Positions 1-64,000 of a stretch of 64,000 nucleotides of DNA are shown here, piece by piece; positions within the stretch are counted from its first letter, which is position 1; every line of letters starts with the position of its first letter. The notes below the pieces were generated by a model. It had not been told where the DNA came from and did not search any database. It saw only the letters and a list, made by a program, of their open reading frames with translations. The stretch is from Marsupella aquatica. Taxonomy: Eukaryota; Plantae; Marchantiophyta. A program made the position numbers and the translations under genes. The stretch lies in NCBI GenBank assembly GCA_973895155.1, contig OZ316898.1, forward strand, positions 13,856,330-13,920,329. The letters run 5' to 3'.

Positions 1-784
1 AATGATTATGCTGAAATATTGTATGACGTGCAAGATGATGTGAGGAGAGTAATTTTCTGTTAGCAAGGTGAGACAGTATTGTTAGTGAGTCACTAGTGGT
101 TTTGAAAGTCTTTTGACTTTTGCCAACTTTTGTATTTTAACTGCATTTCTAAGAGTGACTCACTCCATATGGCTAGCTAGATAGTAGCTAAAAATTTGGT
201 TTTCCTAACCAGGTTTTGGCTAGCTAGGGACTAAGTTTGCCACAGAAGCAAAGTTTTTGCCATATATAAATTGGTTTTCTGGAAACAGGAAAGATTTTCT
301 TGCATGCTACTATTACCCAATTATGCTCTGACTCACACATGGATCAAAAGCACATGCATATATTATGGAAGAGGTCCGCAGTACAAGTGTACTAATACAA
401 GGCATCTTAGTACAAGTGCACTAATACAAGGCATCTTTCTATGAGTCACAACCTATCAAGCCCAGTTGTCCTATTCCCTTAAGCCAAGTTTCTAGCAATA
501 ATTTCATCTTTTCCTTTTTTAATAAAATTAAGTTTGTATGTACTTGTGTAGATACAAGCCCAATGCCCACAAGCCCAATGCTCACAAGCCCAATGCCATG
601 TGTTGCACTGTAGTGACCAAAAATGTCTTTTCCAGTAAGTGGCTAAAATGGTGGGCTAGGATGTCTTACTTAGGGTTTTGATTAGGCTTACACGGCTTTA
701 CACTCTTGTACCTTATTGGGACACTACCCAGCTTATTTGTTTTATTTGGACTTATTAGTAAATATTTATGGACCCCACTAGAGG

Positions 785-1766
785 TGTGGTAAGCGTTTTA
801 GATGAAACTTGTATAAAACGTATCTTAGAAACTCGAGTTTATTCCCGTAGGAAATAAAGGAAATCAACTTATGATATTATTAAGGTCTTTGAGATCTTTA
901 GAAGTCTCTTCCCTTACACAACTACTATATCTCACTCAAAATATTTATGATCAATCGTTTTAATATGGAAACTCTCAGATTATTGCTCCTTCTCAATAGA
1001 AGTTTGATTTTCGTTCCATTCCTAAATTCCTTATACTCAACAGAGATCGGCTTTACATTAGGGATTTCACTACAATTCTCTAAACTCTAGATTTCAGAAC
1101 TTTACTCATATTTTTCCATACAAAACCAAAGAAAAGTTTTCTTAAAATGTATTCATTCATTCCAAGGTTTACAAGAAAGACACGAGGAAATCATGAATAA
1201 CAGTAGAATTTGGGTGGTGCATTTTCTCATTTCTGCGATTATTCCTCCTAAGCCCAACCTAGCATGAGGAAAAGACCCAAACTAGTTACAAATCGTTTCT
1301 AGAGAATTAAAATGACAAGGCAATTTTGCCTGGGAGTTCAATTGTAATACTCCCTCACAAATCAAAGAGATTTGAAAAGGTTACTAAAACTACCTCCTAA
1401 CTAACTATTAATTGAAGATCTGAAGAGTTGAGTAGTTCCAACTACTTTCTAAGCTAAGACTCCTAATGATGGCTAAACTAGTTTAACTAAGCTAAATTCT
1501 ATCTAATGAGCTCAATCTAGGAAAAGGGAGAGAACAAATGGTTTGAAAAATTGAACCACAATTCAACTTAAAACGCCTGAGCGATGCTTCCGATATAAAA
1601 GCAATTGTCGATTAAAAAGGATCCTTCAATGTGAAAGCAGTTTTAGAGCTTTAACTCCTTCATCTTCTTTAAATAATTTCATTTGTTGCTTAAAAGGTTT
1701 CAAAAGTTTTGAAAAATGTAGATTGAATACTCCTTTAGAACACTTCCTCAAAAAGGGCTTTCCACA
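785..1766 (-). repeat. 3' LTR of the Athila-like element
   Basis: Near-identical direct repeat of 17052-18045; TG...CA ends; abuts the PPT. Confidence 0.96.
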
Positions 1767-1779
1767 TAATCCACTCCTT
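1767..1779 (-). promoter_or_regulatory. Polypurine tract (PPT)
   Basis: Minus strand AAGGAGTGGATTA immediately before the 3' LTR. Confidence 0.85.
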
Positions 1780-2292
1780 AAATGTGAAGCGACCCCGCCA
1801 ACAGTAAGTCTCAAAAAAGTTTTCTTCAGTAAAAATATTTCAGGTGAAAATTGCTAAAGATGATAACATTTCTTACTCAGAGAAATCAATAATGAACAGA
1901 TTGAACTTGAGGACTTCAGGTCTGAATTTGAACTTGGTTTGACTTGTGAAGAAAGAATTAACTTGGATGTGATTCAGTGAGGCTTTTCAAGTTTGATTAA
2001 ACTCAGGGTGAAAAATGTAATGGAAAGAAACACATGGAATAGAAATGGTATTCATTTGAGGAAAAGTAAAATCTGTATCAAAGAAAGTGAAGTGTAAATA
2101 AATCTCCAACAGTGTACAGTGAAGTGATGGACTGGAAAAAATTCTCCATAAAAAATACTTCAAAATTAAAATGAGATCTCTTCATCACCATAGCAGAGGA
2201 GCAATAAATCCAAGGAAAATGCTCATAATGTCACTCCCACCAGGATTGCAAATCATTTCCACTAACTGCACTGAAAACTTGAAAGTTGTCTC

Positions 2293-4069
2293 CTAGTGTT
2301 TTCGCTTTAGTTTCTTTTTCTTTGGAAGCAAAGCCTGATTCACTTCTTCAGACTCAGTGTCTGGTTCGATTACTTCAATCTCCATCTGTAAATCAGCCTG
2401 TGCTAATAAATCTATTGTTGGAGTAGTCATGCCCCGTAGTAGGGCAGTGTTAGAAAAATTGTCATAAGCATTAGAAATTGATGATTTCTGCTTAGGAGTA
2501 GGTACTCGAAGACAATTTGCATCAACTACTGGTAATGCCTTGTTCTGCTCAGTAGAAACATTGTTTGGAGCAAGAAGAGAAACAAATGGCTGATCCTCTG
2601 ATGTTATGGTTAGGGTTGGGGCAACACAATTGGATTGTCTAGCAGCAACCCTCTCGGAGGGAGCAATGGCTTCAACTGTATTCATTTTGTCCTCCCTTGA
2701 AACATGAGTTACTCCCTGTGGTACGTCTGATGGGGTACCCTGGACAAGTGTGAAGGTTGAACATAATTCCAAATGATTCTCAGTGTACTTTTGCAAATCT
2801 CCAATCAATTTCAGGATCATTTCATATTTCCTGTCCAACAAATTCTTCTGGTTGGTAATTGCTGAAACAATTTTCGTCAAGTTCTTGGGATCGTTTTTCC
2901 ATCCTTCAGATGTCAATGCAGCAAGCTGAAGAGTGTCAATAACAGAGAGTGCCATTCTAGTTGCAGCAGTTGAGAGAGTATGAACCGATTGCTGGATTGC
3001 TGGTAAGACTGAGCCGTGGAGCAACTCCTTCAATCGCTTCTCAAGCTCACGTTTCTCCAATCTCCACTGTTTCCTTTCTTGATCAATTCGCGTAGAAGAT
3101 GAGTGTAGGTCTTCGATCTTAGCGAGTAAAGCATCTCCTGAACAAGAAAATCTAGTTTGTAGCTGATTAATCAAACCAGCATTGATGGAATTAGCTCTGC
3201 AAAAGTCATCCACAGTGCTGCAAAATCGCCCTTCCAATGGACACAACGAGTCATCCGAATCCACTTGAATGACACAAATTTCTTGGGGTTTCTTGATTGA
3301 TGTTGAACCTCGTGGTCGACCCCTCAATACTCGCACAGGGGTTGCCTGGAACTCAGTTTTGACAGGGATCTCTACAGCATCCTCGTCCTCTGTCTCACTG
3401 TCTTCATCTTTGGAGGATGGGTCTTCAATGAGAGCTCTGTTTGCCTCTTCTTCTTCATAGAACTGTAACTCTGTTGTCGAAAGCTTCTTCTCAAACTTGT
3501 ACAAGTGGAACAACATGGGTGGCTGCCACAAACAAATCGCTACCGTCCTTCACTTTCTTGCACCTCAGCTGAAAAGAATCTAAAAGCACACTAGCCCAAT
3601 TGATTGGTTTACCTTTGTCATAGGCGGTGACAATCATGGCAGCCAACTTGCCTGCAATTCGCCTAGGCTTATCGGGTGTCAAAATTGGTACAATGAAACG
3701 AAGGATTGCTCGGAGTGCTGGATCCTTTGCTGAGTTTGGGGTATAGCCTTCCTTCGCAAACTCAACAGAGAAAGGATCCTTGCAAATGTCATGGAACAAT
3801 CAGGAGGAGGTGAAATCTTCTGCAATCAGGCCTACCGAAGAAACACCATAGAAATCCGCCATCGTCTGCTCAGTAATCGCTGTGTAATCCGATCGGGCAG
3901 TCACGTTCTTCCCACGTTTATTCCGCAGGCGTATTTCGTCCACCATCTTCACATTGTTGATCACCCAGAGGAAGTCAGCCAATGAATCGATGCCCACCTT
4001 CTTGTAATTCTCTCAGTTGCTGGCCATCTCAGATTCAGGAGGCATCATGATCGTCTTCTCCTTCGCCAT
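2293..4069 (-). pseudogene. Extra ORF in the env position (Athila-type accessory protein, coiled-coil C-terminus), disrupted
   Basis: ORF pieces 3800-3997, 3491-3799 and 2293-3531, with an upstream ATG at 4069, lie between integrase and the 3' LTR; motifs AITEQTMADFYGV and KPINWASVLL; one stop and two frameshifts. Confidence 0.75.
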
Positions 4070-4454
4070 TGCTGCTTGAACTTTGCTTACAATGGGCGCC
4101 TCGACCACACCAGACAGCTGATCTTGCTCTTGGCCTCCTTCTGACCTGCGCGCTCAATGTTCAGGTCCGCTTTCTGTTCTCACTCTCTGCCACCTGCATT
4201 CGTCAATCTTCCTCCAAGAACGATTCATTGATAGCCGGTATTAAGTATCCGTTTGCCCTCTGTGTACTCGCTTCCAGTACACGTATTCCTCTTTGCCGCC
4301 GAATCAACCCGTTTCAAAGTTGAAAAACAATTCAGCCTTCTCTTAATCATTCTCCCATTTTCCCTAAAGGTATGCGGTTGAGAGAGCTCAAAAAATAAAT
4401 TTTTTAACCTAAAATGGTTATCTTAACTTATATCATCAACTAATCTCTACGCAA

Positions 4455-4467
4455 CCATCCCCTCCTT
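4455..4467 (-). promoter_or_regulatory. Second, internal PPT-like tract just after the pol stop
   Basis: Minus strand ATTTAAGGAGGGGATGG versus ATTTAAGGAGTGGATTA at the true PPT. Confidence 0.6.
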
Positions 4468-4491
4468 AAATAAGGGAGTGACCTCATGACC

Positions 4492-5577
4492 CTACTCCAA
4501 TGGCTGAGCCATGTATTTTTTTACTCTATGGCCATTTACTCTAGTAATTAATTCTTCTCCATCAGTAGTGGTAAGTTGTAAGCTACCATTAGACCAAACA
4601 TTCTTAACTACATAGGGACCTCCCCACCTAGTGTGGAGTTTCCCTGGAAACTTCAAATAACAATTGTCATATAATAAAACTAAATCTCCTGCCTTAATGG
4701 TTGTTGGCTTCAACTTCTTATCATAATTCATCTTCCTACGTGCTTGCTGAACATGAGTGTGTGTGAGTGCATAAAGACGATTTTCCTCCAAGTGTTCTAA
4801 TTCTGCTAATCTAATTAATTGGCTTTCTTTAGGGGGTAAACGTCTATCTTCCAAAATTTGTGCAGTGGGCAAACTGAACTCTATAGGAACAATAGAGTCC
4901 ATCCCATAAACCATGTAAAAAGGAGTTCTTTTTGTGGTGATCTTCTGTGCAGTCCTATATGCCCATAGTGCAGATGCTAACTTCATGTCCCAATCACTCT
5001 TATGTGCATAAACGATTTTTGTGAGGATTTTACAAATGATGCCATTAGCCCTCTCCGTCAACCGTTTGCTTTAGGGTTATAGGGAGTAGTTTTGCGGTGT
5101 TTGATCAGGTAAGTGGTGGTAAGCAGTTCTATGGTGCTATTTAGGAAGTGAGTGCCTCTATCACTAACCAATTCTAAGGGACACCCATAGCGAGTGATAA
5201 TATTATCAAAAAGAAAAAGTGTTGTAACAGTTGCATCATCCTTCCGTACCGCTTCGGCTTCCACCCACTTGGTGGCATAAGCGGTTGCCACTATGATGTA
5301 GCGATTCCTCCTTTGTTGGGGAACAGGTTGTATGGGACCCACAAAATCAATGCCCCATTTTTCAAAGGGAGCTAAGGGCATTATGGGGACTAAGGGCCAT
5401 CTTCCACTGAGTAAAGGTTTTCCCATGCGTTGGCAAGGGTCACACCCTTTAATGAAGTCAAGTACATCCTTATGCATTGAGGGCCATCAATAACCCGCAT
5501 CACGAACTTTGGCCACCGTTGTGTCCACAGCAAAATGTCCACCCGAATCCCCTTCATGCAATGCACTAATCACTCTG
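4492..5577 (-). pseudogene. Gypsy integrase (end of zinc finger, DDE core, GPY-type C-terminus)
   Basis: H-EGDSGGH-F...CDPCQR, WGIDFVGP, SDRGTHF, NG/TERAN, WGGPYVV; frameshifts and stops. Confidence 0.95.
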
Positions 5578-8500
5578 TGTCAAATACTTGTCAAGGAGCT
5601 TAAGCGGCTTTTCTCCCCAAAAGACTACCTAATACCTGCTCCATATCATACCAGGGTCACAAAGGATTGACAAAACTTCTGAAATGTGCCTACAATGTCT
5701 AATCACTCCATACATAAGTAGTTTCAACTCTCCACTTCTAGAGAGGTAGTCCCCTTGACTACTTTTGTACTCACACCCTTCCCCTCTCCTCTACTCCAAG
5801 GATCAGCAAGGGGGATCTCCGCTCCAAGCTGTCACCTTAGAGTAGATTCTCACACAAACATCCAAGAACCCAAAATACTTTCCTCTTCAAGCTTAAGTCT
5901 CCTCAAGACCCTCAAAGTAGTGTTACCCCTCAACCTTGCCCCCCTGGCCTTGGTTTGGGTCCACACATCCCCTTTGAGCTCTAGAGAAGGCTCCTCTATC
6001 TAAGGACTCTTCCTCTTGTACTTACCTTTTGTTAACACGATCACACACCAAGCAAAGTACTTTCCAGCCTCAAGCTATAATCCTCTCTAAGTCTCAAAGT
6101 AGTGCTCTACCTTAACCTTGCCTCCTTGGCCTTGGTTTTGTACTAGCACATCCCCTTTGAGCTTAGACCAAGATTACACCATAGCATGGACTCTTCTCTT
6201 GCTCCCATACACTTCAAATGCACTCACACTTAATGGTCACAATGAAGATTGACAAGTCTCCTTTTATTGTATCACCTTTACAACAAAAGTTCACTACACA
6301 TTTTCCACACTAAGCATGGACCACCTCTCCCTTCTCAAGCTTAGCCCTACCTTGGCAAGGTAGAGATTCCACTTAAGAGATGAGACTCCCGGTTCTTAAC
6401 AAATGAAAACTTACTCCTTATATACTATTCTCCTTCCACACCACACCAAGCTTGACCTGGGGTCCAACTACTCCTCCCCCAAGTCCTCCTAACACACAAA
6501 GTCCAACTCTATAGTTCGTAGCCCACCCTACAACCCATTGTTTGGACTCCTTCCAAGCCCTGGAATATGCCACACATGAGTTGCATGCCTTGACCTCCAA
6601 ACCTGCTCCCACTTATGGTCCTCCTCACTAGCTTCCCAACCCACTTGAAATCTCGCAAAAAGAGTGAGTGAGTCTCAAGTTGTGCCTAGTCAAAGATGGC
6701 CTTATTTTACTAACTACCCTAAGTAAACTACCCCCTATACTTACTTTTCTTAACATGATGGCCTTACACCTTTGAAAAAAGGTAAGTACCCTTCCCTAGA
6801 GCCTAACTAAAGTAGTATGGGTGCAAGAAAGGTCAGCCCCTAAATCTGGTAGTCATTCCCCTATGCCGACTTTGGTTTGCAAGCTATCGGGACCCCCTCA
6901 TGGCCTCAGCTAAAAATATATTTGAGTGACTCTTTTTCTGGGTTTCCACCTTCACCAAGGGGTGCCTTACCTTCCCCTTACTCAGCACAAAAACATTTGG
7001 GTCCCAACGGATACCCCTAGCCAAAGTTATGCCCATTCTCCCAAGGCCTGTTTTTGGTGTAAAGCGGGTATAAGCGGCGACCCGATTACACTTACTTTAC
7101 ACGCCCCTTATGGAGATTCCAGGTGTCACCAGGGGAGAGTACTCTCATTATACTCACGTTTCTTATGAAAAATTTGATAAGAACATCAATTTTCGCAGTC
7201 ATTTTCCTCTCTCTTGAATTCAATCTGAAAGTGCAACATGATCTGTTGGATTTGAATGGCAGCAGGTCAATTGATAGCTCAGCCTGGTTTGCAGCAGCCT
7301 TCTCAATCCACCTCCATAGCCATCCAGCCTTGCAGGTGATTCAAAATTGCAGCAGCCATAGCCCACCAATTCGCAGCTAGCCCTTGTTCTTCCTTGCAGC
7401 TGGTCCTTTTGCTACTACATTCAATCAATTTGCTAGCAGCCTAGCTCTATTCTCCAGCAGCCGGCCATAGCTCACCCTTCTCAACTTCGTAGCTAGCAGA
7501 GCAACAACACTATTGAGCTAGCAGCATACTTACTAATCAGCCAACACTCAACATCTCGTGCTTGAAGCTAGCCCTTCTAATTCTGGTGCAACAGTAAATC
7601 TGATCAACTGCCAGCCCTTCAATTTCATAGCCCACCATAGCTCACAGCCAGCCAACTAGCTCTTGATCAGCAGCAGCCTATTTCTCCATAGCACGCAGCT
7701 TGATTCCAATCAGCAGCATCAAGGCGGCCAGCCAATTCTGATCAGCATCCCATGCCTGAAGTTATAGCAGCTCAATTCAATTTCGTAGCTGCCTCTTGAT
7801 CCCAATTTGAAGCAAGCATCTCATGTATTGACCCTTATGGTGTTCCTGACCTCGTGCTTGAGTCGCCCCGGCCTCGTGCTTAAGTCGTGGTCGCCGCCGA
7901 CGCGGTTGACACTAAGAAAAATTTCGGATTTTTTTGTTGGGAAAACAGTATTTCCAGGCCGTTTTGGACCGCCCCCAAAAATCACACATGAGTCTAAAAT
8001 GACTTCTGAGTATATATACATATTCTCTGGACATAGGACTATGTCCTGGTTTACTAATATCTAAACAAAATCTTATCAACGATTTTCTAAAATTAGGTAA
8101 AGTGGGTCAATTATTATGTTTTCCAAAATTCTTCTCACCTTTGAGATGCTCCCAAAAAGTAACCAAAGATACCCAGCTTCTACCACAAGTTTCCAGGGAT
8201 AGAGTGGACCATATTTAACCCACTTCCAAACTTGGAACTCCTAAATTTACTCATCAGCTATTTTTCCCGGGACCCGCTATTTTGTTAATTTAAGTCACAC
8301 CAAAACACAAGGATACCCTAGGCTGAGACCCCACTTGACATCTAACTTTTTAGGGGTGCTCTAGGGACCTCCTAGCATCTATGGGAAAAATCTGAACCAA
8401 AAGTAAGACTTCAAGTGTCAGGTTGTTTCTCCGGCTCGGAATAGTCGCCTATTCTAATAAGGACGGAACGTTGTATTCCCCATCATAAAGACCTTTCTTA

Positions 8501-8682
8501 TCCCTTGGCACTTGCTTACAACTCAGTAACCTTCCATTCCACTATCTTTCCTATTCTACCTACTTAAGTTCCTAAAACCTAGTTACTCCGATAGCACTTA
8601 AAACGTCTTTCTTACTATTCCTTGTTCCTAAAGCAAAAACATGACAAGTTTCTTACATAAACCTATATCGAGCCATTCCACA
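5578..8682. mobile_element. 3.1-kb solo-LTR-like insertion in the integrase
   Basis: TGT...ACA termini; 5-bp TSD CTCTG (5573-5577 and 8683-8687); removal restores EVSRVISALHEGDSGGHF in frame; no long ORF; internal ~70-bp duplication (about 5911 and 6093) and CAGC/CTAGC-rich tract about 7250-7800. Confidence 0.85.
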
Positions 8683-10500
8683 CTCTGGACACCTCATGCG
8701 TCTCCAAACATCGCTTAAGTGTAAGGTCGGGCATGGTTTTATGGAGCACACCTTTAATGAGGGTGTAAGGCCCCGCCTTATGTACAAAAACTGCCTGTTG
8801 CTTTGCATTCATGTGTTGAGGAGGTTGACCAGTAATGAGAAAAGAAACAATCTCAGCATAAAGCGATTGTTCACCCTCCATGTGAAATAACTCCTCATCA
8901 GGAAACACATCGGGAATTGACTCGGTATCACCTTCTCCTTCCAACCGAGATAAGTAATCAGCATTTGACATGGCTTTTTCCAGGGCGCACCTCCACTTTA
9001 AACCGGAATTCTTGAAGAAGTAGAATCCAGCGTGCAATTCGGCCTGACAAATCTGCCTTATTAAAAAGATACTTAAGAGAGTTATGATCAGTATGAAAAA
9101 TAGTGTCATAACCCAGGAGGTAGTGATGGATTTTTTTGCAAGAAAAAACAATGCCCAGAGCTTCACGTTCAGTGGTGGAATAATTTTGCTCAGCACTATT
9201 GAGTTGACGACTGGCAAAGTAAATAGGGTGGTGCTTATCACGCTCATCTTTCTGACTGAACTCAATCCCTATGCAAAACTTAGAAGTATCCACGGAAACA
9301 TGAAACTCTTTTGACCAGTTAGGAGGAAGAAGAACTGGAGCTACAGATAGTCAACGTATGTTTGAGGGTGAGGAAGGCATTGTCTCGTGCCTCATTCCAC
9401 TCGACATAAGGCACATCCTTTTTAAGAAGTTGATTAAGAGGTGTGGCGAGAACATAATAACCCTCAATAAATCGTCTATAATACCCGGCATACCCCAAAA
9501 ACCCCCTTAACTCACGCAAATTAGTGGGCACTTCTAAGGCAAGGATGACTGTAATTTTATCATGATCAACAACAATGCCTCTTTAAGAAATTTTATGACC
9601 CAATAAAATGCCCTCTGTCATCCCGAAGAAACATTTTTCAGGGTGCAAACACAAGCCAGCCTCACGACACTTAGCAAAGGTCTTCCTCAATTTCTCCAAA
9701 TGATCCTTTTCACCGCTGAAAACACAAAAATTGTCAATAAAAATCTCCAAGAAATCACGCAGGTACTCCTGAAAAATAACAGTCATTAGCCTTTGAAAAG
9801 TTGATGGGGCATTACACAACCCAAAGGGCATGCGAGAAAATGCATAGGTGCCCCAATCAGTTGTGAATGTAGTGTTAGACTGATCCGATTTTCTAATAAA
9901 AACCTGGTTATAACCTGAAAACCCGTCTAAAAAACTATACAATTCCTTACCAGCAACTTGATCTAGAATCGTATCCGTAAATGGTAAGGGATGAAATTAA
10001 ATCCTTTTTAGTGGCTGCATTTAATTTCCTATAATCCTGACATACTCTAATTTTTACTTTCCCATCCGATCCTGGTTTTTTAGGAACTATAACTATAGGC
10101 GATACCCAGACACTACTTAGGACAGGGTAAATAAAACCAGCCTCTTTTAATTTATCTAATTCCATTTTAGCCATGAGAGAATACTTGGGATTTAGTCTAT
10201 ACTGACGCTGCCTAATGGGTATAGCATCCTCTACTAAATCTATATGGTGTTCACCTAAAGTAGAAGAAATTCCTTTTAAATCATGATGACTCCAGGCAAA
10301 AATATCTTTATATTCATAAAAAAGATCCTTGTATGCTTGTTTGGTAGCATCATCCAAATTTCTCCCTATGTTAAACGTTTTATCCTTTTCTAGTTCTAGC
10401 TTAGCATATTGATTCTTTTTAACCATATCCTCAGTCATGCTAGCAGACTCTTGAAAATATGCAGAGCTTTTTCCTAAGGCTACTTCCCCTTCCTTAGGTT
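8683..10500 (-). pseudogene. Gypsy reverse transcriptase, RNase H and start of integrase
   Basis: RVCQDYRKLN, FLDGFSGYNQ, MPFGLCNAPSTFQ, FIDNF (degenerate YxDD), [25 protein letters not shown]; multiple frameshifts. Confidence 0.95.
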
Positions 10501-11708
10501 TCTGTGATTGCTATTCATCCAAATCCGATTATGGCATCTCGACAATCGGTTTTGGTTTGAAAATTACTTTAGGAGGTAACATCGCTTGAGGATTTGGGGC
10601 AAGTAGTTCAGACCTTGAGGAAGGACCAACTTCATCTACTTTCCTCATATGCTCAGCTGGTACTGCCTGTTCGTAAGTGTAGACTTCGAGGTAGCGCACG
10701 TCCTCCTCAAAGCTAAATTCGTCCTCCTTGAGCTTCATCATCGCATCCACCCATCGTGAATCAATTGTAGAGGTACTATTATTGGACGTATAACCTGGGT
10801 CTGAAGACATAGTTTCCCCCAAATGCTGGATCTTATCCCAAGACAACGTGACTTTAGGATAACCAAAGGAAAATGTTTTATTAGCCCAATTAACTTTAAC
10901 CTTAGCTTTATAAAGCCAAGGGCGACCTAACAAAATAGGGAAAGTTGACTGAGTGGGAGGATCAATAACAAGAAAATTCAAAATAAAAGGTAAGCCTCCA
11001 ATTAAAACTTCAATATTCCCTAATTTACCTAATGGAAAAACTCTAGATTGATCTGCCATCCTAAGGACTCTAGGTGTTGATTCATACTTAGTAAATCCTA
11101 ACGAACATGCAGTTTGTGCTATCATAATATTAACTCCCGAACCGCCATCAATAGGGACACTTCTAACTAAACAGCCGTCAATTTGGAGTTCAACATCCGG
11201 GGCACCAAAGTCCTCTATTTCAGCAAAATTAACGGCTACCGGAGGCATCTTATATTTCCTACACCTAGAACTAAGAAGTGGTTTTAGCTGTTTTCTATAC
11301 AAAGCATTATTTCTCAACAATTCTCCAAAAGTTACTGTCGCTTGAGCATTAGCCACATCCTTAACTATGTCATAGCCTAATTTTTCATCTACTCTAACTC
11401 CCTGAAAATTTGGCTTATCCTCAAAGGAAACATGCTTGGGTTTCACTGCAATATTTTGTGCATTAGCTTTAATCTCTTGATTAATATATTCATTAGCTTT
11501 AGATGATATATCTCTTATAAAATACTTTGGGTTGTACCTGTCATACACAGGGTCTAACTCTTTGGGAAGACCTTCTACCTGCTTACCCCCAGGCGGTGGG
11601 TCACTGGTCTTGGTCTTATCCTTGATCTTACGTGGAGTGCATGGTTGGGGAGTCGTACTGACCCAAAGCAAATTTTGAGCCCAAACTATCCCTTTGACGG
11701 TTTGTCTC

Positions 11709-12005
11709 CTCAGGGGTCTCACTATATGGGGACCTCCCCATCGCCTGCGACGTTTTTAGGCCTAGGACCCCCTAAAATGTAAGAAAAAAAATTTATTTTT
11801 TAACCCCTATAAAGTTGGAATATTCTTGGAATATTCTAAAATTTGGATTAAAAAGACCCTAGTATTCTTATAAGTCTCAAAATTGAATTTAAAAGACCCT
11901 ATTGTTCTTCTACAAAAATTCTTAAGTCTTCCCTTAGAACCAATAAAATGACCCTATCATTCGTCGCACGTGATATACCATTTTTGTGGAAGTGAAACCC
12001 CCGAG
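11709..12005. mobile_element. MITE (297 bp), 8-bp TSD, hAT-like
   Basis: TIRs CTCAGGGGTCTCACT / AGTGAAACCCCCGAG; TSD TTTGTCTC; near-identical inverted copy at 59393-59689. Confidence 0.93.
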
Positions 12006-12135
12006 TTTGTCTCCTCAACTTTTTGCTTGGCACTTCGAGTAGTAGTCCTATAGACTGATGAAACGTCATCGTCATTCAACTCCTCCTCCATCACATGGTG
12101 AGTATCTTCCAAGAAAATCAGCCGCACCTCTGCAG

Positions 12136-12385
12136 CTCGGGGGGGGGGGGTCACTATATGAAGGGTCATACATCACGTGCGACGGTTTGGGTCATTTATG
12201 ACCCCCCTAAGTCACTTTCTAGAAAGTTGTACAACACCAATCATGTGATGACATGTATGCATTTTGCAATTAAACAACCCTATATTTCCATAGAAGACTT
12301 AATAAGTTTTCCGCCAAAACCATTTAAATGGCCCTATACTTCGTCGCACATGATATGCCACTTCCATGGAAGTGACCCCCCCGAG
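12136..12385. mobile_element. MITE (250 bp), related family
   Basis: TIRs CTCG(n)TCACT / AGTGACCCCCCCGAG; TSD CTCTGCAG/CTCTGCAA; subterminal CACGTGCGA. Confidence 0.9.
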
Positions 12386-12595
12386 CTCTGCAACATCCTT
12401 CTTCTCTGGATCCTTAACATATTTCACCATCAGTTTAGGTTGAACCGGTTTTGGGCATTCAATGGGTAAGTGTCCCTCACTTCCACAATTTCCACAAATA
12501 GGGGTATATTGATATGGAGCTTTAGGATAAGGACAATCAGGAGCATAATGGCCAGCGATCCCACAATTGTAGCAAGTTCCCGGGATTCTCTCTGT

Positions 12596-14415
12596 CCCTG
12601 GGCCCTCACTCTGTATATATTAAGTGAACCCCCCTGAGAACAGACCCCCCCCCTTGTACCCCTTCTTAATATTTTTTTTCCATTAAACTATTCCTTGTTA
12701 ATATAAAAATATTAATATTTGCTAATAAATTTTACCCTTATGTAACTTATAAAAGGGTCTTTCAGGTAATTGAAATTACCCTTGACTTTTTAAAATTATG
12801 AATATCATATAAACATGCAAACTACTCAGAAACATATATTATGTGTAATGATGTTATTTTGCATAAGAAACCTGATGTGGGTACAAGTTTTATATAGATT
12901 AACAAAATTAGCACCAGATAATTATAGTATCGCTGGTTGCTCATAAACATGTACTAATTAAATAGCACTAGAATGCTCTACTACCCTGTAAGAATAATTG
13001 CAAGTATACTATTGCATATGCATGCATACTATTGTGTATGCATGACTGTATACTATTGCTAAATTATTCTATTATAAACTAAACATGATTCTCAGTCGAG
13101 TCTGTAAAGATCTCCCTGACTCAAGTAAAGTTCTGTTTGACTCAAGTAAAGTTCCCCATGATCATGACTAAGCATGATGATCACTGTGAAGTCACTAACT
13201 CAAATACATTTCTTGGCAGCTTCTTTTGTACCTGATACATCAAACTACACATTAGTAACTGATTTTGGACCATACTCATTACACAAGAAAATCACTACTG
13301 AGAAATATGAGAGTAATACCATTAGGTCTTCTTTGGCTGAATTGTTACTTAGACATGCTGGGTAATTTCTCTGTTATCTCTGCAATCAAAAAATTGATTG
13401 AAATGTCAGAGGCATTATCAAAACGTCTATTCAAAAACTTTTCATACCAATTATATACTTAAAAGGTACATGCAATAACCAGGCAATAACTATGACAACT
13501 GCTTACCATGTTATATAAGATTAAAGAATTTTGTTTCTGGCAAAATTATCAAGAGAAACTAGCAAGAGGGTGGCATGCACTTACTTTACCAAGCGAGGAG
13601 CCGACGGGGAGTCAAAAGCAATAAGTTGACTGTGTAAGAGCAGAGTATAGACGCAGGATGCAGCCCAAAGAAGATACAAGAGCTATGGTGAGTGTGAAAT
13701 TGCGTGACCTAAACTGGCAAGCGGGAGCGGGAGAGAGTACCTAGGGGAGAGAGAAACAGGGTACTCCTCGCATGACGAAGGCACGGGGAGCGGGGTGAGG
13801 AGGAGGAGGCAAGGGGAGCTGGTGAGTGAACCCCCGAGCAGGCCCCCGAGTGAACCCCAGTGTGGCCAGCCCCCAGGTACCCCCCGACACTCACCCATGA
13901 TCACAGGAGCACACAAACCCTGACGCATATACACCAGGCCCCGCACCAGGCCTCATATCTGGCCGTCTGACTAAAGCAAGAATTAATCTGATCCGTCTAT
14001 GTGGGATAATACCAAGTTGGCCCCAAAGACCCTGGCCCAATATCTACTCAACTCCCAAACACGTCTCCCAAAACCCATTTGCCTCAACTTATGGATCACA
14101 AACCCTAAACCAAACTTGCCTTAGCATACCACATAATTAAATTATTGATTTAGTACATGGACATGTGTACTAATGAGGTGATGACATGTGGACCAACCAT
14201 ATAGTGACGCGTGTCCTAGGCATTTTGGGTAACCTTGCGTAAAATTCTTGTGACATGTATTTGATAAGAACCTTATTATTAATATTGTGCCAAATGTATA
14301 TATGGGGATGTTATCTACTTTAAAAATTATTGTAAAAATTACTTTGCATTGTATTAAAAATACCCTTGCATCGTTCGCACGTCCGCCCTGTATTAGTAAG
14401 ACTGAGGGCCCAGGG
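12596..14415. mobile_element. Non-autonomous TIR DNA transposon (1.8 kb), 8-bp TSD
   Basis: Perfect 13-bp TIR CCCTGGGCCCTCA / TGAGGGCCCAGGG; TSD CTCTCTGT (12588-12595 and 14416-14423); removal restores the gag frame; no transposase ORF. Confidence 0.92.
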
Positions 14416-16325
14416 CTCTCTGTGCGAGGAGGATATCCTCCAGGAAGATTCATGGGAGGTTTTACTGGTGGTCTTATGGTCATTGATCGGGCCATCGTAT
14501 TCATCCCCATATCCCGACCCATAGGTTGTCTTGATGGGGCCATGGATCTTCTTGGAAATGAAGGACTACTGACCATGTACCAATCAAGCTCTTCAGGTTC
14601 CACATCATAACAACCTTGGTCATCCCATTCTTCTGCCATGTAATGCACTTGTCTCCCCACATGTGGACACTTCACTAGGTAGTGGCCTCGTTCTCCACAA
14701 CGAGCACGCCGAACATTTGGTCTTTGCACGGGCAGTAGTCTTTGTTTGGGACGTTTATCTGCCAAATTGACCGAAAGCTTGTCAAATTTTCCACTAAGAT
14801 CATCAATCGTTTTCTTCACGCCTGTAAGCGACTTTAATGCATTATTAGTAGGATGATATATTTTCTTTCGATCTTTCCTATTACTACTGGATTCATCATT
14901 TGAAGATGAAGAGGATGAAGGCGATGAGGAACTTGAACTAGAACTTGAGGAGGAAGAGGATGAGGAGGACGAAGAAGTAAGGTCCTTCTTTTTAAATCCG
15001 AATCTTTTCTTCTTTCGCTTCCGCTTTTCTCGTTCCTTCTCTTGTTTTTCCTCTTTCTTGAGCTCTTTCCTCTGGGACATCTCAGTATCCTCAAATTCCT
15101 GTGCAGCCTCAATTGCTGCTGCTAAGTTGGCAGGGTGTGCTCGTCTGACATACCGATTTGTTTCGCGTGGTAGTCCTCCTACAAAATATTCGGTTTGCAT
15201 GTCATCACTGGGTAGAGGTCTTAGTTTCAAAATCAATTTCCTTACCTCCTGAGAATAAGTTCTTAGGGTATCTTTCTTCCGCATGCAAATTCTCCTTAAC
15301 CAAGAAAGTACCCTCGAAGTCGCTACTGCTTCTCGAAATTCTTTCCGAAAAGCGGTTTGTAAGTTCGACCAACTACCCTGAATTGCAGGAGTGAGAGATA
15401 AGGTGTACCATTTATGGGCCTCTTTCTTCATCAAACCTTCAAAAATTTGAAGATCTGGTTCTGTGTTCTCCTTATTTGTTTTGGCCGTCGATAAAAATTC
15501 ACCCAGCCAATCGTCCGGATCTTGGCCTCTGCCTTTGAAAACTGTATATCTCAATCTTGTCAAAGTTGTCATGATGGCAGACGATGAAGTGCTAGGTAAT
15601 CTAACAGTGGGTTGCTGAACTTGACTATTAACTATTCGTAATGGAATCGGGGGCAAAGAAATGTTTCTAATCGCAGAACTAATTACTACTCTAGGACTAC
15701 TATCGAGGACATCTATGTCAAGAGTAACTAATTCTTCTAAATTTCTCACCTTTTCTGCTACCGTTGAAAATTCAGGCTAAATCTCTGGGTCAATTGTTCC
15801 TTGGCGATTGAAATCATCATCCATTTTTTCCTTTCCAGCAACGGACCCACCTAGTACATATCTTGTAAGATCAATGTAGGGGGCTGGACTATCTCTGTTG
15901 ATAGGTGATTTCCCTCGGTCTATGGATGGCGATCTTGACCTTTGCTCTGCAAGTTGTGCTTGGGCTTGAAGGCGTTTCTTCTCTTCTCTATTTTGATAGC
16001 ATACTATCTCTCTCTCTCTGGGGTTAGTACCGTCTGTACTCATGGAGGTCCATCCTTATTTCATAATTCTAATTATTCTTTCATGAATGTGCTTCATTAA
16101 TAAAAAATAGGAAATACTTATCAGACTTTCTCCATAAATCCTGACTTCCAAACCACATCGTTACCTTAATTTGGATCAAATTTAAAATCCCCAAATTTTT
16201 GTAACCATTTTTGTTTATTGGCTCCTACAACAATTTAAATTGAAGCTGTCAAGATTCAAATTCCTTCTACCGCACGACACCAAATCCTTGAGCACTGTCT
16301 TAAATCAGAAACATTGACATACATG

Positions 16326-16614
16326 CTCGGGGGGTTGACTATCAAAAATCTTAGGAACCACGTGCGATCCAAAATAGGTATTTTTGATAGAAATTAACTA
16401 AATTTTTAAAAAGCGTAGGAGGTAAAAGAAGGTATTATATAAACTCATGTTTATAGAATATTCTCTAATATATACTTTTTATAAAATAAAATAGGTTATT
16501 AATATTGAAAATGGATAATATTCTTGGAATATTTTCTTTATAAAATAGGTCTATTTATATTAGGCTAGGATCGCACGTGGTACCCCAAAATATACACTTA
16601 GTTAACCCCCCGAG
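16326..16614. mobile_element. MITE (289 bp), related family
   Basis: TIRs CTCGGGGGGTTGACT / AGTTAACCCCCCGAG; TSD CATACATG; inverted subterminal CCACGTGCGATCC. Confidence 0.92.
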
Positions 16615-16718
16615 CATACATGTGATAACAAAAAATCTTAATTACCTATGAATTGATACGTCTATCAATTCATTTCATCAAGACGATTAGCATCATTTGC
16701 AATCCATTTGCGCCCCAT

Positions 16719-16964
16719 TCATGACAATTCTTTCTTGGCACCAATGGTCGGGCGTTCTGTTTCCTGGATCTTGTTATTCTTTTCCTCTTCAGTGATTTGA
16801 TGGTGCACCTTCCTCATCCTTTTGACATACATTTTGGGTGCATTCTTGATGGTGAATGGTTGTACGTCGAACTTAAACACCAAAGGCGGCATCCACAAAT
16901 CTTCCTCCATCATGAACGGTTTGTAAAACTTCGCACAGTCTTCAGACTTCAATTTTTTTTTCAA
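16719..16964 (-). CDS. Short 81-aa ORF in the Gypsy 5' leader, function unknown
   Basis: Open sense-strand frame just downstream of the PBS; no recognisable motif. Confidence 0.25.
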   Translation of the reverse strand: MKKKLKSEDCAKFYKPFMMEEDLWMPPLVFKFDVQPFTIKNAPKMYVKRMRKVHHQITEEEKNNKIQETERPTIGAKKELS

Positions 16965-17024
16965 TTTCCAATCTATTGGCGAAACTTCAATCTGCTGTCT
17001 TCATAACTCGATTTCTTAATTTAT

Positions 17025-17042
17025 TCCCCGGCAGCGGCACCA
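17025..17042 (-). promoter_or_regulatory. Primer binding site, tRNA-Asp type
   Basis: Minus strand TGGTGCCGCTGCCGGGGA 9 nt after the 5' LTR, matching the Athila-type PBS. Confidence 0.88.
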
Positions 17043-17051
17043 AAAAGAATA

Positions 17052-18045
17052 TGTGGTAAGCATTTTAGATGAAACTTGTATAAAACGTATCTTAGAAACT
17101 CAAATTCGTTCCCGTAGGGAATAAAGGAAATCAACCTATGATATTATTAAGGTCTTTGAGATCTTTAGAAGTCTCTTCCCTTACACACCTACTATATCTC
17201 ACTCAGAATATTTATGATCAATCGTTTTAATATAGAAACTCTCAGATTATCGCTCATTCTCAATAGAAGTTTGATTTTCGTTCCATTCCTAAATTCCTTA
17301 TACTCAACAGAGATCGGCTTTACATTAGGGATTTTCACTGTAATTCTCTAAACTCTAGATTTCAGAACTTTACTCATATTTTTCCATACAAAACCAAAGA
17401 AACGTTTTCTTAAAATGTATTCATTCATTCCAAGGTTTACAAGAAAGACACGAAGGAAATCATGAATAACAATAGAATTTGGGTGGTGCATTTTCTCATT
17501 TCTGCGATTCTTCCTCCTTAGCCCAACCTGGCATGAGGAAAAGACCCAAACTAGTCACAAATTATTTCCAAAGAATTGAAATGACAAGGCAATTTTGCTT
17601 GGGAGTTCAATTATAATTATACTCCCTCAGTCTCAAATCAAAGAGATTTGAAAAGGTTACTAAAACTACCTCCTAACTAACTATTAATTGAAGATCTGAA
17701 GAGGTGAGTAGTTCCAACTACTTTCCTAAGCTAAGACTCCTAATGATGGCTAAACTAGTTTAACTAAGCTAAATTCTATCTAATGAGCTCAATCTAGGAA
17801 AAGGGAGAGAAAAAATGGTTTAAGAGAAGTTGAACCACAATTCAACTTAAAACGCCTGAGTGATGCTTTCGATATAAAAACAATTGTCGATTAAAAAGGA
17901 TCCTTCAATGTGAAAGCAGTTTTAGAGCTTTAACTCCTTCATCTTCTTTAAATAACTTCATTTGTCGCTTAAAAGGTTTCAAAAGTTTTGAAAAATGTAG
18001 ATTGAATACTCCTTTAGAACACTTCCTCAAAAAGGGCTTTCCACA
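17052..18045 (-). repeat. 5' LTR of the Athila-like element
   Basis: Direct repeat of 785-1766, followed by TSD AGAGG. Confidence 0.96.
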
Positions 18046-20269
18046 AGAGGTCCCTTCCAAAATTCAAGACTCCACAGTGCGCCACATCATCATGATGCGC
18101 TGCAAACAGGTACTAATTGGTTTACAAAAGAAAATTACTTCAACATTCGTGTTTGCGGCAGGATTTTGGTAAAATTGAGGATGCCATGCCGTAAACCTTG
18201 ATGTAAAAATGTTTCAAAAATAACCGTTTTATTTACCCTGAGTAACTGACTGTTCAATAAGGAGTAGGCCCACCCTCCATTTTATTTACCTCTAGTAACC
18301 AACTGCCCACACTTTTTTGTGAATTGTAGTTCAATTCTATAATTAAATCTTGTTGCCCAAGTAACCGACTGCCCACCCTCATTCTGAATTGTGGTTCAAT
18401 ATATTGAGTAAGTAAATCTCTCTCCGAGAGCTCTGCAACTTGAGTACTAGTAAACATGAGCATCAACATTAGTATAGTAACTTCCCAATTTCATGGGTTT
18501 GATAGGAAGGTCCCGCACCTAAGCACACCAACTAGGTGAGCTATGTGAGTTCTTAGAAATTATGGATCCAGTATATGCTCCAAATCTTAATCCTTTTTGT
18601 ACGATGAAAATACAATTTGCTGAGATGGGAGCTTTCATGAGCAGGCATCTGGAATGGTCTCTGGAACTTTCATGAGCAGGCCTAGCATGGGAAGTCCCTC
18701 GACAAATACTACCGTTGTTGAGATGAGGACCACCACTGAATAGATGGCAGCATGCACACCTATTGACATCTTCCCTTGTGTCAATATATTGATCAAGCGG
18801 GCCGGTACTACTGCTGTCCCTGGATCATCACTATTCGCAACAAATGCTAGTCAGAGCAAGGACCTGGACCAGGCAAGAACTTCAGATAATAACAAATTGA
18901 TTGTTGTTCAAATCAATCTTCTCGTGCCCATGTAAATGGTCAGTTTCAAAGTGAAGCAACACAGCATGGCAGTTAAGAATCACGTTACTTCAGCGGCAGA
19001 AGGTAACTGGAAAAATAGCAAACTTCCTTAACAAACTAAGAGACTGAAGTGCTTGAATTTTGTAACAGTCTAAATATCTTCAACTCGTCCTCAGATTACT
19101 AGCGTTGGTCGAGTCACCAATCCTAAGGATTGACTCCCTCAGTGTTTCGTTAGAGAGTCCAACTAGTGCTCTCGCTGATGCTTTTCAAGTGCACAAATCG
19201 TTCTTACAAAATTTATTGTCAAAGAGACATCAGCTCGGCCCAAACAATATGCTTGATAGGATACGATCTGAGTCATCACCGTTTGGGCATAATGATTAAC
19301 TCTTGAAGAAATAAACGATATACTCCAAATGTCATTGACTCATTTGTCATGCTGGCAGGTCTCATACTCATCAAAGATTTTGTTGCAATATGCTGTACTA
19401 CAAAGGTTATCAATTCAAACAGCACGGGATGGAGGTCAGATGCTGCACACATAATCTCAAATTGAAACAGGGGTTGGAATCAAATATCTGAAAGTAGATT
19501 TTGCATGATACACAACAAATGAAGTGTCCTCAAATTGAAGAAAAGAATCGGGGTGGATGGGAACTGAAATTGAGGAACCATTCTGCATATTGAACCAACG
19601 TAGACCTCAAGACATCATCGTGCAGTCATATCTCTGGATGATTGTTTGAATTTTTTCAGTGGAGCCCACAACTTTGAAACAATTGCCATGGTGGGATGGG
19701 TCCATATTTGATAGTGAAGTGTTGCGGAATCTTTGTTGGATGAATTTGAATGATGAGCCAAGTGTTGTGAATTGTCGCTAAAAGCTGGTTGAAAATTCTG
19801 AGTCCGCTGGAATTCAATGATGCGCGAGCATGATTGAAATATGGGAGAATATTGAAAGAGAAATTGAAGCCTTTGTTTAGACCATCACCATTTGGAGCAC
19901 GTATTGTGATGGTCAGCTCACGACTGGGATCACTTAAGGTAATATAATGTGGACTAACATTTCTTTCAGCATTTGTCTCTACTATACTGCATCACTATAC
20001 CACCCGGAAAAGGATTGAGATAGGAGGAGCAAGGTGGGAAAGGAAAGGTTCGTAGGTCCGACTTGACATTGGAAATGAATCCGGCGCCTTTCGCTGTAGC
20101 TCACTTGATTCTCGAGGCCATTCTGCCATGTGGAGATAGTCTACTGACAGCATAGCTCTACTTTACAAAACTTGTGAAATTAGATTTCTTACAGACTAGC
20201 AAGACCTCTCTCGAAAGAACAAGATGTTGTGTATAAATCAATTACCTATTCTCAAATTTGTATGGACAC

Positions 20270-20612
20270 TGTTGAGCATAGACGATACTCGTAACTGTAA
20301 GCACATGACACATCCAACGCGCAAGTAGTCGACACAAGAGATACGTGGTTCACCTCCTCGAGGCTACGTCCACGGGAACACACAAGAGAGCTTTACTGAA
20401 CTCTAAGCCCGTTGGCTAAATCAAGTCTCCACAGTGTAAGCTCTCCTCATCTCTCAAGTGGCCCTATAACAATGAGCCTAAGTTCCACTTATCCAAGCAA
20501 ACACCACTTGGCATATAGTGTGCATCCTAGTTAACCTAACCACGTCTCCAACTATGATTAGCCTAACTACGGTTACATGTCGTAACCCTAGACCTTGAGT
20601 AAATACCTAACA
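20270..20612 (-). repeat. Copia 3' LTR
   Basis: About 11 substitutions versus 58034-58376 (manual count); adjacent PPT AAGGGGAAGAT at 20613-20623. Confidence 0.96.
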
Positions 20613-20805
20613 ATCTTCCCCTTGACTCTGGTCTAGGGGAGGGTAATACTGCTAACCTATATGATTCCTCAACGGGAAGTTTTGGATAAAAACCAACATG
20701 GTTTCCCCTCTCTAACTAGAGCAAACCAGAACTAAGCCGTAGCCTATTACTAGGAGTGACGAAGAGCATATATCAGTAATTACAGCAAATGTTAAGAAAA
20801 AACCC

Positions 20806-23800
20806 TTACTTGTGACGCAATTGCAAAACCTGGAGCACGTCACGATGTCTAGAGAAACTTTCCAAAGGAATCACTTTGGTAAATGCGTCAGCTGGGTTGA
20901 GTTTACCGTCTATCTTGACTAGCTCAAACAAATTATCAGACACAGCCTGTCTGATAAAATGGTACCTCACGTCGATGTGCTTCACTCTACTATCCATCAC
21001 CTGGTTCACAGCAAGGTGGAGCGCACTTTGACTATCACAATGGAGCTTCACATTCCCCTGTGGCAATCCCATTTCAGTGATAAGTCTATCCAACCAAATC
21101 GCTTCCTTTGCTGCTTCCGCTGCTGCAACATACTCCGCTTCTGTAGTAGACTGAGCAATACACTTATGCATCCACCGCCAAGTGTGAACATGTACCTTGT
21201 TGTTGATCTCCTTCGGTCCAGATCTTGTCCATAGTCAGAATCTACATAGCCAATCAATGATCTCGCATTCTTTGCATTTGCATCAAATAAAAGACCATGA
21301 TCCACAGTACCCTTCAAGTGCCTGATAATCCACTTCACTGCTTCCCAGTGTACCTTCCCTGGATTTGACATGTACATGCTCACCTTGCCCATAGCCATGG
21401 CAAGATCAGGTCTAGTGCAAGTCATCAAATACATAAGACCTCCCACTGCCTTATCATAAGGAACTTTTGACATCAGCCCCTTCTCTGTCGCATCTGTGGG
21501 ACAAAAAGCTGATGACTATTTGAAGTGTGCAACCAAAAGGGTACTTACTGGCTTGCTATCCCCCATGTTGAACCTAGCAATTACCTTCCTTGCATAACTG
21601 CTTTGTGTCAACCATAGCTTACCAACCTCCAAGTCCCTAGTGATCTCCATACCCAAAATCCTCTTAGCTGGCCCTAGGTCCTTCATCTTAAACTCTGCAC
21701 TTAGCAGTACCTTAAGCTTAACAATCTCAGACCTATCCTTGGCCGCAATAAGCATGTCATCCACATAAAATACTAAAACAATGAACCCAAAGACAACATT
21801 CTTCACCGGTTTCAAATATACACAAGGGTCAAACACACTCCTGTGAAAAACTTGTGACCGAATCAAATCATCAAATCGCTTGTTCCACTGTCTTGGTAAC
21901 TGCTTCAACCCATACAAGGATTTCAACAATTTGCAAAGTAACCAATTCCTATTATCTTCTCTTCACAAAACCTAGCGGCTGTCTCATGAAGATCACCTCT
22001 TCCAAGGTGCCATAGAGGAAAGCTGTGACAACATCCATCTGATCTAGCAGCAGACCAAACATTACAACAAGCACACACAATAGCCGTATTGTAGAGTACT
22101 TAGCAACTGGTGAGAAGACCTCATTGTAATCCACACCTTTCTCTTGTGTGAATCCCTTTGTTACTAAGCTAGCCTTGTAGACCTTCGATCCACCTCCTGC
22201 GGAATTATCCTTTAGCTTGTAAATCCACTTGCTGTCCACCACTTGCTGACCCTTAGGCAGCTTAACAAGCTCCCAAGTTTTGTTGTCCTTCAATGACTGC
22301 ATCTCCGTTTGCATTGCTGCAGTCCACTTCTGCTTCTCCTTTGAAGCACTTGCCTCATGAAATGAAGAAGGTTCCCCTTCTTCCAAAATTAACGCATCAC
22401 CCTCATCATCAGCTGCAAAATCATCCTCTTGCAGTTGAGATGAATCAACCCACTGTCCATACCTAGGAGGAGCACATACAGTGCGACCAGATGTTCTTCT
22501 AGTTGATGACTCCGATTGAATTGCATCTACTGGTACAATTTGAAGCTCAGCAACATCCACTTGCTGCTCACCAGCATCAACAACCTCCTCTTGTTCCTCT
22601 GGCACAGGAATCAACTCCATGCTTGGAGCACCTCCTTCTCTCTGATCATGCACTTCATGATCAATCTCCCCCTCAACAAGATTCGAGATAGGAGATTTTT
22701 CCTTTGTCAATTCGGGAGACTTGAGTATTCTCCCCCTCCTTCAATAATCTGGATTCATTGAAGGAAACATCCCTACTGACAACGAGCTTACAGGCAATAG
22801 GATCCCATAGCCTGTAGGCCTTCACACCACTCTGATACCCAAGAAAAATACATTTCTTGGATGTAGGATCCAACTTGGTCCTATTCTGCTTTGGTGTGAG
22901 AGCATATGCATCACTTCCAAAAACTACCAAGCCATGATAGTCTGCTTGCCACTTATAACGCATTTCAAATGGCGTTTTAAAATTGATTGCACTAGAAGAA
23001 GAAAGATTTACCAAATAAGCTGCAGTATTGACAGCTTCTGCCCAAAATTCCTGTGGTAAACCTGATTGGCTCAGCATACTCCGTGACCGCTCCAATAGTG
23101 TTCGATTGAGCCTCTCAGCGACACCATTCTACTGCAGAGTATAAATTATGGTGAGATGATGAGTTATCCTCTGTTCTGCACAGTACTCTTCAAATTCTAT
23201 TGAAGTGTACTCACCGCCGTTGTCTGACCTTAGACTCTTCACCCTTGTATCCAAATACTTAATAGTATTTCCTGTCTGATTCTCCACTTGGGCCTTCCAC
23301 TTTGTAAAAATGGATAAGACATCAGACTTATGCATCATGAAATAAATCCATACAAATCTTGAGTAATCGTCAATAAAGGATACATAGTACAATTTTCCAG
23401 AATGTGAGGAAGTCGGGGATGGTCCCCACACATCACTATGTATGTACTCAAGAACCGCTTTGGAACGATGAGTTCCAACACCGAAAGCACGACGATGCTG
23501 CTTTCCAAAAATGCAATGCTCACAGAAATCCAATTTACAAGACTGCAAATCAGAAATGAGCCCATTCTTCCGCAAGATAGCCAAACCCTTCTCACTCATG
23601 TGGCCTAGCCGTGAATGCCACAGTTGAGTTATTTCCTCGTGAGACTTGGTTACATTGGCCTCTCCACATACTATATTGTCCTGCAACACATACAAATTCT
23701 TTTGTCTGCTCCCCTTCAAAATCACTGTCTCTCCCAACATGACTTGAAGTTCACCATCAATTATTTGTCATTGATGACCATTTGTATCCAACACACCGAG

Positions 23801-25081
23801 TGAAATCAAATTCTTACGCATGCCGAGTACAAACCTGACTCCGAACACTGTGCGCACAATGTCATCAAACATTTGAATCTTTATAGACCCAATACCCTCA
23901 ACTCGACATGAGTGATCATTTCCCATCAAAACTAAACCATTTGACACAGAATAAGAATTGAAATACTCGCAAATGTAACAAATGTGAAAGGAGCAAGCAC
24001 AATCAAGAATCCACACATCATTTGCTCTCCTCGATGATGTGCACAAGGCATACTCTTGACTTCATAAAACATACTCATCATTGAGTAAATCAACTTCTCC
24101 ATCAGCACTAGCCACATTGGCTGATGAAGATTCAGCTGCCTTACCCTTACAATCTCTCTTAACGTGGCCAACCTTGTGACACTTCCAGCAGACTACTGGC
24201 TTTCTCTCTTGGGACTTCCCCCTTGAAGCAAATATTGTCCTAGATTTACTTCGTTTCTTGCCATTTGTGCGCTGCTCGGGATGTTGCTGTGACCTCCCAC
24301 GATTCACATTCAAGGCAGCACCAGATGACGATACTGTCTGGGCTTGACCCAACTTCTTTTGTGCATCATCTAACAGCAAAGAGCTTACCACCTCATCGTA
24401 TAAAATAGACTTCAAGTCTCTATACAAGAGAACCTACTTCAAACCCTGATAAGATGGGGGAAAGGAGCTGAGAAGCAAGGCCTTGTCCTCTTCTTCAATG
24501 CCCTTACCGAGATTAGACAAATCAACAGCTAGGCTGTCAAATTCATCCAAGTGATCCTTGAGCTTGTTCCCCTCTTTGAGCCGAAGGCTTATTAAGAGAG
24601 ACTTCTTGTACAATCGATCTGATGCATCCTCCCGATAGTACTTCTCCCTTAGGGCTTTGAATAGAGATGCACAATCCGCGTAGTCATCCAACTTCTTGAT
24701 GATATGCGGCTTCAGATAAAGCATCACCGCATTCACTGCAATTACTTGTTCCTGCCTCCACCTCTTTAGTGGAATCTCCTCCTCATCATCGTACATCTCT
24801 CGTGTAGAGAGAAGATGATCTAGACCCATAGCGCGAAGAACTCCTTTCACTTGCTTCTCCCAGAGCAAGTAGTCCGTACGCCCATCATACTTTTCCACCT
24901 CAAACTTGACACCTCCAAACCTGGATGCCATCTGTTTTTCCTTCACAATCCCTTCTACTCGCTGCACTGGTGATTGTACCGGTGTCATCTGTGCTTCCTC
25001 CTGCTCCTCTCTCCTCCTCAAACTGTCATGGTGATCCTCGTGCTTCAAGATCCACTTCTTCAAAAATCTCCTCCGAATCAC
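20806..25081 (-). pseudogene. Copia gag-pol polyprotein (Tnt1/Tork-like), disrupted
   Basis: KFEVEKYDG, CWKCHKVGHVKRDC, WILDCACSFH, LWHSRLGH, HSDVWGP, RSDNGGEY, QMDVVTAFL, KSLYGLKQ, YVDDML, GYVDSDY, KHIDVRYHF; many frameshifts and stops. Confidence 0.96.
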
Positions 25082-26053
25082 TCATGTAAGAATGCAAGAA
25101 AAAATGACGTTTTTTCAACTTCTTCAAAAAACTCAAAACTTATCACCGCCGCATAGCCCACAAGCCTAGCTCTCCAATGCTGAAAATCAGAATCGAAACC
25201 AAACTCCGACGTAAAAGTTATTCACTTTTTGGTCGGGGTGGGTAAAACTTGGAATTCTCCCCTGTTTTGACCACCTCGGGGAATAACCAAAAAGTGAAAT
25301 AGTACACGACGTCGGAAATGCAATTCAATTTGTGCACCGCATTGCCAACTCTGATGGCTAGCAACTTGCCGAGGACGAAGGAAAAAAGTTACCTTTTGGC
25401 GGACAGAATCTTCGACGGACGGCCGAAAACACGCTCTCTATTTTTCAGGAATATTCCTGCACAGAGCAGTAGGGCTCACAGGGGGCCGTTCCCCCTATCC
25501 AAGCGGTTAAAGTGGAGGGCGGCAGGTCCCGGGATGCGGCAACCATTGGGGAGGGAGGAAAATAAATAACAATTCAGGCCTAAAGGGGGTTTAAAGCCCC
25601 TTTCGGGAAAAAACAAGGTGGATGGGGTCGGGCCGGGGTGGAAGACGAGTGCGTAGGCAGGGAGGGCGTACGATTGGGCCAGGCCAGGAATACCGGGCAG
25701 CCGCCATGGCTGCGGGCTGCCGAGGAGAGGGGCCGGGGCACGGAAGTCGCATCAGCAACTAAGGGCAGGCGGAAGTCGGCCGGCGGGGGGGGTGCGCACA
25801 CCAGGGTTTAGGGTAGGGCGGGAGGGCAGGAGTCGCGATGGGGAGGGAGGGACGACGTATTAGGGAGGGATCGTGTGTGTATACACACACGACCAGGTGT
25901 GTGCACACGATGGTGTGTGTATACACACACCAAGTAACCCCCCTAAAAAAACCGCAAAAGTGCCCCCCAAGAATACAAAGGATTTAACCACTCAGGGCCC
26001 CAAATCACCCCGGCACCGGTAAGGGCCCCAAGTAAATCAGTTTCCAATGCGAG

Positions 26054-26056
<3 letters not shown>

Positions 26057-26146
<90 letters not shown>
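26057..26146 (+). repeat. (GA)45 microsatellite in the Copia 5' leader
   Basis: Perfect dinucleotide run. Confidence 0.97.
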
Positions 26147-26148
<2 letters not shown>

Positions 26149-27046
26149 TATTTTTTGAGCAAGAAATTGGCCCGTAAGAAATCCAAAAATGCTTGTGGAA
26201 ATCAAACGAAAAGAGCTTGCACCTTATAACCTTCGGATTACGATGAGGAATCAGAAGCCGATCTCGGTGGGTTGGAAAGATTTGAGCACCCGCACTGTTT
26301 GCTGGTCAATCCACTAGTACATTTTTGGTCTCTTTTCGATACTCAAATCGCGGCTTCTTTGACCCGTCCAAAACCGAACGCATCGGACAAATTCCGATAT
26401 TAAACCCATCGTAAATTCCAATTCAAAATATATCAGAACTCAAGGTACCGATGAAAAATGCATCGCAAACTATATCCCATACCAGCACTATCGGACAATG
26501 TCCAAAATTAATAGCATCGCAAAGAGACAACAAAAGTAAGGCTTTAGCTTCCGATGCAATAACACTCGGACCTAAGGCTCGTTGGAAAAACAAATGGACA
26601 TGGTCCGATATTTAAAACAACGGACATAATATTGGGAAAGATATTGCTTCAGAACCTAGGTGCGATAGTAAAAGTATCGGAAGGTGTCCGAAGGTAAGCA
26701 TATCGGACCCCTCCTTCGTCATTTTTGCCAAGAGGTCCGATGTTTTCTGGAATGGAAAAATGTTTCCGATAGGTTTTGAATCGCATGTGTCCTGTCATTT
26801 TCAATATCGGAAAGAGGTTTAGTTCTCCGGCCGAGTACCGATGCCTGTGCGATGTAGATTCCATGGGATTGACAATGGGACATTGTATTGTGGTCATGGT
26901 TTGATTATGGATACTTGTAGCAATATAGTTTATGCAATGGTAGAGAGTGAGAACACATGAAATGCCGATAAATATGTAATGCCAATAAAATAGCCACAAA
27001 TAAGATGGTAGGGGTTAGCTACACCTTTGATGTACCAGATATTGAT

Positions 27047-30000
27047 CTAACTAGTGGAGGGAATGTCAGTATCTTCCACTATAACTACGTTAGGTCTATC
27101 CTGGACAATGGATCGTGATCGTGGAATGTATGGCATGACAATGGACCAATCTGAGTCATCTGGATAGGGTAGGTAAAAACATTGTTCAAGGTGATGGGGG
27201 AACGCAAAGGGATCTGAGGACCTCCAATTTGAGCTGATGACACTATTTGCGGTTGTCTTCAACCGGGTAAAACCGCATGCATCATCTTCACATGTCCGGT
27301 TGTGGCCCACAAGATTCATCTTGAACCATTTGCACTTTAATACCACTTCCTCCAAAGTAGTATGTGCATGGTACTTTATGGTAAGGATTTCCTCAATCTT
27401 TCCATAATGGGCGACGGTGGACCGAATGGGATTCCTGTCTGATGTGCTACTCTGTGAATCCTGGGTGAACCAACCCATCACCCCACAATCTTGTGTAGCT
27501 GCCCTCTTCTCATCAAGTCGTTCAACACAAAAATGTCTCCCCTTGGACGGCATGGCTGTCCGAGTCGTGACTATAAGTAGTGGACCATGAATCAAGGTAC
27601 GAAGCTTATCAGTCACCTTTGGGAAGTGTGATATGCTCTCCCCAATACCCACCAAGGCATCCACTTCTAGCATCGTTGACTTCATGTATGGGTGAAACTT
27701 GGGAAATAATCGTGGTCGCCGACTGTTTTTCTTCTCCTCCTCATAAAATGTTGTCCACTCCCCTACAACCTCTGGTGAATTATACAACATAAATGTTGTG
27801 AGCTGCAAACGCTCCGCTGAGCTCAAGAGACACTCTCCTGATGCCCCAGTGAGTCTATCATCCTCATAGTCCGCCTCTCGCGCTGCCTCATGTATCCATC
27901 CCCTAGGAGCGTTAGGATCTAGTGTGGCAACTATGTTTGTACAATAAAACATACTCTCTGCTCCAAGATGACGCTCTGCAATGCTACCTTCCATCCTAGC
28001 GTGATTAGAGACGTACGACTTCATCACCCCCATATAACGCTCAACCCAATACATCCATCGACAATGCACTGGGCCTGCAATTGCAACCTCATGCACTAAA
28101 TGTATGAGAAAATGAACCTGGCCATCAAAGAAAGAGGGAGGGAGTGCCTTCTCCAACTTACAAATAACCTCTACTCCAAATATCTCCATTGCAGCAGTTT
28201 CATCCTCCTGTACCTCCTTCTGACATACCCATCTCAAAAGCTTTCCCAATGACCAAAGGGCATCACGAAGTTCCTCACTACCCAATCCAATAATCGCAAT
28301 TGGAATGACATGTTCTAGTAACCGATGATAATCATGTGTTTTCAAGTAAGATGGCCATTTTGGAGAATCATCCCCCCCAAATGCTTTTTGGAGATTTGCG
28401 CCATAACCTGTGGGAAACCTCATTGACCCAATACGTCTGCAAAACTCAGTGCGCTCTGCCCTAGTCAAAACCCAAGGTGGATGGATGCTAGGGGGTCTCC
28501 AGGGGGGTCCAAAGATGGCCAAAAACCAAGAAGACCATCTCTCCAATTGTGGTTCTTCTCCCCATATAGATGATGAATCAATGACCTCCCCACATTCCCC
28601 TCAATGTGCATCGGATCTAACAAGTGATTAATGGGCATCTTTGACCAATATGGCAACTGTGATAATGCAGACAAACGGGTCATGCCACATCTGAGAAATT
28701 GTAATGGATCATCTGGGTCTTGAACTCTTTGCCATACCTCTCTCCAATATGCTGGATCCTTTCGCTGAGGTTGAGGATGGGTATCAGGTTGGCCCTCATC
28801 AGTGTCATACAGGAAGTGGTCACTCCTCCAAGGATGGTCTGCTGGAAGATATTTGGTATGACCAATGTAAACTATCTTCCGCAAAGTAGTTGACTTGCGT
28901 CTTGCCACTCCCTCCAAATCTGGTCCACATGAAGGGCAAGCTCGATAGCCTGATGTTTGCAATCCAGAGATATATCCAAACCCTATGATTGGTCAAGGGA
29001 CAGCCAGCCAATGAAAGAAGGTTAGAGAAAAGAATACAATTTTTAATTAAATGCAAGATTGATGAAATAGGGTTAAATTAATTGCAAGGTTTACTGTGAT
29101 TACCTGGTAAATCATGCATGGTCCACATAAGAATGGCCTTGAGGGTGAATGCGCGAGATAAACCTCCAGTGTTGCGATGTCCGTCATAACAATCCACTCC
29201 CCTCCAAAGTTGCAAAAGCCCATCAATCAAAGGTTTCAAGTAGATGTCAATCTTTTTTACTTGCTTAGGACCGGGGATGATCAATGAGAGTAGTAGATGA
29301 CCTTTCTTCATGGCCATCCATGGAGGGATATTGTAGTTTGTTAGAACTACTGGCCATACTGAATATGGTTTTGCTTTACCTGCCAATGCAAAAGGGCTAA
29401 TACCATCTGCTGCCAATCCAAGTCTCACATGTCGTGGGTCAGTTTTGAACTCACCCCATCTATCCTCTACAAATCGATTGGTAGGAGAGTAAACCATCAT
29501 TCGCATGGCACTGGAGTCTGTACCCATATCAGAACGATGTTGTGAGTGCCATACCATATACTTAGCCAACTTTGCACAACGGTATTGATTTCGCAATCGA
29601 GGGATGAGAGGAAAATACCGCATAACTTTTTGAGGCACCTTCCCTGTCAACATGTCATCACGGTACCGCGGCTTCTCACACTCAGGACATATGATTGCAT
29701 TCTCATGCTCACCCCTAAAAAGAATGCAGTCATTTACACATGCATGTATCACTTCATACTTTAGACCAATGGACTTCAACACCTGTTTAGCCTCCTTCCA
29801 AGACCTTGGCATGTTGTTGCCTGGTGGTAAAATGCGATCATGTAGGGTACGAAAAACATCATCCAAAAGTAGGTTACTGGCCCCATGTCTTTGTTGCACA
29901 TTCAACAATAACATTATTGCTGAGAGCTGAGATAACCTACTCCCCTCAAATATGCGAGTACGAGCATGACGTTGAGCCTCTTCCCATTCCTTCTGCTGGC

Positions 30001-31664
30001 CCCCCCTAGAAGGATGAGTGGTGTTGTCGTCGGTGAAACCCATGTCCTCCATACCAATATCAACATCATCTTCATAAAATTGGTTCATGAGCTCGTCCAT
30101 GGCCTCCTCATCTTCAAGCCGATCTTGGGTAGAGTCATCATCCTCATGTTGTACCTCATTCTCCTCCCCATCATTGGCCACCATGGCCTCAACAAGGTGT
30201 TGCCGCATAGCTCATGATATTACCCCAATATCAGGCACCACATATTGATTCTATCATACAACATCAATGCATGCAATCTCACCAACATCAATATTGTGAA
30301 CAACCAATTATCCAATGTTAAAAATGGAAAAGAGTCCGATATATATATATGTATATATGTAAGTCCAAGAAACTATCTTGGACGGGAACGTAGGGACAAT
30401 TTTGGTGCATCCCACTCATAATCACACAATAACTCCTCACCAGCTCTAATGGTCCTAACAGCGACCGTCATGATGTGATCATCCATATGTTTCACACAAT
30501 AGGAGCTCTAGGTGGACCAAACATCTGGATCCACTCTACATTAGCCTCCAAATCTCTACCTCTACCCGTGGTACTATTGATGTACCCTGCTAAATTACAA
30601 TTCCGAATAGGGTCACCATCAATCATCCTACAATGCCACGGCATAGTGAAGACCTCGTCTAGGTCTGAGTCCATCCTCAATGCATACACCCCCCAACTTG
30701 GGTGTTGACGCAACAAAATGTTCCAACTCTTAGCGTTGTATACAGCTCCAATGTAAGGGAAAAGGTGCTCTCCATCATAGCCATGTCTCCATGGCTTTGG
30801 AGGGACAATAATGTCCTCCAAAGCATGTAGACCATATCCTATATCAGCACCAATGATGGAGGAATCTTTCACTATCCAAGAGCGACCCCATATCTCAACC
30901 AGTTCATTAATAGGAATGTAGTCTGGAAATTTGAAGAGACTAGGATCAAAGTCTTTCAAAACGTCGGCTGCCCTACCAGTGAGATAAGATGCTCCAAACC
31001 GTCCGTCAGCCCCAATATAATCTACATTGTTGGATGGTCGAGCACTGCCTAACACCTCCTCCCTGTTGTCTACCTGTTCCAGTGGCTCATATTGCTGTCT
31101 ACGTTTGCGAGACCGTGGTCGTGTACGTAGGACTCTTGTACACCCAACCTCCGGTCGAGAGACCGGTTCACCCTCTACATGCTCAACTATGGGGATAGGA
31201 GCAGGGGGCTAAGAGGTGGATGGGCAAGGGGGGATGCAAGCAAGTCCCTTGCCCTTGCTAGAAACCCTTCTAGCCACACAACATCATCAACCAAAGGAGG
31301 TGGGGGTCTACGAGGCACCTATTTCAACACACAATAAATTGAGTAGTGTTATTTGAATGCAAGCTAATTATACAATATTTCACCAATTGCCGTTTCATGA
31401 AATGAAAGGGGGGATGTATGTATAATTATTTACCTGGCTAGGCAAATAACCTTGCATATCACCCTCATGGCGACCATAGTTCTCAATGTGCTCACAAGTC
31501 TCCCAGGCATGTCGAACCACAAGTCCCTTGCATCTCACACACCAGCAAGGTATGGGCCCTAGTGGAGCACGAGGACGGTCAAGAGGAGGGGGTGGAGGAA
31601 CCTCCCCCTCGGACGAGCTCGTGTCAGAGTCTGAATCCGATGTGGAACTATCGGATGTAGACAT
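27047..31664 (-). pseudogene. CACTA Tnp2/TnpD transposase, spliced
   Basis: Exon 31434-31664 (transposase-associated CxCxxC...H motif); exon 30250-29104 (IHACVNDCILF, RYFPLIPRL, LAADG, YSVWPV, YNIPPW, WTMHDLPG); intron 28983-29103; then ACPSC, LDPMHIEGN, LKTHDYH, GPVHCRWMYWVER. Confidence 0.93.
30373..31318 (-). pseudogene. SET-domain (lysine methyltransferase-like) exon inside the CACTA transposase locus
   Basis: GYGLHALEDI, PYIG, IDG, NLAGYINS and, after a frameshift near 30500, VAVRTIRAGEELLCDY, then a stop at 30373; AG acceptor at 31319-31320. Confidence 0.85.
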
Positions 31665-32089
31665 CTACATACATATCCAACATGTAAGTTAGATTAAACA
31701 ACTTCTTGTGTCGATGTATATACAAACATAATGAAGGAGATTTACATAGAGAACACAGTGACGGACCAAACGAGAAATATGACCACCAAACGAGAAGTGT
31801 GTTTTCGATTTCGCGAAAAACGGTGAAAAATCACTAAAATTAAGATCAAAAACGCTATTTTGAGGATGAATCCAAAATCGCATCCAACATCGGATTTCAA
31901 ATCGAGATACTGTCGACGTAAAAACACAGAATTGTCACAATCCAGAATTCCGATACACTTCATCTAAAAAAAGTGCAAATTCCAAAACCTGGAAAAACAA
32001 TGCTTTTCACGTGATCCTTCTAAAAGCTAAATCCGAGCGTCAAACAAAACGAGTAAAACACAAGATTTCATTTTCGCCATCAAAATGGC

Positions 32090-32600
32090 AAACTGAAAAT
32101 GGGATACGGCGTATCCCATTTCGGATTCAACTATTGAACATGGACGAAAACCACACCAAATCATTCTCTTGACGCTTCCATTTAACCTCGGGTTAAAAAT
32201 GTTTGAATTTTTAACTGCGGTAAAATTGAAAATTGCGAAAAACTGACCGCGGACTACAGTCAAACCACACAGTTAGTTAAGTTAACCCGACGACATGTCC
32301 GGAAACTTTTTAGCCCATAACGCATGATGAATACGAGATGGGATCCAAGTATCCACTATCGTATTCAACCTCAATGTTTTCCACTTGCAACTTTGCATCA
32401 GGAGATCTTTCGACATGAATACCAACTGAGATCCATGTATCCCATTTTTTTCACAAGTCCAAAAACTGATCGGGAAAACATGAGGATGAATACCAGATGG
32501 GATCCATGGATCCCATCTAGTATTCAACCTCTACATTTTGAAGTTTTTGCATCGCATACCTTGATATTCCAGTTTGAAGACCAACTGGGATCCACGGCGA
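32090..32600. repeat. Palindrome cluster 1 (about 5 copies, some degenerate)
   Basis: TGGGATACGGCGTATCCCA at 32100; GGGATCC variants at about 32338, 32428, 32498 and 32587. Confidence 0.85.
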
Positions 32601-32677
32601 CTTCCTCAAAAATCTACAATTTAAATTTCAGCATTCTTTGAAAAGACAGACTCTCACGTGAAAAAACCCTCGTACGG

Positions 32678-32727
32678 ACCAATCAGGGAATGCCACGTGT
32701 CCAATGCCCCCGAAAACTATAAAAGGA
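32678..32727 (+). promoter_or_regulatory. Putative transposase promoter (CCAAT, G-box, TATA)
   Basis: CCAATC, CACGTG and CTATAAAAG about 160 bp upstream of ATG 32877. Confidence 0.5.
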
Positions 32728-32876
32728 AGAGCTCGCATATGTTTTTCATCTTCATTTCTCGCAATTACTTTGAGGTTTGTTCAGTATTGAGTAGTTGTTT
32801 TCATAGAATACTGTAATCTGAATTTTCTCTGTTGGATACGAATACGTACTCCTATAGAACCCTTGTTTGATTCTCT

Positions 32877-35800
32877 ATGGTGTCTTCAAGTGATGAGTCA
32901 ATTTACAGTTCAGATGCATCTTCGCCAGATGTTGTTCGAAAATATATTCCATCTCGTTTGATGAATGAATTACCAGCCTCACAGAGAGAAGTGCCAGAGA
33001 TTTCATTTTCCTCAAAATCTGAGAAATCAGAGTCTGATTCAGAGTCTTGTAGGAGTGTTGTGGGTGCTCCGATTTCATACTATGTCTCTCCAAGTAAACG
33101 ACGTCTACTTGTAAAGAAGCCTAATGTAGTTCCTACGACAGAGACACTTGGTTCACCACGAACCCCGACAGATCTTCAAAGGCGAAGGCCCCGGTTTTTA
33201 ATGCCAAGAACAACGTTACCATGTAGGCCCGCCCGAAGATCTCCGTTGGTTTTTCCAATGTCTTGTTCTCCGGGAGTGAAGATATCTGTGTCCAGTGTTC
33301 AATCACAGTTTGAGCGAATGAGGAGTCCAAATGTGCCAGAATTGCAGGGAGGGGCAGCCTCGGAGCCAAATTACTCGAATGTTGAGAAACGGTGAACACG
33401 AATTACCTATTTCATCTCCTTCAGTACCAAATTCCTTGGGTCAAATACGAAGTGGGATCCATGGATCCCACTTAGTATTCCCTCGTGTTATTTTGCAGAA
33501 TCCTGTGCCCGAGTCATCGGTCTTACGGACTTCCAACCCGAGTTCCGATGGTGGAATACGAAATGGGATACGCGGATCCCAGTTCGTATTGCGCAACGGA
33601 AAATTACCAAGTCATGACGCAGAACAGCAAGTGGGAAGTTTTCACTTCGAAGTCCCGAAGGACGAATACGAGTTGGGATCCATGGATCCCAATCGGTATT
33701 CCCATCAGTTATTTCATAGAGTGGTAAAACTAACAACATGGGACTTTGAAGCCCTTTGGCGAGGATGCAGTGTGAGGTTTTTGGATCTTCCATTGGACGG
33801 GAAGTGCAGAACGAAAGAGGGAAGAGATCTAGTGTCCAAAAAATTCCTCAGAGATTATTGCGAAGTGAGCTGCCGAAGAGAGGGCCCGAAAATTCAAGGG
33901 TACATGCTAAATTGAAACTTGTCCAAAGATTATTCAATGGTCAAGATGAGCCCTCAAGTCAAGAAGAATCACCTAGGCTGGGATTACAGTCTCAGAGATA
34001 AGTGGGCGGTACTTTGACTGAAGATGTGAATATCATTAGAAGATTTCAAACTAGAAATCTCCGAACACCTATTTCATTTTTAGAAGACTCTGAAGAGAGA
34101 TCAGAGGAGGCTGCAAATGATAGAGAGACTGCTGTAATCTCAAATGTTGTTGAAGAGATCCCGGGAGGTGAGATTGTTCATGAAACAGTTACAGAAAATG
34201 TGGAGAGTGGAAACAACTCTACAGAAAATCTTTTTGTTTTAAATTCTAATTCACTAGAAAATAGTGGGGAGGTAAGTACTCCCGACACTATTCAGGATAG
34301 AGTAGCTAGAGGTGACAAGACCCAGCAAGAAAATCAGAGATCAGATGATTAGAAAAGATAGATTTACCATTGCAAATCTAAAAAAATGCAAAATTAAAGA
34401 TATTTTTAAGTATCCCTGTTGTGACAAGTTTTGCTTGAGGTCTCTGGGTCTAGAGGAATGCTCAAAACAACGCAAGTATTATTTTGGTCTTAAACACTTG
34501 CAAAAAAATATTTTGCTACGAGGTTGTATCATGAACAACTGTAGTACTTCTCGTGGATATAGTGTAAATGGACAACCTATATGTAGAGGAGGATTCAAGA
34601 AACTATATTCTTTAGGTAATAATAGATTGGCAACAATCCATGCAAACATGTTTACAAGGATTGAACAAGATACCTTTTGTAAGGAAGACTCACCTTCATT
34701 TCTAAACTTGGTGGAATGGTTGAAAGATTTTTTCCAAAAAAATATGGATAGTCTTCCCCATAAAGAGATTCATCACTTGCTAGACAATTGGACAAAGCAA
34801 GAGATACATGGAATCTTTGAAGCTGAAACAATGTTGCAAGAAGAACAACAAGTTACATATTCTTATTTTTTGCGTGTTTGGAAAAAAAAGTTTCCAAATG
34901 TACGAATTCCTAAAAGGAGTCGATTTTCTACTTGTGGTCCTTGTACTGAATTCAAGGCTCTTCGGGACAAAGCAACAACTGAAGATGATAAAAGTAAGTT
35001 CCACTAACTATAACCTTCAACTTTAATTTGATGACATGTAATTCAATATTTGTCAAAGTTTATCCTTAGTTATTGATTTTTAATTCATTGCTATTGTATC
35101 ATTTCAGGAAAGTATATCAATGCCCTTATGGAGCATCGAAAAGTACAATCATTGGAAAGGATGAAGTTAGCCAAGCATCGTAAAAAATGCTATGATGAGC
35201 CCAACAAGTATTTGGGTATTTGTATAGATGGTATGGATCAAAAGAAAACAAAGCTACCACATTTTATTCGTTGTCCAAAGAACATGGATGAAAAGTATTT
35301 CATTCCAATACATGTTGTAGGTTGTCTCATCTTCAACAGGAACCTTGTAGCAAAAGTATTTTTGACATATCCCAATATCCATAATGATGCAAACTTGACC
35401 ATACATGTTATTCAAAATGTATTGAATATATGGGATGGGACATTACCAAGAGTGTTATATCTTCAATTAGATAATACCACTCGGGAAAACAAGAATAAAT
35501 TCTTGATGGCTTATCTTCACATGTTAGTAGATTTGAAGATTTTTGACAAGATTAAAGTGGGTTTCTTGTTGGTCGGTCATACACATGACCAGATAGATCA
35601 GATGTTTAGTAAATTTTCGTCTAGGTTAAACAAGCACAAAGCATTTCGCTTGGAGACTCTTGAGGATATTATTCGACGAGCATATTCACCTGAAGCTTTG
35701 ATCATATTTGTGGATGAAGTAGCCAATTTTTGAAAATTTGTCAATGAAAACGACCAGCCAAATGAGAAGGGAGTCTCAGGTAGAGTCTTGAGAGATCTCA

Positions 35801-36710
35801 ATCTCATAACTTTTCAAAGGCAATTCAGATTCAAACGAGTCATGGAGGATGGAAACGAAGAGACAACATTTCACGGGAAACATCTTTCCTGGACGACCCA
35901 GGATTGGGGAGATGCAGTGACGTTCGTCAATTACATTCCAACTTCAAGAATGTGGGTTGCTGCACAAATGTCACTGAAGTCAGCAAAAGGTGTTGAGAGG
36001 GATGATGTCCATGATTCTTCCAATACAGATGGTGCATTAACTACTCTGGTGAAATATGAAAAAGCTATCCAGGAAGGTTTCAATTACTTTGACAATGAAG
36101 ATAAACTTTGGTGGATGAGTTTTTTTGAGAAACAAAAAGATATTATCAAAAACCACCTAGAGGAAGGTGAGTGGTTATTTGAGTGGGTTTGGCCGCAACA
36201 AAATCAAGGTGCACAACTACTTCCAAGGGTGAGAAATGAACTTGTTGAAGAAGGTGTTGATCCAACTTTGTTTGACAAAGTTGCTGGACCACAGAGAATT
36301 ATGTACTCCGGACCTCGACGAAAGCAAGCTGAATTTGGAGATTTCAGAGATATGGAAGTTAACAATAAGTGGTCCATGATATGTGTAGCGGCACACAAGG
36401 ATCCAGAAGGCAAGTTATTTTGGATGGCAAAGGTGTCAAAGATTTTGACAAGAACTGCAGACATTCCTGAGAGAATCAAAATCACATGGTACACAACTGA
36501 GGCAAGTGCTGAGTCTGCTGTTGATGGGAAATATTTCCAGAGAAAGATAATATATCTAATCGACTTCTCCAAGATGAACTAGTTCTATCATCAACAGCGG
36601 TGTATGCATACAACTTTGCACTTTTAAGTACTAATCAAATAGCAGCAAAAACTAAAAAAATTATAGAGTCTGCTATATTAGAGAGAGGTTCTGCACACTC
36701 AGAGGATTGA
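32877..36710 (+). pseudogene. Sola-like DDD transposase, spliced and disrupted
   Basis: Cys-rich N-part (CCDKFC, FSTCGPC); catalytic-type motifs IDGMDQ, LQLDNTTRENKN and GHTHDQIDQMFS; in-frame intron 34994-35107; probable stop at 36708-36710; 5' exon structure uncertain. Confidence 0.85.
33444..33702. repeat. Palindrome cluster 2 (3 copies, 110-bp spacing)
   Basis: GAATACGA..TGGGAT(A/C)C-N3-GGATCCCA...GTATT at about 33444, 33554 and 33664. Confidence 0.88.
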
Positions 36711-38933
36711 GATTGATGTCCTTAAACAGATACATGCATCAATTTTAGAATTTGATCTCGAATGAATTTTCTAAGGTTACATGCTCTTTTACAATTGCAC
36801 CATTTTTCAGTAAATAAAGACTGTGCATCAAGGCATTGTGTAATATGCCATTGAATTCTGATTTCGTCCATATTTTGAAGAATAAATAGACCACAATCTG
36901 AATTGTTTGGTTGTTGAGGTACCTGAGAAAGAATCTTAAAGTTAGTCCAAAGTGTTTAATAATTGAACTAAATAAAAGTTGAAATAACTTTTCAAATCCT
37001 TACCATTGGATTGTATATCTCCACAACTCCCATTGGAACTTTTCCAAAAAATAATTCCCATTCCATTGTAAAATATCTGCAAATTATTATTCAAAGTTAT
37101 TAGTCCAAAGTGTTTATATTTATGTACCACATAAATAAATTCAAATTGAAAAAATGTAATAGAATATATACGTACCTGCTCAGTATTGATCCAATTACAT
37201 GGGTTGAGTGTAGACCGGCGAGAGAGTCTAGATGATACATTTTGATCGAAGATTCAATCCGATCCAAACATATTACAACCAGACTCCAGTGCATGCTCAT
37301 GTGAATTGGCATGAGAATGACCTCAATTTGGGAAAATGGTGGCTTGTAATAATTCCGCATCTTTTGAATTGATTCCAACAGGGTCTCAGCTGGTTCTGTT
37401 TCAATCCTTGAAACAAGCCAAGGGTAAAAAAAAGAGGATAATGTGTTTACTGAGGGAGCCAGATCTCCATGTTCCTCGGTTATTAATTCCATTATTTCAT
37501 CACCCAAATATTGACCGGGTTCAAGTTGGCTCAATGTTTTATTGTCCAAAAGAAATCCACTAGAAGGATTGTGTGAGAATCTATGAAGAACATGTTTCAA
37601 TACAAAATCCTCCTTTGGTTCCTGCAAAGACATTACTTTGTGAAATAAGAACATAGTCCAATCATAATCTTCCTCAATATTTCACAAGTTTGGATCAATA
37701 GATACAACATGAGAGAACTAATCAAACTTAAGTCTACACCTCAAGGAATGAGCCAAGATCAAGTGCCGGAGCTTCATGTTCCACTTCATCCTCTTCATCC
37801 TCATCATTGTCGTTCTCCTCCGCAGTTGTAATAATGCAAGTTCCAGTGGTGAGGGTGCTCATAGTACCACCAATAGGTGGTTGAACCTCAAGCTCATGGG
37901 TCCTGTACGTACCCTCCTCGGTTGCTTCATCATTCAAGTCCCACAATTCATCAAGCGTGACAAGTCAGGTCTGGATACAATCCACCTGGCTTGCACTGAG
38001 CTCCACGGCTGTCACCGGACGTTTTCCTAACAAGGCAGCGCATGAGGTCGAACCACTCCCGCACATAAATCAGCAACCCAATCCCCTGCTTCACTAAAAT
38101 GTTGAACGAACCAATCTGCTAAAGCTATCGGTTTCTGGTAAGGGTTCACTATTTCTCCCAATGGTGTTACACATTTCTTTGTAACACAAGGGGCTTTTAT
38201 GATGTTTACCCTTTTCTCATCATGTTCAAAATTGTACATGTCTCTGGTCCTAATACCACTCTCGTGATAATATCCGATTGACTAGTTTTCAAAAGCCCAA
38301 GCCAATCAATTCTCGGAAGGATGAGCATGTACATTTGGCTTCTCCCAAATTCCAGCCTCTACACCTGCGTTACAAGTTTTTCCAAGAGCATTCATCACAG
38401 ACCAAGTTTGCTGCAAAGAGTGAATCACAACAAACCTCCACATCTTTGAACTTGTCACCTTGGCAAAACAATTCACCATATCCACAATATCACTCTCTGA
38501 AAATGGGACCTCATCATTTTCAGAGCCAGGCGCATTGAATCCATAAGGAATGTCTGCAATTGCAAGTGTGTAATTCCTTTTCTCTACAAACTTATCCAGT
38601 GCCCTGACATCTCCACAATGCAATGTATATCTGATAAAATTTCCGTCAGCATTTTTCCATCGATGGTCACTCGACTCTACTTCAACCGTTTCAATCCGAC
38701 AACGACGGTTGTAGTTCTCAATCGCTTCTTGAACATAATTCTTAAACCCCGGGGGAATAACACTCGAAGTCAGCTCCTCCGTAGGCTTCTCAACCGCATC
38801 GGCACCAATTGCATCCTTGTTCTTCTTCTTTGAAAAAGCTTTCAACTGCAAACGCAAACTTGTTAAAAGAATCTGGAGGAAAGACAATGGGGAGATAACC
38901 ATTTAGGAATTCATACAATCAAATCTGGATGAC

Positions 38934-39332
38934 GAATGCGACATGGGATACTCCGTATCCTAGTTCGTATTCAACCAAGCAAAAACCACAGTCAAACATC
39001 ACCACCGTCAAATAACCACAAGTGAATCCGAGATGGGATACCCCGTATCCCACTTCGCATTTGACCAAGCAAAAACCACATTGAAACATCTCAAACGTCA
39101 AATAACCACATTGAATACGAGATGGGATACCGCGTATCCCACTTCGAATTCAACCAAGCAAAAACCACATTGAGACATCACAAACTTCAAATAACCACAA
39201 GTGAATACGAGATGGGATACCGCGTATCCCACTTGGCATTCAACCAAGAAAAAACCGCATTGAAACATCACCAACATCAAATAAGCACAAGTGAATCTGA
39301 GATGGGATACCCCGTATCCCACTTCGCATTCC
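38934..39332. repeat. Palindrome array 3: five ~90-bp units in intron 38846-39411
   Basis: GAATNCGAGATGGGATAC-N3-GTATCCCACTTCGNATTC starting at about 38934, 39024, 39113, 39203 and 39293. Confidence 0.95.
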
Positions 39333-40680
39333 AACAAGAAATCCACGAAGAAAACCTCCAAACATGGCGAAACAAATAGAAAAGTCCAATCAGTGGAAGG
39401 GGAGAACATACCACATCGGACAATTTCCCACTCCATCTTTCAAGCTCGACAGATTCTGTTTCTTTCGGAAACATTTGTTTGCAAGTCGCCCAGTCTTTCT
39501 GCCCTGACAACTAAACAAAAAGCTTGCTGATTTTCACAAGTTTCTTGTAACTCTCGGCTTCTTTTGCCATCTGCTCCAAAGAGATCATCCGGTCCTTCAC
39601 TTGGAGAAGAAGGGACTCCAAAAATTGGTCATGTTCAATTCCCTGGATTGCTCTCCAAGGTGTCAAGGTAAGGCCCCCTGCAAGCTTATTCAAAGCTTTT
39701 GGAATCGACTGCGCTTTTCCCTTTCCTTTCTTGAGTTTCTTGATTGGTGACTTCTGCTTATTCTGCCCTTTGATCTCCAACTTGTTCCACATCTCAAAGA
39801 TCTGGTCTTGGAGTTCCCAGACCTTACCCGACCTAAACGCAATTTGGAAGAGAGGCTCATGCTTCTTCAGGCTTGTGGCGTCCCCCGGAAAAAACCCGTC
39901 GAGGCAAACCTCCATCGCACACGCTTCTCTAGTCTCCTTGGTTTTTGTCATTCCTCTAGCAATAAAAATCTTATGCATTGTTTGGATTTGATCAATGTTG
40001 TTCATTTTTTTCCTGTACTCCTGATCAATATTATGTTGGATGCTAAGTTTGTGAATGTCCTCCCTTGTGAGACCAGCATACACCCAAGCTTGGAGTTCAT
40101 TGAAGATCTCTCTCCCATAATCCTGATACAATTCTCTCTTGGCCCGAGCACCGTGATTACCTCCAATCACTCGATATCTCCAGCTTGCTGCCTTTTCTGG
40201 GTCCCAGTCTGTCACTGTCGGGCAGTCTTCCGGGATCACAAACAAGACAAATGGCGTCGTGAAATTTGTCGGATTCATTTTCATCAAAGTCTTGATGTTC
40301 TCCACATGCAACCGATCGACTGTTCGAACCAACGTTGAGTTCTCGTCGTCAATATCGTCAACAAGAAGCAGGTTAGTTGTTTTTAGAATAACTGTTGTCT
40401 TCTAAACTCGCTTAGTCTCCATCAACCGAGACACTTCTTCACGAACCACAAGTGTCTCTTCCCGCTGCAAAGCTGTGGTGATATCTGTTGAATCGTTTTT
40501 CTTTTCTTTAACAGCTCCTCTAGATGATAAAGAAAGCCCACCTGACAAAGTTGAAGGAATCTGAGGTGTCTGTGAAATTGGTGGGACCAAAGATGAGACA
40601 ACACTTCCTAGTGCAGAAGGCGCGCGCTTCTAGATGTCACGTCGATCCAATTTCTTCTTGACAATAGCTTCTCCTGACAC

Positions 40681-43600
40681 TGTGGTGCGTCCCATGGCTC
40701 CCTAAACCCCAGAAACCCCCCTTCACAAGCCGATTCCCGCGGGTTTCGCGCTTGGCGAGGCCGTTTCCACGGCTTAGTGGCATGGGACACTGCTAACCTC
40801 CTACTACTACTATTAACATTTTACACACATATACTGGACAGATCCTTCATCGGGTCATGAGATACGTAGCCGGCCTAATCTAGGCCTTCCCTTGTCTTCC
40901 CCTCCGTCTTGTTAGGTATATTTGGATTCCGCCGCCGGAATGATCCCCAATAGGCTTGGTTAAGCCGCTAAGACCTCTCTCAGCTCAACACATCCAACTC
41001 TCACTCCCTTGCTTACTTTCCTTCCTCTATTAGTTGATGTGGGCACTCTTCACACAAGTTAATGCGACACACAAATAGCAAAATGACTCCTTCTGACTGA
41101 GTCATACCATGCACTTGCCATACAAACAGTACATCTCATACACAAGCTCTGCGAACTAAGTCGTGAGGCCAACTCTATTCAGCTCTTAGGCATGAGGAAA
41201 CATGAATATACACAAGGGTCACTGTATGACTAACCGAGAGCTTCTCTTACTACTTGATCCCAGCCCGGCTGGTGCAACTAAAAACTTGCTAAAGAAGAGG
41301 CCCTGAGCTCCCCGCTGCCCAGGTACTTATCCTGGTAGTGGATCCGCCTAATTCCTTGTAGCGTAAGCTTAATCTACCTAACTGAATCTACCTATGTACA
41401 GCGAGGCAGGAGTACAAGTGTTGCTCTTACCAGTGGAACCGCAATCCCACTAAGCTAAGTGTCAGGGACGCCTCCTGGTCCTGATCCTAATCCTAAACTT
41501 AGAGATCTGAGCCCGCCCTGCCCACTCACGCCTCCTCCCTCCATGTCCGCCCTCCTTGAAAGGAGCGGCCCTCCACCACCGTCATGGCAGCGGTGTCTGT
41601 TCCTCAGTGGACACCCCCAATGCTTCCACCTCAGCCACTGCTGTAGGTTCGTTCTCTGACAGATTACCTGCCCTTGACTGAGTCAACTCTCCATCGGCCT
41701 GACTGGGTCCACCCCCGGCAACGGCATCGGCTTCAACATCAGCCTCGGCTATGGCCTCAGCCACGGCTATGGCCTCAGCCACGGCTACGGCCTCAGCCAT
41801 GGCTACGGCCTCCCCTGCACACTCAAGTGGCGGATTGGGTACCTCGGCTTCATTACCGAGTATCCTGGCCTCGGCTTTGTCATCCCCTTCTTCTAGGGTA
41901 GTTGGATCCTCTGCCGTAACCCTACTTGAGGTCGGTGCTGGGTTTACCTCCTTGGTTACCACGGCCTGTGGAGCCGTATTACTCCCTGACCCTGAAGGTT
42001 TCCGCTTCTTCTTCTTTTCTGGTTCGGCAGCTGGCCCCTTCCCCTTCCCACTTACTTCCGGCACTAGTGCAAATGGGGCGGCTTGTCCTTCGGCCAGTAC
42101 CACTCCTGATAACTTAGTGGCCTCAATTTGAGTTGGCCCTGATGAAGCCAAGCACTTAAATACTACAGCTTGTTTCTTCAACCGCTCCGTTTAGTTGTCA
42201 GCTCATCGTTGTAAGTTCTCTAGCTTCCGCGTGCTTTCCTCCAACTCTTCCTGCACTTCGTCCAGGTCCTTGCACGCCTCCTCCAGCTCCTTTTGGGCTT
42301 CCTCCAATTCCTGTTTAAATGCAGTTCTCTCCTCCCGGGTCGCTCTTAACTCCTTGTCGAGCTCTGCAATGATGACACACTCCATCTGGTTCATCTTGGC
42401 GTAAGTCTGATCGAGCATATTGTCCTTCTCACGCAGGTCGGCTTTGAAGCTGGCCGTCAGGGACGCAAACTCCTATTGCAGCGCAATAATCCCTTGATAG
42501 GATTTCCCTAACTCGGCCTCCTTCTTCTCAAGGGCTCTGCGGATAACCTTGAGCTCCCCCTTCAATGCCCTTTCCCTTCTTTGGGTCTCCGCCCTGGCCC
42601 AGTCGTTGGCTGTTATGTGGGCCTCCTCTGTATCCCTCAGCTCTCGCTTCCACTTCTCCCGCTCCTTGATCGCATCGGCCAACTCTTCTTGGGTTCGAGT
42701 CAATTTATTCTTGATAATCCGATTATCAGATTGTGCGGTATCCAATTGGCCCTGCATGATATTTAGCTCATGCCGCTTAATCCGTAGCTCATCTTGGGCT
42801 TTCTTGGCCGCCCTCAGGTCTTTGATTTCGGCTTCCCTTGCCCTGAGCCGACGGATGACCTCGTCCTTCTTGCTTCTTTCCAAAGCCACCGCTTCTTCTA
42901 ATTGACGCTTCTCCAACATCTCCCTCTGAAAAAAGGGTCCATGCTCCAACTCTTCCCCAAAGATGCTGAGCACCAGCTCTCCACACATTTCCCCGTACTC
43001 CATGGCTCTATTTTTAGCATAGGTGGAGGAAGTAGAAGTCATCGGCATCATCCACCGTGGCCTGTGCTCCCAAGCCGCCTTGCGGATCTCTTCTATTATG
43101 GCTGGAGGGATGCTTCGCTTTTCTGCAAGCCGCCTGATGTCCTCTGGCCATTCTCCTCCTCGTAAATCCTTTTCCCTAGCCAGGGCTGCCTCCTTTTCCT
43201 CCCTGATTCGCTCCTGAAATTCCTGCGCCGTTTGTTTTATGCCGTCAAAGCTCAGGGGAGCGACATCTGGTGGGGGAGACTCGGGGCTGCTCTACTGGCT
43301 CGGGTCTCCTCGAACTACTCTTGGGAGCGTGGGGATGAACCGGCCACAGGTCCTTACTCCTGGAACATGATGATCCGACCCGTAGCCGGAGTCATCATTG
43401 CTGTAGTCCTCTACCGCCTCCTCCTCGACTTGGACTACCGGCTTCTCCCGCTGTTCTCCTGGTTTTGTCCTGAACACGGCTTCACCTCTCACCGGTCTTG
43501 GTTCCTCCTCCGGCTTCCGTGTTGATCTCTTGTTCTCCTTGTCGTGGCCGGGAGCTACGGCCTGCTTCTCCTCGGCTTCGGGACTTGAGGCTCTGACATA

Positions 43601-45452
43601 CATCTGGACTCCCGGCTCGTGTTCCGGCCTCCTTCTCTCCTTGACCCCAGTAAAGGGGTTTTCCCTTGTAAGACGGCTTAGGCCCACCTCTGGAGCAGTG
43701 TCCTGCATTGGTGCTGTTGCCGTTGCCGTTGCCATTCTCTTTTCCTTCTCCAGCAATTTCAGCAGATTCTGCATGCCTGGTTGCTGCATCGGCAAGTCCT
43801 TCGTCCTTGGCCTAAACACCTGCTCGATTGTAGGATTGTCGGGCGGGTTGGGTTTCTCCGTTGCCGGCCTCTGCTCCGGGACCTCCTCCGGTGCTCTAGC
43901 CGATAGGGGAAGTACTGGGGCAAAGATTTGACTTCTGGCATACCGGCACAACAGCGGCATGTGATAGCCAAGCCGGGACACGCTTCCCACGCCGATCATC
44001 TGTTGTTCCTCCTTCAAGATCTTCTTCAGTTGGTTGAGGAGGTACCCATTGTAATCCCGACTTGGGTCTGGCCTTTTTGCCAGGTAGACCTGAGCCTTGC
44101 CGATCTCTGCCCTCGGCAAGTTACAGTGCATGGTTACCCGCAAGAAATCGATCATCTCTCCGATGTGCAGGTTGGTGCAGGTGTTCCGGAAGAAGCCATT
44201 TTTTGTTGATGGTCCTGGGAACGACCGAAACTCCTTGTCAGGTAAGGTCTTCCTGGTATCAACCTTGGTCTTATTACCCATCGACAAGCCAAACACTTCA
44301 GCAATCACCCGGGGAGTGAGATAGAAATCCTTCCCATACACCCTTGTGGAATTGGTCTCGGACTCCCATGATCCCACGAATTCTAACAAGTCTGAGTCCG
44401 GCACCTCCGGGTTCAGCCATGGTAATCTTACGAAGGCTTCCAAGCCGGATCCGGCCATGAAGCCTTGGTACTTCTTGGTCTGCATAGCTATAAAGCATGC
44501 ATCCTCCCCCCGTGCAAAGTGTAATTGCACTTCCTCCGGTAGGGTCGCTGCCCAGCCTTTCCAGGTGTCATCGTTTGTTGGAATGGCATTGATGGGGTCG
44601 ACCTCCTCCTCCTCGGCTTCTCTCTGCCTCCTGCTCTGCTGTTCTGCTGGCTTCTTTGGTGCCGCCGACCTCGTTCTTTTTGCCGGGGTGGCCTCTTCAT
44701 TGTTGTTGCCCTTCCTCTTCATCTCGGCTGCCGTGGATGTCTCTCCTAGCACGGTTGCCTTTGTCCACCCCTCCGTGCTACCCTTCAACTCCCAGTGTAT
44801 GTCGTTGCAGCGTTTGATGGCTTCGTGGATGCCGATGACTCTGTCATCGCAAAACAGCAGGTCGTCTAGCTCGTTGCTAGTAGGCGTCCACATGAATTCA
44901 GCCTTGATGAGTTCTCCTCCTAAGAAGGCAGCTTTCTGCAGCTCCCACAATCGAGCGAGCTCCTACCGTTCTCGAGCTGCTCTCTCCGATTCTTCATCCT
45001 CGTAAGTCCCAATGTACTCAGTTGCCCGTTTGAACAGGCATCCCCAAAAATGTGCCGCTTGATTGACGTTGCTCATACCCTTCTCGAGTTGATAGTCGGT
45101 ATTTGTTCCCACCCTGAGCGCTTGCCTAAGCAGTTGACAGTAGTTGGCCGCCCGTAGTCGCCTGCCCAGTTCGTGCTTGCAAATGAGCCACTACTCCTTG
45201 CAAGCGGTCCTTACCCCTCTCCTCCTAAGGTTCTCCCTCCCGTTGGTTACCCCTAGCCGCCGGCACTTAGCGTGCCCTAACCCTAATCATATTCTCTCCC
45301 CTGGCGTCCTTACTTCCGGCCTCGGCTCGGGTTCCATAGTCACCCTTAATTGTTTATATTTTCCTTATTTATGTAACTATACTAAGGTGTTTCTAGGGTA
45401 CACTTCCCTTTTCCCCTTAAACTAGCCCAGTGATTCCTGGCTAGGCATCACA
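40681..45452 (-). mobile_element. Solo-LTR-like unit A (4.8 kb) carrying a gene
   Basis: TGTGGTG...CATCACA ends; TSD GACAC (40676-40680 and 45453-45457); removal restores VAVSGEAIVKK in the interrupted frame; shares the ATTCC(A/G)GCGG(C/T)GGAA...ATACCTA motif with units B and C. Confidence 0.88.
41582..45077 (-). pseudogene. Retroelement accessory-type protein with long coiled coil inside unit A
   Basis: ORFs 43292-44950, 42473-43051, 42203-42418 and 41582-42181; motif LLEFVGSW...VYGKDFYLTPRVIAEVFGL; no gag or pol motifs. Confidence 0.72.
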
Positions 45453-45643
45453 GACACCGCTACTTTAGAACCTTCCCCAGAGAGTTGATCTGCAAGCTTC
45501 CTCTTTGCCGGTTCCTTAAAAGAAACTGTGGCAAATTTCTCCTTTGTCGAGGGTGTTCCAGACATCTCCCCTGACTTTGAAGCCGGATCGGTAGGCTTCA
45601 TCACTTTCAACTTTAAAGGCCGCTCTTTGACGCCAAAGTTGGC

Positions 45644-48600
45644 TGTGACACGGGTACGTGTCACTTAACGGAACCCAGGTCGTAGATTAGGCCATATACG
45701 GGCATTAGGACCGTAGCCATAGCGTAGAATAGCACGTATAGCCGTCGGTTGCCATTATGATTAGATTAGGAGTAGGTTAAGATGACCAAATAATTACGAG
45801 TTCAGGAAAGGGATTATTACGCACGACCGAGGTACGGTGGCGGCAACGGAGTAAAAATCAGTTAGAAAAATCACGCTTGGACCGAGGTGCCGACTTTAGC
45901 TCATTATCAATGACCAAAACGGCCTGGCCTTCTCACGCTCGGGCTCATCCTGGCACCTCCATAAGAGAGGAGCCGATGGCGCTACGGGCCATTTGCTCAT
46001 GTCTACCTTTTTGGAATTCACGGACGTTGCCATCCACTCGCCTTTCTGATCGAATCGAGTCAACCCTTACAAGGAGATTATCGAGGGAGAGGAGCGGAAT
46101 GTGGCGAGATTTAGTCACGATGATCGAGGCCTCCACGAGGAAAAAGACCAGTCGGGTGGGAACGTGGACTCAACAAACCGGACTACGAGGTTAGTATGAC
46201 CCTCACAGCCTTGGGATTTTGGACCTTGTTTGGCGAGGTAGGTGCTAAGTTCTCCGAGACTTACTGGTACTCTTGTCCCGAGAAAGCCGCTTACGAACGA
46301 AGATACGCGAAGCTGGTAACCAAGGTGGCACTAGTTAATTGCGAAAGGACAGCCATCACCAGGGATTCCAGCTACAACGAGCTGCAAGACTACATCACCG
46401 AACTATATCTCAGCGAGGAAGGGCTTAGATCGGTAGCAGAGGCGATTCTTGAGGTCCCAACGAAGTTCTTTAAGTTGAAGGGCAGCCAGCGGCTTACTCA
46501 AGCGGAGTTTGACAAGATTCCAGGGTACCTAGACCAGCAGATCGCAGCCGAAAAGTGCCAAGAAGACATCAGCAAACAACGGGAAGCGGCGCGTAATCTT
46601 ATGTTCCTCGGGGAAAGCTCCAACGCCTTCAACTGGGATATGGCTGCCCCGATACCACCAGTGCCTCAGCCGATGACCACCGGCGTACCGCCGAACCGGT
46701 CCCAAGTCCGTCCAGTAATCAACACAAAGTGTTTTTCGGGTTCCGAGCGAGCTAGTCCGCAACTCGAACAGCGTCCTTGTAAGCAGCCAAGGACTACGAC
46801 GGCCCCCAAATCAACAACGTGGACCAACGCCGCGCTTGCACCTGCCCCGATAAACCCCCCGACCAACCAGACCCGACGGCCCCCGGATAACCCGAAGTCC
46901 AACTTATTATAGGTAATCCGCGTCCCCGAAGTAGTCTGGATCGCGATCAAGAAACTCGAACATGCGGACTATCTAAAGGAGCATCAGTTGGAGCAGTTCG
47001 CTCACTTGCTTTGGAGGCCGTGCACCGCCGGGCCGAAGGAGATTTGTGAGTTCATCTCCAATTTCGACACTGACGCGTCGACCACCAAGGTTTCGGGGCA
47101 GGCCTTATCACTCACGGAGCATCGGTTAACGCAAATCTTCTACCTACCAACCGGGCCAGTGCCGGTGGAAATCCAAATTCGGGATAAGGAGTATACGCCG
47201 TGGCACTTCAAACCTGAGGGTAAGATGAACAACAAATACAAGCAGGGGGCATGCACCAACTTAACCTGTATGGAGCGGCTTAACTTCATACGGACTACCC
47301 TACACATGATTGAGCCACGATCCGAGATTTCCCTCTGCACGATCGTGCAGGTGGAACAATACAAACGACAAAACTGGGCCCAATTCTTCTACCGAAGATT
47401 CTCGGGGAGCTGAAGCGGGCTCAGGGTGGTATGGCTATTGGGGGGAAGACTTACTTGGGAAGTCATATCGCCATTATCCTCGCCTGGTACAAGGCACGGC
47501 GGGAGGCCAGAGGAAAGAATATGGCCACCTCAGCCCCGGCTAATGTCACCCCCGCCCCGGAGGAGGCAACCCCGAGCACGTGGACTACCATCCCTCGGGC
47601 AAACCCCGAGCCGGAAGCCCCGACTAATACTCCGCCACCTCCTCCTGTGGAAATTCCGCCGCCCCCTTCCGTTGAGCCTCCACTACCCGCAGTACAACCA
47701 CCCCCAATCCCTCCACCACCTGAAGATATCTTCCCCTCCCCAGCGCTGACTACAGAGGAGATCGTTGCTCCACCCGAGGAGCCACCGGTACCCGAGAGGA
47801 TGGAGGACTACCAAGTAGCCCCGGGGACCATGGCCTACGACCTGGTCCAGAAGTTTAGCCAGACTATGTCTGGGGAGCTGGCAACATACATCGGACAACA
47901 AGTCTCGGCGTACTTTCAACCAGCCTTCTTCATGTTAGAGCACCAACCACGGATCGTAAGCCGCTTGGAAGAAGAACTCATGGCGAAGGGGAATGAGATC
48001 GGGCGCCTCCAGATGCTGGTAGAGCACCTCAAGGAGGAGGCAACTACCCGCCGCGAGGAGTTAGTCCGCACCGTCGAACAGAGGGACGGACTAACCTAGG
48101 AGTTAAGTGGAGCGCAGGCCAAACTCAAGAAGCTGGACGACACCGTGCTTCAATTACGCTTAGAATCTTCGGCTCGAGTTACCAGCCTGACCGACCTCAA
48201 CAAACAATTCCTGCAGGCAGCACAGCAGGTGGCTAGTCTCTCCGCCGAATGAGATAAATTGCTAGCGCAGGACCAGATCCATCGCGACTCCATCGACCAG
48301 CTCAATCTGGAGGTAGCGCTCCAGACCGAGGCCGATGAAGCTGCAAATGAGGCGGAGGAGGCGGTACGGGACAACAAGGCCTTGCAGGACCGCATTACCC
48401 TGCTCGTCCTCCAGCGGGGAAAACCTTGGCCCACCTCTGATCAAGGCGGCTCGAGGTCTCGTCCCGACAAGGGGACCAGCCCTGGTCCAACCACTGCACA
48501 CACGTAAGGGGTGGTTAGCGAAGGGTGGAAGCAGGCGCCGCGCAAGGCAGTTAAGACAACGACATCTTTTGGTTAGGCGTAACGATAGAATGACTGTCAT

Positions 48601-49458
48601 TAGGCGCCGATTAGCGGCAGTAAGAAGAATTAGGGCCGAATCAGTTAGGATCAGCCAACATAGGATGGAGTCCATCAACGGACTAGAGTTTGTCAGTAGG
48701 CTTGGCCGTTGCCATCCTGGTCGGCACCTTGTCATCGACGGTCAACCAGTCAGTGCGGCGCGGCCAGTAGTCAGTAGGCAGTATCCTCCGGCTCTCCTCC
48801 GCCATTGTAGTATTTAGGCTTCCCCTTCCGCTATGGAAGGGGGAGAAGGCTTAGTTATCTCAGCAAAAGAAAGGTGAGGCACGGGGAGTCCCGGCCTGAG
48901 CAGGGTCAGAGCGCACCAAGGAGTGAGAGCCAGAGTCGAGCTTGCTGGGCAAGTGCGCGGCAGGGCCTCGTAGAGACTGGGCATCGACTGCCGTTGGGCC
49001 TGCTGACCCCCTTTGAAGTCGAGTCAACCATGTAAACTGATGCTTCGCTGAGTAAATGTAGTCTTTTCCCCCTAATGTTTCCGCAAGTAACTGGTGTTGT
49101 GTGTATGCTTTGTCTGGGTAAGGCGCCATTTTAAGGGACGTACCGGGTGCGGACTAATGGTAGGGATTGCCACTCATTGTATGTCACAAGGTCCTGTCGT
49201 GTCGATGGCTTGAAAGGCCCCAAGCCGGGAGTTAGTCCGAGTCACTAACTGAGGGAATATTCCAGCGGTGGAAAACAAATATACCTATGACTAGTACAAA
49301 TTACGCAGGTGTTATACCAGTAAGTATATCGACTTAGCCCGACTTAGGGCTAATAGAGGTCACTACACACCTCCTTGCCCAAACCCTCACCCTTACTGGT
49401 GGTCGAGGTCGCACCATGGCACTAAACTGGATTTAAGGCCCAAGTTAGCGGCGCGACA
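45644..49458 (+). mobile_element. Solo-LTR-like unit B (3.8 kb) carrying a gene
   Basis: TGT...ACA ends; TSD TTGGC/TCGGC (one C>T difference); removal restores VVGADFGVKERP; 3' 600 bp homologous to unit C. Confidence 0.85.
46196..48507 (+). pseudogene. Retroelement accessory-type protein (Pro-rich linker, coiled coil) inside unit B
   Basis: Near-continuous frame with in-frame stops and one frameshift; motifs ICEFISNF...VSGQALSLTEHRLTQIFYL and QNWAQFF, similar to the unit A ORF. Confidence 0.72.
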
Positions 49459-50068
49459 TCGGCTCCAACAACGGACCTATACGCTACCTTCGTAAAATCC
49501 TCAACAACCCTCCAAGACTTCAAGACAAATTTCAAACACCAATAAGAAAAGTCCTCAATCTCCGGCACTTCCGAAATTAGCTGGCAGATCGGGTCATCAG
49601 GAAATGTGTTCATCAAGACCCGATCAATTTTCTCGTAGTTGAGGACAACTACAGTGAAGGCATTGTTCGGAAGAATGCAAAGGTACATTGGAATCTTCTT
49701 CAGCTATTTTGTTTTTGAGTCAGTGATATCCGCCTCCTCGGTGTCCATGACTAATCCATAATGGCAATGGTCTTTACCCTTAACGATAACCAACCACACC
49801 GCTGGACCTTCATATGCTCTATGAATATCCATCGCCCGAGCATCCCTGAAGTACCACCTATTCCTCACGAGTTTCTCCTCCGTGTAAAGGTCTTTCTTCC
49901 AAATCTCATCGACGATGGATGTCCGTGCAGACTGGGTCGAACCAGACGACTTTGATTTGTTCGACATGATCCTGAAAAAGATTGACACACTTAGAACCAG
50001 ACCAAACCACTTGGCATCCAACATCAACAATTGCCAAGTCTGACGCAAAGAACGAAAAAGAGGGAGTT

Positions 50069-50448
50069 GAATGCGAAATGGGATACGCGGTATCCCACTT
50101 CGCATCCAACAACAACAAATGTCCAGAGTCTGATGCAATTAACGAAAAAGAGGGACTTGAATGCGAAATGGGATACGCAGTATCCCACTTTGCATCCAAC
50201 CTCAACAATTGCCTCGAGTCTGATGCAAAGCACGAAAAAGAGGAGTTGAATGCGAAATGGGATACGCGGTTTCCCAGTTCGTATTCAAAGTCTAGAAAGA
50301 GCAAGGAGGTTCGGATGGAAGACTAAAAAGAGGGTGTTCAATGCGAGATGGGATACGCGGTATCCCATCTTGTATTCAATATTGAAAAGAAGGCCAAATA
50401 ATAGAGTTGAATACAAATGGGGATACGGCGTATCCCTCTCAGGATTCA
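50069..50448. repeat. Palindrome array 4: five units in the probable 5'-UTR intron of the MTase gene
   Basis: Units at about 50069, 50159, 50248, 50339 and 50409; acceptor TTTTTCAG near 49972; minus-strand TATAAATA near 50618-50625. Confidence 0.93.
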
Positions 50449-50854
50449 ACAATTAACCAAACGAGGAGGGGAGAGTTTCTTCAGGTTTTACCTATTTTTT
50501 GGTTTCGATTCGAGCAAATACAAAAAGCTATAGAGATGTTGCGGCCCGAGAAAAATGCGGAGGCAAACAAAGTTGAGAAGAAAAAGAAATGAGAGTAATT
50601 TTTCTGACCAGGCACTTCTATTTATACTTTATCACCTTCGTATCCACAGGCGATAAGGTTTCCACAGGCGATAATGTGTATCCAAAAGCGTAGGGTTGGT
50701 GTCCGGATGTTTGTATATTTTTTCTCTTGATGGGACAAGAGATAAGGCATATCCCCAAGTCCTTGTATTCAACCAAATAGATTTTACGCATAGCGAATCG
50801 GGTAACTCTTTATTCATTCGGAATTGTGCCACAAAAAAAACTAAGTTGATATTC

Positions 50855-51445
50855 TTAAAAAGAGTCTTTACAAAGAGCCCATTCAAGATGGCTCTAAACC
50901 AGACTAGAAGCTTCCCCATATATTTCCAAGAGCCTCGCTTGCTCATCTTTCTCAAGATTGTGCCAGTCTTCTTGAAATCGATTTAGGTCAGACCTTGAAA
51001 ATAAACCTAAGAAATCGATTGGAGGAAGATTCGGTGTTTCCATCCTAACAAAAGCTTCAATATGAACATTCTGAAGGGGTTTTCCATCGGGAATGCTTGT
51101 CAGCATTTCATTTACTTCCTCAAGCTGGCTTTTTGCTAGTCTAAGAATACCCCAGACTCGTGTACAAATTGCGAGCTGGTTCCATTTCTTGGAGGTGCAT
51201 CCAAGCCACACCATGGTTTTTAATCGCATCAATCTTTCATCAGCTTGGTTCTTGGAGGAATCAAACTCATCCTCTATACAACAAACTTTCAAAATGGGTC
51301 AAATGAACGTTTCAACAATCTCATCAGGAAGTCCATCCAAAAGCAATCCGGATTCCCTTTGGCCACTTTTTTGTTGAATTTGTTTCTTCTCTTTGTCGAA
51401 TGACATCGCTAACCTTGTAAAGACAGGGTTCTCAGTGACTGCCAT
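50855..51445 (-). pseudogene. F-box-like protein
   Basis: LLDGLPDEIVETFI(W>stop)PIL...LKTMVWLGCTSKKWNQLA resembles the F-box consensus with an insertion. Confidence 0.6.
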
Positions 51446-51621
51446 TCCAAAATAAGAGTGGATACCTGGAGTAATAAATGAGATGGTGAGCTCTTTCTCA
51501 GCAACCTACAAAACAGTGATGGAAAAACTGATTTTATTTCTTTGATCAAAATAAAAATATATTCACAAAATGTTTGACCCAAGAACGTTCACCTAAACAC
51601 TTACACACTAATCAAGAAAAT

Positions 51622-51957
51622 TCAACGCGATAAGTTAACCCAAGGATCTTCGTTCCAAATCCGACAACAAAAATATGCCAATCGATGATATTTGTTTTGG
51701 GCATCACGACAATAGTTACAAGAAGAATTAACAGAGTGCAAACAACCACTCAAACATATCCTCGACCGAATCGGAACTCCATCCTCATTTTTTTCACAAA
51801 ACTCTATTCGGAGTGGATTCAAACTATCATGTGGATCCACGCCTCCGGTCCATAGCGCGCCTAATCCAGGACGAAGAACTTTGAGTGCAACTAATCGCTT
51901 ATACAATCGACGAGCACGTTTCTCAAGGTTTTGATTCTGGACCGCCATGAGACTCAC
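51622..51957 (-). CDS. Small basic, Cys/His-rich protein (111 aa), unknown function
   Basis: Open frame with CLSGCLH...CNYC...H...CC, downstream of a TATA box and a predicted 5'-UTR intron. Confidence 0.45.
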   Translation of the reverse strand: MSLMAVQNQNLEKRARRLYKRLVALKVLRPGLGALWTGGVDPHDSLNPLRIEFCEKNEDGVPIRSRICLSGCLHSVNSSCNYCRDAQNKYHRLAYFCCRIWNEDPWVNLSR

Positions 51958-52155
51958 AAGAGAAAACTTTGTTTATCAAGGAAAGCTTAAGCTTGAGTGG
52001 GTGTCGGTCACTGAAAGGCAGCAAGAGCTTCAATGCGTACAGTTCAGTTGAACTTTGCCTGCAAAACAATCAGTAATCCATAAGGTTTTTCCCATCATTC
52101 AAATAAACTCTAGGTAAATACCACATGGGCAATCAAAACTGGACATTTGAAGAGT

Positions 52156-52550
52156 GAATCCCAAACGGGATACGCCGTATCCCATTTCACATTCAATGTT
52201 GAGGTTTTGACATTTATGGTCTAAGATGCTTCATTTTCGCAGGTTGGATGCGACATGGGATACCCCGTATCCCACTTCGCATCCAACCTCCTTTTTCAGC
52301 TAAAGAGAAAACAAACTGGACATTTGAAGAGTGAATCCCAAACGGGATACGCCATATCCCATTTCACATTCAACGTTGAGGTTTTGACATTTGGAGTCTA
52401 CGATACTTCATATTCGGAGGTTGGATGCGACATGGGATACCCCGTATCCCACTTCGCATCCAACCTCCTTTTTTAGCTAATGTGAAACGAAAACTTGAAA
52501 TTTGAGGGTTGAATCCCAAACTTGATACGCCGTATCCCATTTGGGATTCG
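52156..52550. repeat. Palindrome array 5: five units forming a ~177-bp higher-order dimer, in a probable 5'-UTR intron
   Basis: Units at about 52156, 52246, 52333, 52423 and 52511; donor near 52579, acceptor near 52059; further single copy at about 52859-52898. Confidence 0.93.
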
Positions 52551-54113
52551 TCCTCGCCATTTTCAGGAAGATTCTCACCTATTCGTCAAAACTGATTTTT
52601 GGGGAATACGAGTTTGTATAGATGGTGTGCATTCGTCGAGACTAAGAGTATACAGAGCGAGAAAAAATGAGCGTAAAATTCTCAAGAGATGATCTCCTAT
52701 TTATAGTTTTCTCACTGACCGTGGTTAGTATTTGATTGCAGTTGCATCGCAGTCGGTTAAATGTTATCGTTGAGAAGAATTGTTTTGGAATATTCTTGTC
52801 AGGTAAACCAATATCGGCACTTTTACTGCGTTTTTTGTTTTTTTGGAATTCCGCGGTTGGATCCGAAATGGGATACGCCGTATCCCATCTTTGTATTCAT
52901 GTCGATTTTTCCCATTTTTTCAATTCAAAAAACTAGTTTTTAGTGGGAATACTAATTCCGTATCCAAGACTTTTTTGCCTTAGAAACGTTTTTCGCCGCG
53001 GGCAAAACGAGAAGTGTGGTCACACTTCTCGTTTGGTCCGTCACCGTGTTAGAGAGACATTGCCCTACATACCTCAATGATACCCGCGCTTTGCTGTGCC
53101 TATTGGGCTATATTCTTGACACACAAAGTGTGGGATATCCAAAATCTCTGCAAGGTGGGCATTTCAATAGTGAGCTAAGTGAAAAAAGTGCATGACATGC
53201 ACACCTCGGCAAACAATGTGTCAAACTTGCCAAAGTAAACCTCTATGTTACAACTTGAGGAGAATACATGGATGGGCCAAGAAACATCATACCTCTTGGA
53301 CGCGCAGTCTCACGCTATGCATAGTGCATTATAAAAAAAGACTACCAACCTCCCTCAAAAAAACTAATTAACCTACCCCTCCATGCCAAAATCAAGGTAC
53401 TGCACATCATATCCAAACACAAACATTAGCCTAAAAATGGCTTCACGTTATCATAAGAAAATGTACAACACTATCCTCATAAAAACCCTAAACCAATGTC
53501 TCAAGCAAGACTATATAATAATTGCATCATTATAGCCTAACATATTAGGTATGCACAACCAGAGTAAAATTATCCCCCAAAAAATGAAAATCAAGAACAA
53601 ACCCAAAAATTGTATCCGTGAAGAAGGAACTAGTATGCACAAGAGTCACATGCACATCACGGTCACCCTCCCATTAAAAAACCTGTCATTTCAAATGGAA
53701 AGAAAATGTTAACACAACCATACCCAACCCAAATTCAAAAAACCCCAAAACTCTAGAATCCATACCCAATTCAACCCAAACTAAACACATCACACCCCCT
53801 TTGGGAAAGAAAAAGTGCATCCGAAAGAATTCTACGAGGGGTCCGATACTATAAGAAACGGACAAACCTTGGCAAACAAAAGGCAACCCATTAACAACGA
53901 GGGGTCCGATGTCAAACATATCGGAAGGTCCGATACCAATACCGATGTTCTCGGCTTCGGAAAGTCCGAAGCAATTTGCATCGGACGCAACAGGCCAGAT
54001 TTCAAAAAAGAAGTCCCGACGCTGGTGCAAAGACCCGCAAGTCGGGACAAGCTTCGCACTTGACACTTAGGCTATTGCCGAGGCTGGGAGGGGAGCTCAA
54101 AGGAGGAGGGGAG

Positions 54114-56616
54114 ATGGTGGGAGGCGAATCTGGTGGTGGGGATGGGGCTGGACCTTCTCGGGCATACGATGAGGTGATGAAGGAGATTTTTGTTGCTAGG
54201 GCCGGGTTGAGTGTGGAGGATGCAGCTAGAGTAGTCCCGCTTTTGCAGACCTTGTTTGATGCCTCAAAGATTGAGGCTGAGAAAGCTGCTGTAGCAGCCA
54301 TTGCAGCTGCAAAGAAGAAGAAGAAGGAGGCAAAGAGAAGCAGGGCAGATGCAGAGGAGTCTCTCTCTCCTCGAAAATGAGAGAAGAAGCTTCGGAGGGA
54401 GGCTAGGGAAGCTGAGAAGGGGCAAGTAGAGGAGCTCAAGCGAAAGGAAGCAGAGAGAGCTTTGAGGCCTGAGCTACCCCTAAACTCAGGTGGCTCTCCA
54501 TTACCCAGGGGCTACAATCTCTTTCGCAGCCAATTCAAACAAGTGCGGCGGGCCAATTTGGGGCCATTAGATTACTGGGGCAAGAAGGAGGAAGAGAAAT
54601 CCAGAATTCGAGAGCAAGTGAAAGAACGATTCAAGAACGGGGCACACATTGATGATAGGTTCTTGAACAAGAGGATATCGGCCTCACTCTCAGACATGCG
54701 AAACCATCAAAGAGAGAAATTCAGGAACTACGTTGCTGAGATGCCGATGGATGCAGAGGTGGTCAGGGAGTAGGGCTGTCCAGATGCGCTTTCCTCAGAT
54801 GAGTGGGCAGCTTGGCTTGAGGAGGAACTAGCAGTCCGAGCCTGGCTGCAAAAATGTCACTACAATCTCAAAATCACCCTGGCAGAGGAGAAGAGGAAAG
54901 CTGGAGAGGAAATTGACATCCTCCCCCTCCAACAGATGCAACGACAGTGGCATGCACAAGAGGTAAGACTCCCCAAGCCACCAAAGGACATCATAGCAGC
55001 TTTGCAACGAGTGCAAGGTCGACCTGTGGTCACTCACCGGATGGGGCAAGGCGGCTCCAATCGACTGAAGGCCAAATTTGTAAGACCCCTCTCCCTCCTC
55101 CCTAGCTCCTCCCCCCGACCACCTGACCTTCTGTTGCAAAGAGTGACCATTTTTTTGCCTCCAAATGCTTTAAACCCTTTGCGGCCCAATGGTGTAATTT
55201 GCTCTCGGCCCTGTGCTTTCCGATAGGTGTCCGATTCTTTCTGCATCGGACCCGGCATCGGACCTCTTGTTATTCATTTTTTGCCACTAACGTTTCGTGG
55301 CAGTTCCGATGCTAAGACAATCGGATGGAGAATCGGACCCCTAGTGGAAAGCTTAATTATCAGGTTTTGTGGCATTTTTAGGGGGCTTATAGCAATAGTT
55401 TAACTCGGGTATTAGGTTTAGGGGTTTCATGATTGAGTAGCACTTTGTGGAGCTTTTTAAATTAGGGTTAAATTTGAGAACTAGTTTGATTAGGGGTTTA
55501 TATATAGGGTATAGGATATGTATGGGTATGTGGCTGGGGTCCTATTTTAAATTAGGGTTTACTATGATAACAGTTTTAATGAGGGGTATGTAGGGTGTGC
55601 ATTATGGGGTCCAAGATTGCTTGGTTTCATGCTAATGGGATATTTTTTGGGGGACTGTGAACTGCTAGGAAAGGGAGTGGGGTAGACCTATTGGGCCATC
55701 CGAGAGGGATTTGGCAAAGAGGAATGGACCCCGCGCTCTTAAGCGCCACCTTGAGGATGAGTTGGGAGAGGTTTGTGTTCCCCCTAGGTTAAGAAAATGT
55801 TTTTGGTTATGGTGAATTTGTTAGAGTTTTGGAGGCCCTATATAAACAAATTTAACAACAATTTAATCCTAGCTATGTATTGCGTAGGAGGAGTCAGGAT
55901 CGGATGAGGAGTCAGGTGGGGCAGGTGATGAGGGTGCAGGTGATGAGGACGGTGGTGATGAGGATGCTGGTGATGAGGATGTTGGTGATGAGAATGCAGG
56001 TGATGAGGATGCAGAGGATGCGGCAGGGTCGGCGAGAGTGGCCACGGTTACCCCTATCCCTCATGTTGCCCCCACATCAGCAGAGGGTGCTGGTTCACAT
56101 GATGCTAATGGTGTGGGCTCCCATCATTCAGCAGCATCACGGGGTGGTAGGCCCGGGCCGTCAGGGGGTAGTAGAGGTCGTGTGGGACCAGGCCATCGGT
56201 CAGGGGTACATAGTGTACCAGCTGGCCCTCCATGACGAGGGACTAGTGACATACAGCATGGTGGTTCTAGGGGTCGAGCGCCATCTCGTGAGTCTGGTGG
56301 GAGTACAGCACGGCACGGGCCAGAGACAGCACATGCAGGTGGAGCATCCCATCACTCGCGTAAGTCTACCGGAGAGGGCTCCTTCCACTCTGCTGTGTCG
56401 GGGGGTGGTGGGATATCTGTCTTGCCTGAGCACCGTAGTGGTGCATCTAGTGGTTCAGGGTCTAGACCGGCATCAGGCCAACCCACGCCATCCGCTGAGC
56501 AGGTGGCTGCCACGGTTGTGGGCAGCCACCAACATGAGGGGTCTCGCGCTCCCGAACCTGTACCCCGCCCACGCTCTCGCTCGAAGAAGAAGAAGGGATG
56601 CAACACACCTTTTTAG
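54114..56616 (+). pseudogene. CACTA second gene (TnpA/Ptta-like), spliced, divergent from the transposase
   Basis: In-frame ORF pieces separated by stops; THRMGQGGSNRLKAKF motif; acidic and Gly/Ser-rich tail; inside the CACTA TIRs. Confidence 0.65.
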
Positions 56617-58019
56617 AGGTTTGTGGTACATAGTGTCTAATAGCTTTGATTAGAGGTACCACGTAGTGTAGGCCAATTAGAGCCTCATTTTGGTGTTTCA
56701 TGTAGCCGTCATCGGCCATATGGCTCTACTGCCTATCTGCCCATTTCATTTTGTACATTGGGGTGTTCCCCATTGTGAAAACCTGATATTTAATTCAACC
56801 ACTACCTTGCTTTGAGCATGCTCTTTGGACCCTATTTTGTCAATCTTAGCCTGAACCCTAAACCTAAACCCCCAAATGATTCCCATGAATCCAGTATTAA
56901 ACCCCCACAAACCCTAAATATCCATTATTAGTCAAGCCGGTGACCCAGCTCATATCAGATACCATACGCTACGGAACTTCCGAAGTAAAATATTTCGGAC
57001 CCCTCCTCCCAAATGTCCGATATTTTCAGCATCGCAATTTGCGTTACAAACCACTACGGATGTCCCGATACGTATTGCTACGCAAACTCCGATATGTTTT
57101 ACGTCGGACTATCCCATATAAAATGCATCGGACCCTTGATATTACCTTGCTGTAGCATCTTAGTATCCGATGAAATTAGAATCGGACACAAATTATCCAA
57201 AACATCCAGTAACAGATGTACCGATTGTTTCAGCAACGGATGTATCGATTGTTTCAGCAACGGAAAGTCCAATGGATGTCCAATTGTCGATATCCGATGA
57301 ATGAAGTATGGGAAATTGCGAAGTAAATCACATCGGACGCCTCATTTTTCCGCGTCAAAATTTCTGAAGGAGTTCGATGTTGTTAGGATCGGAAAAAGGG
57401 CCGAAAATGTACTAGTGATCAGTGGCAAAAACTCAGAACTCCTTCCTCCCGTGGGCAAAATCGTCAATCTTGGACTCAAAACGATCACCTCTTTGTGATC
57501 TATCCGTTCAGCCCAAGCACTTCACATCTCTCCCTCCGAGTCGAGCGCAATGACAAGAAATCCCACTCAGGCAAAAGAAGACTCCATAGCCGGTCAGAAA
57601 ATCAGAATGCTTCTTTTTCTCGTCCCGTCGCACACGGTACTCACTTGGTAACAAATCAGCTACCAAAATGGCCAGCTCGTCCCGATCTACAAGCGGAGCT
57701 ATAGTATGTGACGTCTCCTTTGCCGTAAAGCTCACACCATCGGGAAAACAAACTCTGGTCCCTCCTCCAAAAAACCGTCGAACATGAATGTTGCCAACTT
57801 TCTTCACAACTTCCAAAACGACAAAAACTTAGATCTCTCCGCACCACAATCTCTGTTCAACGATTTCTTTGCACTGTTAGAAAGCCCTTGCCCCGATCTA
57901 TCCGTTGAGCCCATAAACTCCAAGTTCCATGCGATGGAACTCCGAAAAATCAACCGACACTCAACGCTGGAAAAAACCATCACGAAATCCCGTCACAAAC
58001 AATGTCACCTCCCAGGCGT

Positions 58020-58031
58020 GCTCTAATACCA
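58020..58031 (-). promoter_or_regulatory. Copia PBS (tRNA-Met-i)
   Basis: Minus strand TGGTATTAGAGC, one mismatch to TGGTATCAGAGC. Confidence 0.9.
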
Positions 58032-58033
58032 AT

Positions 58034-58376
58034 TGTTGAGCATAGACAACACTCGTAACGGTAAGCACATGACACATCCAACGCGCAAGTAGTCGACACA
58101 AGATATATGTGGTTCACCTCCTCGAGGCTACGTCCACGGGAACACACAAGAGAACTTTACTGAACTCTAAGCCCGTCGGCTAAACCAAGTCTCCACAGTG
58201 TAAGCTCTCCTCATCTCTCAAGTGGCCCTATAACAATGAGCCTAAGTTCCACTTATCCAAGCAAACACCGCTTGGCATATAGTGTGCATCCTAGTTAACC
58301 TAACCACGTCTCCGACTATGGTTAGCCTAACTACGGTTACATGTCGTAACCCTAGACCTTGAGTAAATACCTAACA
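58034..58376 (-). repeat. Copia 5' LTR
   Basis: Direct repeat of 20270-20612, followed by TSD GACAC. Confidence 0.96.
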
Positions 58377-58839
58377 GACACGCTCGATTGACCCACTTGA
58401 GAGCAATGGACATACATTTATGGAAATGGTTGTGCAGGACTCAAAGGCTCGCCCATAATGCAAGACAATGTTGTTTAAAGTTTGCATAGATGAGCAGGGT
58501 GACTCCACCTGAAATCTTGCCATATAGCTTTCATGATCAATGGAGATGTGACGCCGGTGACATGGTCCTTATTCAATAATACGATGGAATTGGTATGCTA
58601 TGCACAGTAAGTAACTATGAGACTGTAGAAGGATCAGCGAGATGGCAAGAATAAGGGCAATCATATGTCGCGGGTGGTCGGCGACCGTATCTCTTTCAAT
58701 GTGTCGCCAAATCCGGATCTATAAAGAGCATTGGAAAGATCTGGTCAAGGCGAGTAAAATCGATATAAAACACTTGGGAAACGGAGGTGTATTAAGAAAG
58801 ATACGGCCTGGTTAGTGTGCCGGGTTAACTTGTGGCCGG

Positions 58840-59220
58840 AATTAGCGGGTTTGGCTTCGGTTTTGGGTTAACCTAAGCTTGGCCACGGCTTAGCTTAGGT
58901 CAGCCCGGCTTCAGCTTAGGCTTAGCCCAAGTTTGGGTTAGCCTGACCTCGGGCCCGGGTTAGCATAGGTCAGCTCGGGTTTGGGCTCAGACTAGCGGAC
59001 TAGCAGACTAGCGGATAGCGGCTAGCAGACTAGCAGGATAGCGGCTAGCAGACTAGCAGGATAGCGGCTAGCAGACTAGTGGACTAGTGGCTAGCAGACT
59101 AGCGGCTAGCAGACTAGCGGCTAGTAGATTAGCCAGAGGCCACGGGTTAGCTCTACTCGGGCTAGATAGGATAGCTTGGCTAGCCAAACTCGGGTTAGCT
59201 ATGTAACTCGGGTTAGCGCA
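58840..59220. repeat. GGGTTAGC and CTAGCAGA/CTAGCGG short tandem repeats in solo LTR C
   Basis: Directly visible degenerate 7-8-bp units. Confidence 0.85.
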
Positions 59221-59392
59221 ACAGTGCGTACCCCCTCTCGGTTGCGGGGGCATAATTTTCTCTGTATTTGCCCAAATCGACTATAATTGACCTCGTTGGA
59301 AAGAGGAGCTCAAGCCGCTTCCAACGCTGCTATCCACGCAGCAAATGGTTGAATAGAGAAATCTGGAGAGGAGGCGCAAGCTCGCAAAAATT

Positions 59393-59689
59393 CTCGGGGG
59401 TTTCACTTCCACAAAAATGGCATATCACGTGCGACGAAGGATAGGGTCATTTTATTGGTTGTAAGGGAAGACTTAAGAATTTTTGTAGAAGAACAATAGG
59501 GTCTTTTAAATTCAATTTTGAGACTTATAAGAATATTATGGTCTTTTTAATCCAATTTTTGGAATATTCCAAGAATATTCCAACTTTATAGGGGTTAAAA
59601 AATAATATTTTTTTCTTACATTTTAGGGCATCCAAGGCCTAAAAACGTCGCAGGTGATGGGGAGGTCCCCATAGAGTGAGACCCCCGAG
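59393..59689. mobile_element. MITE (297 bp), same family as 11709-12005, opposite orientation
   Basis: TIRs CTCGGGGGTTTCACT / AGTGAGACCCCCGAG; TSD CAAAAATT. Confidence 0.94.
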
Positions 59690-62645
59690 CAAAAATTGTG
59701 GAGGAGGGCCAAATCCGAAATACATAGTCCGTTTGAGATAGAAATAAAGTTGCGAGTTAGGGTTTAGTAGTTAGATATAGTGGCGGCTCTGTTAGGGCTA
59801 GGATGGGGCGCCAACAACGTAGCATCCACCCATTTGGGCTTAGTGTGAGAGTATATAGGGCAGCCCCCCCGGTAGAGGCAGGGGGGACTTCAGTTGTGTG
59901 ATCTCACGTAGACTGAGCATCAGGGAGGAGCTCTGTGCAAGCAAGGCTGGACTTGGACGTCGTGTGTTGGGGAGAGCTGGGTTATGCTATTACTCAGGGA
60001 GTAATCAGCCAAGCTTCACAGCAACGGTTTGCCAGGTTTGCGAGCTGGATTGTGGCTCTTTCTAGTGGGCAGCACAACTGGGTTCTTTTCCCCCGATACA
60101 TAACCTTGGTGATAGGTGACGTATTGGTGATTATAAACTGTGGGGAGGATTTTGATTGCATTTACGATGAGCACAATAGGGAGGCTGAGACACTGATCGA
60201 GGTGCAGCAGGAGGAGCATTTACAGTTCAGTTTGGCAAGGCTACGTGATCCATGGGGAGTCTCGGCCTTTGTTTGGTAGAGAGCACTAAGGGATTTATGG
60301 CCAAAGCTGAGCTTGCAAGGCAAGCATGAGGCCGGGCCTCATTGCAGTCTGGGGTAGATCGCCGTTAGGCCTGGTACCAGCTTTGAAGTCGAGTCAACTG
60401 TGCATGCGTAACTTGACATTCTGAAATGGAGGTGTGAGATCTGTATGTGCCCCCAAGAATGAAGTGCAGTGAAGGAGGTTGAGTTCAGGATTGAGTTTGC
60501 AAGGCAAGTACGGGATTGGTTCGAGTCCAATCTGCCGTCGCAATCTGGAGTGAGCCGGGCTCAGGTTCAGGATTGAACTTGCATGGCAAGCACGGGGCTT
60601 GCGGGGCAAGCATGTCGCAATCTGGAGTAGACAGCCTTCGGGACTATTGTTCGAATCAAGTGTTCTCAATGAACTATTGTGCACATCGTTGAATCTAATT
60701 GAGTTTTCCTCTCAGGCCTCATTTCTCTCATGGATGTGTGTGTGTGTGAGGCAATCTGAGTGTATGATGGGACTAGCAGCGCCACTGAGAGGTGTACCGG
60801 GTGCATTGAAGTGGGTTGGGTGAGGGCTGTCATAACTCTGATTGCTGGGAGTGGAATGGCAGAGTGGTGGGGCAATGGCTTAGAAGTCCCTAAGCTGGGA
60901 ATCAGTCAGAGTCACTGATTTATGGGTACATTCCGGCGGCGGAATAGAAACATACCTATGGTAGTAAGCATACGTATAGACATATGTGCACCGTAGCGCT
61001 AGGCCCTGTGTGTACGGGCCCGACATGAAGACCCCCTTCTCACCAGAACTATCATGAGTGCAAGAGCTGATTCCCAACCTTGGTCCTTTGGGATTGAGCT
61101 TGGGTGATGTGTGACAGAGTCTTGCTATGATAGTCTGGCGTTAAGGGGATAAACCGGTGTATACCAGCCTTCACAACATCCCTCCGTGATCCTCAGGTAC
61201 AAGGAGATAGTTTTGGCACCCAATAGTGACAGCTTTGGTGTCAAGACCCAATGTCAACCGCTTGACAGGAGACAAGGGGGTTTTATGGAGAGTAGCATTC
61301 CTGGGATACCAAGGCACGTTGTACGACAGGAAGGGTCGCCATTACTTCAAAGACTTTAATTCATGACACCATTGATCTCATATTCGGAGATGGCCAATCC
61401 TACTACGAGGTAATACTTCACCTTATGCCCCAACTTCATGTACGTTGCTGCCAATGAACGTGATGCTGGTGCTGGAACGATGGCTGAATTGGATTTCTAA
61501 TTGTAATTTTCACGGTCGTCATGCAGACTTGTTACTTGGATTTAGTCTCGACTTCATTTGGCTTGATAACAGCTCCAAAGAGAGCAGTGAAAAGTGACAC
61601 CTCTGGTTACTCATTTGTGGACTGCGTCGTGAACGGAACTGGGGAAAGTTACTTGGGAAGAGATAGGACGGCTCCGCTGACCAACTTTAGCTGGACTTCA
61701 GATGCATTGTCCAACACATATCTCACTACTTTTCAATCTCAATAAAAATAAAAACAGAGGGGTCCACAAACTAATTTTCATTTACTGTCCTAAGTAATGG
61801 AGCTTACCCTATGAATTTTATTTTTTTGGATGTTTTCTCTGCATCCCCTTGTACCAGAAATAAAGGAGAAGAATTTAGCCCACTCCCACTCTCCATTTGT
61901 ACTATGAGATTAAGTTTGTGTAAAAGTGAATATTAGATATAAAAAAGTTCAATCAATCATTATTGCTTACACATGACAGCCATAAGGAAGTTGTTTGGTA
62001 AATATGATCATAAAAATACTCCTATCTTCCTGGATTATTTCAAAGTCTGGCAAAAAAGCTTACTACTAGACAGATGTATTCTTGGTGAATTCAGTCATGA
62101 ACTATTTTGTCATTATTTTCTGGCCAGGGCAGTGGCTGAGGCACACTAGTACCCACCGCTGGAGATATTAATTCATATACAATAGAGTGCTGAAACTTGA
62201 GCACGTTGTAGCCTCCGTGGTAGCACCAACAAAATTTTCTGACAAAAGTGTCTGGTCACAACGCAAAGTGGCGGGCCAATGGAACCTGGCCATCTGAGTG
62301 TGGATGTTGTGAGCTGCCTGCATGGCGCATGAGCCCATCAAATTGATGATGAAGTCTCTCAAAGATATGAATGGCAAGGGGGTGGGGGTGGGGGAAGCTA
62401 TGTGATAAGGCTTGTGCTACATATTTTGCCTCTTTGGTCATTGCTGCTAAGGACATTTGGAATTTTGTACTCTTTAGATATATGACAAGTTATTTTAAAA
62501 TTCCAGAAAGCAATAAATAAATATATTCATTTATATTAAGCTTTTGATTTGTACACACATAGATCAGGGGTTTAGTTACTCTTAGTGGGACCTCAACATT
62601 ATTTTGTACTTAATGGGTCAAATATAATGAGCAAAGACCCCTAGT

Positions 62646-62914
62646 CTTGGGGGTTTCACTCCACAATTTGGCACATTGTGTGCAGCAAAGCATTTTATAG
62701 TTGTAAAGGAATACTTTAAAACATTGGAAGACAATTAGGGTCTTTTAAACCCAATTTGAGACCTATTAGAACATTAGGGTCTTTGTAATCAATATTTTGG
62801 AAAATTCTGATATTCCAAGAATTTTTTTACTTGCTAGGGGTAATAAATAATTATTTTGCTTACATTTTAGGGGGTCCCGGGCCAAAAAACCATTGCATAA
62901 AGTGAGACCCCAAA
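62646..62914. mobile_element. Old diverged copy of the 297-bp MITE
   Basis: CTTGGGGGTTTCACT...AGTGAGACCCCAA with collinear internal similarity; TSD no longer recognisable. Confidence 0.75.
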
Positions 62915-62951
62915 TCCCCCTCTTCAGTCCTCTTCCCTCACTTCAGTCCTC

Positions 62952-63130
62952 TTTGTCCCTCATTTCTTCAATATTCTGCTTAACATGTCCTCAGTAACTT
63001 TGTTAACACCACTTCTTTGTCCCTCATTTCTTCAATACTCTGCTTAAAATGTCCTCAGTAACTTTGTTAACACCACTTCTTTGTCCCTCATTTCTTCAAT
63101 ATTCTGCTTAACATGTCCTCAGTAGCTTTT
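62952..63130. repeat. 64-bp tandem repeat, about 2.8 copies
   Basis: Unit CTTTGTCCCTCATTTCTTCAATATTCTGCTTAACATGTCCTCAGTAACTTTGTTAACACCACTT. Confidence 0.9.
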
Positions 63131-64000
63131 GAGTTGGATACATCTCATTGGCTTGTTGTGTAACCAATAGGGGTCTCAAACCTCAAACACAGCCTTGATA
63201 ACTTATGAGCATAACAAGTTATAGACTGTCTGCAAAATTCACAATCCACAACTTTTGCCATAATGGAATCATGATTGTACATGCCATGACAGAAAATCAT
63301 TTTAAAGGGCCATTCATTGTTAGTAAAGTCTAGTGGAGAAATCAAAAACAAACATATTTACAGAACTGGGAAAAAGGTTACAGCCATTTCTGTATGGCCA
63401 ACAGATATGGTTGGCCAGGAGATTACTATTCATGCATAATAGATGAGGTTGTGCTGAAGATGTACTTGATAAATACATCATGGTGCAAAATATATCTTGA
63501 GTAAAAGATTTTGATTGTTAATAAGATCTCATCGCATCAAAATTGTTGTTGTCAAGTGAAAGATGTCATGACGCAAAAGAGACTACAATCCCCCACCCAA
63601 ATATGACAAAGTGTGTGGGTTTTCTCTTCATTTTTATCATTTTTAATTTTTTTCCCTTTCAAACTTAAACTTTAAAGTGGTTTCCCCTCTCTATTTTTCA
63701 CTGTTTTTTGGTCCCCTCTTTCTCTCATTGATTATGCTATGCACTACCTTATTGATAACATGACTGTGTAATTAAACTTCTATCATTATTACATAGGACC
63801 CCGGCATAGGACTATCATGCAATACAATTATATGGTCATGTCACGTCTTGGTTAATGTTCTGGTTAAACGTATGGCTGACATAGATTTTGCACGTGGTAT
63901 AAAGGACTGCTCAAGTTTCAAAAACATCCAGCTCATAAGCTATGTCTAGCTCCAAAAACCGGGCCAAGAATTAAAACCTATAATATATATACAAGGTCCT

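Follow-up and report, generated by a model that had tools for sequence, protein, structure and literature searches.

The locus raises one question: what is the function of a palindrome that recurs many times inside a single DNA transposon copy? The window, that is the whole 64-kb stretch of DNA analysed here, contains this copy as an element of 21.3 kb (31752-53050). We consider, with a rough probability of 0.5, that the palindromes are docking sites for a dimeric protein encoded by the transposon family, most likely the ParB-like HTH domain of its ParB-methylase protein. The first-pass annotation had interpreted them as binding sites for a protein of the element itself. This interpretation is partly supported by the present analysis.

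Palindromes inside the element

A scan of the 64-kb window for the core palindrome found 23 units of ~45 bp each, and the element is the only place where they occur. The same scan returned three chance matches with three mismatches (42618, 44358, 61293). We also scanned the window with a 16-nt half-site pattern, allowing at most two mismatches. This gave 36 matches, all at 32113-52874, versus 0.25 expected from shuffles. Control DNA, taken from the window beyond the element borders and from the nested transposon, shows no such palindrome recurrence. More than 20 palindromes confined to the element had been announced earlier, and the 23 units bear this out, far beyond chance. Their length had been put at ~39 bp. 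The palindrome holds, but its arms reach ~45 bp in all (GTTGAAT...ATTCAAC).

The core of the palindrome, TGGGATAC-N3-GTATCCCA, is near-invariant. Its 8-bp half-sites are almost invariant, the 3-bp centre is free, and conservation in the core is 90% or more per position. Two subtypes of the core occur: the odd one, GGGATAC-N3-GTATCCC, in A1, D, E, F and G1, and the even one, GGGATCC-AT-GGATCCC, in B3, C1 and C3. The half-sites had also been likened to restriction-modification targets; this likeness is speculative.

The units are grouped as two subterminal singles, two clusters of three units and three arrays of five units with a period of ~90 bp (Table 1). Five clusters plus one single copy had been described. 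The clusters stand, although the singles are two (A1 and G1), and A1 is 94% complementary to G1 over 36 nt. The description of D, E and F as five units each, ~90 bp apart, was right, as was that of F as a 177-bp dimer: Tandem Repeats Finder gives for F a dimer of this length made of two unit types (2.3 copies, 89% matches). Cluster B, whose unit B2 is degenerate, lies ~200-370 bp upstream of a TATA-like box (32710) and the transposase ATG (32877). Cluster C has the even GGATCC-type core; it follows the exon-1 ORF and precedes the first transposase block supported by homology. Array D separates the ParB-like coding block from that of the methylase and is 7 kb from the left end of the element and 14 kb from the right end. 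Array E lies 100-480 bp upstream of the accessory-gene ATG (49967, minus strand), and array F is downstream of a TATA-like box on the minus strand (52698-52708). As claimed before, the units avoid coding exons. This holds against the homology-supported coding blocks, and the placement in introns is presumed.

Table 1. Features of the transposon copy, in window coordinates.
Feature	Position	Strand	Remarks
Left target-site duplication	31748..31751		AGAG, read from sequence
Left terminal inverted repeat	31752..31801	+	two direct copies of 17-mer ACCAAACGAGAAGTGTG (31765, 31785)
A1, single subterminal palindrome	32087..32131, centre 32109		357 bp from left end
Cluster B, 3 units	32325..32529, centres 32347.5, 32435.5, 32506.5		spacing 88, 71
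Transposase gene, decayed	32877..36683	+	DUF7869 DDE block 35077-35730; in-frame stop 35731-35733
Cluster C, 3 units	33439..33704, centres 33461.5, 33572.5, 33682		spacing 111, 110
Ulp1 (peptidase C48) coding block	37103..37681	-	PF02902, E 1.4e-10
N6/N4 DNA methylase pseudogene	37827..38902	-	DIPY motif present
Array D, 5 units	38931..39334, centres 38953 to 39312		spacing 90, 89, 90, 90
ParB-like coding block	39397..40476	-	ParB/Srx N-domain + HTH
Nested unrelated GC-rich DNA transposon	40913..49287		35-nt TIRs; no palindrome units
Probable first coding exon, accessory gene	49707..49967	-	ATG at 49967
Array E, 5 units	50066..50450, centres 50088 to 50428		spacing 90, 89, 91, 70
Array F, 5 units	52153..52552, centres 52175 to 52530		spacing 90, 87, 90, 88
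G1, single subterminal palindrome	52856..52900, centre 52878		172 bp from right end
Right terminal inverted repeat	53002..53050	-	inverted pair of 17-mer ACCAAACGAGAAGTGTG

The element and its decay

The terminal inverted repeats (TIRs) start at 31752 and 53050, and a 19-mer is identical at 31758-31776 and 53026-53044. The right copy of the AGAG target-site duplication is at 53051-53054. With these TIR starts and this 4-bp duplication, the element borders proposed earlier are correct. The TIR 17-mer and the palindrome half-site have a likeness (common CGA..AGTG). It needs a 2-nt gap, and we did not rely on it.

Bao, Jurka and Kapitonov reportedly described in 2009 Sola transposons with a 4-bp target-site duplication. 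The Sola-type features are found here: a DDE transposase, TIRs and a 4-bp duplication (AGAG in the window, TAAT in the relative L009). The transposase matches PF25273 (DUF7869) at 35128-35733 with E 1.8e-45. It has 368 homologues, including Riccia, bivalves and echinoderms. Judging by the ParB-methylase architecture shared with Sola1-1_Ec32, as described in PMC12477816, DUF7869 would be a Sola transposase. As an element-encoded protein, the transposase is equally available as a candidate binder.

The window copy is dead. Its methylase has stops and a frameshift, its transposase has a stop, and the nested transposon of 8.4 kb interrupts the minus-strand accessory gene. In such a decayed relic, any activity would have been supplied in trans by intact copies. 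We searched for close copies with flanking arrays using transposase exon 1 and found nothing. An ORF runs through array D, and searching with its protein gave no candidate. In these searches, each exon was used separately. A metagenome scan for the core palindrome gave six matches and no element copy; all six are bacterial terminator-like hairpins followed by T-runs.

The accessory gene

The probable first coding exon of the accessory gene has an acceptor-like tttttcag 4 nt upstream. It weakly matches an ORF upstream of ParB in the relative L011.

Neither the ParB-like exon by itself nor its profile of 37 sequences has a sequence match in Pfam or PDB. The AlphaFold model of the exon has a pLDDT of 87 and a pTM of 0.77. 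The best Foldseek matches to this model are Noc, CTP-bound ParB, KorB and Spo0J (E 4e-6, probability 1.0), and sulfiredoxin is also among the matches. The model indicates that the accessory protein has a ParB/Noc/KorB-like fold, including the HTH region. The CTP-binding GERRxRA box of canonical ParB is replaced by GGNHGARA in the window and GGNHSxxA in the family consensus. We take the GGNH box to be nearer to the Srx / ParB-nuclease GGxH type. With the CTP box replaced, clamp-and-slide behaviour cannot be assumed for this protein.

In the relatives, the ParB-like homologues are fused to an N6/N4 DNA methylase (PF01555). The methylase pieces of the window match PF01555 weakly (E 0.037) but have DIPY, a catalytic motif of the D/S-P-P-Y type. 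The relatives L001, P0142 and P0144 pass the Pfam cut-off. The window methylase shows in-frame stops near 38311, 38284 and 37967. Compared with L001, it also has a frameshift at the SAM-binding motif (~38055-38063). An active writer in this copy is therefore not supported. Likewise, ParB, methylase and Ulp1 had been read as one protein. The ParB-methylase fusion is seen in the relatives, but Ulp1 has no match in any of them. By this comparison, Ulp1 is specific to the window lineage, which has gained it. We found no ParA-like ORF among the element ORFs scanned. We do not file the element as a ParABS partition system; it is a chromosomal transposon without need for partition.

Repeats in related elements

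The comparison covers eight element copies of ~6 families, including the window, with the transposase and/or the ParB-methylase present. All seven other readable copies contain their own strongly over-represented repeat inside the element, which is palindromic in all but L015. L001, the closest relative with readable DNA, has six copies of CGATAC-NN-GTATCG and no cluster at the ParB/methylase junction. In Riccia, L009 has nine copies of TCCATG-N5-CATGGA, every one within the element bounded by its perfect 36-bp TIRs; the 14.7 kb of flanking DNA has none. Element 1 of L016 has 21 copies of TGTATGC-NN-GCATACA versus 0.07 expected, and L013, from Chara, has 24 copies of TTATAG-NN-CTATAA versus 0 expected, for motifs that, as in all relatives, were chosen from the data before the shuffle tests. 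The Chara copies are clustered beside ParB-methylase copies. Element 2 of L016 has the L009 motif in 10 copies, and its transposase is 79% identical to that of L009. Eight of the nine copies of TTCAAGC-NN-GCTTGAA in L014 are upstream of the ParB gene. Finally, upstream of the ParB-methylase, L015 has a 20-mer that occurs in both orientations.

These repeats lie at similar non-coding sites in the different elements: subterminally at both ends, in the 5' parts of genes, in introns and, more than once, at the ParB/methylase junction. A cluster at this junction is present in three families (the window, L009 and L016 element 1). No single cluster position is universal: L001 has no cluster at the junction, and L009 lacks one in the promoter region between the genes. 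The motif is common to two Riccia copies of one family. Two families in one Riccia genome differ in motif. The test proposed earlier, for co-variation between motif and protein across subfamilies, is thus positive in a small sample: each copy has its own motif, and copies of the same family share it.

Still nearer relatives (81-83% identity) are present on Logan contigs, outside the motif comparison. We considered L013 as a case of ParB without transposase and rejected it, as the locus is mostly assembly gaps. L002 and L010 were weak as controls for transposase without ParB, with their 5' parts cut off.

Candidate binders

The family-specific repeats of the relatives suggest that the palindromes are probably docking sites for a family-encoded protein. 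As the binder, the ParB-like domain stands at roughly even odds, and the transposase is a less probable candidate. Motif similarity, compared with ParB or transposase identity, was uninformative on the binder.

The rival that survives best gives the palindromes to the transposase. Its N-terminal DNA-binding domain would bind them as a dimer and build the transpososome, and the ParB-methylase would be unrelated. This would resemble the BED domains of hAT on subterminal repeats and the cysteine-rich domain of piggyBac on an internal palindrome. Wherever both ends are in view (the window, L009 and L016 element 1), units lie ~170-470 bp from each end. A1 and G1 form an inverted pair, and the motif shared by L009 and L016 element 2 follows transposase similarity. 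Hermes BED domains do bind subterminal repeats (PMC10368747). However, most units are kilobases from the ends and array D is in a presumed intron, which is unusual for transposase sites. Perfectly symmetric sites give no information on end orientation. In addition, the clusters adjoin or lie inside the ParB-methylase gene in six of the seven copies with this gene in view (not in L001). The TIRs carry a different, duplicated 17-mer of their own, so the palindromes are free for a second binder, with the transposase still among the candidates. We rate transposase binding as less likely than binding by the ParB-like domain. If it were the case, the sites would still define what this superfamily of giant transposons, itself poorly studied, requires in cis.

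Linkers, spacing and hairpins

The linkers had been said to differ between arrays. It is so for D, whose linkers are not above shuffles in similarity to the other arrays, but E linkers and F 'b' linkers are homologous. They have an exact 11-mer in common and an 88-nt ungapped inverted match at 72%. A likeness between D and F-a linkers was seen per unit and rejected, as on consensus sequences it did not beat shuffles. Because the E and F-b linkers are homologous, some arrays at least arose by duplication, and inheritance accounts for at least part of the 90-bp period common to E and F. The spacing by family is 90, 42, 21, 71-144 and 69-120 bp. A conserved spacing with nucleosome phasing had been suggested. 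The periods differ in every family, so the families have no phasing in common.

The arrays are tandem, with a unit identity of 81-89%. This might suggest neutral minisatellites without any binding function, grown from a palindromic seed by slippage or unequal exchange and spread around the element by gene conversion. The duplication of some arrays agrees with it, and the copy is dead, so that its present sequence is drifting. Nevertheless, the palindromes are far better conserved than the linkers, matching between arrays at 154/180 positions versus 55/96 (Fisher 4e-7). Nearly invariant half-sites around a free centre, and the control DNA, also speak against it. Moreover, independent families with different motifs show the same kind of distribution, including dispersed single units. 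We regard minisatellites as improbable.

The units fold as hairpins, with stems up to 21 bp and -10 to -32 kcal/mol, and many are in presumed introns or 5' UTRs, near TATA-like boxes. Intronic hairpins that give small RNAs, or enhancer sites for a host transcription factor, are a shade more improbable still: RNA hairpin energy shows no strand bias and does not favour the transcribed strand, pairing covariation does not exceed that of shuffles (score reached by 24/500, percent paired by 58/500), and a host factor would not predict different motifs per family in one genome, of which Riccia has two. With no strand bias and no covariation above shuffles, we rejected the RNA hairpin idea. Recognition of half-sites in double-stranded DNA fits better.

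Comparison with known systems

ParB, Noc and KorB bind short palindromes as dimers. The sites of the ParB family include parS, Noc sites, the sopC array of the F plasmid (43-bp repeats, bound by SopB) and the dispersed KorB operators on RK2. Sites of the KorB type sit in promoters. As in these prokaryotic systems, an element-encoded protein has a predicted ParB/Srx N-domain and HTH. The element that encodes it carries short palindromes with conserved half-sites, in several copies and tandem arrays. The differences are a eukaryotic cut-and-paste transposon without a ParA partner, GGNH instead of GERR, and a protein fused to a DNA methylase. The units are also longer (45 bp) and often in presumed introns, and their binding is putative.

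With the ParB-like domain as binder, the protein would nucleate at palindrome clusters, like SopB on sopC repeats or KorB on dispersed operators. Nucleation would bring the fused methylase onto the element's own DNA. Then, 6mA or 4mC could mark it as 'self' and protect its expression. The ParB-like protein may also bridge clusters, drawing the ends of the 7-21 kb element together for excision. More tentatively, Sola-type plant and algal transposons might carry a complete ParB-parS and writer module taken from phages or plasmids. Its palindromes would load the ParB-methylase, which would deposit 6mA/4mC across its own element and perhaps bridge the ends. Each family would then have a private epigenetic identity co-evolving with its sites. 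If true, the docking reading would mean a eukaryotic use of the ParB-palindrome principle, and a transposon that writes, rather than erases, a DNA mark on itself.

Among eukaryotic transposons, TnpA of En/Spm (CACTA) recognises 12-bp subterminal repeats, and VANC of VANDAL21 recognises short non-coding repeats. In both cases, a non-transposase protein recognises a motif particular to its family, and this recognition influences expression, epigenetic state or end pairing. Similarly, in the copies compared, each family has a motif of its own that is restricted to it, and the candidate binder is a non-transposase protein. However, the protein folds are unrelated, and the sites here are true palindromes in tandem arrays. 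Unlike an anti-silencing factor of the VANC type, which removes methylation, the candidate binder carries its own DNA methylase, a writer. In hAT and piggyBac elements, the transposase binds subterminal repeats that are no more than a few hundred bp from an end (PMC10368747, PMC11707139). The window element likewise has motifs repeated close to both ends and separate from the TIR, but most palindrome units are internal. In phages, ParB homologues activate DNA-modifying enzymes (PMC13229309).

ParB-methylase genes on eukaryotic transposons were noticed before. For Sola1, PMC12477816 already suggests that the ParB-methylase proteins may bind the transposon that encodes them and modify it, without a known target. 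Its passages on ParB, Sola and methyltransferase name no cis-sites. What is new beyond these passages is the set of repeat clusters, mostly palindromes and specific to each family, in relatives from bryophytes, charophytes and metagenomes. These over-represented candidate sites, at the ParB/methylase junction in three families, make self-binding open to experiment. For binding and methylation, a single protein domain and the 19-bp core would suffice, together with the intact Riccia family, whose TIRs are perfect. The gene pair of Sola1-1_Ec32 described there recurs in the window, where one element carries both the Sola-type transposase and the ParB-methylase gene. The two genes lie on opposite strands in the window and in most of the copies read. 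The element sizes are also near, with 21.5 kb given in that source and 21.3 kb in the window. Unlike the Sola element in those passages, the window lineage has added the Ulp1 protease.

Palindromic units and the genes of the element

The palindromes of the Sola-like element are best read as putative sites bound by a dimeric protein that the element itself encodes and that has co-evolved with them. The first-pass annotation had confined the repetition to this element, and the window scan bears it out. A pattern allowing up to two mismatches gave 36 half-site matches against 0.25 expected, every one within 32113-52874. The core scan resolved 23 units, with three weak chance matches elsewhere. 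Each palindrome spans about 45 bp. Its core keeps eight bases per side at ≥90% conservation, and the 3-bp centre is free to vary. A second, even-centred subtype of GGATCC type occurs at B3, C1 and C3. Array F was also called as a 177-bp dimer by Tandem Repeats Finder.

Features of the element, its surroundings and related loci
Feature	Position or source	Detail
TIRs	start 31752 and 53050	identical 19-mer at both ends
Target-site duplication		AGAG, 4 bp
17-mer ACCAAACGAGAAGTGTG	31765-31801; 53002-53037	two copies per TIR; direct at left end, inverted at right
Minus-strand gene start	49967	ATG
Minus-strand gene order after nested insertion		ParB-like block, array D, methylase block, Ulp1 block
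Ulp1 protease block	37103-37681	3' of methylase
Single palindromes	A1, G1	n=2
3-unit clusters	B, C	n=2
5-unit arrays	D, E, F	n=3, spacing ~90 bp
ORFs between E and F (region 50500-52100)	50635-50982; 50897-51298; 51625-51972	minus strand
Nested DNA transposon	40913-49287	8.4 kb; unrelated to element; interrupts minus-strand gene
Its large ORFs	43295-44962 (-); 46124-48096 (+)
GGAATATTC-type palindromes	11814-11840; 16518; 59558-59584	outside element
GGAATATTCC	~49255	right TIR of nested transposon
L001 motif	ENA metagenome contig	CGATAC-NN-GTATCG, 6 copies
L009 motif	Riccia	TCCATG-N5-CATGGA, 9 copies
L016 element 1 motif	Riccia	TGTATGC-NN-GCATACA, 21 copies
L016 element 2 motif	Riccia	identical to L009 motif, 10 copies
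L014 motif	Logan contig	TTCAAGC-NN-GCTTGAA, 9 copies
L015 motif	JGI metagenome contig	20-mer, forward and reverse, about 6 copies
L013 motif	Chara	TTATAG-NN-CTATAA, 24 copies
L009 satellite	2243-2660	28-bp tandem, ~15 units
L013 short ORF	41165-41758	weak Piwi-domain match (E 5.9e-5)
Shared hairpin AAAAGTGGTGCTAC...	L002 2711-2740; L010 3359-3388	14-bp stem

The plus-strand gene encodes a DDE transposase (DUF7869, E 1.8e-45) with an in-frame stop at 35731. The methylase reading frame is broken by stop codons in three places and also shifts at the SAM motif, and the window copy of the element is dead. Exons were searched individually. The Ulp1 block was probably captured or fused recently in the window lineage, because it is absent from all seven related loci. 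The ORFs between arrays E and F, which show no Pfam match and no counterpart in relatives, may belong to a third gene specific to this lineage, or may be non-coding.

Candidate binding protein

Pfam and PDB sequence searches with the ParB-like block gave no matches, and a library-wide search gave 152 homologues, several fused to PF01555. The predicted structure (pLDDT 87, built on 37 sequences) matches Noc, CTP-bound ParB, KorB, Spo0J and sulfiredoxin, with E down to 4e-6. On the strength of these matches, the block is assigned as a ParB-type N-domain plus HTH. It does not retain the CTP box of canonical ParB. The consulted portions of three papers propose self-binding by Sola1 ParB-methylases (PMC12477816), document eukaryotic ParB-HTH methylase fusions (PMC4738411) and describe DNA-modifying enzymes activated by phage ParB proteins (PMC13229309); those portions name no cis-sites.

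The TIR 17-mer is unrelated to the palindrome and is likely a separate terminal transposase site. This separation, the fold, the palindromic sites and their internal and presumed intronic positions favour the ParB-like domain as candidate binder. The transposase stays a serious rival as putative binder, since palindrome units flank both ends of every complete element.

Constraint on the palindromes

Between arrays, palindromes are identical at 154/180 positions versus 55/96 for linkers. Pairing covariation in the units does not exceed shuffles, nor is there a strand bias in how stable the hairpins are. The constraint thus fits two conserved half-sites recognised on duplex DNA, and selection for a hairpin fits poorly.

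Recurrent motifs in related elements

Homologues of the transposase, Riccia among them at 48-54% identity, suggest a bryophyte-like host. Each readable related copy has a recurrent motif in non-coding parts, different from that of the window and far above chance; the motifs were picked from the data ahead of testing. Control DNA (the window outside the element, and the nested transposon) shows no comparable recurrence. The sample comprises eight element copies of about six families, with no close copy of the window family; no contig appeared to be of human origin. A direct search found the window motif in neither L001 nor L002, and it is not among the recurrent palindromes of the later loci.

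At L009, where the 36-bp TIRs are perfect and the target-site duplication is TAAT, 9/9 copies lie between the TIRs and none in 14.7 kb of flanks. The L009 transposase and that of L016 element 2 are 79% identical. In the window, L009 and L016 element 1, a motif cluster separates the ParB coding block from the methylase block. Motif copies lie upstream of the ParB gene at L014 (8/9 copies), upstream of the ParB-methylase at L015, and adjoin ParB-methylase copies at L013. The conserved spacing of about 90 bp did not hold: periods are 90 bp in the window and 42, 21, 71-144 and 69-120 bp in other families.

About 2.9 kb outside the left TIR of the L009 element, each satellite unit contains the palindrome CACGGAG-NN-CTCCGTG. 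The L013 short ORF lies between ParB-methylase copies, in a locus that is largely assembly gaps. L002 and L010, both metagenomic transposase loci, share a conserved, single-copy, non-repeated hairpin downstream of the transposase.

Nested transposon

The nested transposon is GC-rich (50-55%) and has 35-nt TIRs (TAGGTATATTTGG...). Its large ORFs matched no Pfam family. GGAATATTCC is similar to GGAATATTC, and the GGAATATTC-type palindromes outside the element may be relics of the nested transposon's family.

What the first reader, a model, noticed from the sequence alone, without database searches (positions are those of the whole stretch)
36722..49967. Transposon-borne ParB-like / amino-DNA-methyltransferase / SUMO-protease fusion gene
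Seen: removing two TSD-flanked inserts and four phase-compatible GT-AG introns gives one ~1260-codon frame. It contains a ParB/Srx-like motif (YRVIGGNH) and a methyltransferase whose catalytic motif IV (ADIPYG) precedes the SAM-binding motif I (DLCAGSGST), i.e. beta-class order. A phase-0 intron (37622-37739) joins it to a Ulp1 peptidase retaining its His/Asp/Cys triad. Established: ParB-N plus N6/N4 methylase fusions are typical of phages and prokaryotic mobile elements. Eukaryotic beta-class amino-MTases of bacterial origin are rare (bdelloid N4CMT, Marchantia sperm 4mC enzyme), while Ulp1 domains are known cargo of plant Mutator and CACTA elements. Inference: a plant cut-and-paste transposon has intronised a prokaryote-type MTase and may write 6mA or 4mC and remove SUMO on its own chromatin. 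I know of no description of this architecture. DIPY does not settle 6mA versus 4mC, and this copy is dead.
Basis: partly seen in the sequence, partly recalled or inferred. Interest (0 to 1): 0.96.

Follow-up and report, generated by a model that had tools for sequence, protein, structure and literature searches.

The report
Transposon-borne ParB–adenine-methylase–Ulp1 pseudogene
A decayed copy of a little-known plant DNA transposon carries, besides its transposase, a gene for a phage-style DNA-binding (ParB) plus DNA-methyltransferase protein with a SUMO-protease tail; the ParB–methylase pair recurs next to the same transposase in algae, liverworts and other genomes, and I found no paper describing it.

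Summary
The minus strand from 49967 to 36722 encodes four parts in order. First comes an N-terminal region. Second is a ParB/Srx-like domain plus helical DNA-binding part; the AlphaFold model has pLDDT 89 and its top Foldseek matches are Noc, ParB and KorB. Third is a beta-class PF01555 amino-methyltransferase with motif order ADIPYG, NPYQKP, DLCAG-SGST. Fourth, after an acidic linker and a 118-nt GT-AG intron, is an intact Ulp1/C48 peptidase.

Four GT-AG introns are confirmed. The "single frame" is not: it has six in-frame stops, a 1-nt frameshift inside motif I and an insertion of about 8.7 kb.

The carrier is neither CACTA nor Mutator. It is a 21.3-kb element (31752-53050) with 35-nt terminal inverted repeats, a 4-bp AGAG flank and 16 palindromic repeats. 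Its transposase is a DUF7869 protein with an RNase-H-like fold.

The same DUF7869 / ParB-methylase pairing occurs in Riccia (two loci), in a TIR-bounded metagenome contig and in another assembly. Relatives also occur in Chara, Adiantum and Ginkgo. The module is therefore an old component of this transposon lineage. Ulp1 is a lineage-specific addition; its junction is conserved in one other copy.

The DxPY motif and the nearest solved enzymes (HpyAVI, CcrM, RsrI, MboIIA) favour N6-adenine methylation. I found no publication describing this.

The parts
31748..31751 (.). AGAG, left copy of the putative 4-bp target-site duplication
   Evidence: The same 4 nt lie at 53051-53054 directly outside the right TIR. 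The right flank is AG-rich, so this is weak on its own.
31752..31786 (+). Left terminal inverted repeat (AACACAGTGACGGACCAAACGAGAA...)
   Evidence: 35 nt, 91% complementary to 53016-53050. The 23-nt core CACRGTGACGGACCAAACGAGAA occurs exactly twice in 64 kb, once at each end in inverted orientation; 0 are expected by chance.
32097..32530 (.). Left subterminal palindromic repeats (GGGATACnnnGTATCCC and the GGGATCCATGGATCCC variant)
32871..36582 (+). Transposase gene. DUF7869 core at 35077-35730. One frame runs 34306-36579, broken by a stop at 35731-33 and by a 72-nt stretch at 35005-35076.
   Evidence: Pfam PF25273 scores 2e-45, 155 bits. tblastn of P0164 gives 1.8e-106 over 34354-36534. The motifs IDGMDQ, LQLDN..ENKN and GHTHDQIDQ are present. 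The AF2 model of relative P0151 has an RNase-H topology, and its Foldseek matches are IstA, retroviral integrases and Sleeping Beauty.
36722..36922 (-). Last Ulp1 exon (VPQQPNNSDCG..., catalytic Gln/Cys) plus the stop codon 36722-36724
   Evidence: Pfam C48 scores 7.8e-5. The acceptor is checked.
37004..37076 (-). Middle Ulp1 exon (YFTMEWELFFGKVPMGVVEIYNPM)
   Evidence: GT-AG borders. The same exon is present in L007 and L008.
37176..37621 (-). First Ulp1 exon (catalytic His and Asp); no stops
   Evidence: Pfam C48 scores 1.4e-10, 41.8 bits. It is 61-65% identical to P0271 and P0272. dN/dS is 0.17-0.19 against L007 and L008, but dS is saturated.
37622..37739 (-). Phase-0 GT-AG intron between the acidic linker and Ulp1
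   Evidence: GTGTAG...TCTTTGCAG. L008 keeps ...FLE|GT, a stop just after the donor, an intron of about 120 nt and then the Ulp1 exon.
37740..38845 (-). Intronless exon holding the beta-class amino-methyltransferase (ADIPYG at about 38557-38540, NPYQKP, DLCAG/SGST, VELS) and the acidic linker. It is broken by stops at 38306-08, 38282-84 and 37965-67 and by a missing base at about 38057.
   Evidence: Ginkgo P0022 and P0024 align across it by tblastn. A weak Pfam N6_N4_Mtase hit (0.037) falls on 38030-38281. Intact relatives give strong hits, 7.6e-18.
38846..39411 (-). Phase-0 GT-AG intron containing a 90-bp tandem array (38934-39379) with five palindromic sites
   Evidence: In L001 the ParB ORF and the methylase ORF are separated at the corresponding place by a gap of only about 70 nt.
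39412..40662 (-). Exon with the ParB/Srx-like N-domain plus helical DNA-binding part (YRVIGGNH). Stops at 40630-32, 40402-04 and 39511-13.
   Evidence: phmmer finds 152 relatives. The AF2 model has pLDDT 89. Foldseek matches are Noc, ParB, KorB, PadC and sulfiredoxin at E 1e-6, probability 1.0, and phage ParB proteins including a ParB-methylase.
40699..49420 (.). GC-rich insertion of about 8.7 kb, unclassified; borders approximate
   Evidence: GC is 50-55% against about 40% in the flanks. Homology to relatives stops at about 40662 and resumes at about 49503. ORFs have no Pfam hit. An internal 35-nt inverted repeat lies at 40913/49253.
49425..49967 (-). N-terminal exon starting at ATG 49967; one stop at 49704-06
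   Evidence: It is homologous to the ORF that precedes the ParB ORF on contig L002 (2e-9).
50007..50437 (.). 90-bp tandem array with five palindromic sites, 40 bp upstream of the ATG
52135..52888 (.). Right subterminal array with six palindromic sites
53016..53050 (-). Right terminal inverted repeat
53051..53054 (.). AGAG, right copy of the putative 4-bp target-site duplication

Best explanation
Shown:
- Window 31752-53050 is one decayed, once-autonomous cut-and-paste DNA transposon. Its transposase is a DUF7869 protein with an RNase-H-like fold and an acidic D..D..(E/D) triad.
- The element carries a convergent accessory gene (49967 to 36722, minus strand).
- The product of that gene has, in order, an N-terminal region, a ParB/Srx-like domain with a helical DNA-binding part, a beta-class (PF01555) amino-DNA-methyltransferase, an acidic linker and an intron-bearing Ulp1/C48 cysteine peptidase.
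- The ParB-methylase pair has the same domain order as phage ParB-methylase fusions. It is a conserved companion of DUF7869 transposases in several distant genomes.

Inferred:
- In intact copies the methylase writes N6-methyladenine. The grounds are the Asp in DxPY and the nearest solved relatives, which are all N6A enzymes.
- The ParB/HTH part targets the enzyme to the element's own arrays of palindromic repeats. This would work either as a KorB/ParB-like regulator of the element's genes or to mark element DNA.
- The Ulp1 tail, added in this plant lineage, removes SUMO from chromatin or silencing factors near the element.

This particular copy cannot make the protein.
For: - Domains.
- Element borders: the TIR core occurs exactly twice in the window, with a 4-bp flank. 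All 16 palindromic sites fall inside the TIRs, against 0.01 expected.
- Transposase.
- Conserved linkage: the DUF7869 and ParB-methylase genes are neighbours in L004 and L006 (Riccia), in L005 (a metagenome contig where TIRs at 20-47 and 8844-8871 enclose both genes) and in L010.
- Multi-copy family in Chara, Riccia, Adiantum and Ginkgo.
- Catalytic motifs D-x-P-Y-G-F, PYQKP and GSGT are conserved from Chara to ferns.
- The profile of the family hits HpyAVI at 2.4e-10, CcrM at 3.5e-9, then RsrI and MboIIA. These rank ahead of the N4C enzymes: bdelloid N4CMT at 2.9e-4 and PvuII at 0.45.
- The methylase part of P0024 matches 667 phage records. One is a Streptococcus phage protein with ParB_N plus N6_N4_Mtase, lying close upstream of the terminase small-subunit gene.
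- The linker-Ulp1 junction is conserved in L008. The QPPxGG tail motif that follows the methylase in Ginkgo and Adiantum also precedes Ulp1 in L008.
- The Ulp1 exon has dN/dS of about 0.18.
Against: - There are no transcripts, so the methylase-Ulp1 splice is a model. A stop codon lies 4 nt after the donor, so a methylase product without Ulp1 is equally possible.
- No relative outside this lineage has Ulp1.
- Gene orientation in the window is convergent, whereas in L004, L005, L006 and L010 it is head-to-head.
- The Foldseek support for the transposase fold is weak (best E 6e-4, TM 0.2-0.45).
- The 4-bp TSD sits in an AG-rich flank, and no empty site was available for comparison.
- The Pfam ParB_N model does not hit the window protein.
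- Base specificity, DNA versus RNA substrate, and any binding to the palindromes are untested.
- Some copies have substitutions in motif IV (DIPH in Ginkgo, DFPC in two Chara proteins), so not all are likely to be active.
Confidence: 0.72

Rival explanations
1. There are two adjacent genes rather than a fusion. The ParB-methylase gene ends at the TAG at 37734-36, and an independent Ulp1 gene, a common plant transposon passenger, starts downstream.
For: A stop codon follows directly after the proposed donor. Relatives in Ginkgo, Adiantum, Riccia, Chara, L001, L005 and L010 end after the acidic tail and have no Ulp1. An ATG at 37654 could start a separate ORF.
Against: The donor (FLE|GT), the intron length and the Ulp1 exon right after it are conserved in L008 at about 61% identity, whereas the intron sequence is not. 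The phases are compatible. There is no room for a promoter in 118 nt.
Confidence: 0.25
2. One reading: a plant CACTA or Mutator element recently captured and intronised a bacterial methylase.
For: Transposase_21, DUF4218 and DUF4216 ORFs lie at 27-31 kb on the same strand. Ulp1 is known cargo of such elements (established knowledge). The TIR contains CAC..GTG.
Against: The CACTA genes lie outside the TIR pair at 31752/53050. The element has its own DUF7869 transposase. Linkage of ParB-methylase to DUF7869 is seen in five loci from distant genomes. There is no close prokaryotic donor: the best phage identity is 23-29%. The methylase exon has no intron in this copy. [quoted passage not shown]
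Confidence: 0.04
3. The methylase writes N4-methylcytosine, acts on RNA or protein, or is a catalytically dead DNA-binding module, and so is not a 6mA DNA writer.
For: PF01555 contains both N6A and N4C enzymes. Two eukaryotic members with known activity are 4mC writers. Iyer et al. (PMC4738411) note repeated shifts of acquired amino-methylases to RNA. Motif IV is degenerate in some copies.
Against: The known eukaryotic 4mC enzymes have S in SPPY, whereas this family keeps D. The best solved matches are all N6A DNA enzymes. Fusion to a ParB/HTH DNA-binding module argues for a DNA substrate.
Confidence: 0.25
4. The ParB-methylase gene is a domesticated host gene that merely lies near transposon debris.
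For: The Riccia locus L006 has ordinary host genes nearby (aminotransferase, ribosomal L22e). The amphioxus and abalone ParB-like relatives look like single annotated genes.
Against: In the window and in L005 the gene lies inside a TIR pair together with the transposase. L006 also has a DUF7869 remnant upstream. The family is multi-copy and frequently broken within each genome.
Confidence: 0.08

Closest known systems
Phage and plasmid ParB-N + N6_N4 (beta-class) DNA methyltransferase fusions (the 'ParB-Tls locus' methylases of Iyer et al., PMC4738411), e.g. Streptococcus phage Javan93 gp16
   Same: They share the domain order: ParB N-domain first, then a PF01555 methylase with motif IV before motif I. 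The methylase part of the intact relative P0024 matches gp16 by tblastn, and gp16 scores ParB_N 4.2e-5 and N6_N4_Mtase 1.3e-27. The ParB-like model matches phage ParB proteins and a mycobacteriophage 'DNA methylase'.
   Different: Identity is only about 23-29%. This gene is in a eukaryote, has spliceosomal introns and sits inside a DDE transposon instead of close to a terminase gene. It has long extra N-terminal and linker regions and, in this lineage, a Ulp1 tail. Motif IV is DIPY rather than DPPY.
Eukaryotic beta-class amino-methylases of bacterial origin: bdelloid N4CMT (PMC8885841) and Marchantia MpDN4MT1a/b (bioRxiv 10.1101/2021.02.12.428880)
   Same: They belong to the same Pfam family and show the same permuted motif order. 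They occur in eukaryotes and are fused or adapted to chromatin contexts.
   Different: Those are single host genes with an SPPY/TSPPY motif and proven 4mC activity, and they have no ParB domain. This family has DxPY, is multi-copy and is transposon-linked. The profile matches N4CMT only at 2.9e-4, against 2.4e-10 for N6A enzymes.
Transposons that carry DNA-modification enzymes: DNMT-bearing retrotransposons of charophytes and dinoflagellates (PMC5890265), and TET/JBP-bearing KDZ, EnSpm, hAT and Helitron elements of fungi (PMC12730594)
   Same: In each case a mobile element encodes an enzyme that writes or erases a DNA base modification alongside its transposition machinery. This suggests manipulation of host silencing.
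   Different: The enzyme class differs (an amino-methylase rather than a C5-methylase or a dioxygenase). The transposon class differs (DUF7869). This case also adds a ParB-type DNA-binding module.
Ulp1/C48 domains in plant transposons (KI-MULEs/Kaonashi, CACTA) - from established knowledge
   Same: A C48 peptidase with an intact His/Asp/Cys triad is encoded inside a plant DNA transposon.
   Different: Here it is spliced onto a methylase rather than a transposase or a stand-alone ORF, and the carrier is neither Mutator nor CACTA.
Sola superfamily of DNA transposons (Bao et al. 2009; recalled from memory as DDD transposase with 4-bp TSD; PMC5751038 states that Sola had no Pfam model in 2017)
   Same: The apparent TSD is 4 bp. 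The invariant acidic residues are D44, D127 and D169 in DUF7869. The distribution is patchy across algae, plants and marine invertebrates.
   Different: No comparison with Repbase Sola, Novosib, Dada or other sequences was possible here. This is a lead only.

Membership tests
N6_N4_Mtase (PF01555, beta-class amino-methyltransferase) | Catalytic motif IV (D/S)PPY-like lies N-terminal to the SAM-binding motif I FxGxG (permuted order) | tested here: met
   ADIPYG lies upstream of DLCAG/SGST on one contiguous exon. The same order is seen in all intact relatives.
N6_N4_Mtase (PF01555, beta-class amino-methyltransferase) | Score above the Pfam gathering threshold (26.7 bits) | tested here: inconclusive
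   The window fragments score only 14.4 bits (E 0.037), because the domain is split by stops and each piece was searched apart. Homologous intact relatives pass: P0022 65.7 bits, P0024 39.9 bits, the L010 ORF 49.1 bits.
N6_N4_Mtase (PF01555, beta-class amino-methyltransferase) | Conserved (H/N)PxQKP motif just before motif I | tested here: met
   NPYQKP in the window and PYQKP in relatives. It aligns to HPTQKS of HpyAVI in the profile alignment.
N6-adenine (as opposed to N4-cytosine) specificity | Asp rather than Ser at the first position of motif IV, and closest characterised relatives being N6A enzymes | tested here: met
   DxPY is present throughout the family. PDB ranking puts HpyAVI, CcrM, RsrI and MboIIA ahead of N4CMT and PvuII. 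This is indicative only; activity was not testable.
ParB/Srx superfamily (ParB N-domain) | ParB/Srx fold followed by a helical HTH DNA-binding domain | tested here: met
   The AF2 model has pLDDT 89. Foldseek matches to Noc, ParB, KorB, PadC and sulfiredoxin have probability 1.0 and E down to 1e-6, with TM (target) up to 0.63.
ParB/Srx superfamily (ParB N-domain) | Sequence match to Pfam ParB_N, or to solved ParB sequences | tested here: not met
   No Pfam hit at E<=1. The profile A1 has no PDB sequence hit at E<=10. The family is a divergent branch.
ParB/Srx superfamily (ParB N-domain) | CTP-binding GERRxRA / ENLQR boxes | not tested
   The family keeps GG(N/G)H...A and HN.D (G80, G81, H83 and N124 are nearly invariant). 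This resembles the Srx/nuclease-type GxHR motif more than GERR. No residue-level superposition was done.
Peptidase_C48 (Ulp1/SENP) | Pfam score above the gathering threshold, and a His-Asp-(Gln)-Cys catalytic set | tested here: met
   41.8 and 23.0 bits against a cutoff of 20.7. The residues are H in HMSMHW, D in HLDS, and Q and C in QQPNNSDCG.
CACTA/EnSpm (CMC) transposon | [quoted passage not shown] | tested here: not met
   Transposase_21 lies outside the TIRs. The termini are AACAC(A/G)GTGACGG with a 4-bp flank. The DUF7869 consensus has about 38-41 residues and no Cys/His motif between D127 and E166/D169.
Mutator-like element | MULE/MuDR transposase, long TIRs, 9-11-bp TSD | tested here: not met
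   There is no such Pfam hit in the element. The TIR is 35 nt and the flank repeat 4 bp.
DUF7869-type DDE transposon | PF25273 domain with an RNase-H-like fold and a conserved acidic triad; TIRs enclosing the gene | tested here: met
   155 bits against a cutoff of 26. D44, D127 and D169 are invariant or nearly so. The fold matches are IstA, integrases and Sleeping Beauty, though weak. TIRs are present in the window and in L005.
Marchantia MpDN4MT1 / bdelloid N4CMT orthologue | SPPY/TSPPY catalytic motif; single host gene | tested here: not met
   The window and the liverwort Riccia copy in L004 both have DIPY. The family is multi-copy and transposon-linked.

The most novel reading that the evidence does not exclude
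A whole lineage of eukaryotic DDE transposons (DUF7869 type) has kept a phage-derived ParB-methylase module as a core accessory gene. The lineage spans charophytes, liverworts, ferns, gymnosperms and unidentified other organisms. In this reading, the ParB/HTH part recognises family-specific palindrome arrays on the element: 16 sites in the window, 9 in L010, 6 in L005 and 5 in L004. The methylase then deposits 6mA on the element's own DNA. This would act as a self-mark that regulates transposition or counteracts host 5mC/H3K9 silencing. In one plant lineage it is reinforced by a fused SUMO protease. If so, this would be a transposon-encoded 6mA writer in land plants.
Probability: 0.3. Interest if true: 0.88.

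Novelty: new variant of a known kind. Interest (0 to 1): 0.72.

Why it matters
Writers of adenine methylation in land-plant DNA are unknown or disputed. Iyer et al. (PMC4738411) recorded few N6A-methylases in land plants. The only eukaryotic beta-class enzymes with shown activity are 4mC writers in rotifers and Marchantia sperm.

A conserved, multi-copy, transposon-encoded ParB-methylase gives concrete candidate enzymes that can be expressed and assayed. Intact natural copies exist in Chara and Ginkgo and on the metagenome contigs. They also give a concrete set of loci, the elements themselves, at which to look for 6mA.

The finding adds a third enzyme class, after DNMTs and TET/JBP, to the short list of DNA-modification enzymes carried by eukaryotic transposons. 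It assigns a likely role to Pfam DUF7869 as the transposase of a widespread element. It also suggests that ParB-type site-specific DNA binding has been reused in eukaryotic mobile DNA.

Tried and rejected
- Pfam on the ParB piece, the N-terminal pieces and the ORFs of the large insert gave nothing.
- PDB sequence searches with the ParB profile and the DUF7869 profile found no relatives. Only fold comparison worked.
- The search for homologous proteins with the methylase part of P0024 returned no hit, because of the length window and the word index.
No bacterial donor search or phylogeny could therefore be done.
- Ulp1 was looked for by blastp/tblastn in the first 150 hits to the ParB piece and in the relatives' loci fetched by then (L001-L006), and was not found. 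L010 was fetched later and shows no Peptidase_C48 among its called genes. Only two short Logan contigs hold close Ulp1 exons. Looking up the L008 linker ORF gave the same contig again.
- DNA for the Adiantum locus and for the closest ParB copy, P0001, could not be fetched.
- The TSD of the 8.7-kb insert is unproven. Only a 7-mer at chance level was found, with no TIR or LTR at its ends.
- The region 50.4-52.1 kb and the left 2.5 kb of the element have no similarity to any other fetched locus or protein.
- I considered a CMC/Chapaev affiliation because of the CAC..GTG termini and the 3-4-bp TSD (PMC4079192). I rejected it because the CMC Cys/His motifs are absent.
- I did not identify the source species.

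Full report
**1. What is in the sequence.**

- 39514-40401 carries YRVIGGNHGARAK.
- 38309-38902 carries YTLAIADIPYGF.
- 38030-38281 carries NPYQKPIALADWFVQHFSEAGDWVADLCAG.
- 37737-37964 is an acidic linker.
- 37103-37681 and 36725-36955 are the two halves of a Ulp1 peptidase.

Pfam confirms Peptidase_C48 above threshold, at 41.8 and 23.0 bits against a cutoff of 20.7. It gives only a sub-threshold N6_N4_Mtase hit (E 0.037) on the third piece and nothing for the ParB-like piece.

Reading the DNA shows four introns with GT...polypyrimidine-CAG borders and compatible phases:
- 39411-38846, between the ParB and methylase exons;
- 37739-37622, between the linker and Ulp1;
- 37175-37077 and 37003-36923, both inside Ulp1.

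The parts do not form one open frame. Stops lie at 49704-06, 40630-32, 40402-04, 39511-13, 38306-08, 38282-84 and 37965-67. One base is missing at about 38057, so DLCAG and SGSTSCAALLGKRPVTAVELS are in different frames. Relatives align by tblastn straight through the stops in the methylase region (P0022, P0024). These are therefore decay, not introns, and the methylase exon (38845-37740) is intronless here. The three Ulp1 exons have no stop.

I never joined the spliced model for a search or a fold.

**2. The ParB-like claim.**

phmmer with 39514-40401 against 1.84 billion representatives found 152 proteins. An alignment of 40 of them (A1) gave an AlphaFold model with mean pLDDT 89.

Foldseek against the PDB puts Noc, chromosomal ParB (CTP/CDP complexes), KorB, PadC and sulfiredoxin on top. 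Probability is 1.0, E reaches 1e-6, and the alignments cover both the N-domain and the following helical domain. Against viral models the top hits are phage ParB/Spo0J proteins, including a mycobacteriophage 'DNA methylase'.

Sequence-only searches (Pfam, PDB profile) see nothing. This is a divergent ParB/Srx branch, and fold comparison is what supports it.

**3. The methylase claim.**

The longer relatives carry Pfam N6_N4_Mtase C-terminal to the ParB-like part: P0022 at 7.6e-18, P0024 at 6e-10, plus P0028 and P0006. They align with the window pieces.

The family motifs are I-x-D-x-P-Y-G-F (IV), W-x-K-P-N, P-Y-Q-K-P and G-S-G-T (I), in the permuted beta-class order.

A profile of the family (A3) hits solved N6-adenine enzymes first: HpyAVI 'DpnA' at 2.4e-10, CcrM at 3.5e-9, then RsrI and MboIIA. 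N4-cytosine enzymes rank much lower: bdelloid N4CMT at 2.9e-4 and PvuII at 0.45.

The Marchantia sperm enzyme has TSPPY and N4CMT has SPPY. This family keeps Asp, including the liverwort copy in L004, which reads ADIPYGF exactly as the window does. N6-adenine is therefore the better guess, but it remains an inference.

The methylase part of P0024 matches 667 phage and 158 plasmid records at 23-29% identity. One of them, Streptococcus phage Javan93 gp16, has ParB_N plus N6_N4_Mtase and lies close upstream of the terminase small-subunit gene. This is the same architecture as the window gene, and no close prokaryotic donor was found.

**4. The carrier element.**

- Repeats. A palindromic unit (GGGATACnnnGTATCCC within 90-bp repeats) occurs 16 times in the window, against 0.01 expected. 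The sites lie at 32101, 38945-39304, 50080-50420 and 52167-52870.
- Termini. Just outside these lies a 35-nt inverted repeat, 31752-31786 versus 53016-53050. Its 23-nt core occurs exactly twice in 64 kb. AGAG flanks both ends.
- Transposase. Inside the repeats, on the plus strand, 34306-36579 is a nearly intact gene with Pfam DUF7869 at 155 bits.
- DUF7869 family. These proteins are multi-copy in Chara and in oysters, mussels, corals, amphioxus and echinoderms. They have invariant or nearly invariant acidic residues D44, D127 and E166/D169. They fold into the beta1-3/alpha/beta4/alpha/beta5/alpha RNase-H pattern. The Foldseek matches are weak but consistent: IstA, retroviral integrases, Sleeping Beauty and TnsB.
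- Excluded carriers. The CACTA-type genes at 27-31 kb are outside the TIRs. The CMC hallmark motifs (PMC12730594, PMC4079192) are absent from DUF7869.

The element is therefore a DUF7869-type DDE/D transposon. From memory, a 4-bp TSD with a DDD triad fits the Sola superfamily, but I could not test that. No paper in the library mentions DUF7869.

**5. Linkage elsewhere.**

The ParB-methylase gene sits next to a DUF7869 gene in the following loci:
- Riccia sorocarpa L004;
- Riccia L006, as an unannotated remnant;
- the metagenome contig L005, where TIRs at 20-47 and 8844-8871 enclose both genes;
- L010 from assembly GCA_046766215.1.

Family members also occur in Chara braunii, Adiantum nelumboides and Ginkgo biloba. 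ParB-like relatives without a detectable methylase occur in amphioxus and abalone.

Similarity ranks of transposase and ParB parts across loci are roughly concordant, with L010 most distant in both. Each locus has its own repeated palindrome.

The pairing is therefore an old property of this transposon lineage, not a recent plant capture. In the other loci the two genes are head-to-head; in the window they are convergent, with 139 bp between their stop codons.

**6. The Ulp1 tail.**

No relative or fetched locus other than two short Logan contigs has Ulp1.

One of those contigs, L008, begins with the tail GLEVHPPIGG...EAPPLEFGDFLE. This is followed by GT, an immediate stop, an intron of about 120 nt and then the Ulp1 exon. 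That mirrors the window's ...HELEVQPPIGG...EAPALDLGSFLE|GT arrangement.

The QPPxGG tail is the same one that follows the methylase in Ginkgo and Adiantum. Both later Ulp1 exons are also conserved in L007 and L008.

dN/dS of the first Ulp1 exon is about 0.18, though dS is saturated.

The fusion is thus a reasonable, lineage-specific gene model. It still needs transcript evidence, and the two-gene rival keeps about a quarter of the probability.

**7. Inserts.**

The 90-bp array at 38934-39379 lies inside the 566-nt intron. In L001 the ParB ORF and the methylase ORF are separated at the corresponding place by a gap of only about 70 nt.

A GC-rich block of about 8.7 kb (roughly 40699-49420) separates the N-terminal exon from the ParB exon. 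The N-terminal exon is homologous to the ORF upstream of the ParB ORF on L002. The block's ORFs have no Pfam match, and I could not verify a TSD.

**8. Mechanism.**

Shown:
- the domain set;
- the transposon context;
- conservation of the catalytic motifs;
- conservation of the pairing with the transposase.

Inferred:
- Intact proteins methylate adenine in DNA.
- The ParB/HTH part binds the element's palindrome arrays, as ParB binds parS and KorB binds its operators. This would target or regulate the element.
- Ulp1 removes SUMO from nearby chromatin or silencing proteins.

Parallels exist in DNMT-bearing retrotransposons (PMC5890265) and TET/JBP-bearing fungal transposons (PMC12730594).

**9. 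Novelty and verdict.**

Database entries for the Chara and Riccia proteins carry only automatic names. Iyer et al. (PMC4738411) list other ParB-linked methylase clades, in haptophytes, chlorophytes and chytrids, and note few N6A-methylases in land plants. Rodriguez et al. (PMC8885841) state that N4CMT has no eukaryotic homologues. Five further literature searches found no description of this architecture or of DUF7869 elements.

I rate this a new variant of a known kind: transposon-borne DNA-modification enzymes, and phage-type ParB-methylases. The carrier was misidentified, the open frame was overstated, the function is untested and this copy is dead.

Noticed in passing
window 27047-31055 (-): CACTA/EnSpm-type genes (Transposase_21, DUF4218, DUF4216) lie immediately outside the left TIR of the DUF7869 element. 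The element may have inserted into or beside a CACTA copy.
   Followed up: partly
window 14142-15749 (-), 21048-25081 (-), 26057-26146: There are a Ty3-type gag ORF, a copia-type gag/integrase/RT series and a perfect (GA)45 microsatellite. The whole window is transposon-rich, and no host gene was recognised.
   Followed up: partly
window 40699-49420: The GC-rich insertion holds two divergently oriented paralogous ORFs: 43292-44950 (-) and 46988-47413 (+), 28% identical at 1e-13. It also holds coiled-coil-like ORFs. None has a Pfam match, and a 35-nt inverted repeat lies at 40913/49253. It is an unclassified element.
   Followed up: partly
L010 1731-7607; L005 2262-5899; L004 3509-11652: Each related element carries its own repeated palindrome: 9x GTCAAAATATTTTGAC in L010, 6x a GACCGATAGCGATATACG-type repeat in L005, and 5x GTATGCGCGCATAC in L004. 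This parallels the 16 GGGATACnnnGTATCCC sites of the window element. They may be ParB-like or transposase binding sites.
   Followed up: partly
window 50440-52134 (-): A gene-like stretch inside the element (ORF 50894-51292 and possible further exons) has no similarity to any fetched locus or protein. It could be a third element gene or a further insertion.
   Followed up: partly
P0085, P0137 (Branchiostoma), P0061 (Haliotis); P0193, P0184, P0188: ParB-like relatives exist in amphioxus and abalone without a detectable methylase; the abalone protein has a Tudor-like C-terminus. Some animal DUF7869 proteins carry OTU peptidase or zf-MYND domains.
   Followed up: partly
P0006 (Chara braunii GBG86584.1, 1825 aa): This protein has two ParB-like plus methylase modules in tandem (ParB-like at about 154 and 1130; methylase at 381-595 and 1475-1713). 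This is either a tandem duplication or a merged gene model.
   Followed up: no
window 36725-37621 versus 37740-49967: The three Ulp1 exons contain no stop or frameshift, while the rest of the gene has seven stops and one frameshift. Given the lengths, this is not statistically remarkable.
   Followed up: partly
L004 about 12350-12560: The Riccia copy has an intron inside the methylase domain, after IWYK. The window copy and the Logan and metagenome copies are intronless there. Intron gain in the liverwort lineage is the likely explanation.
   Followed up: no
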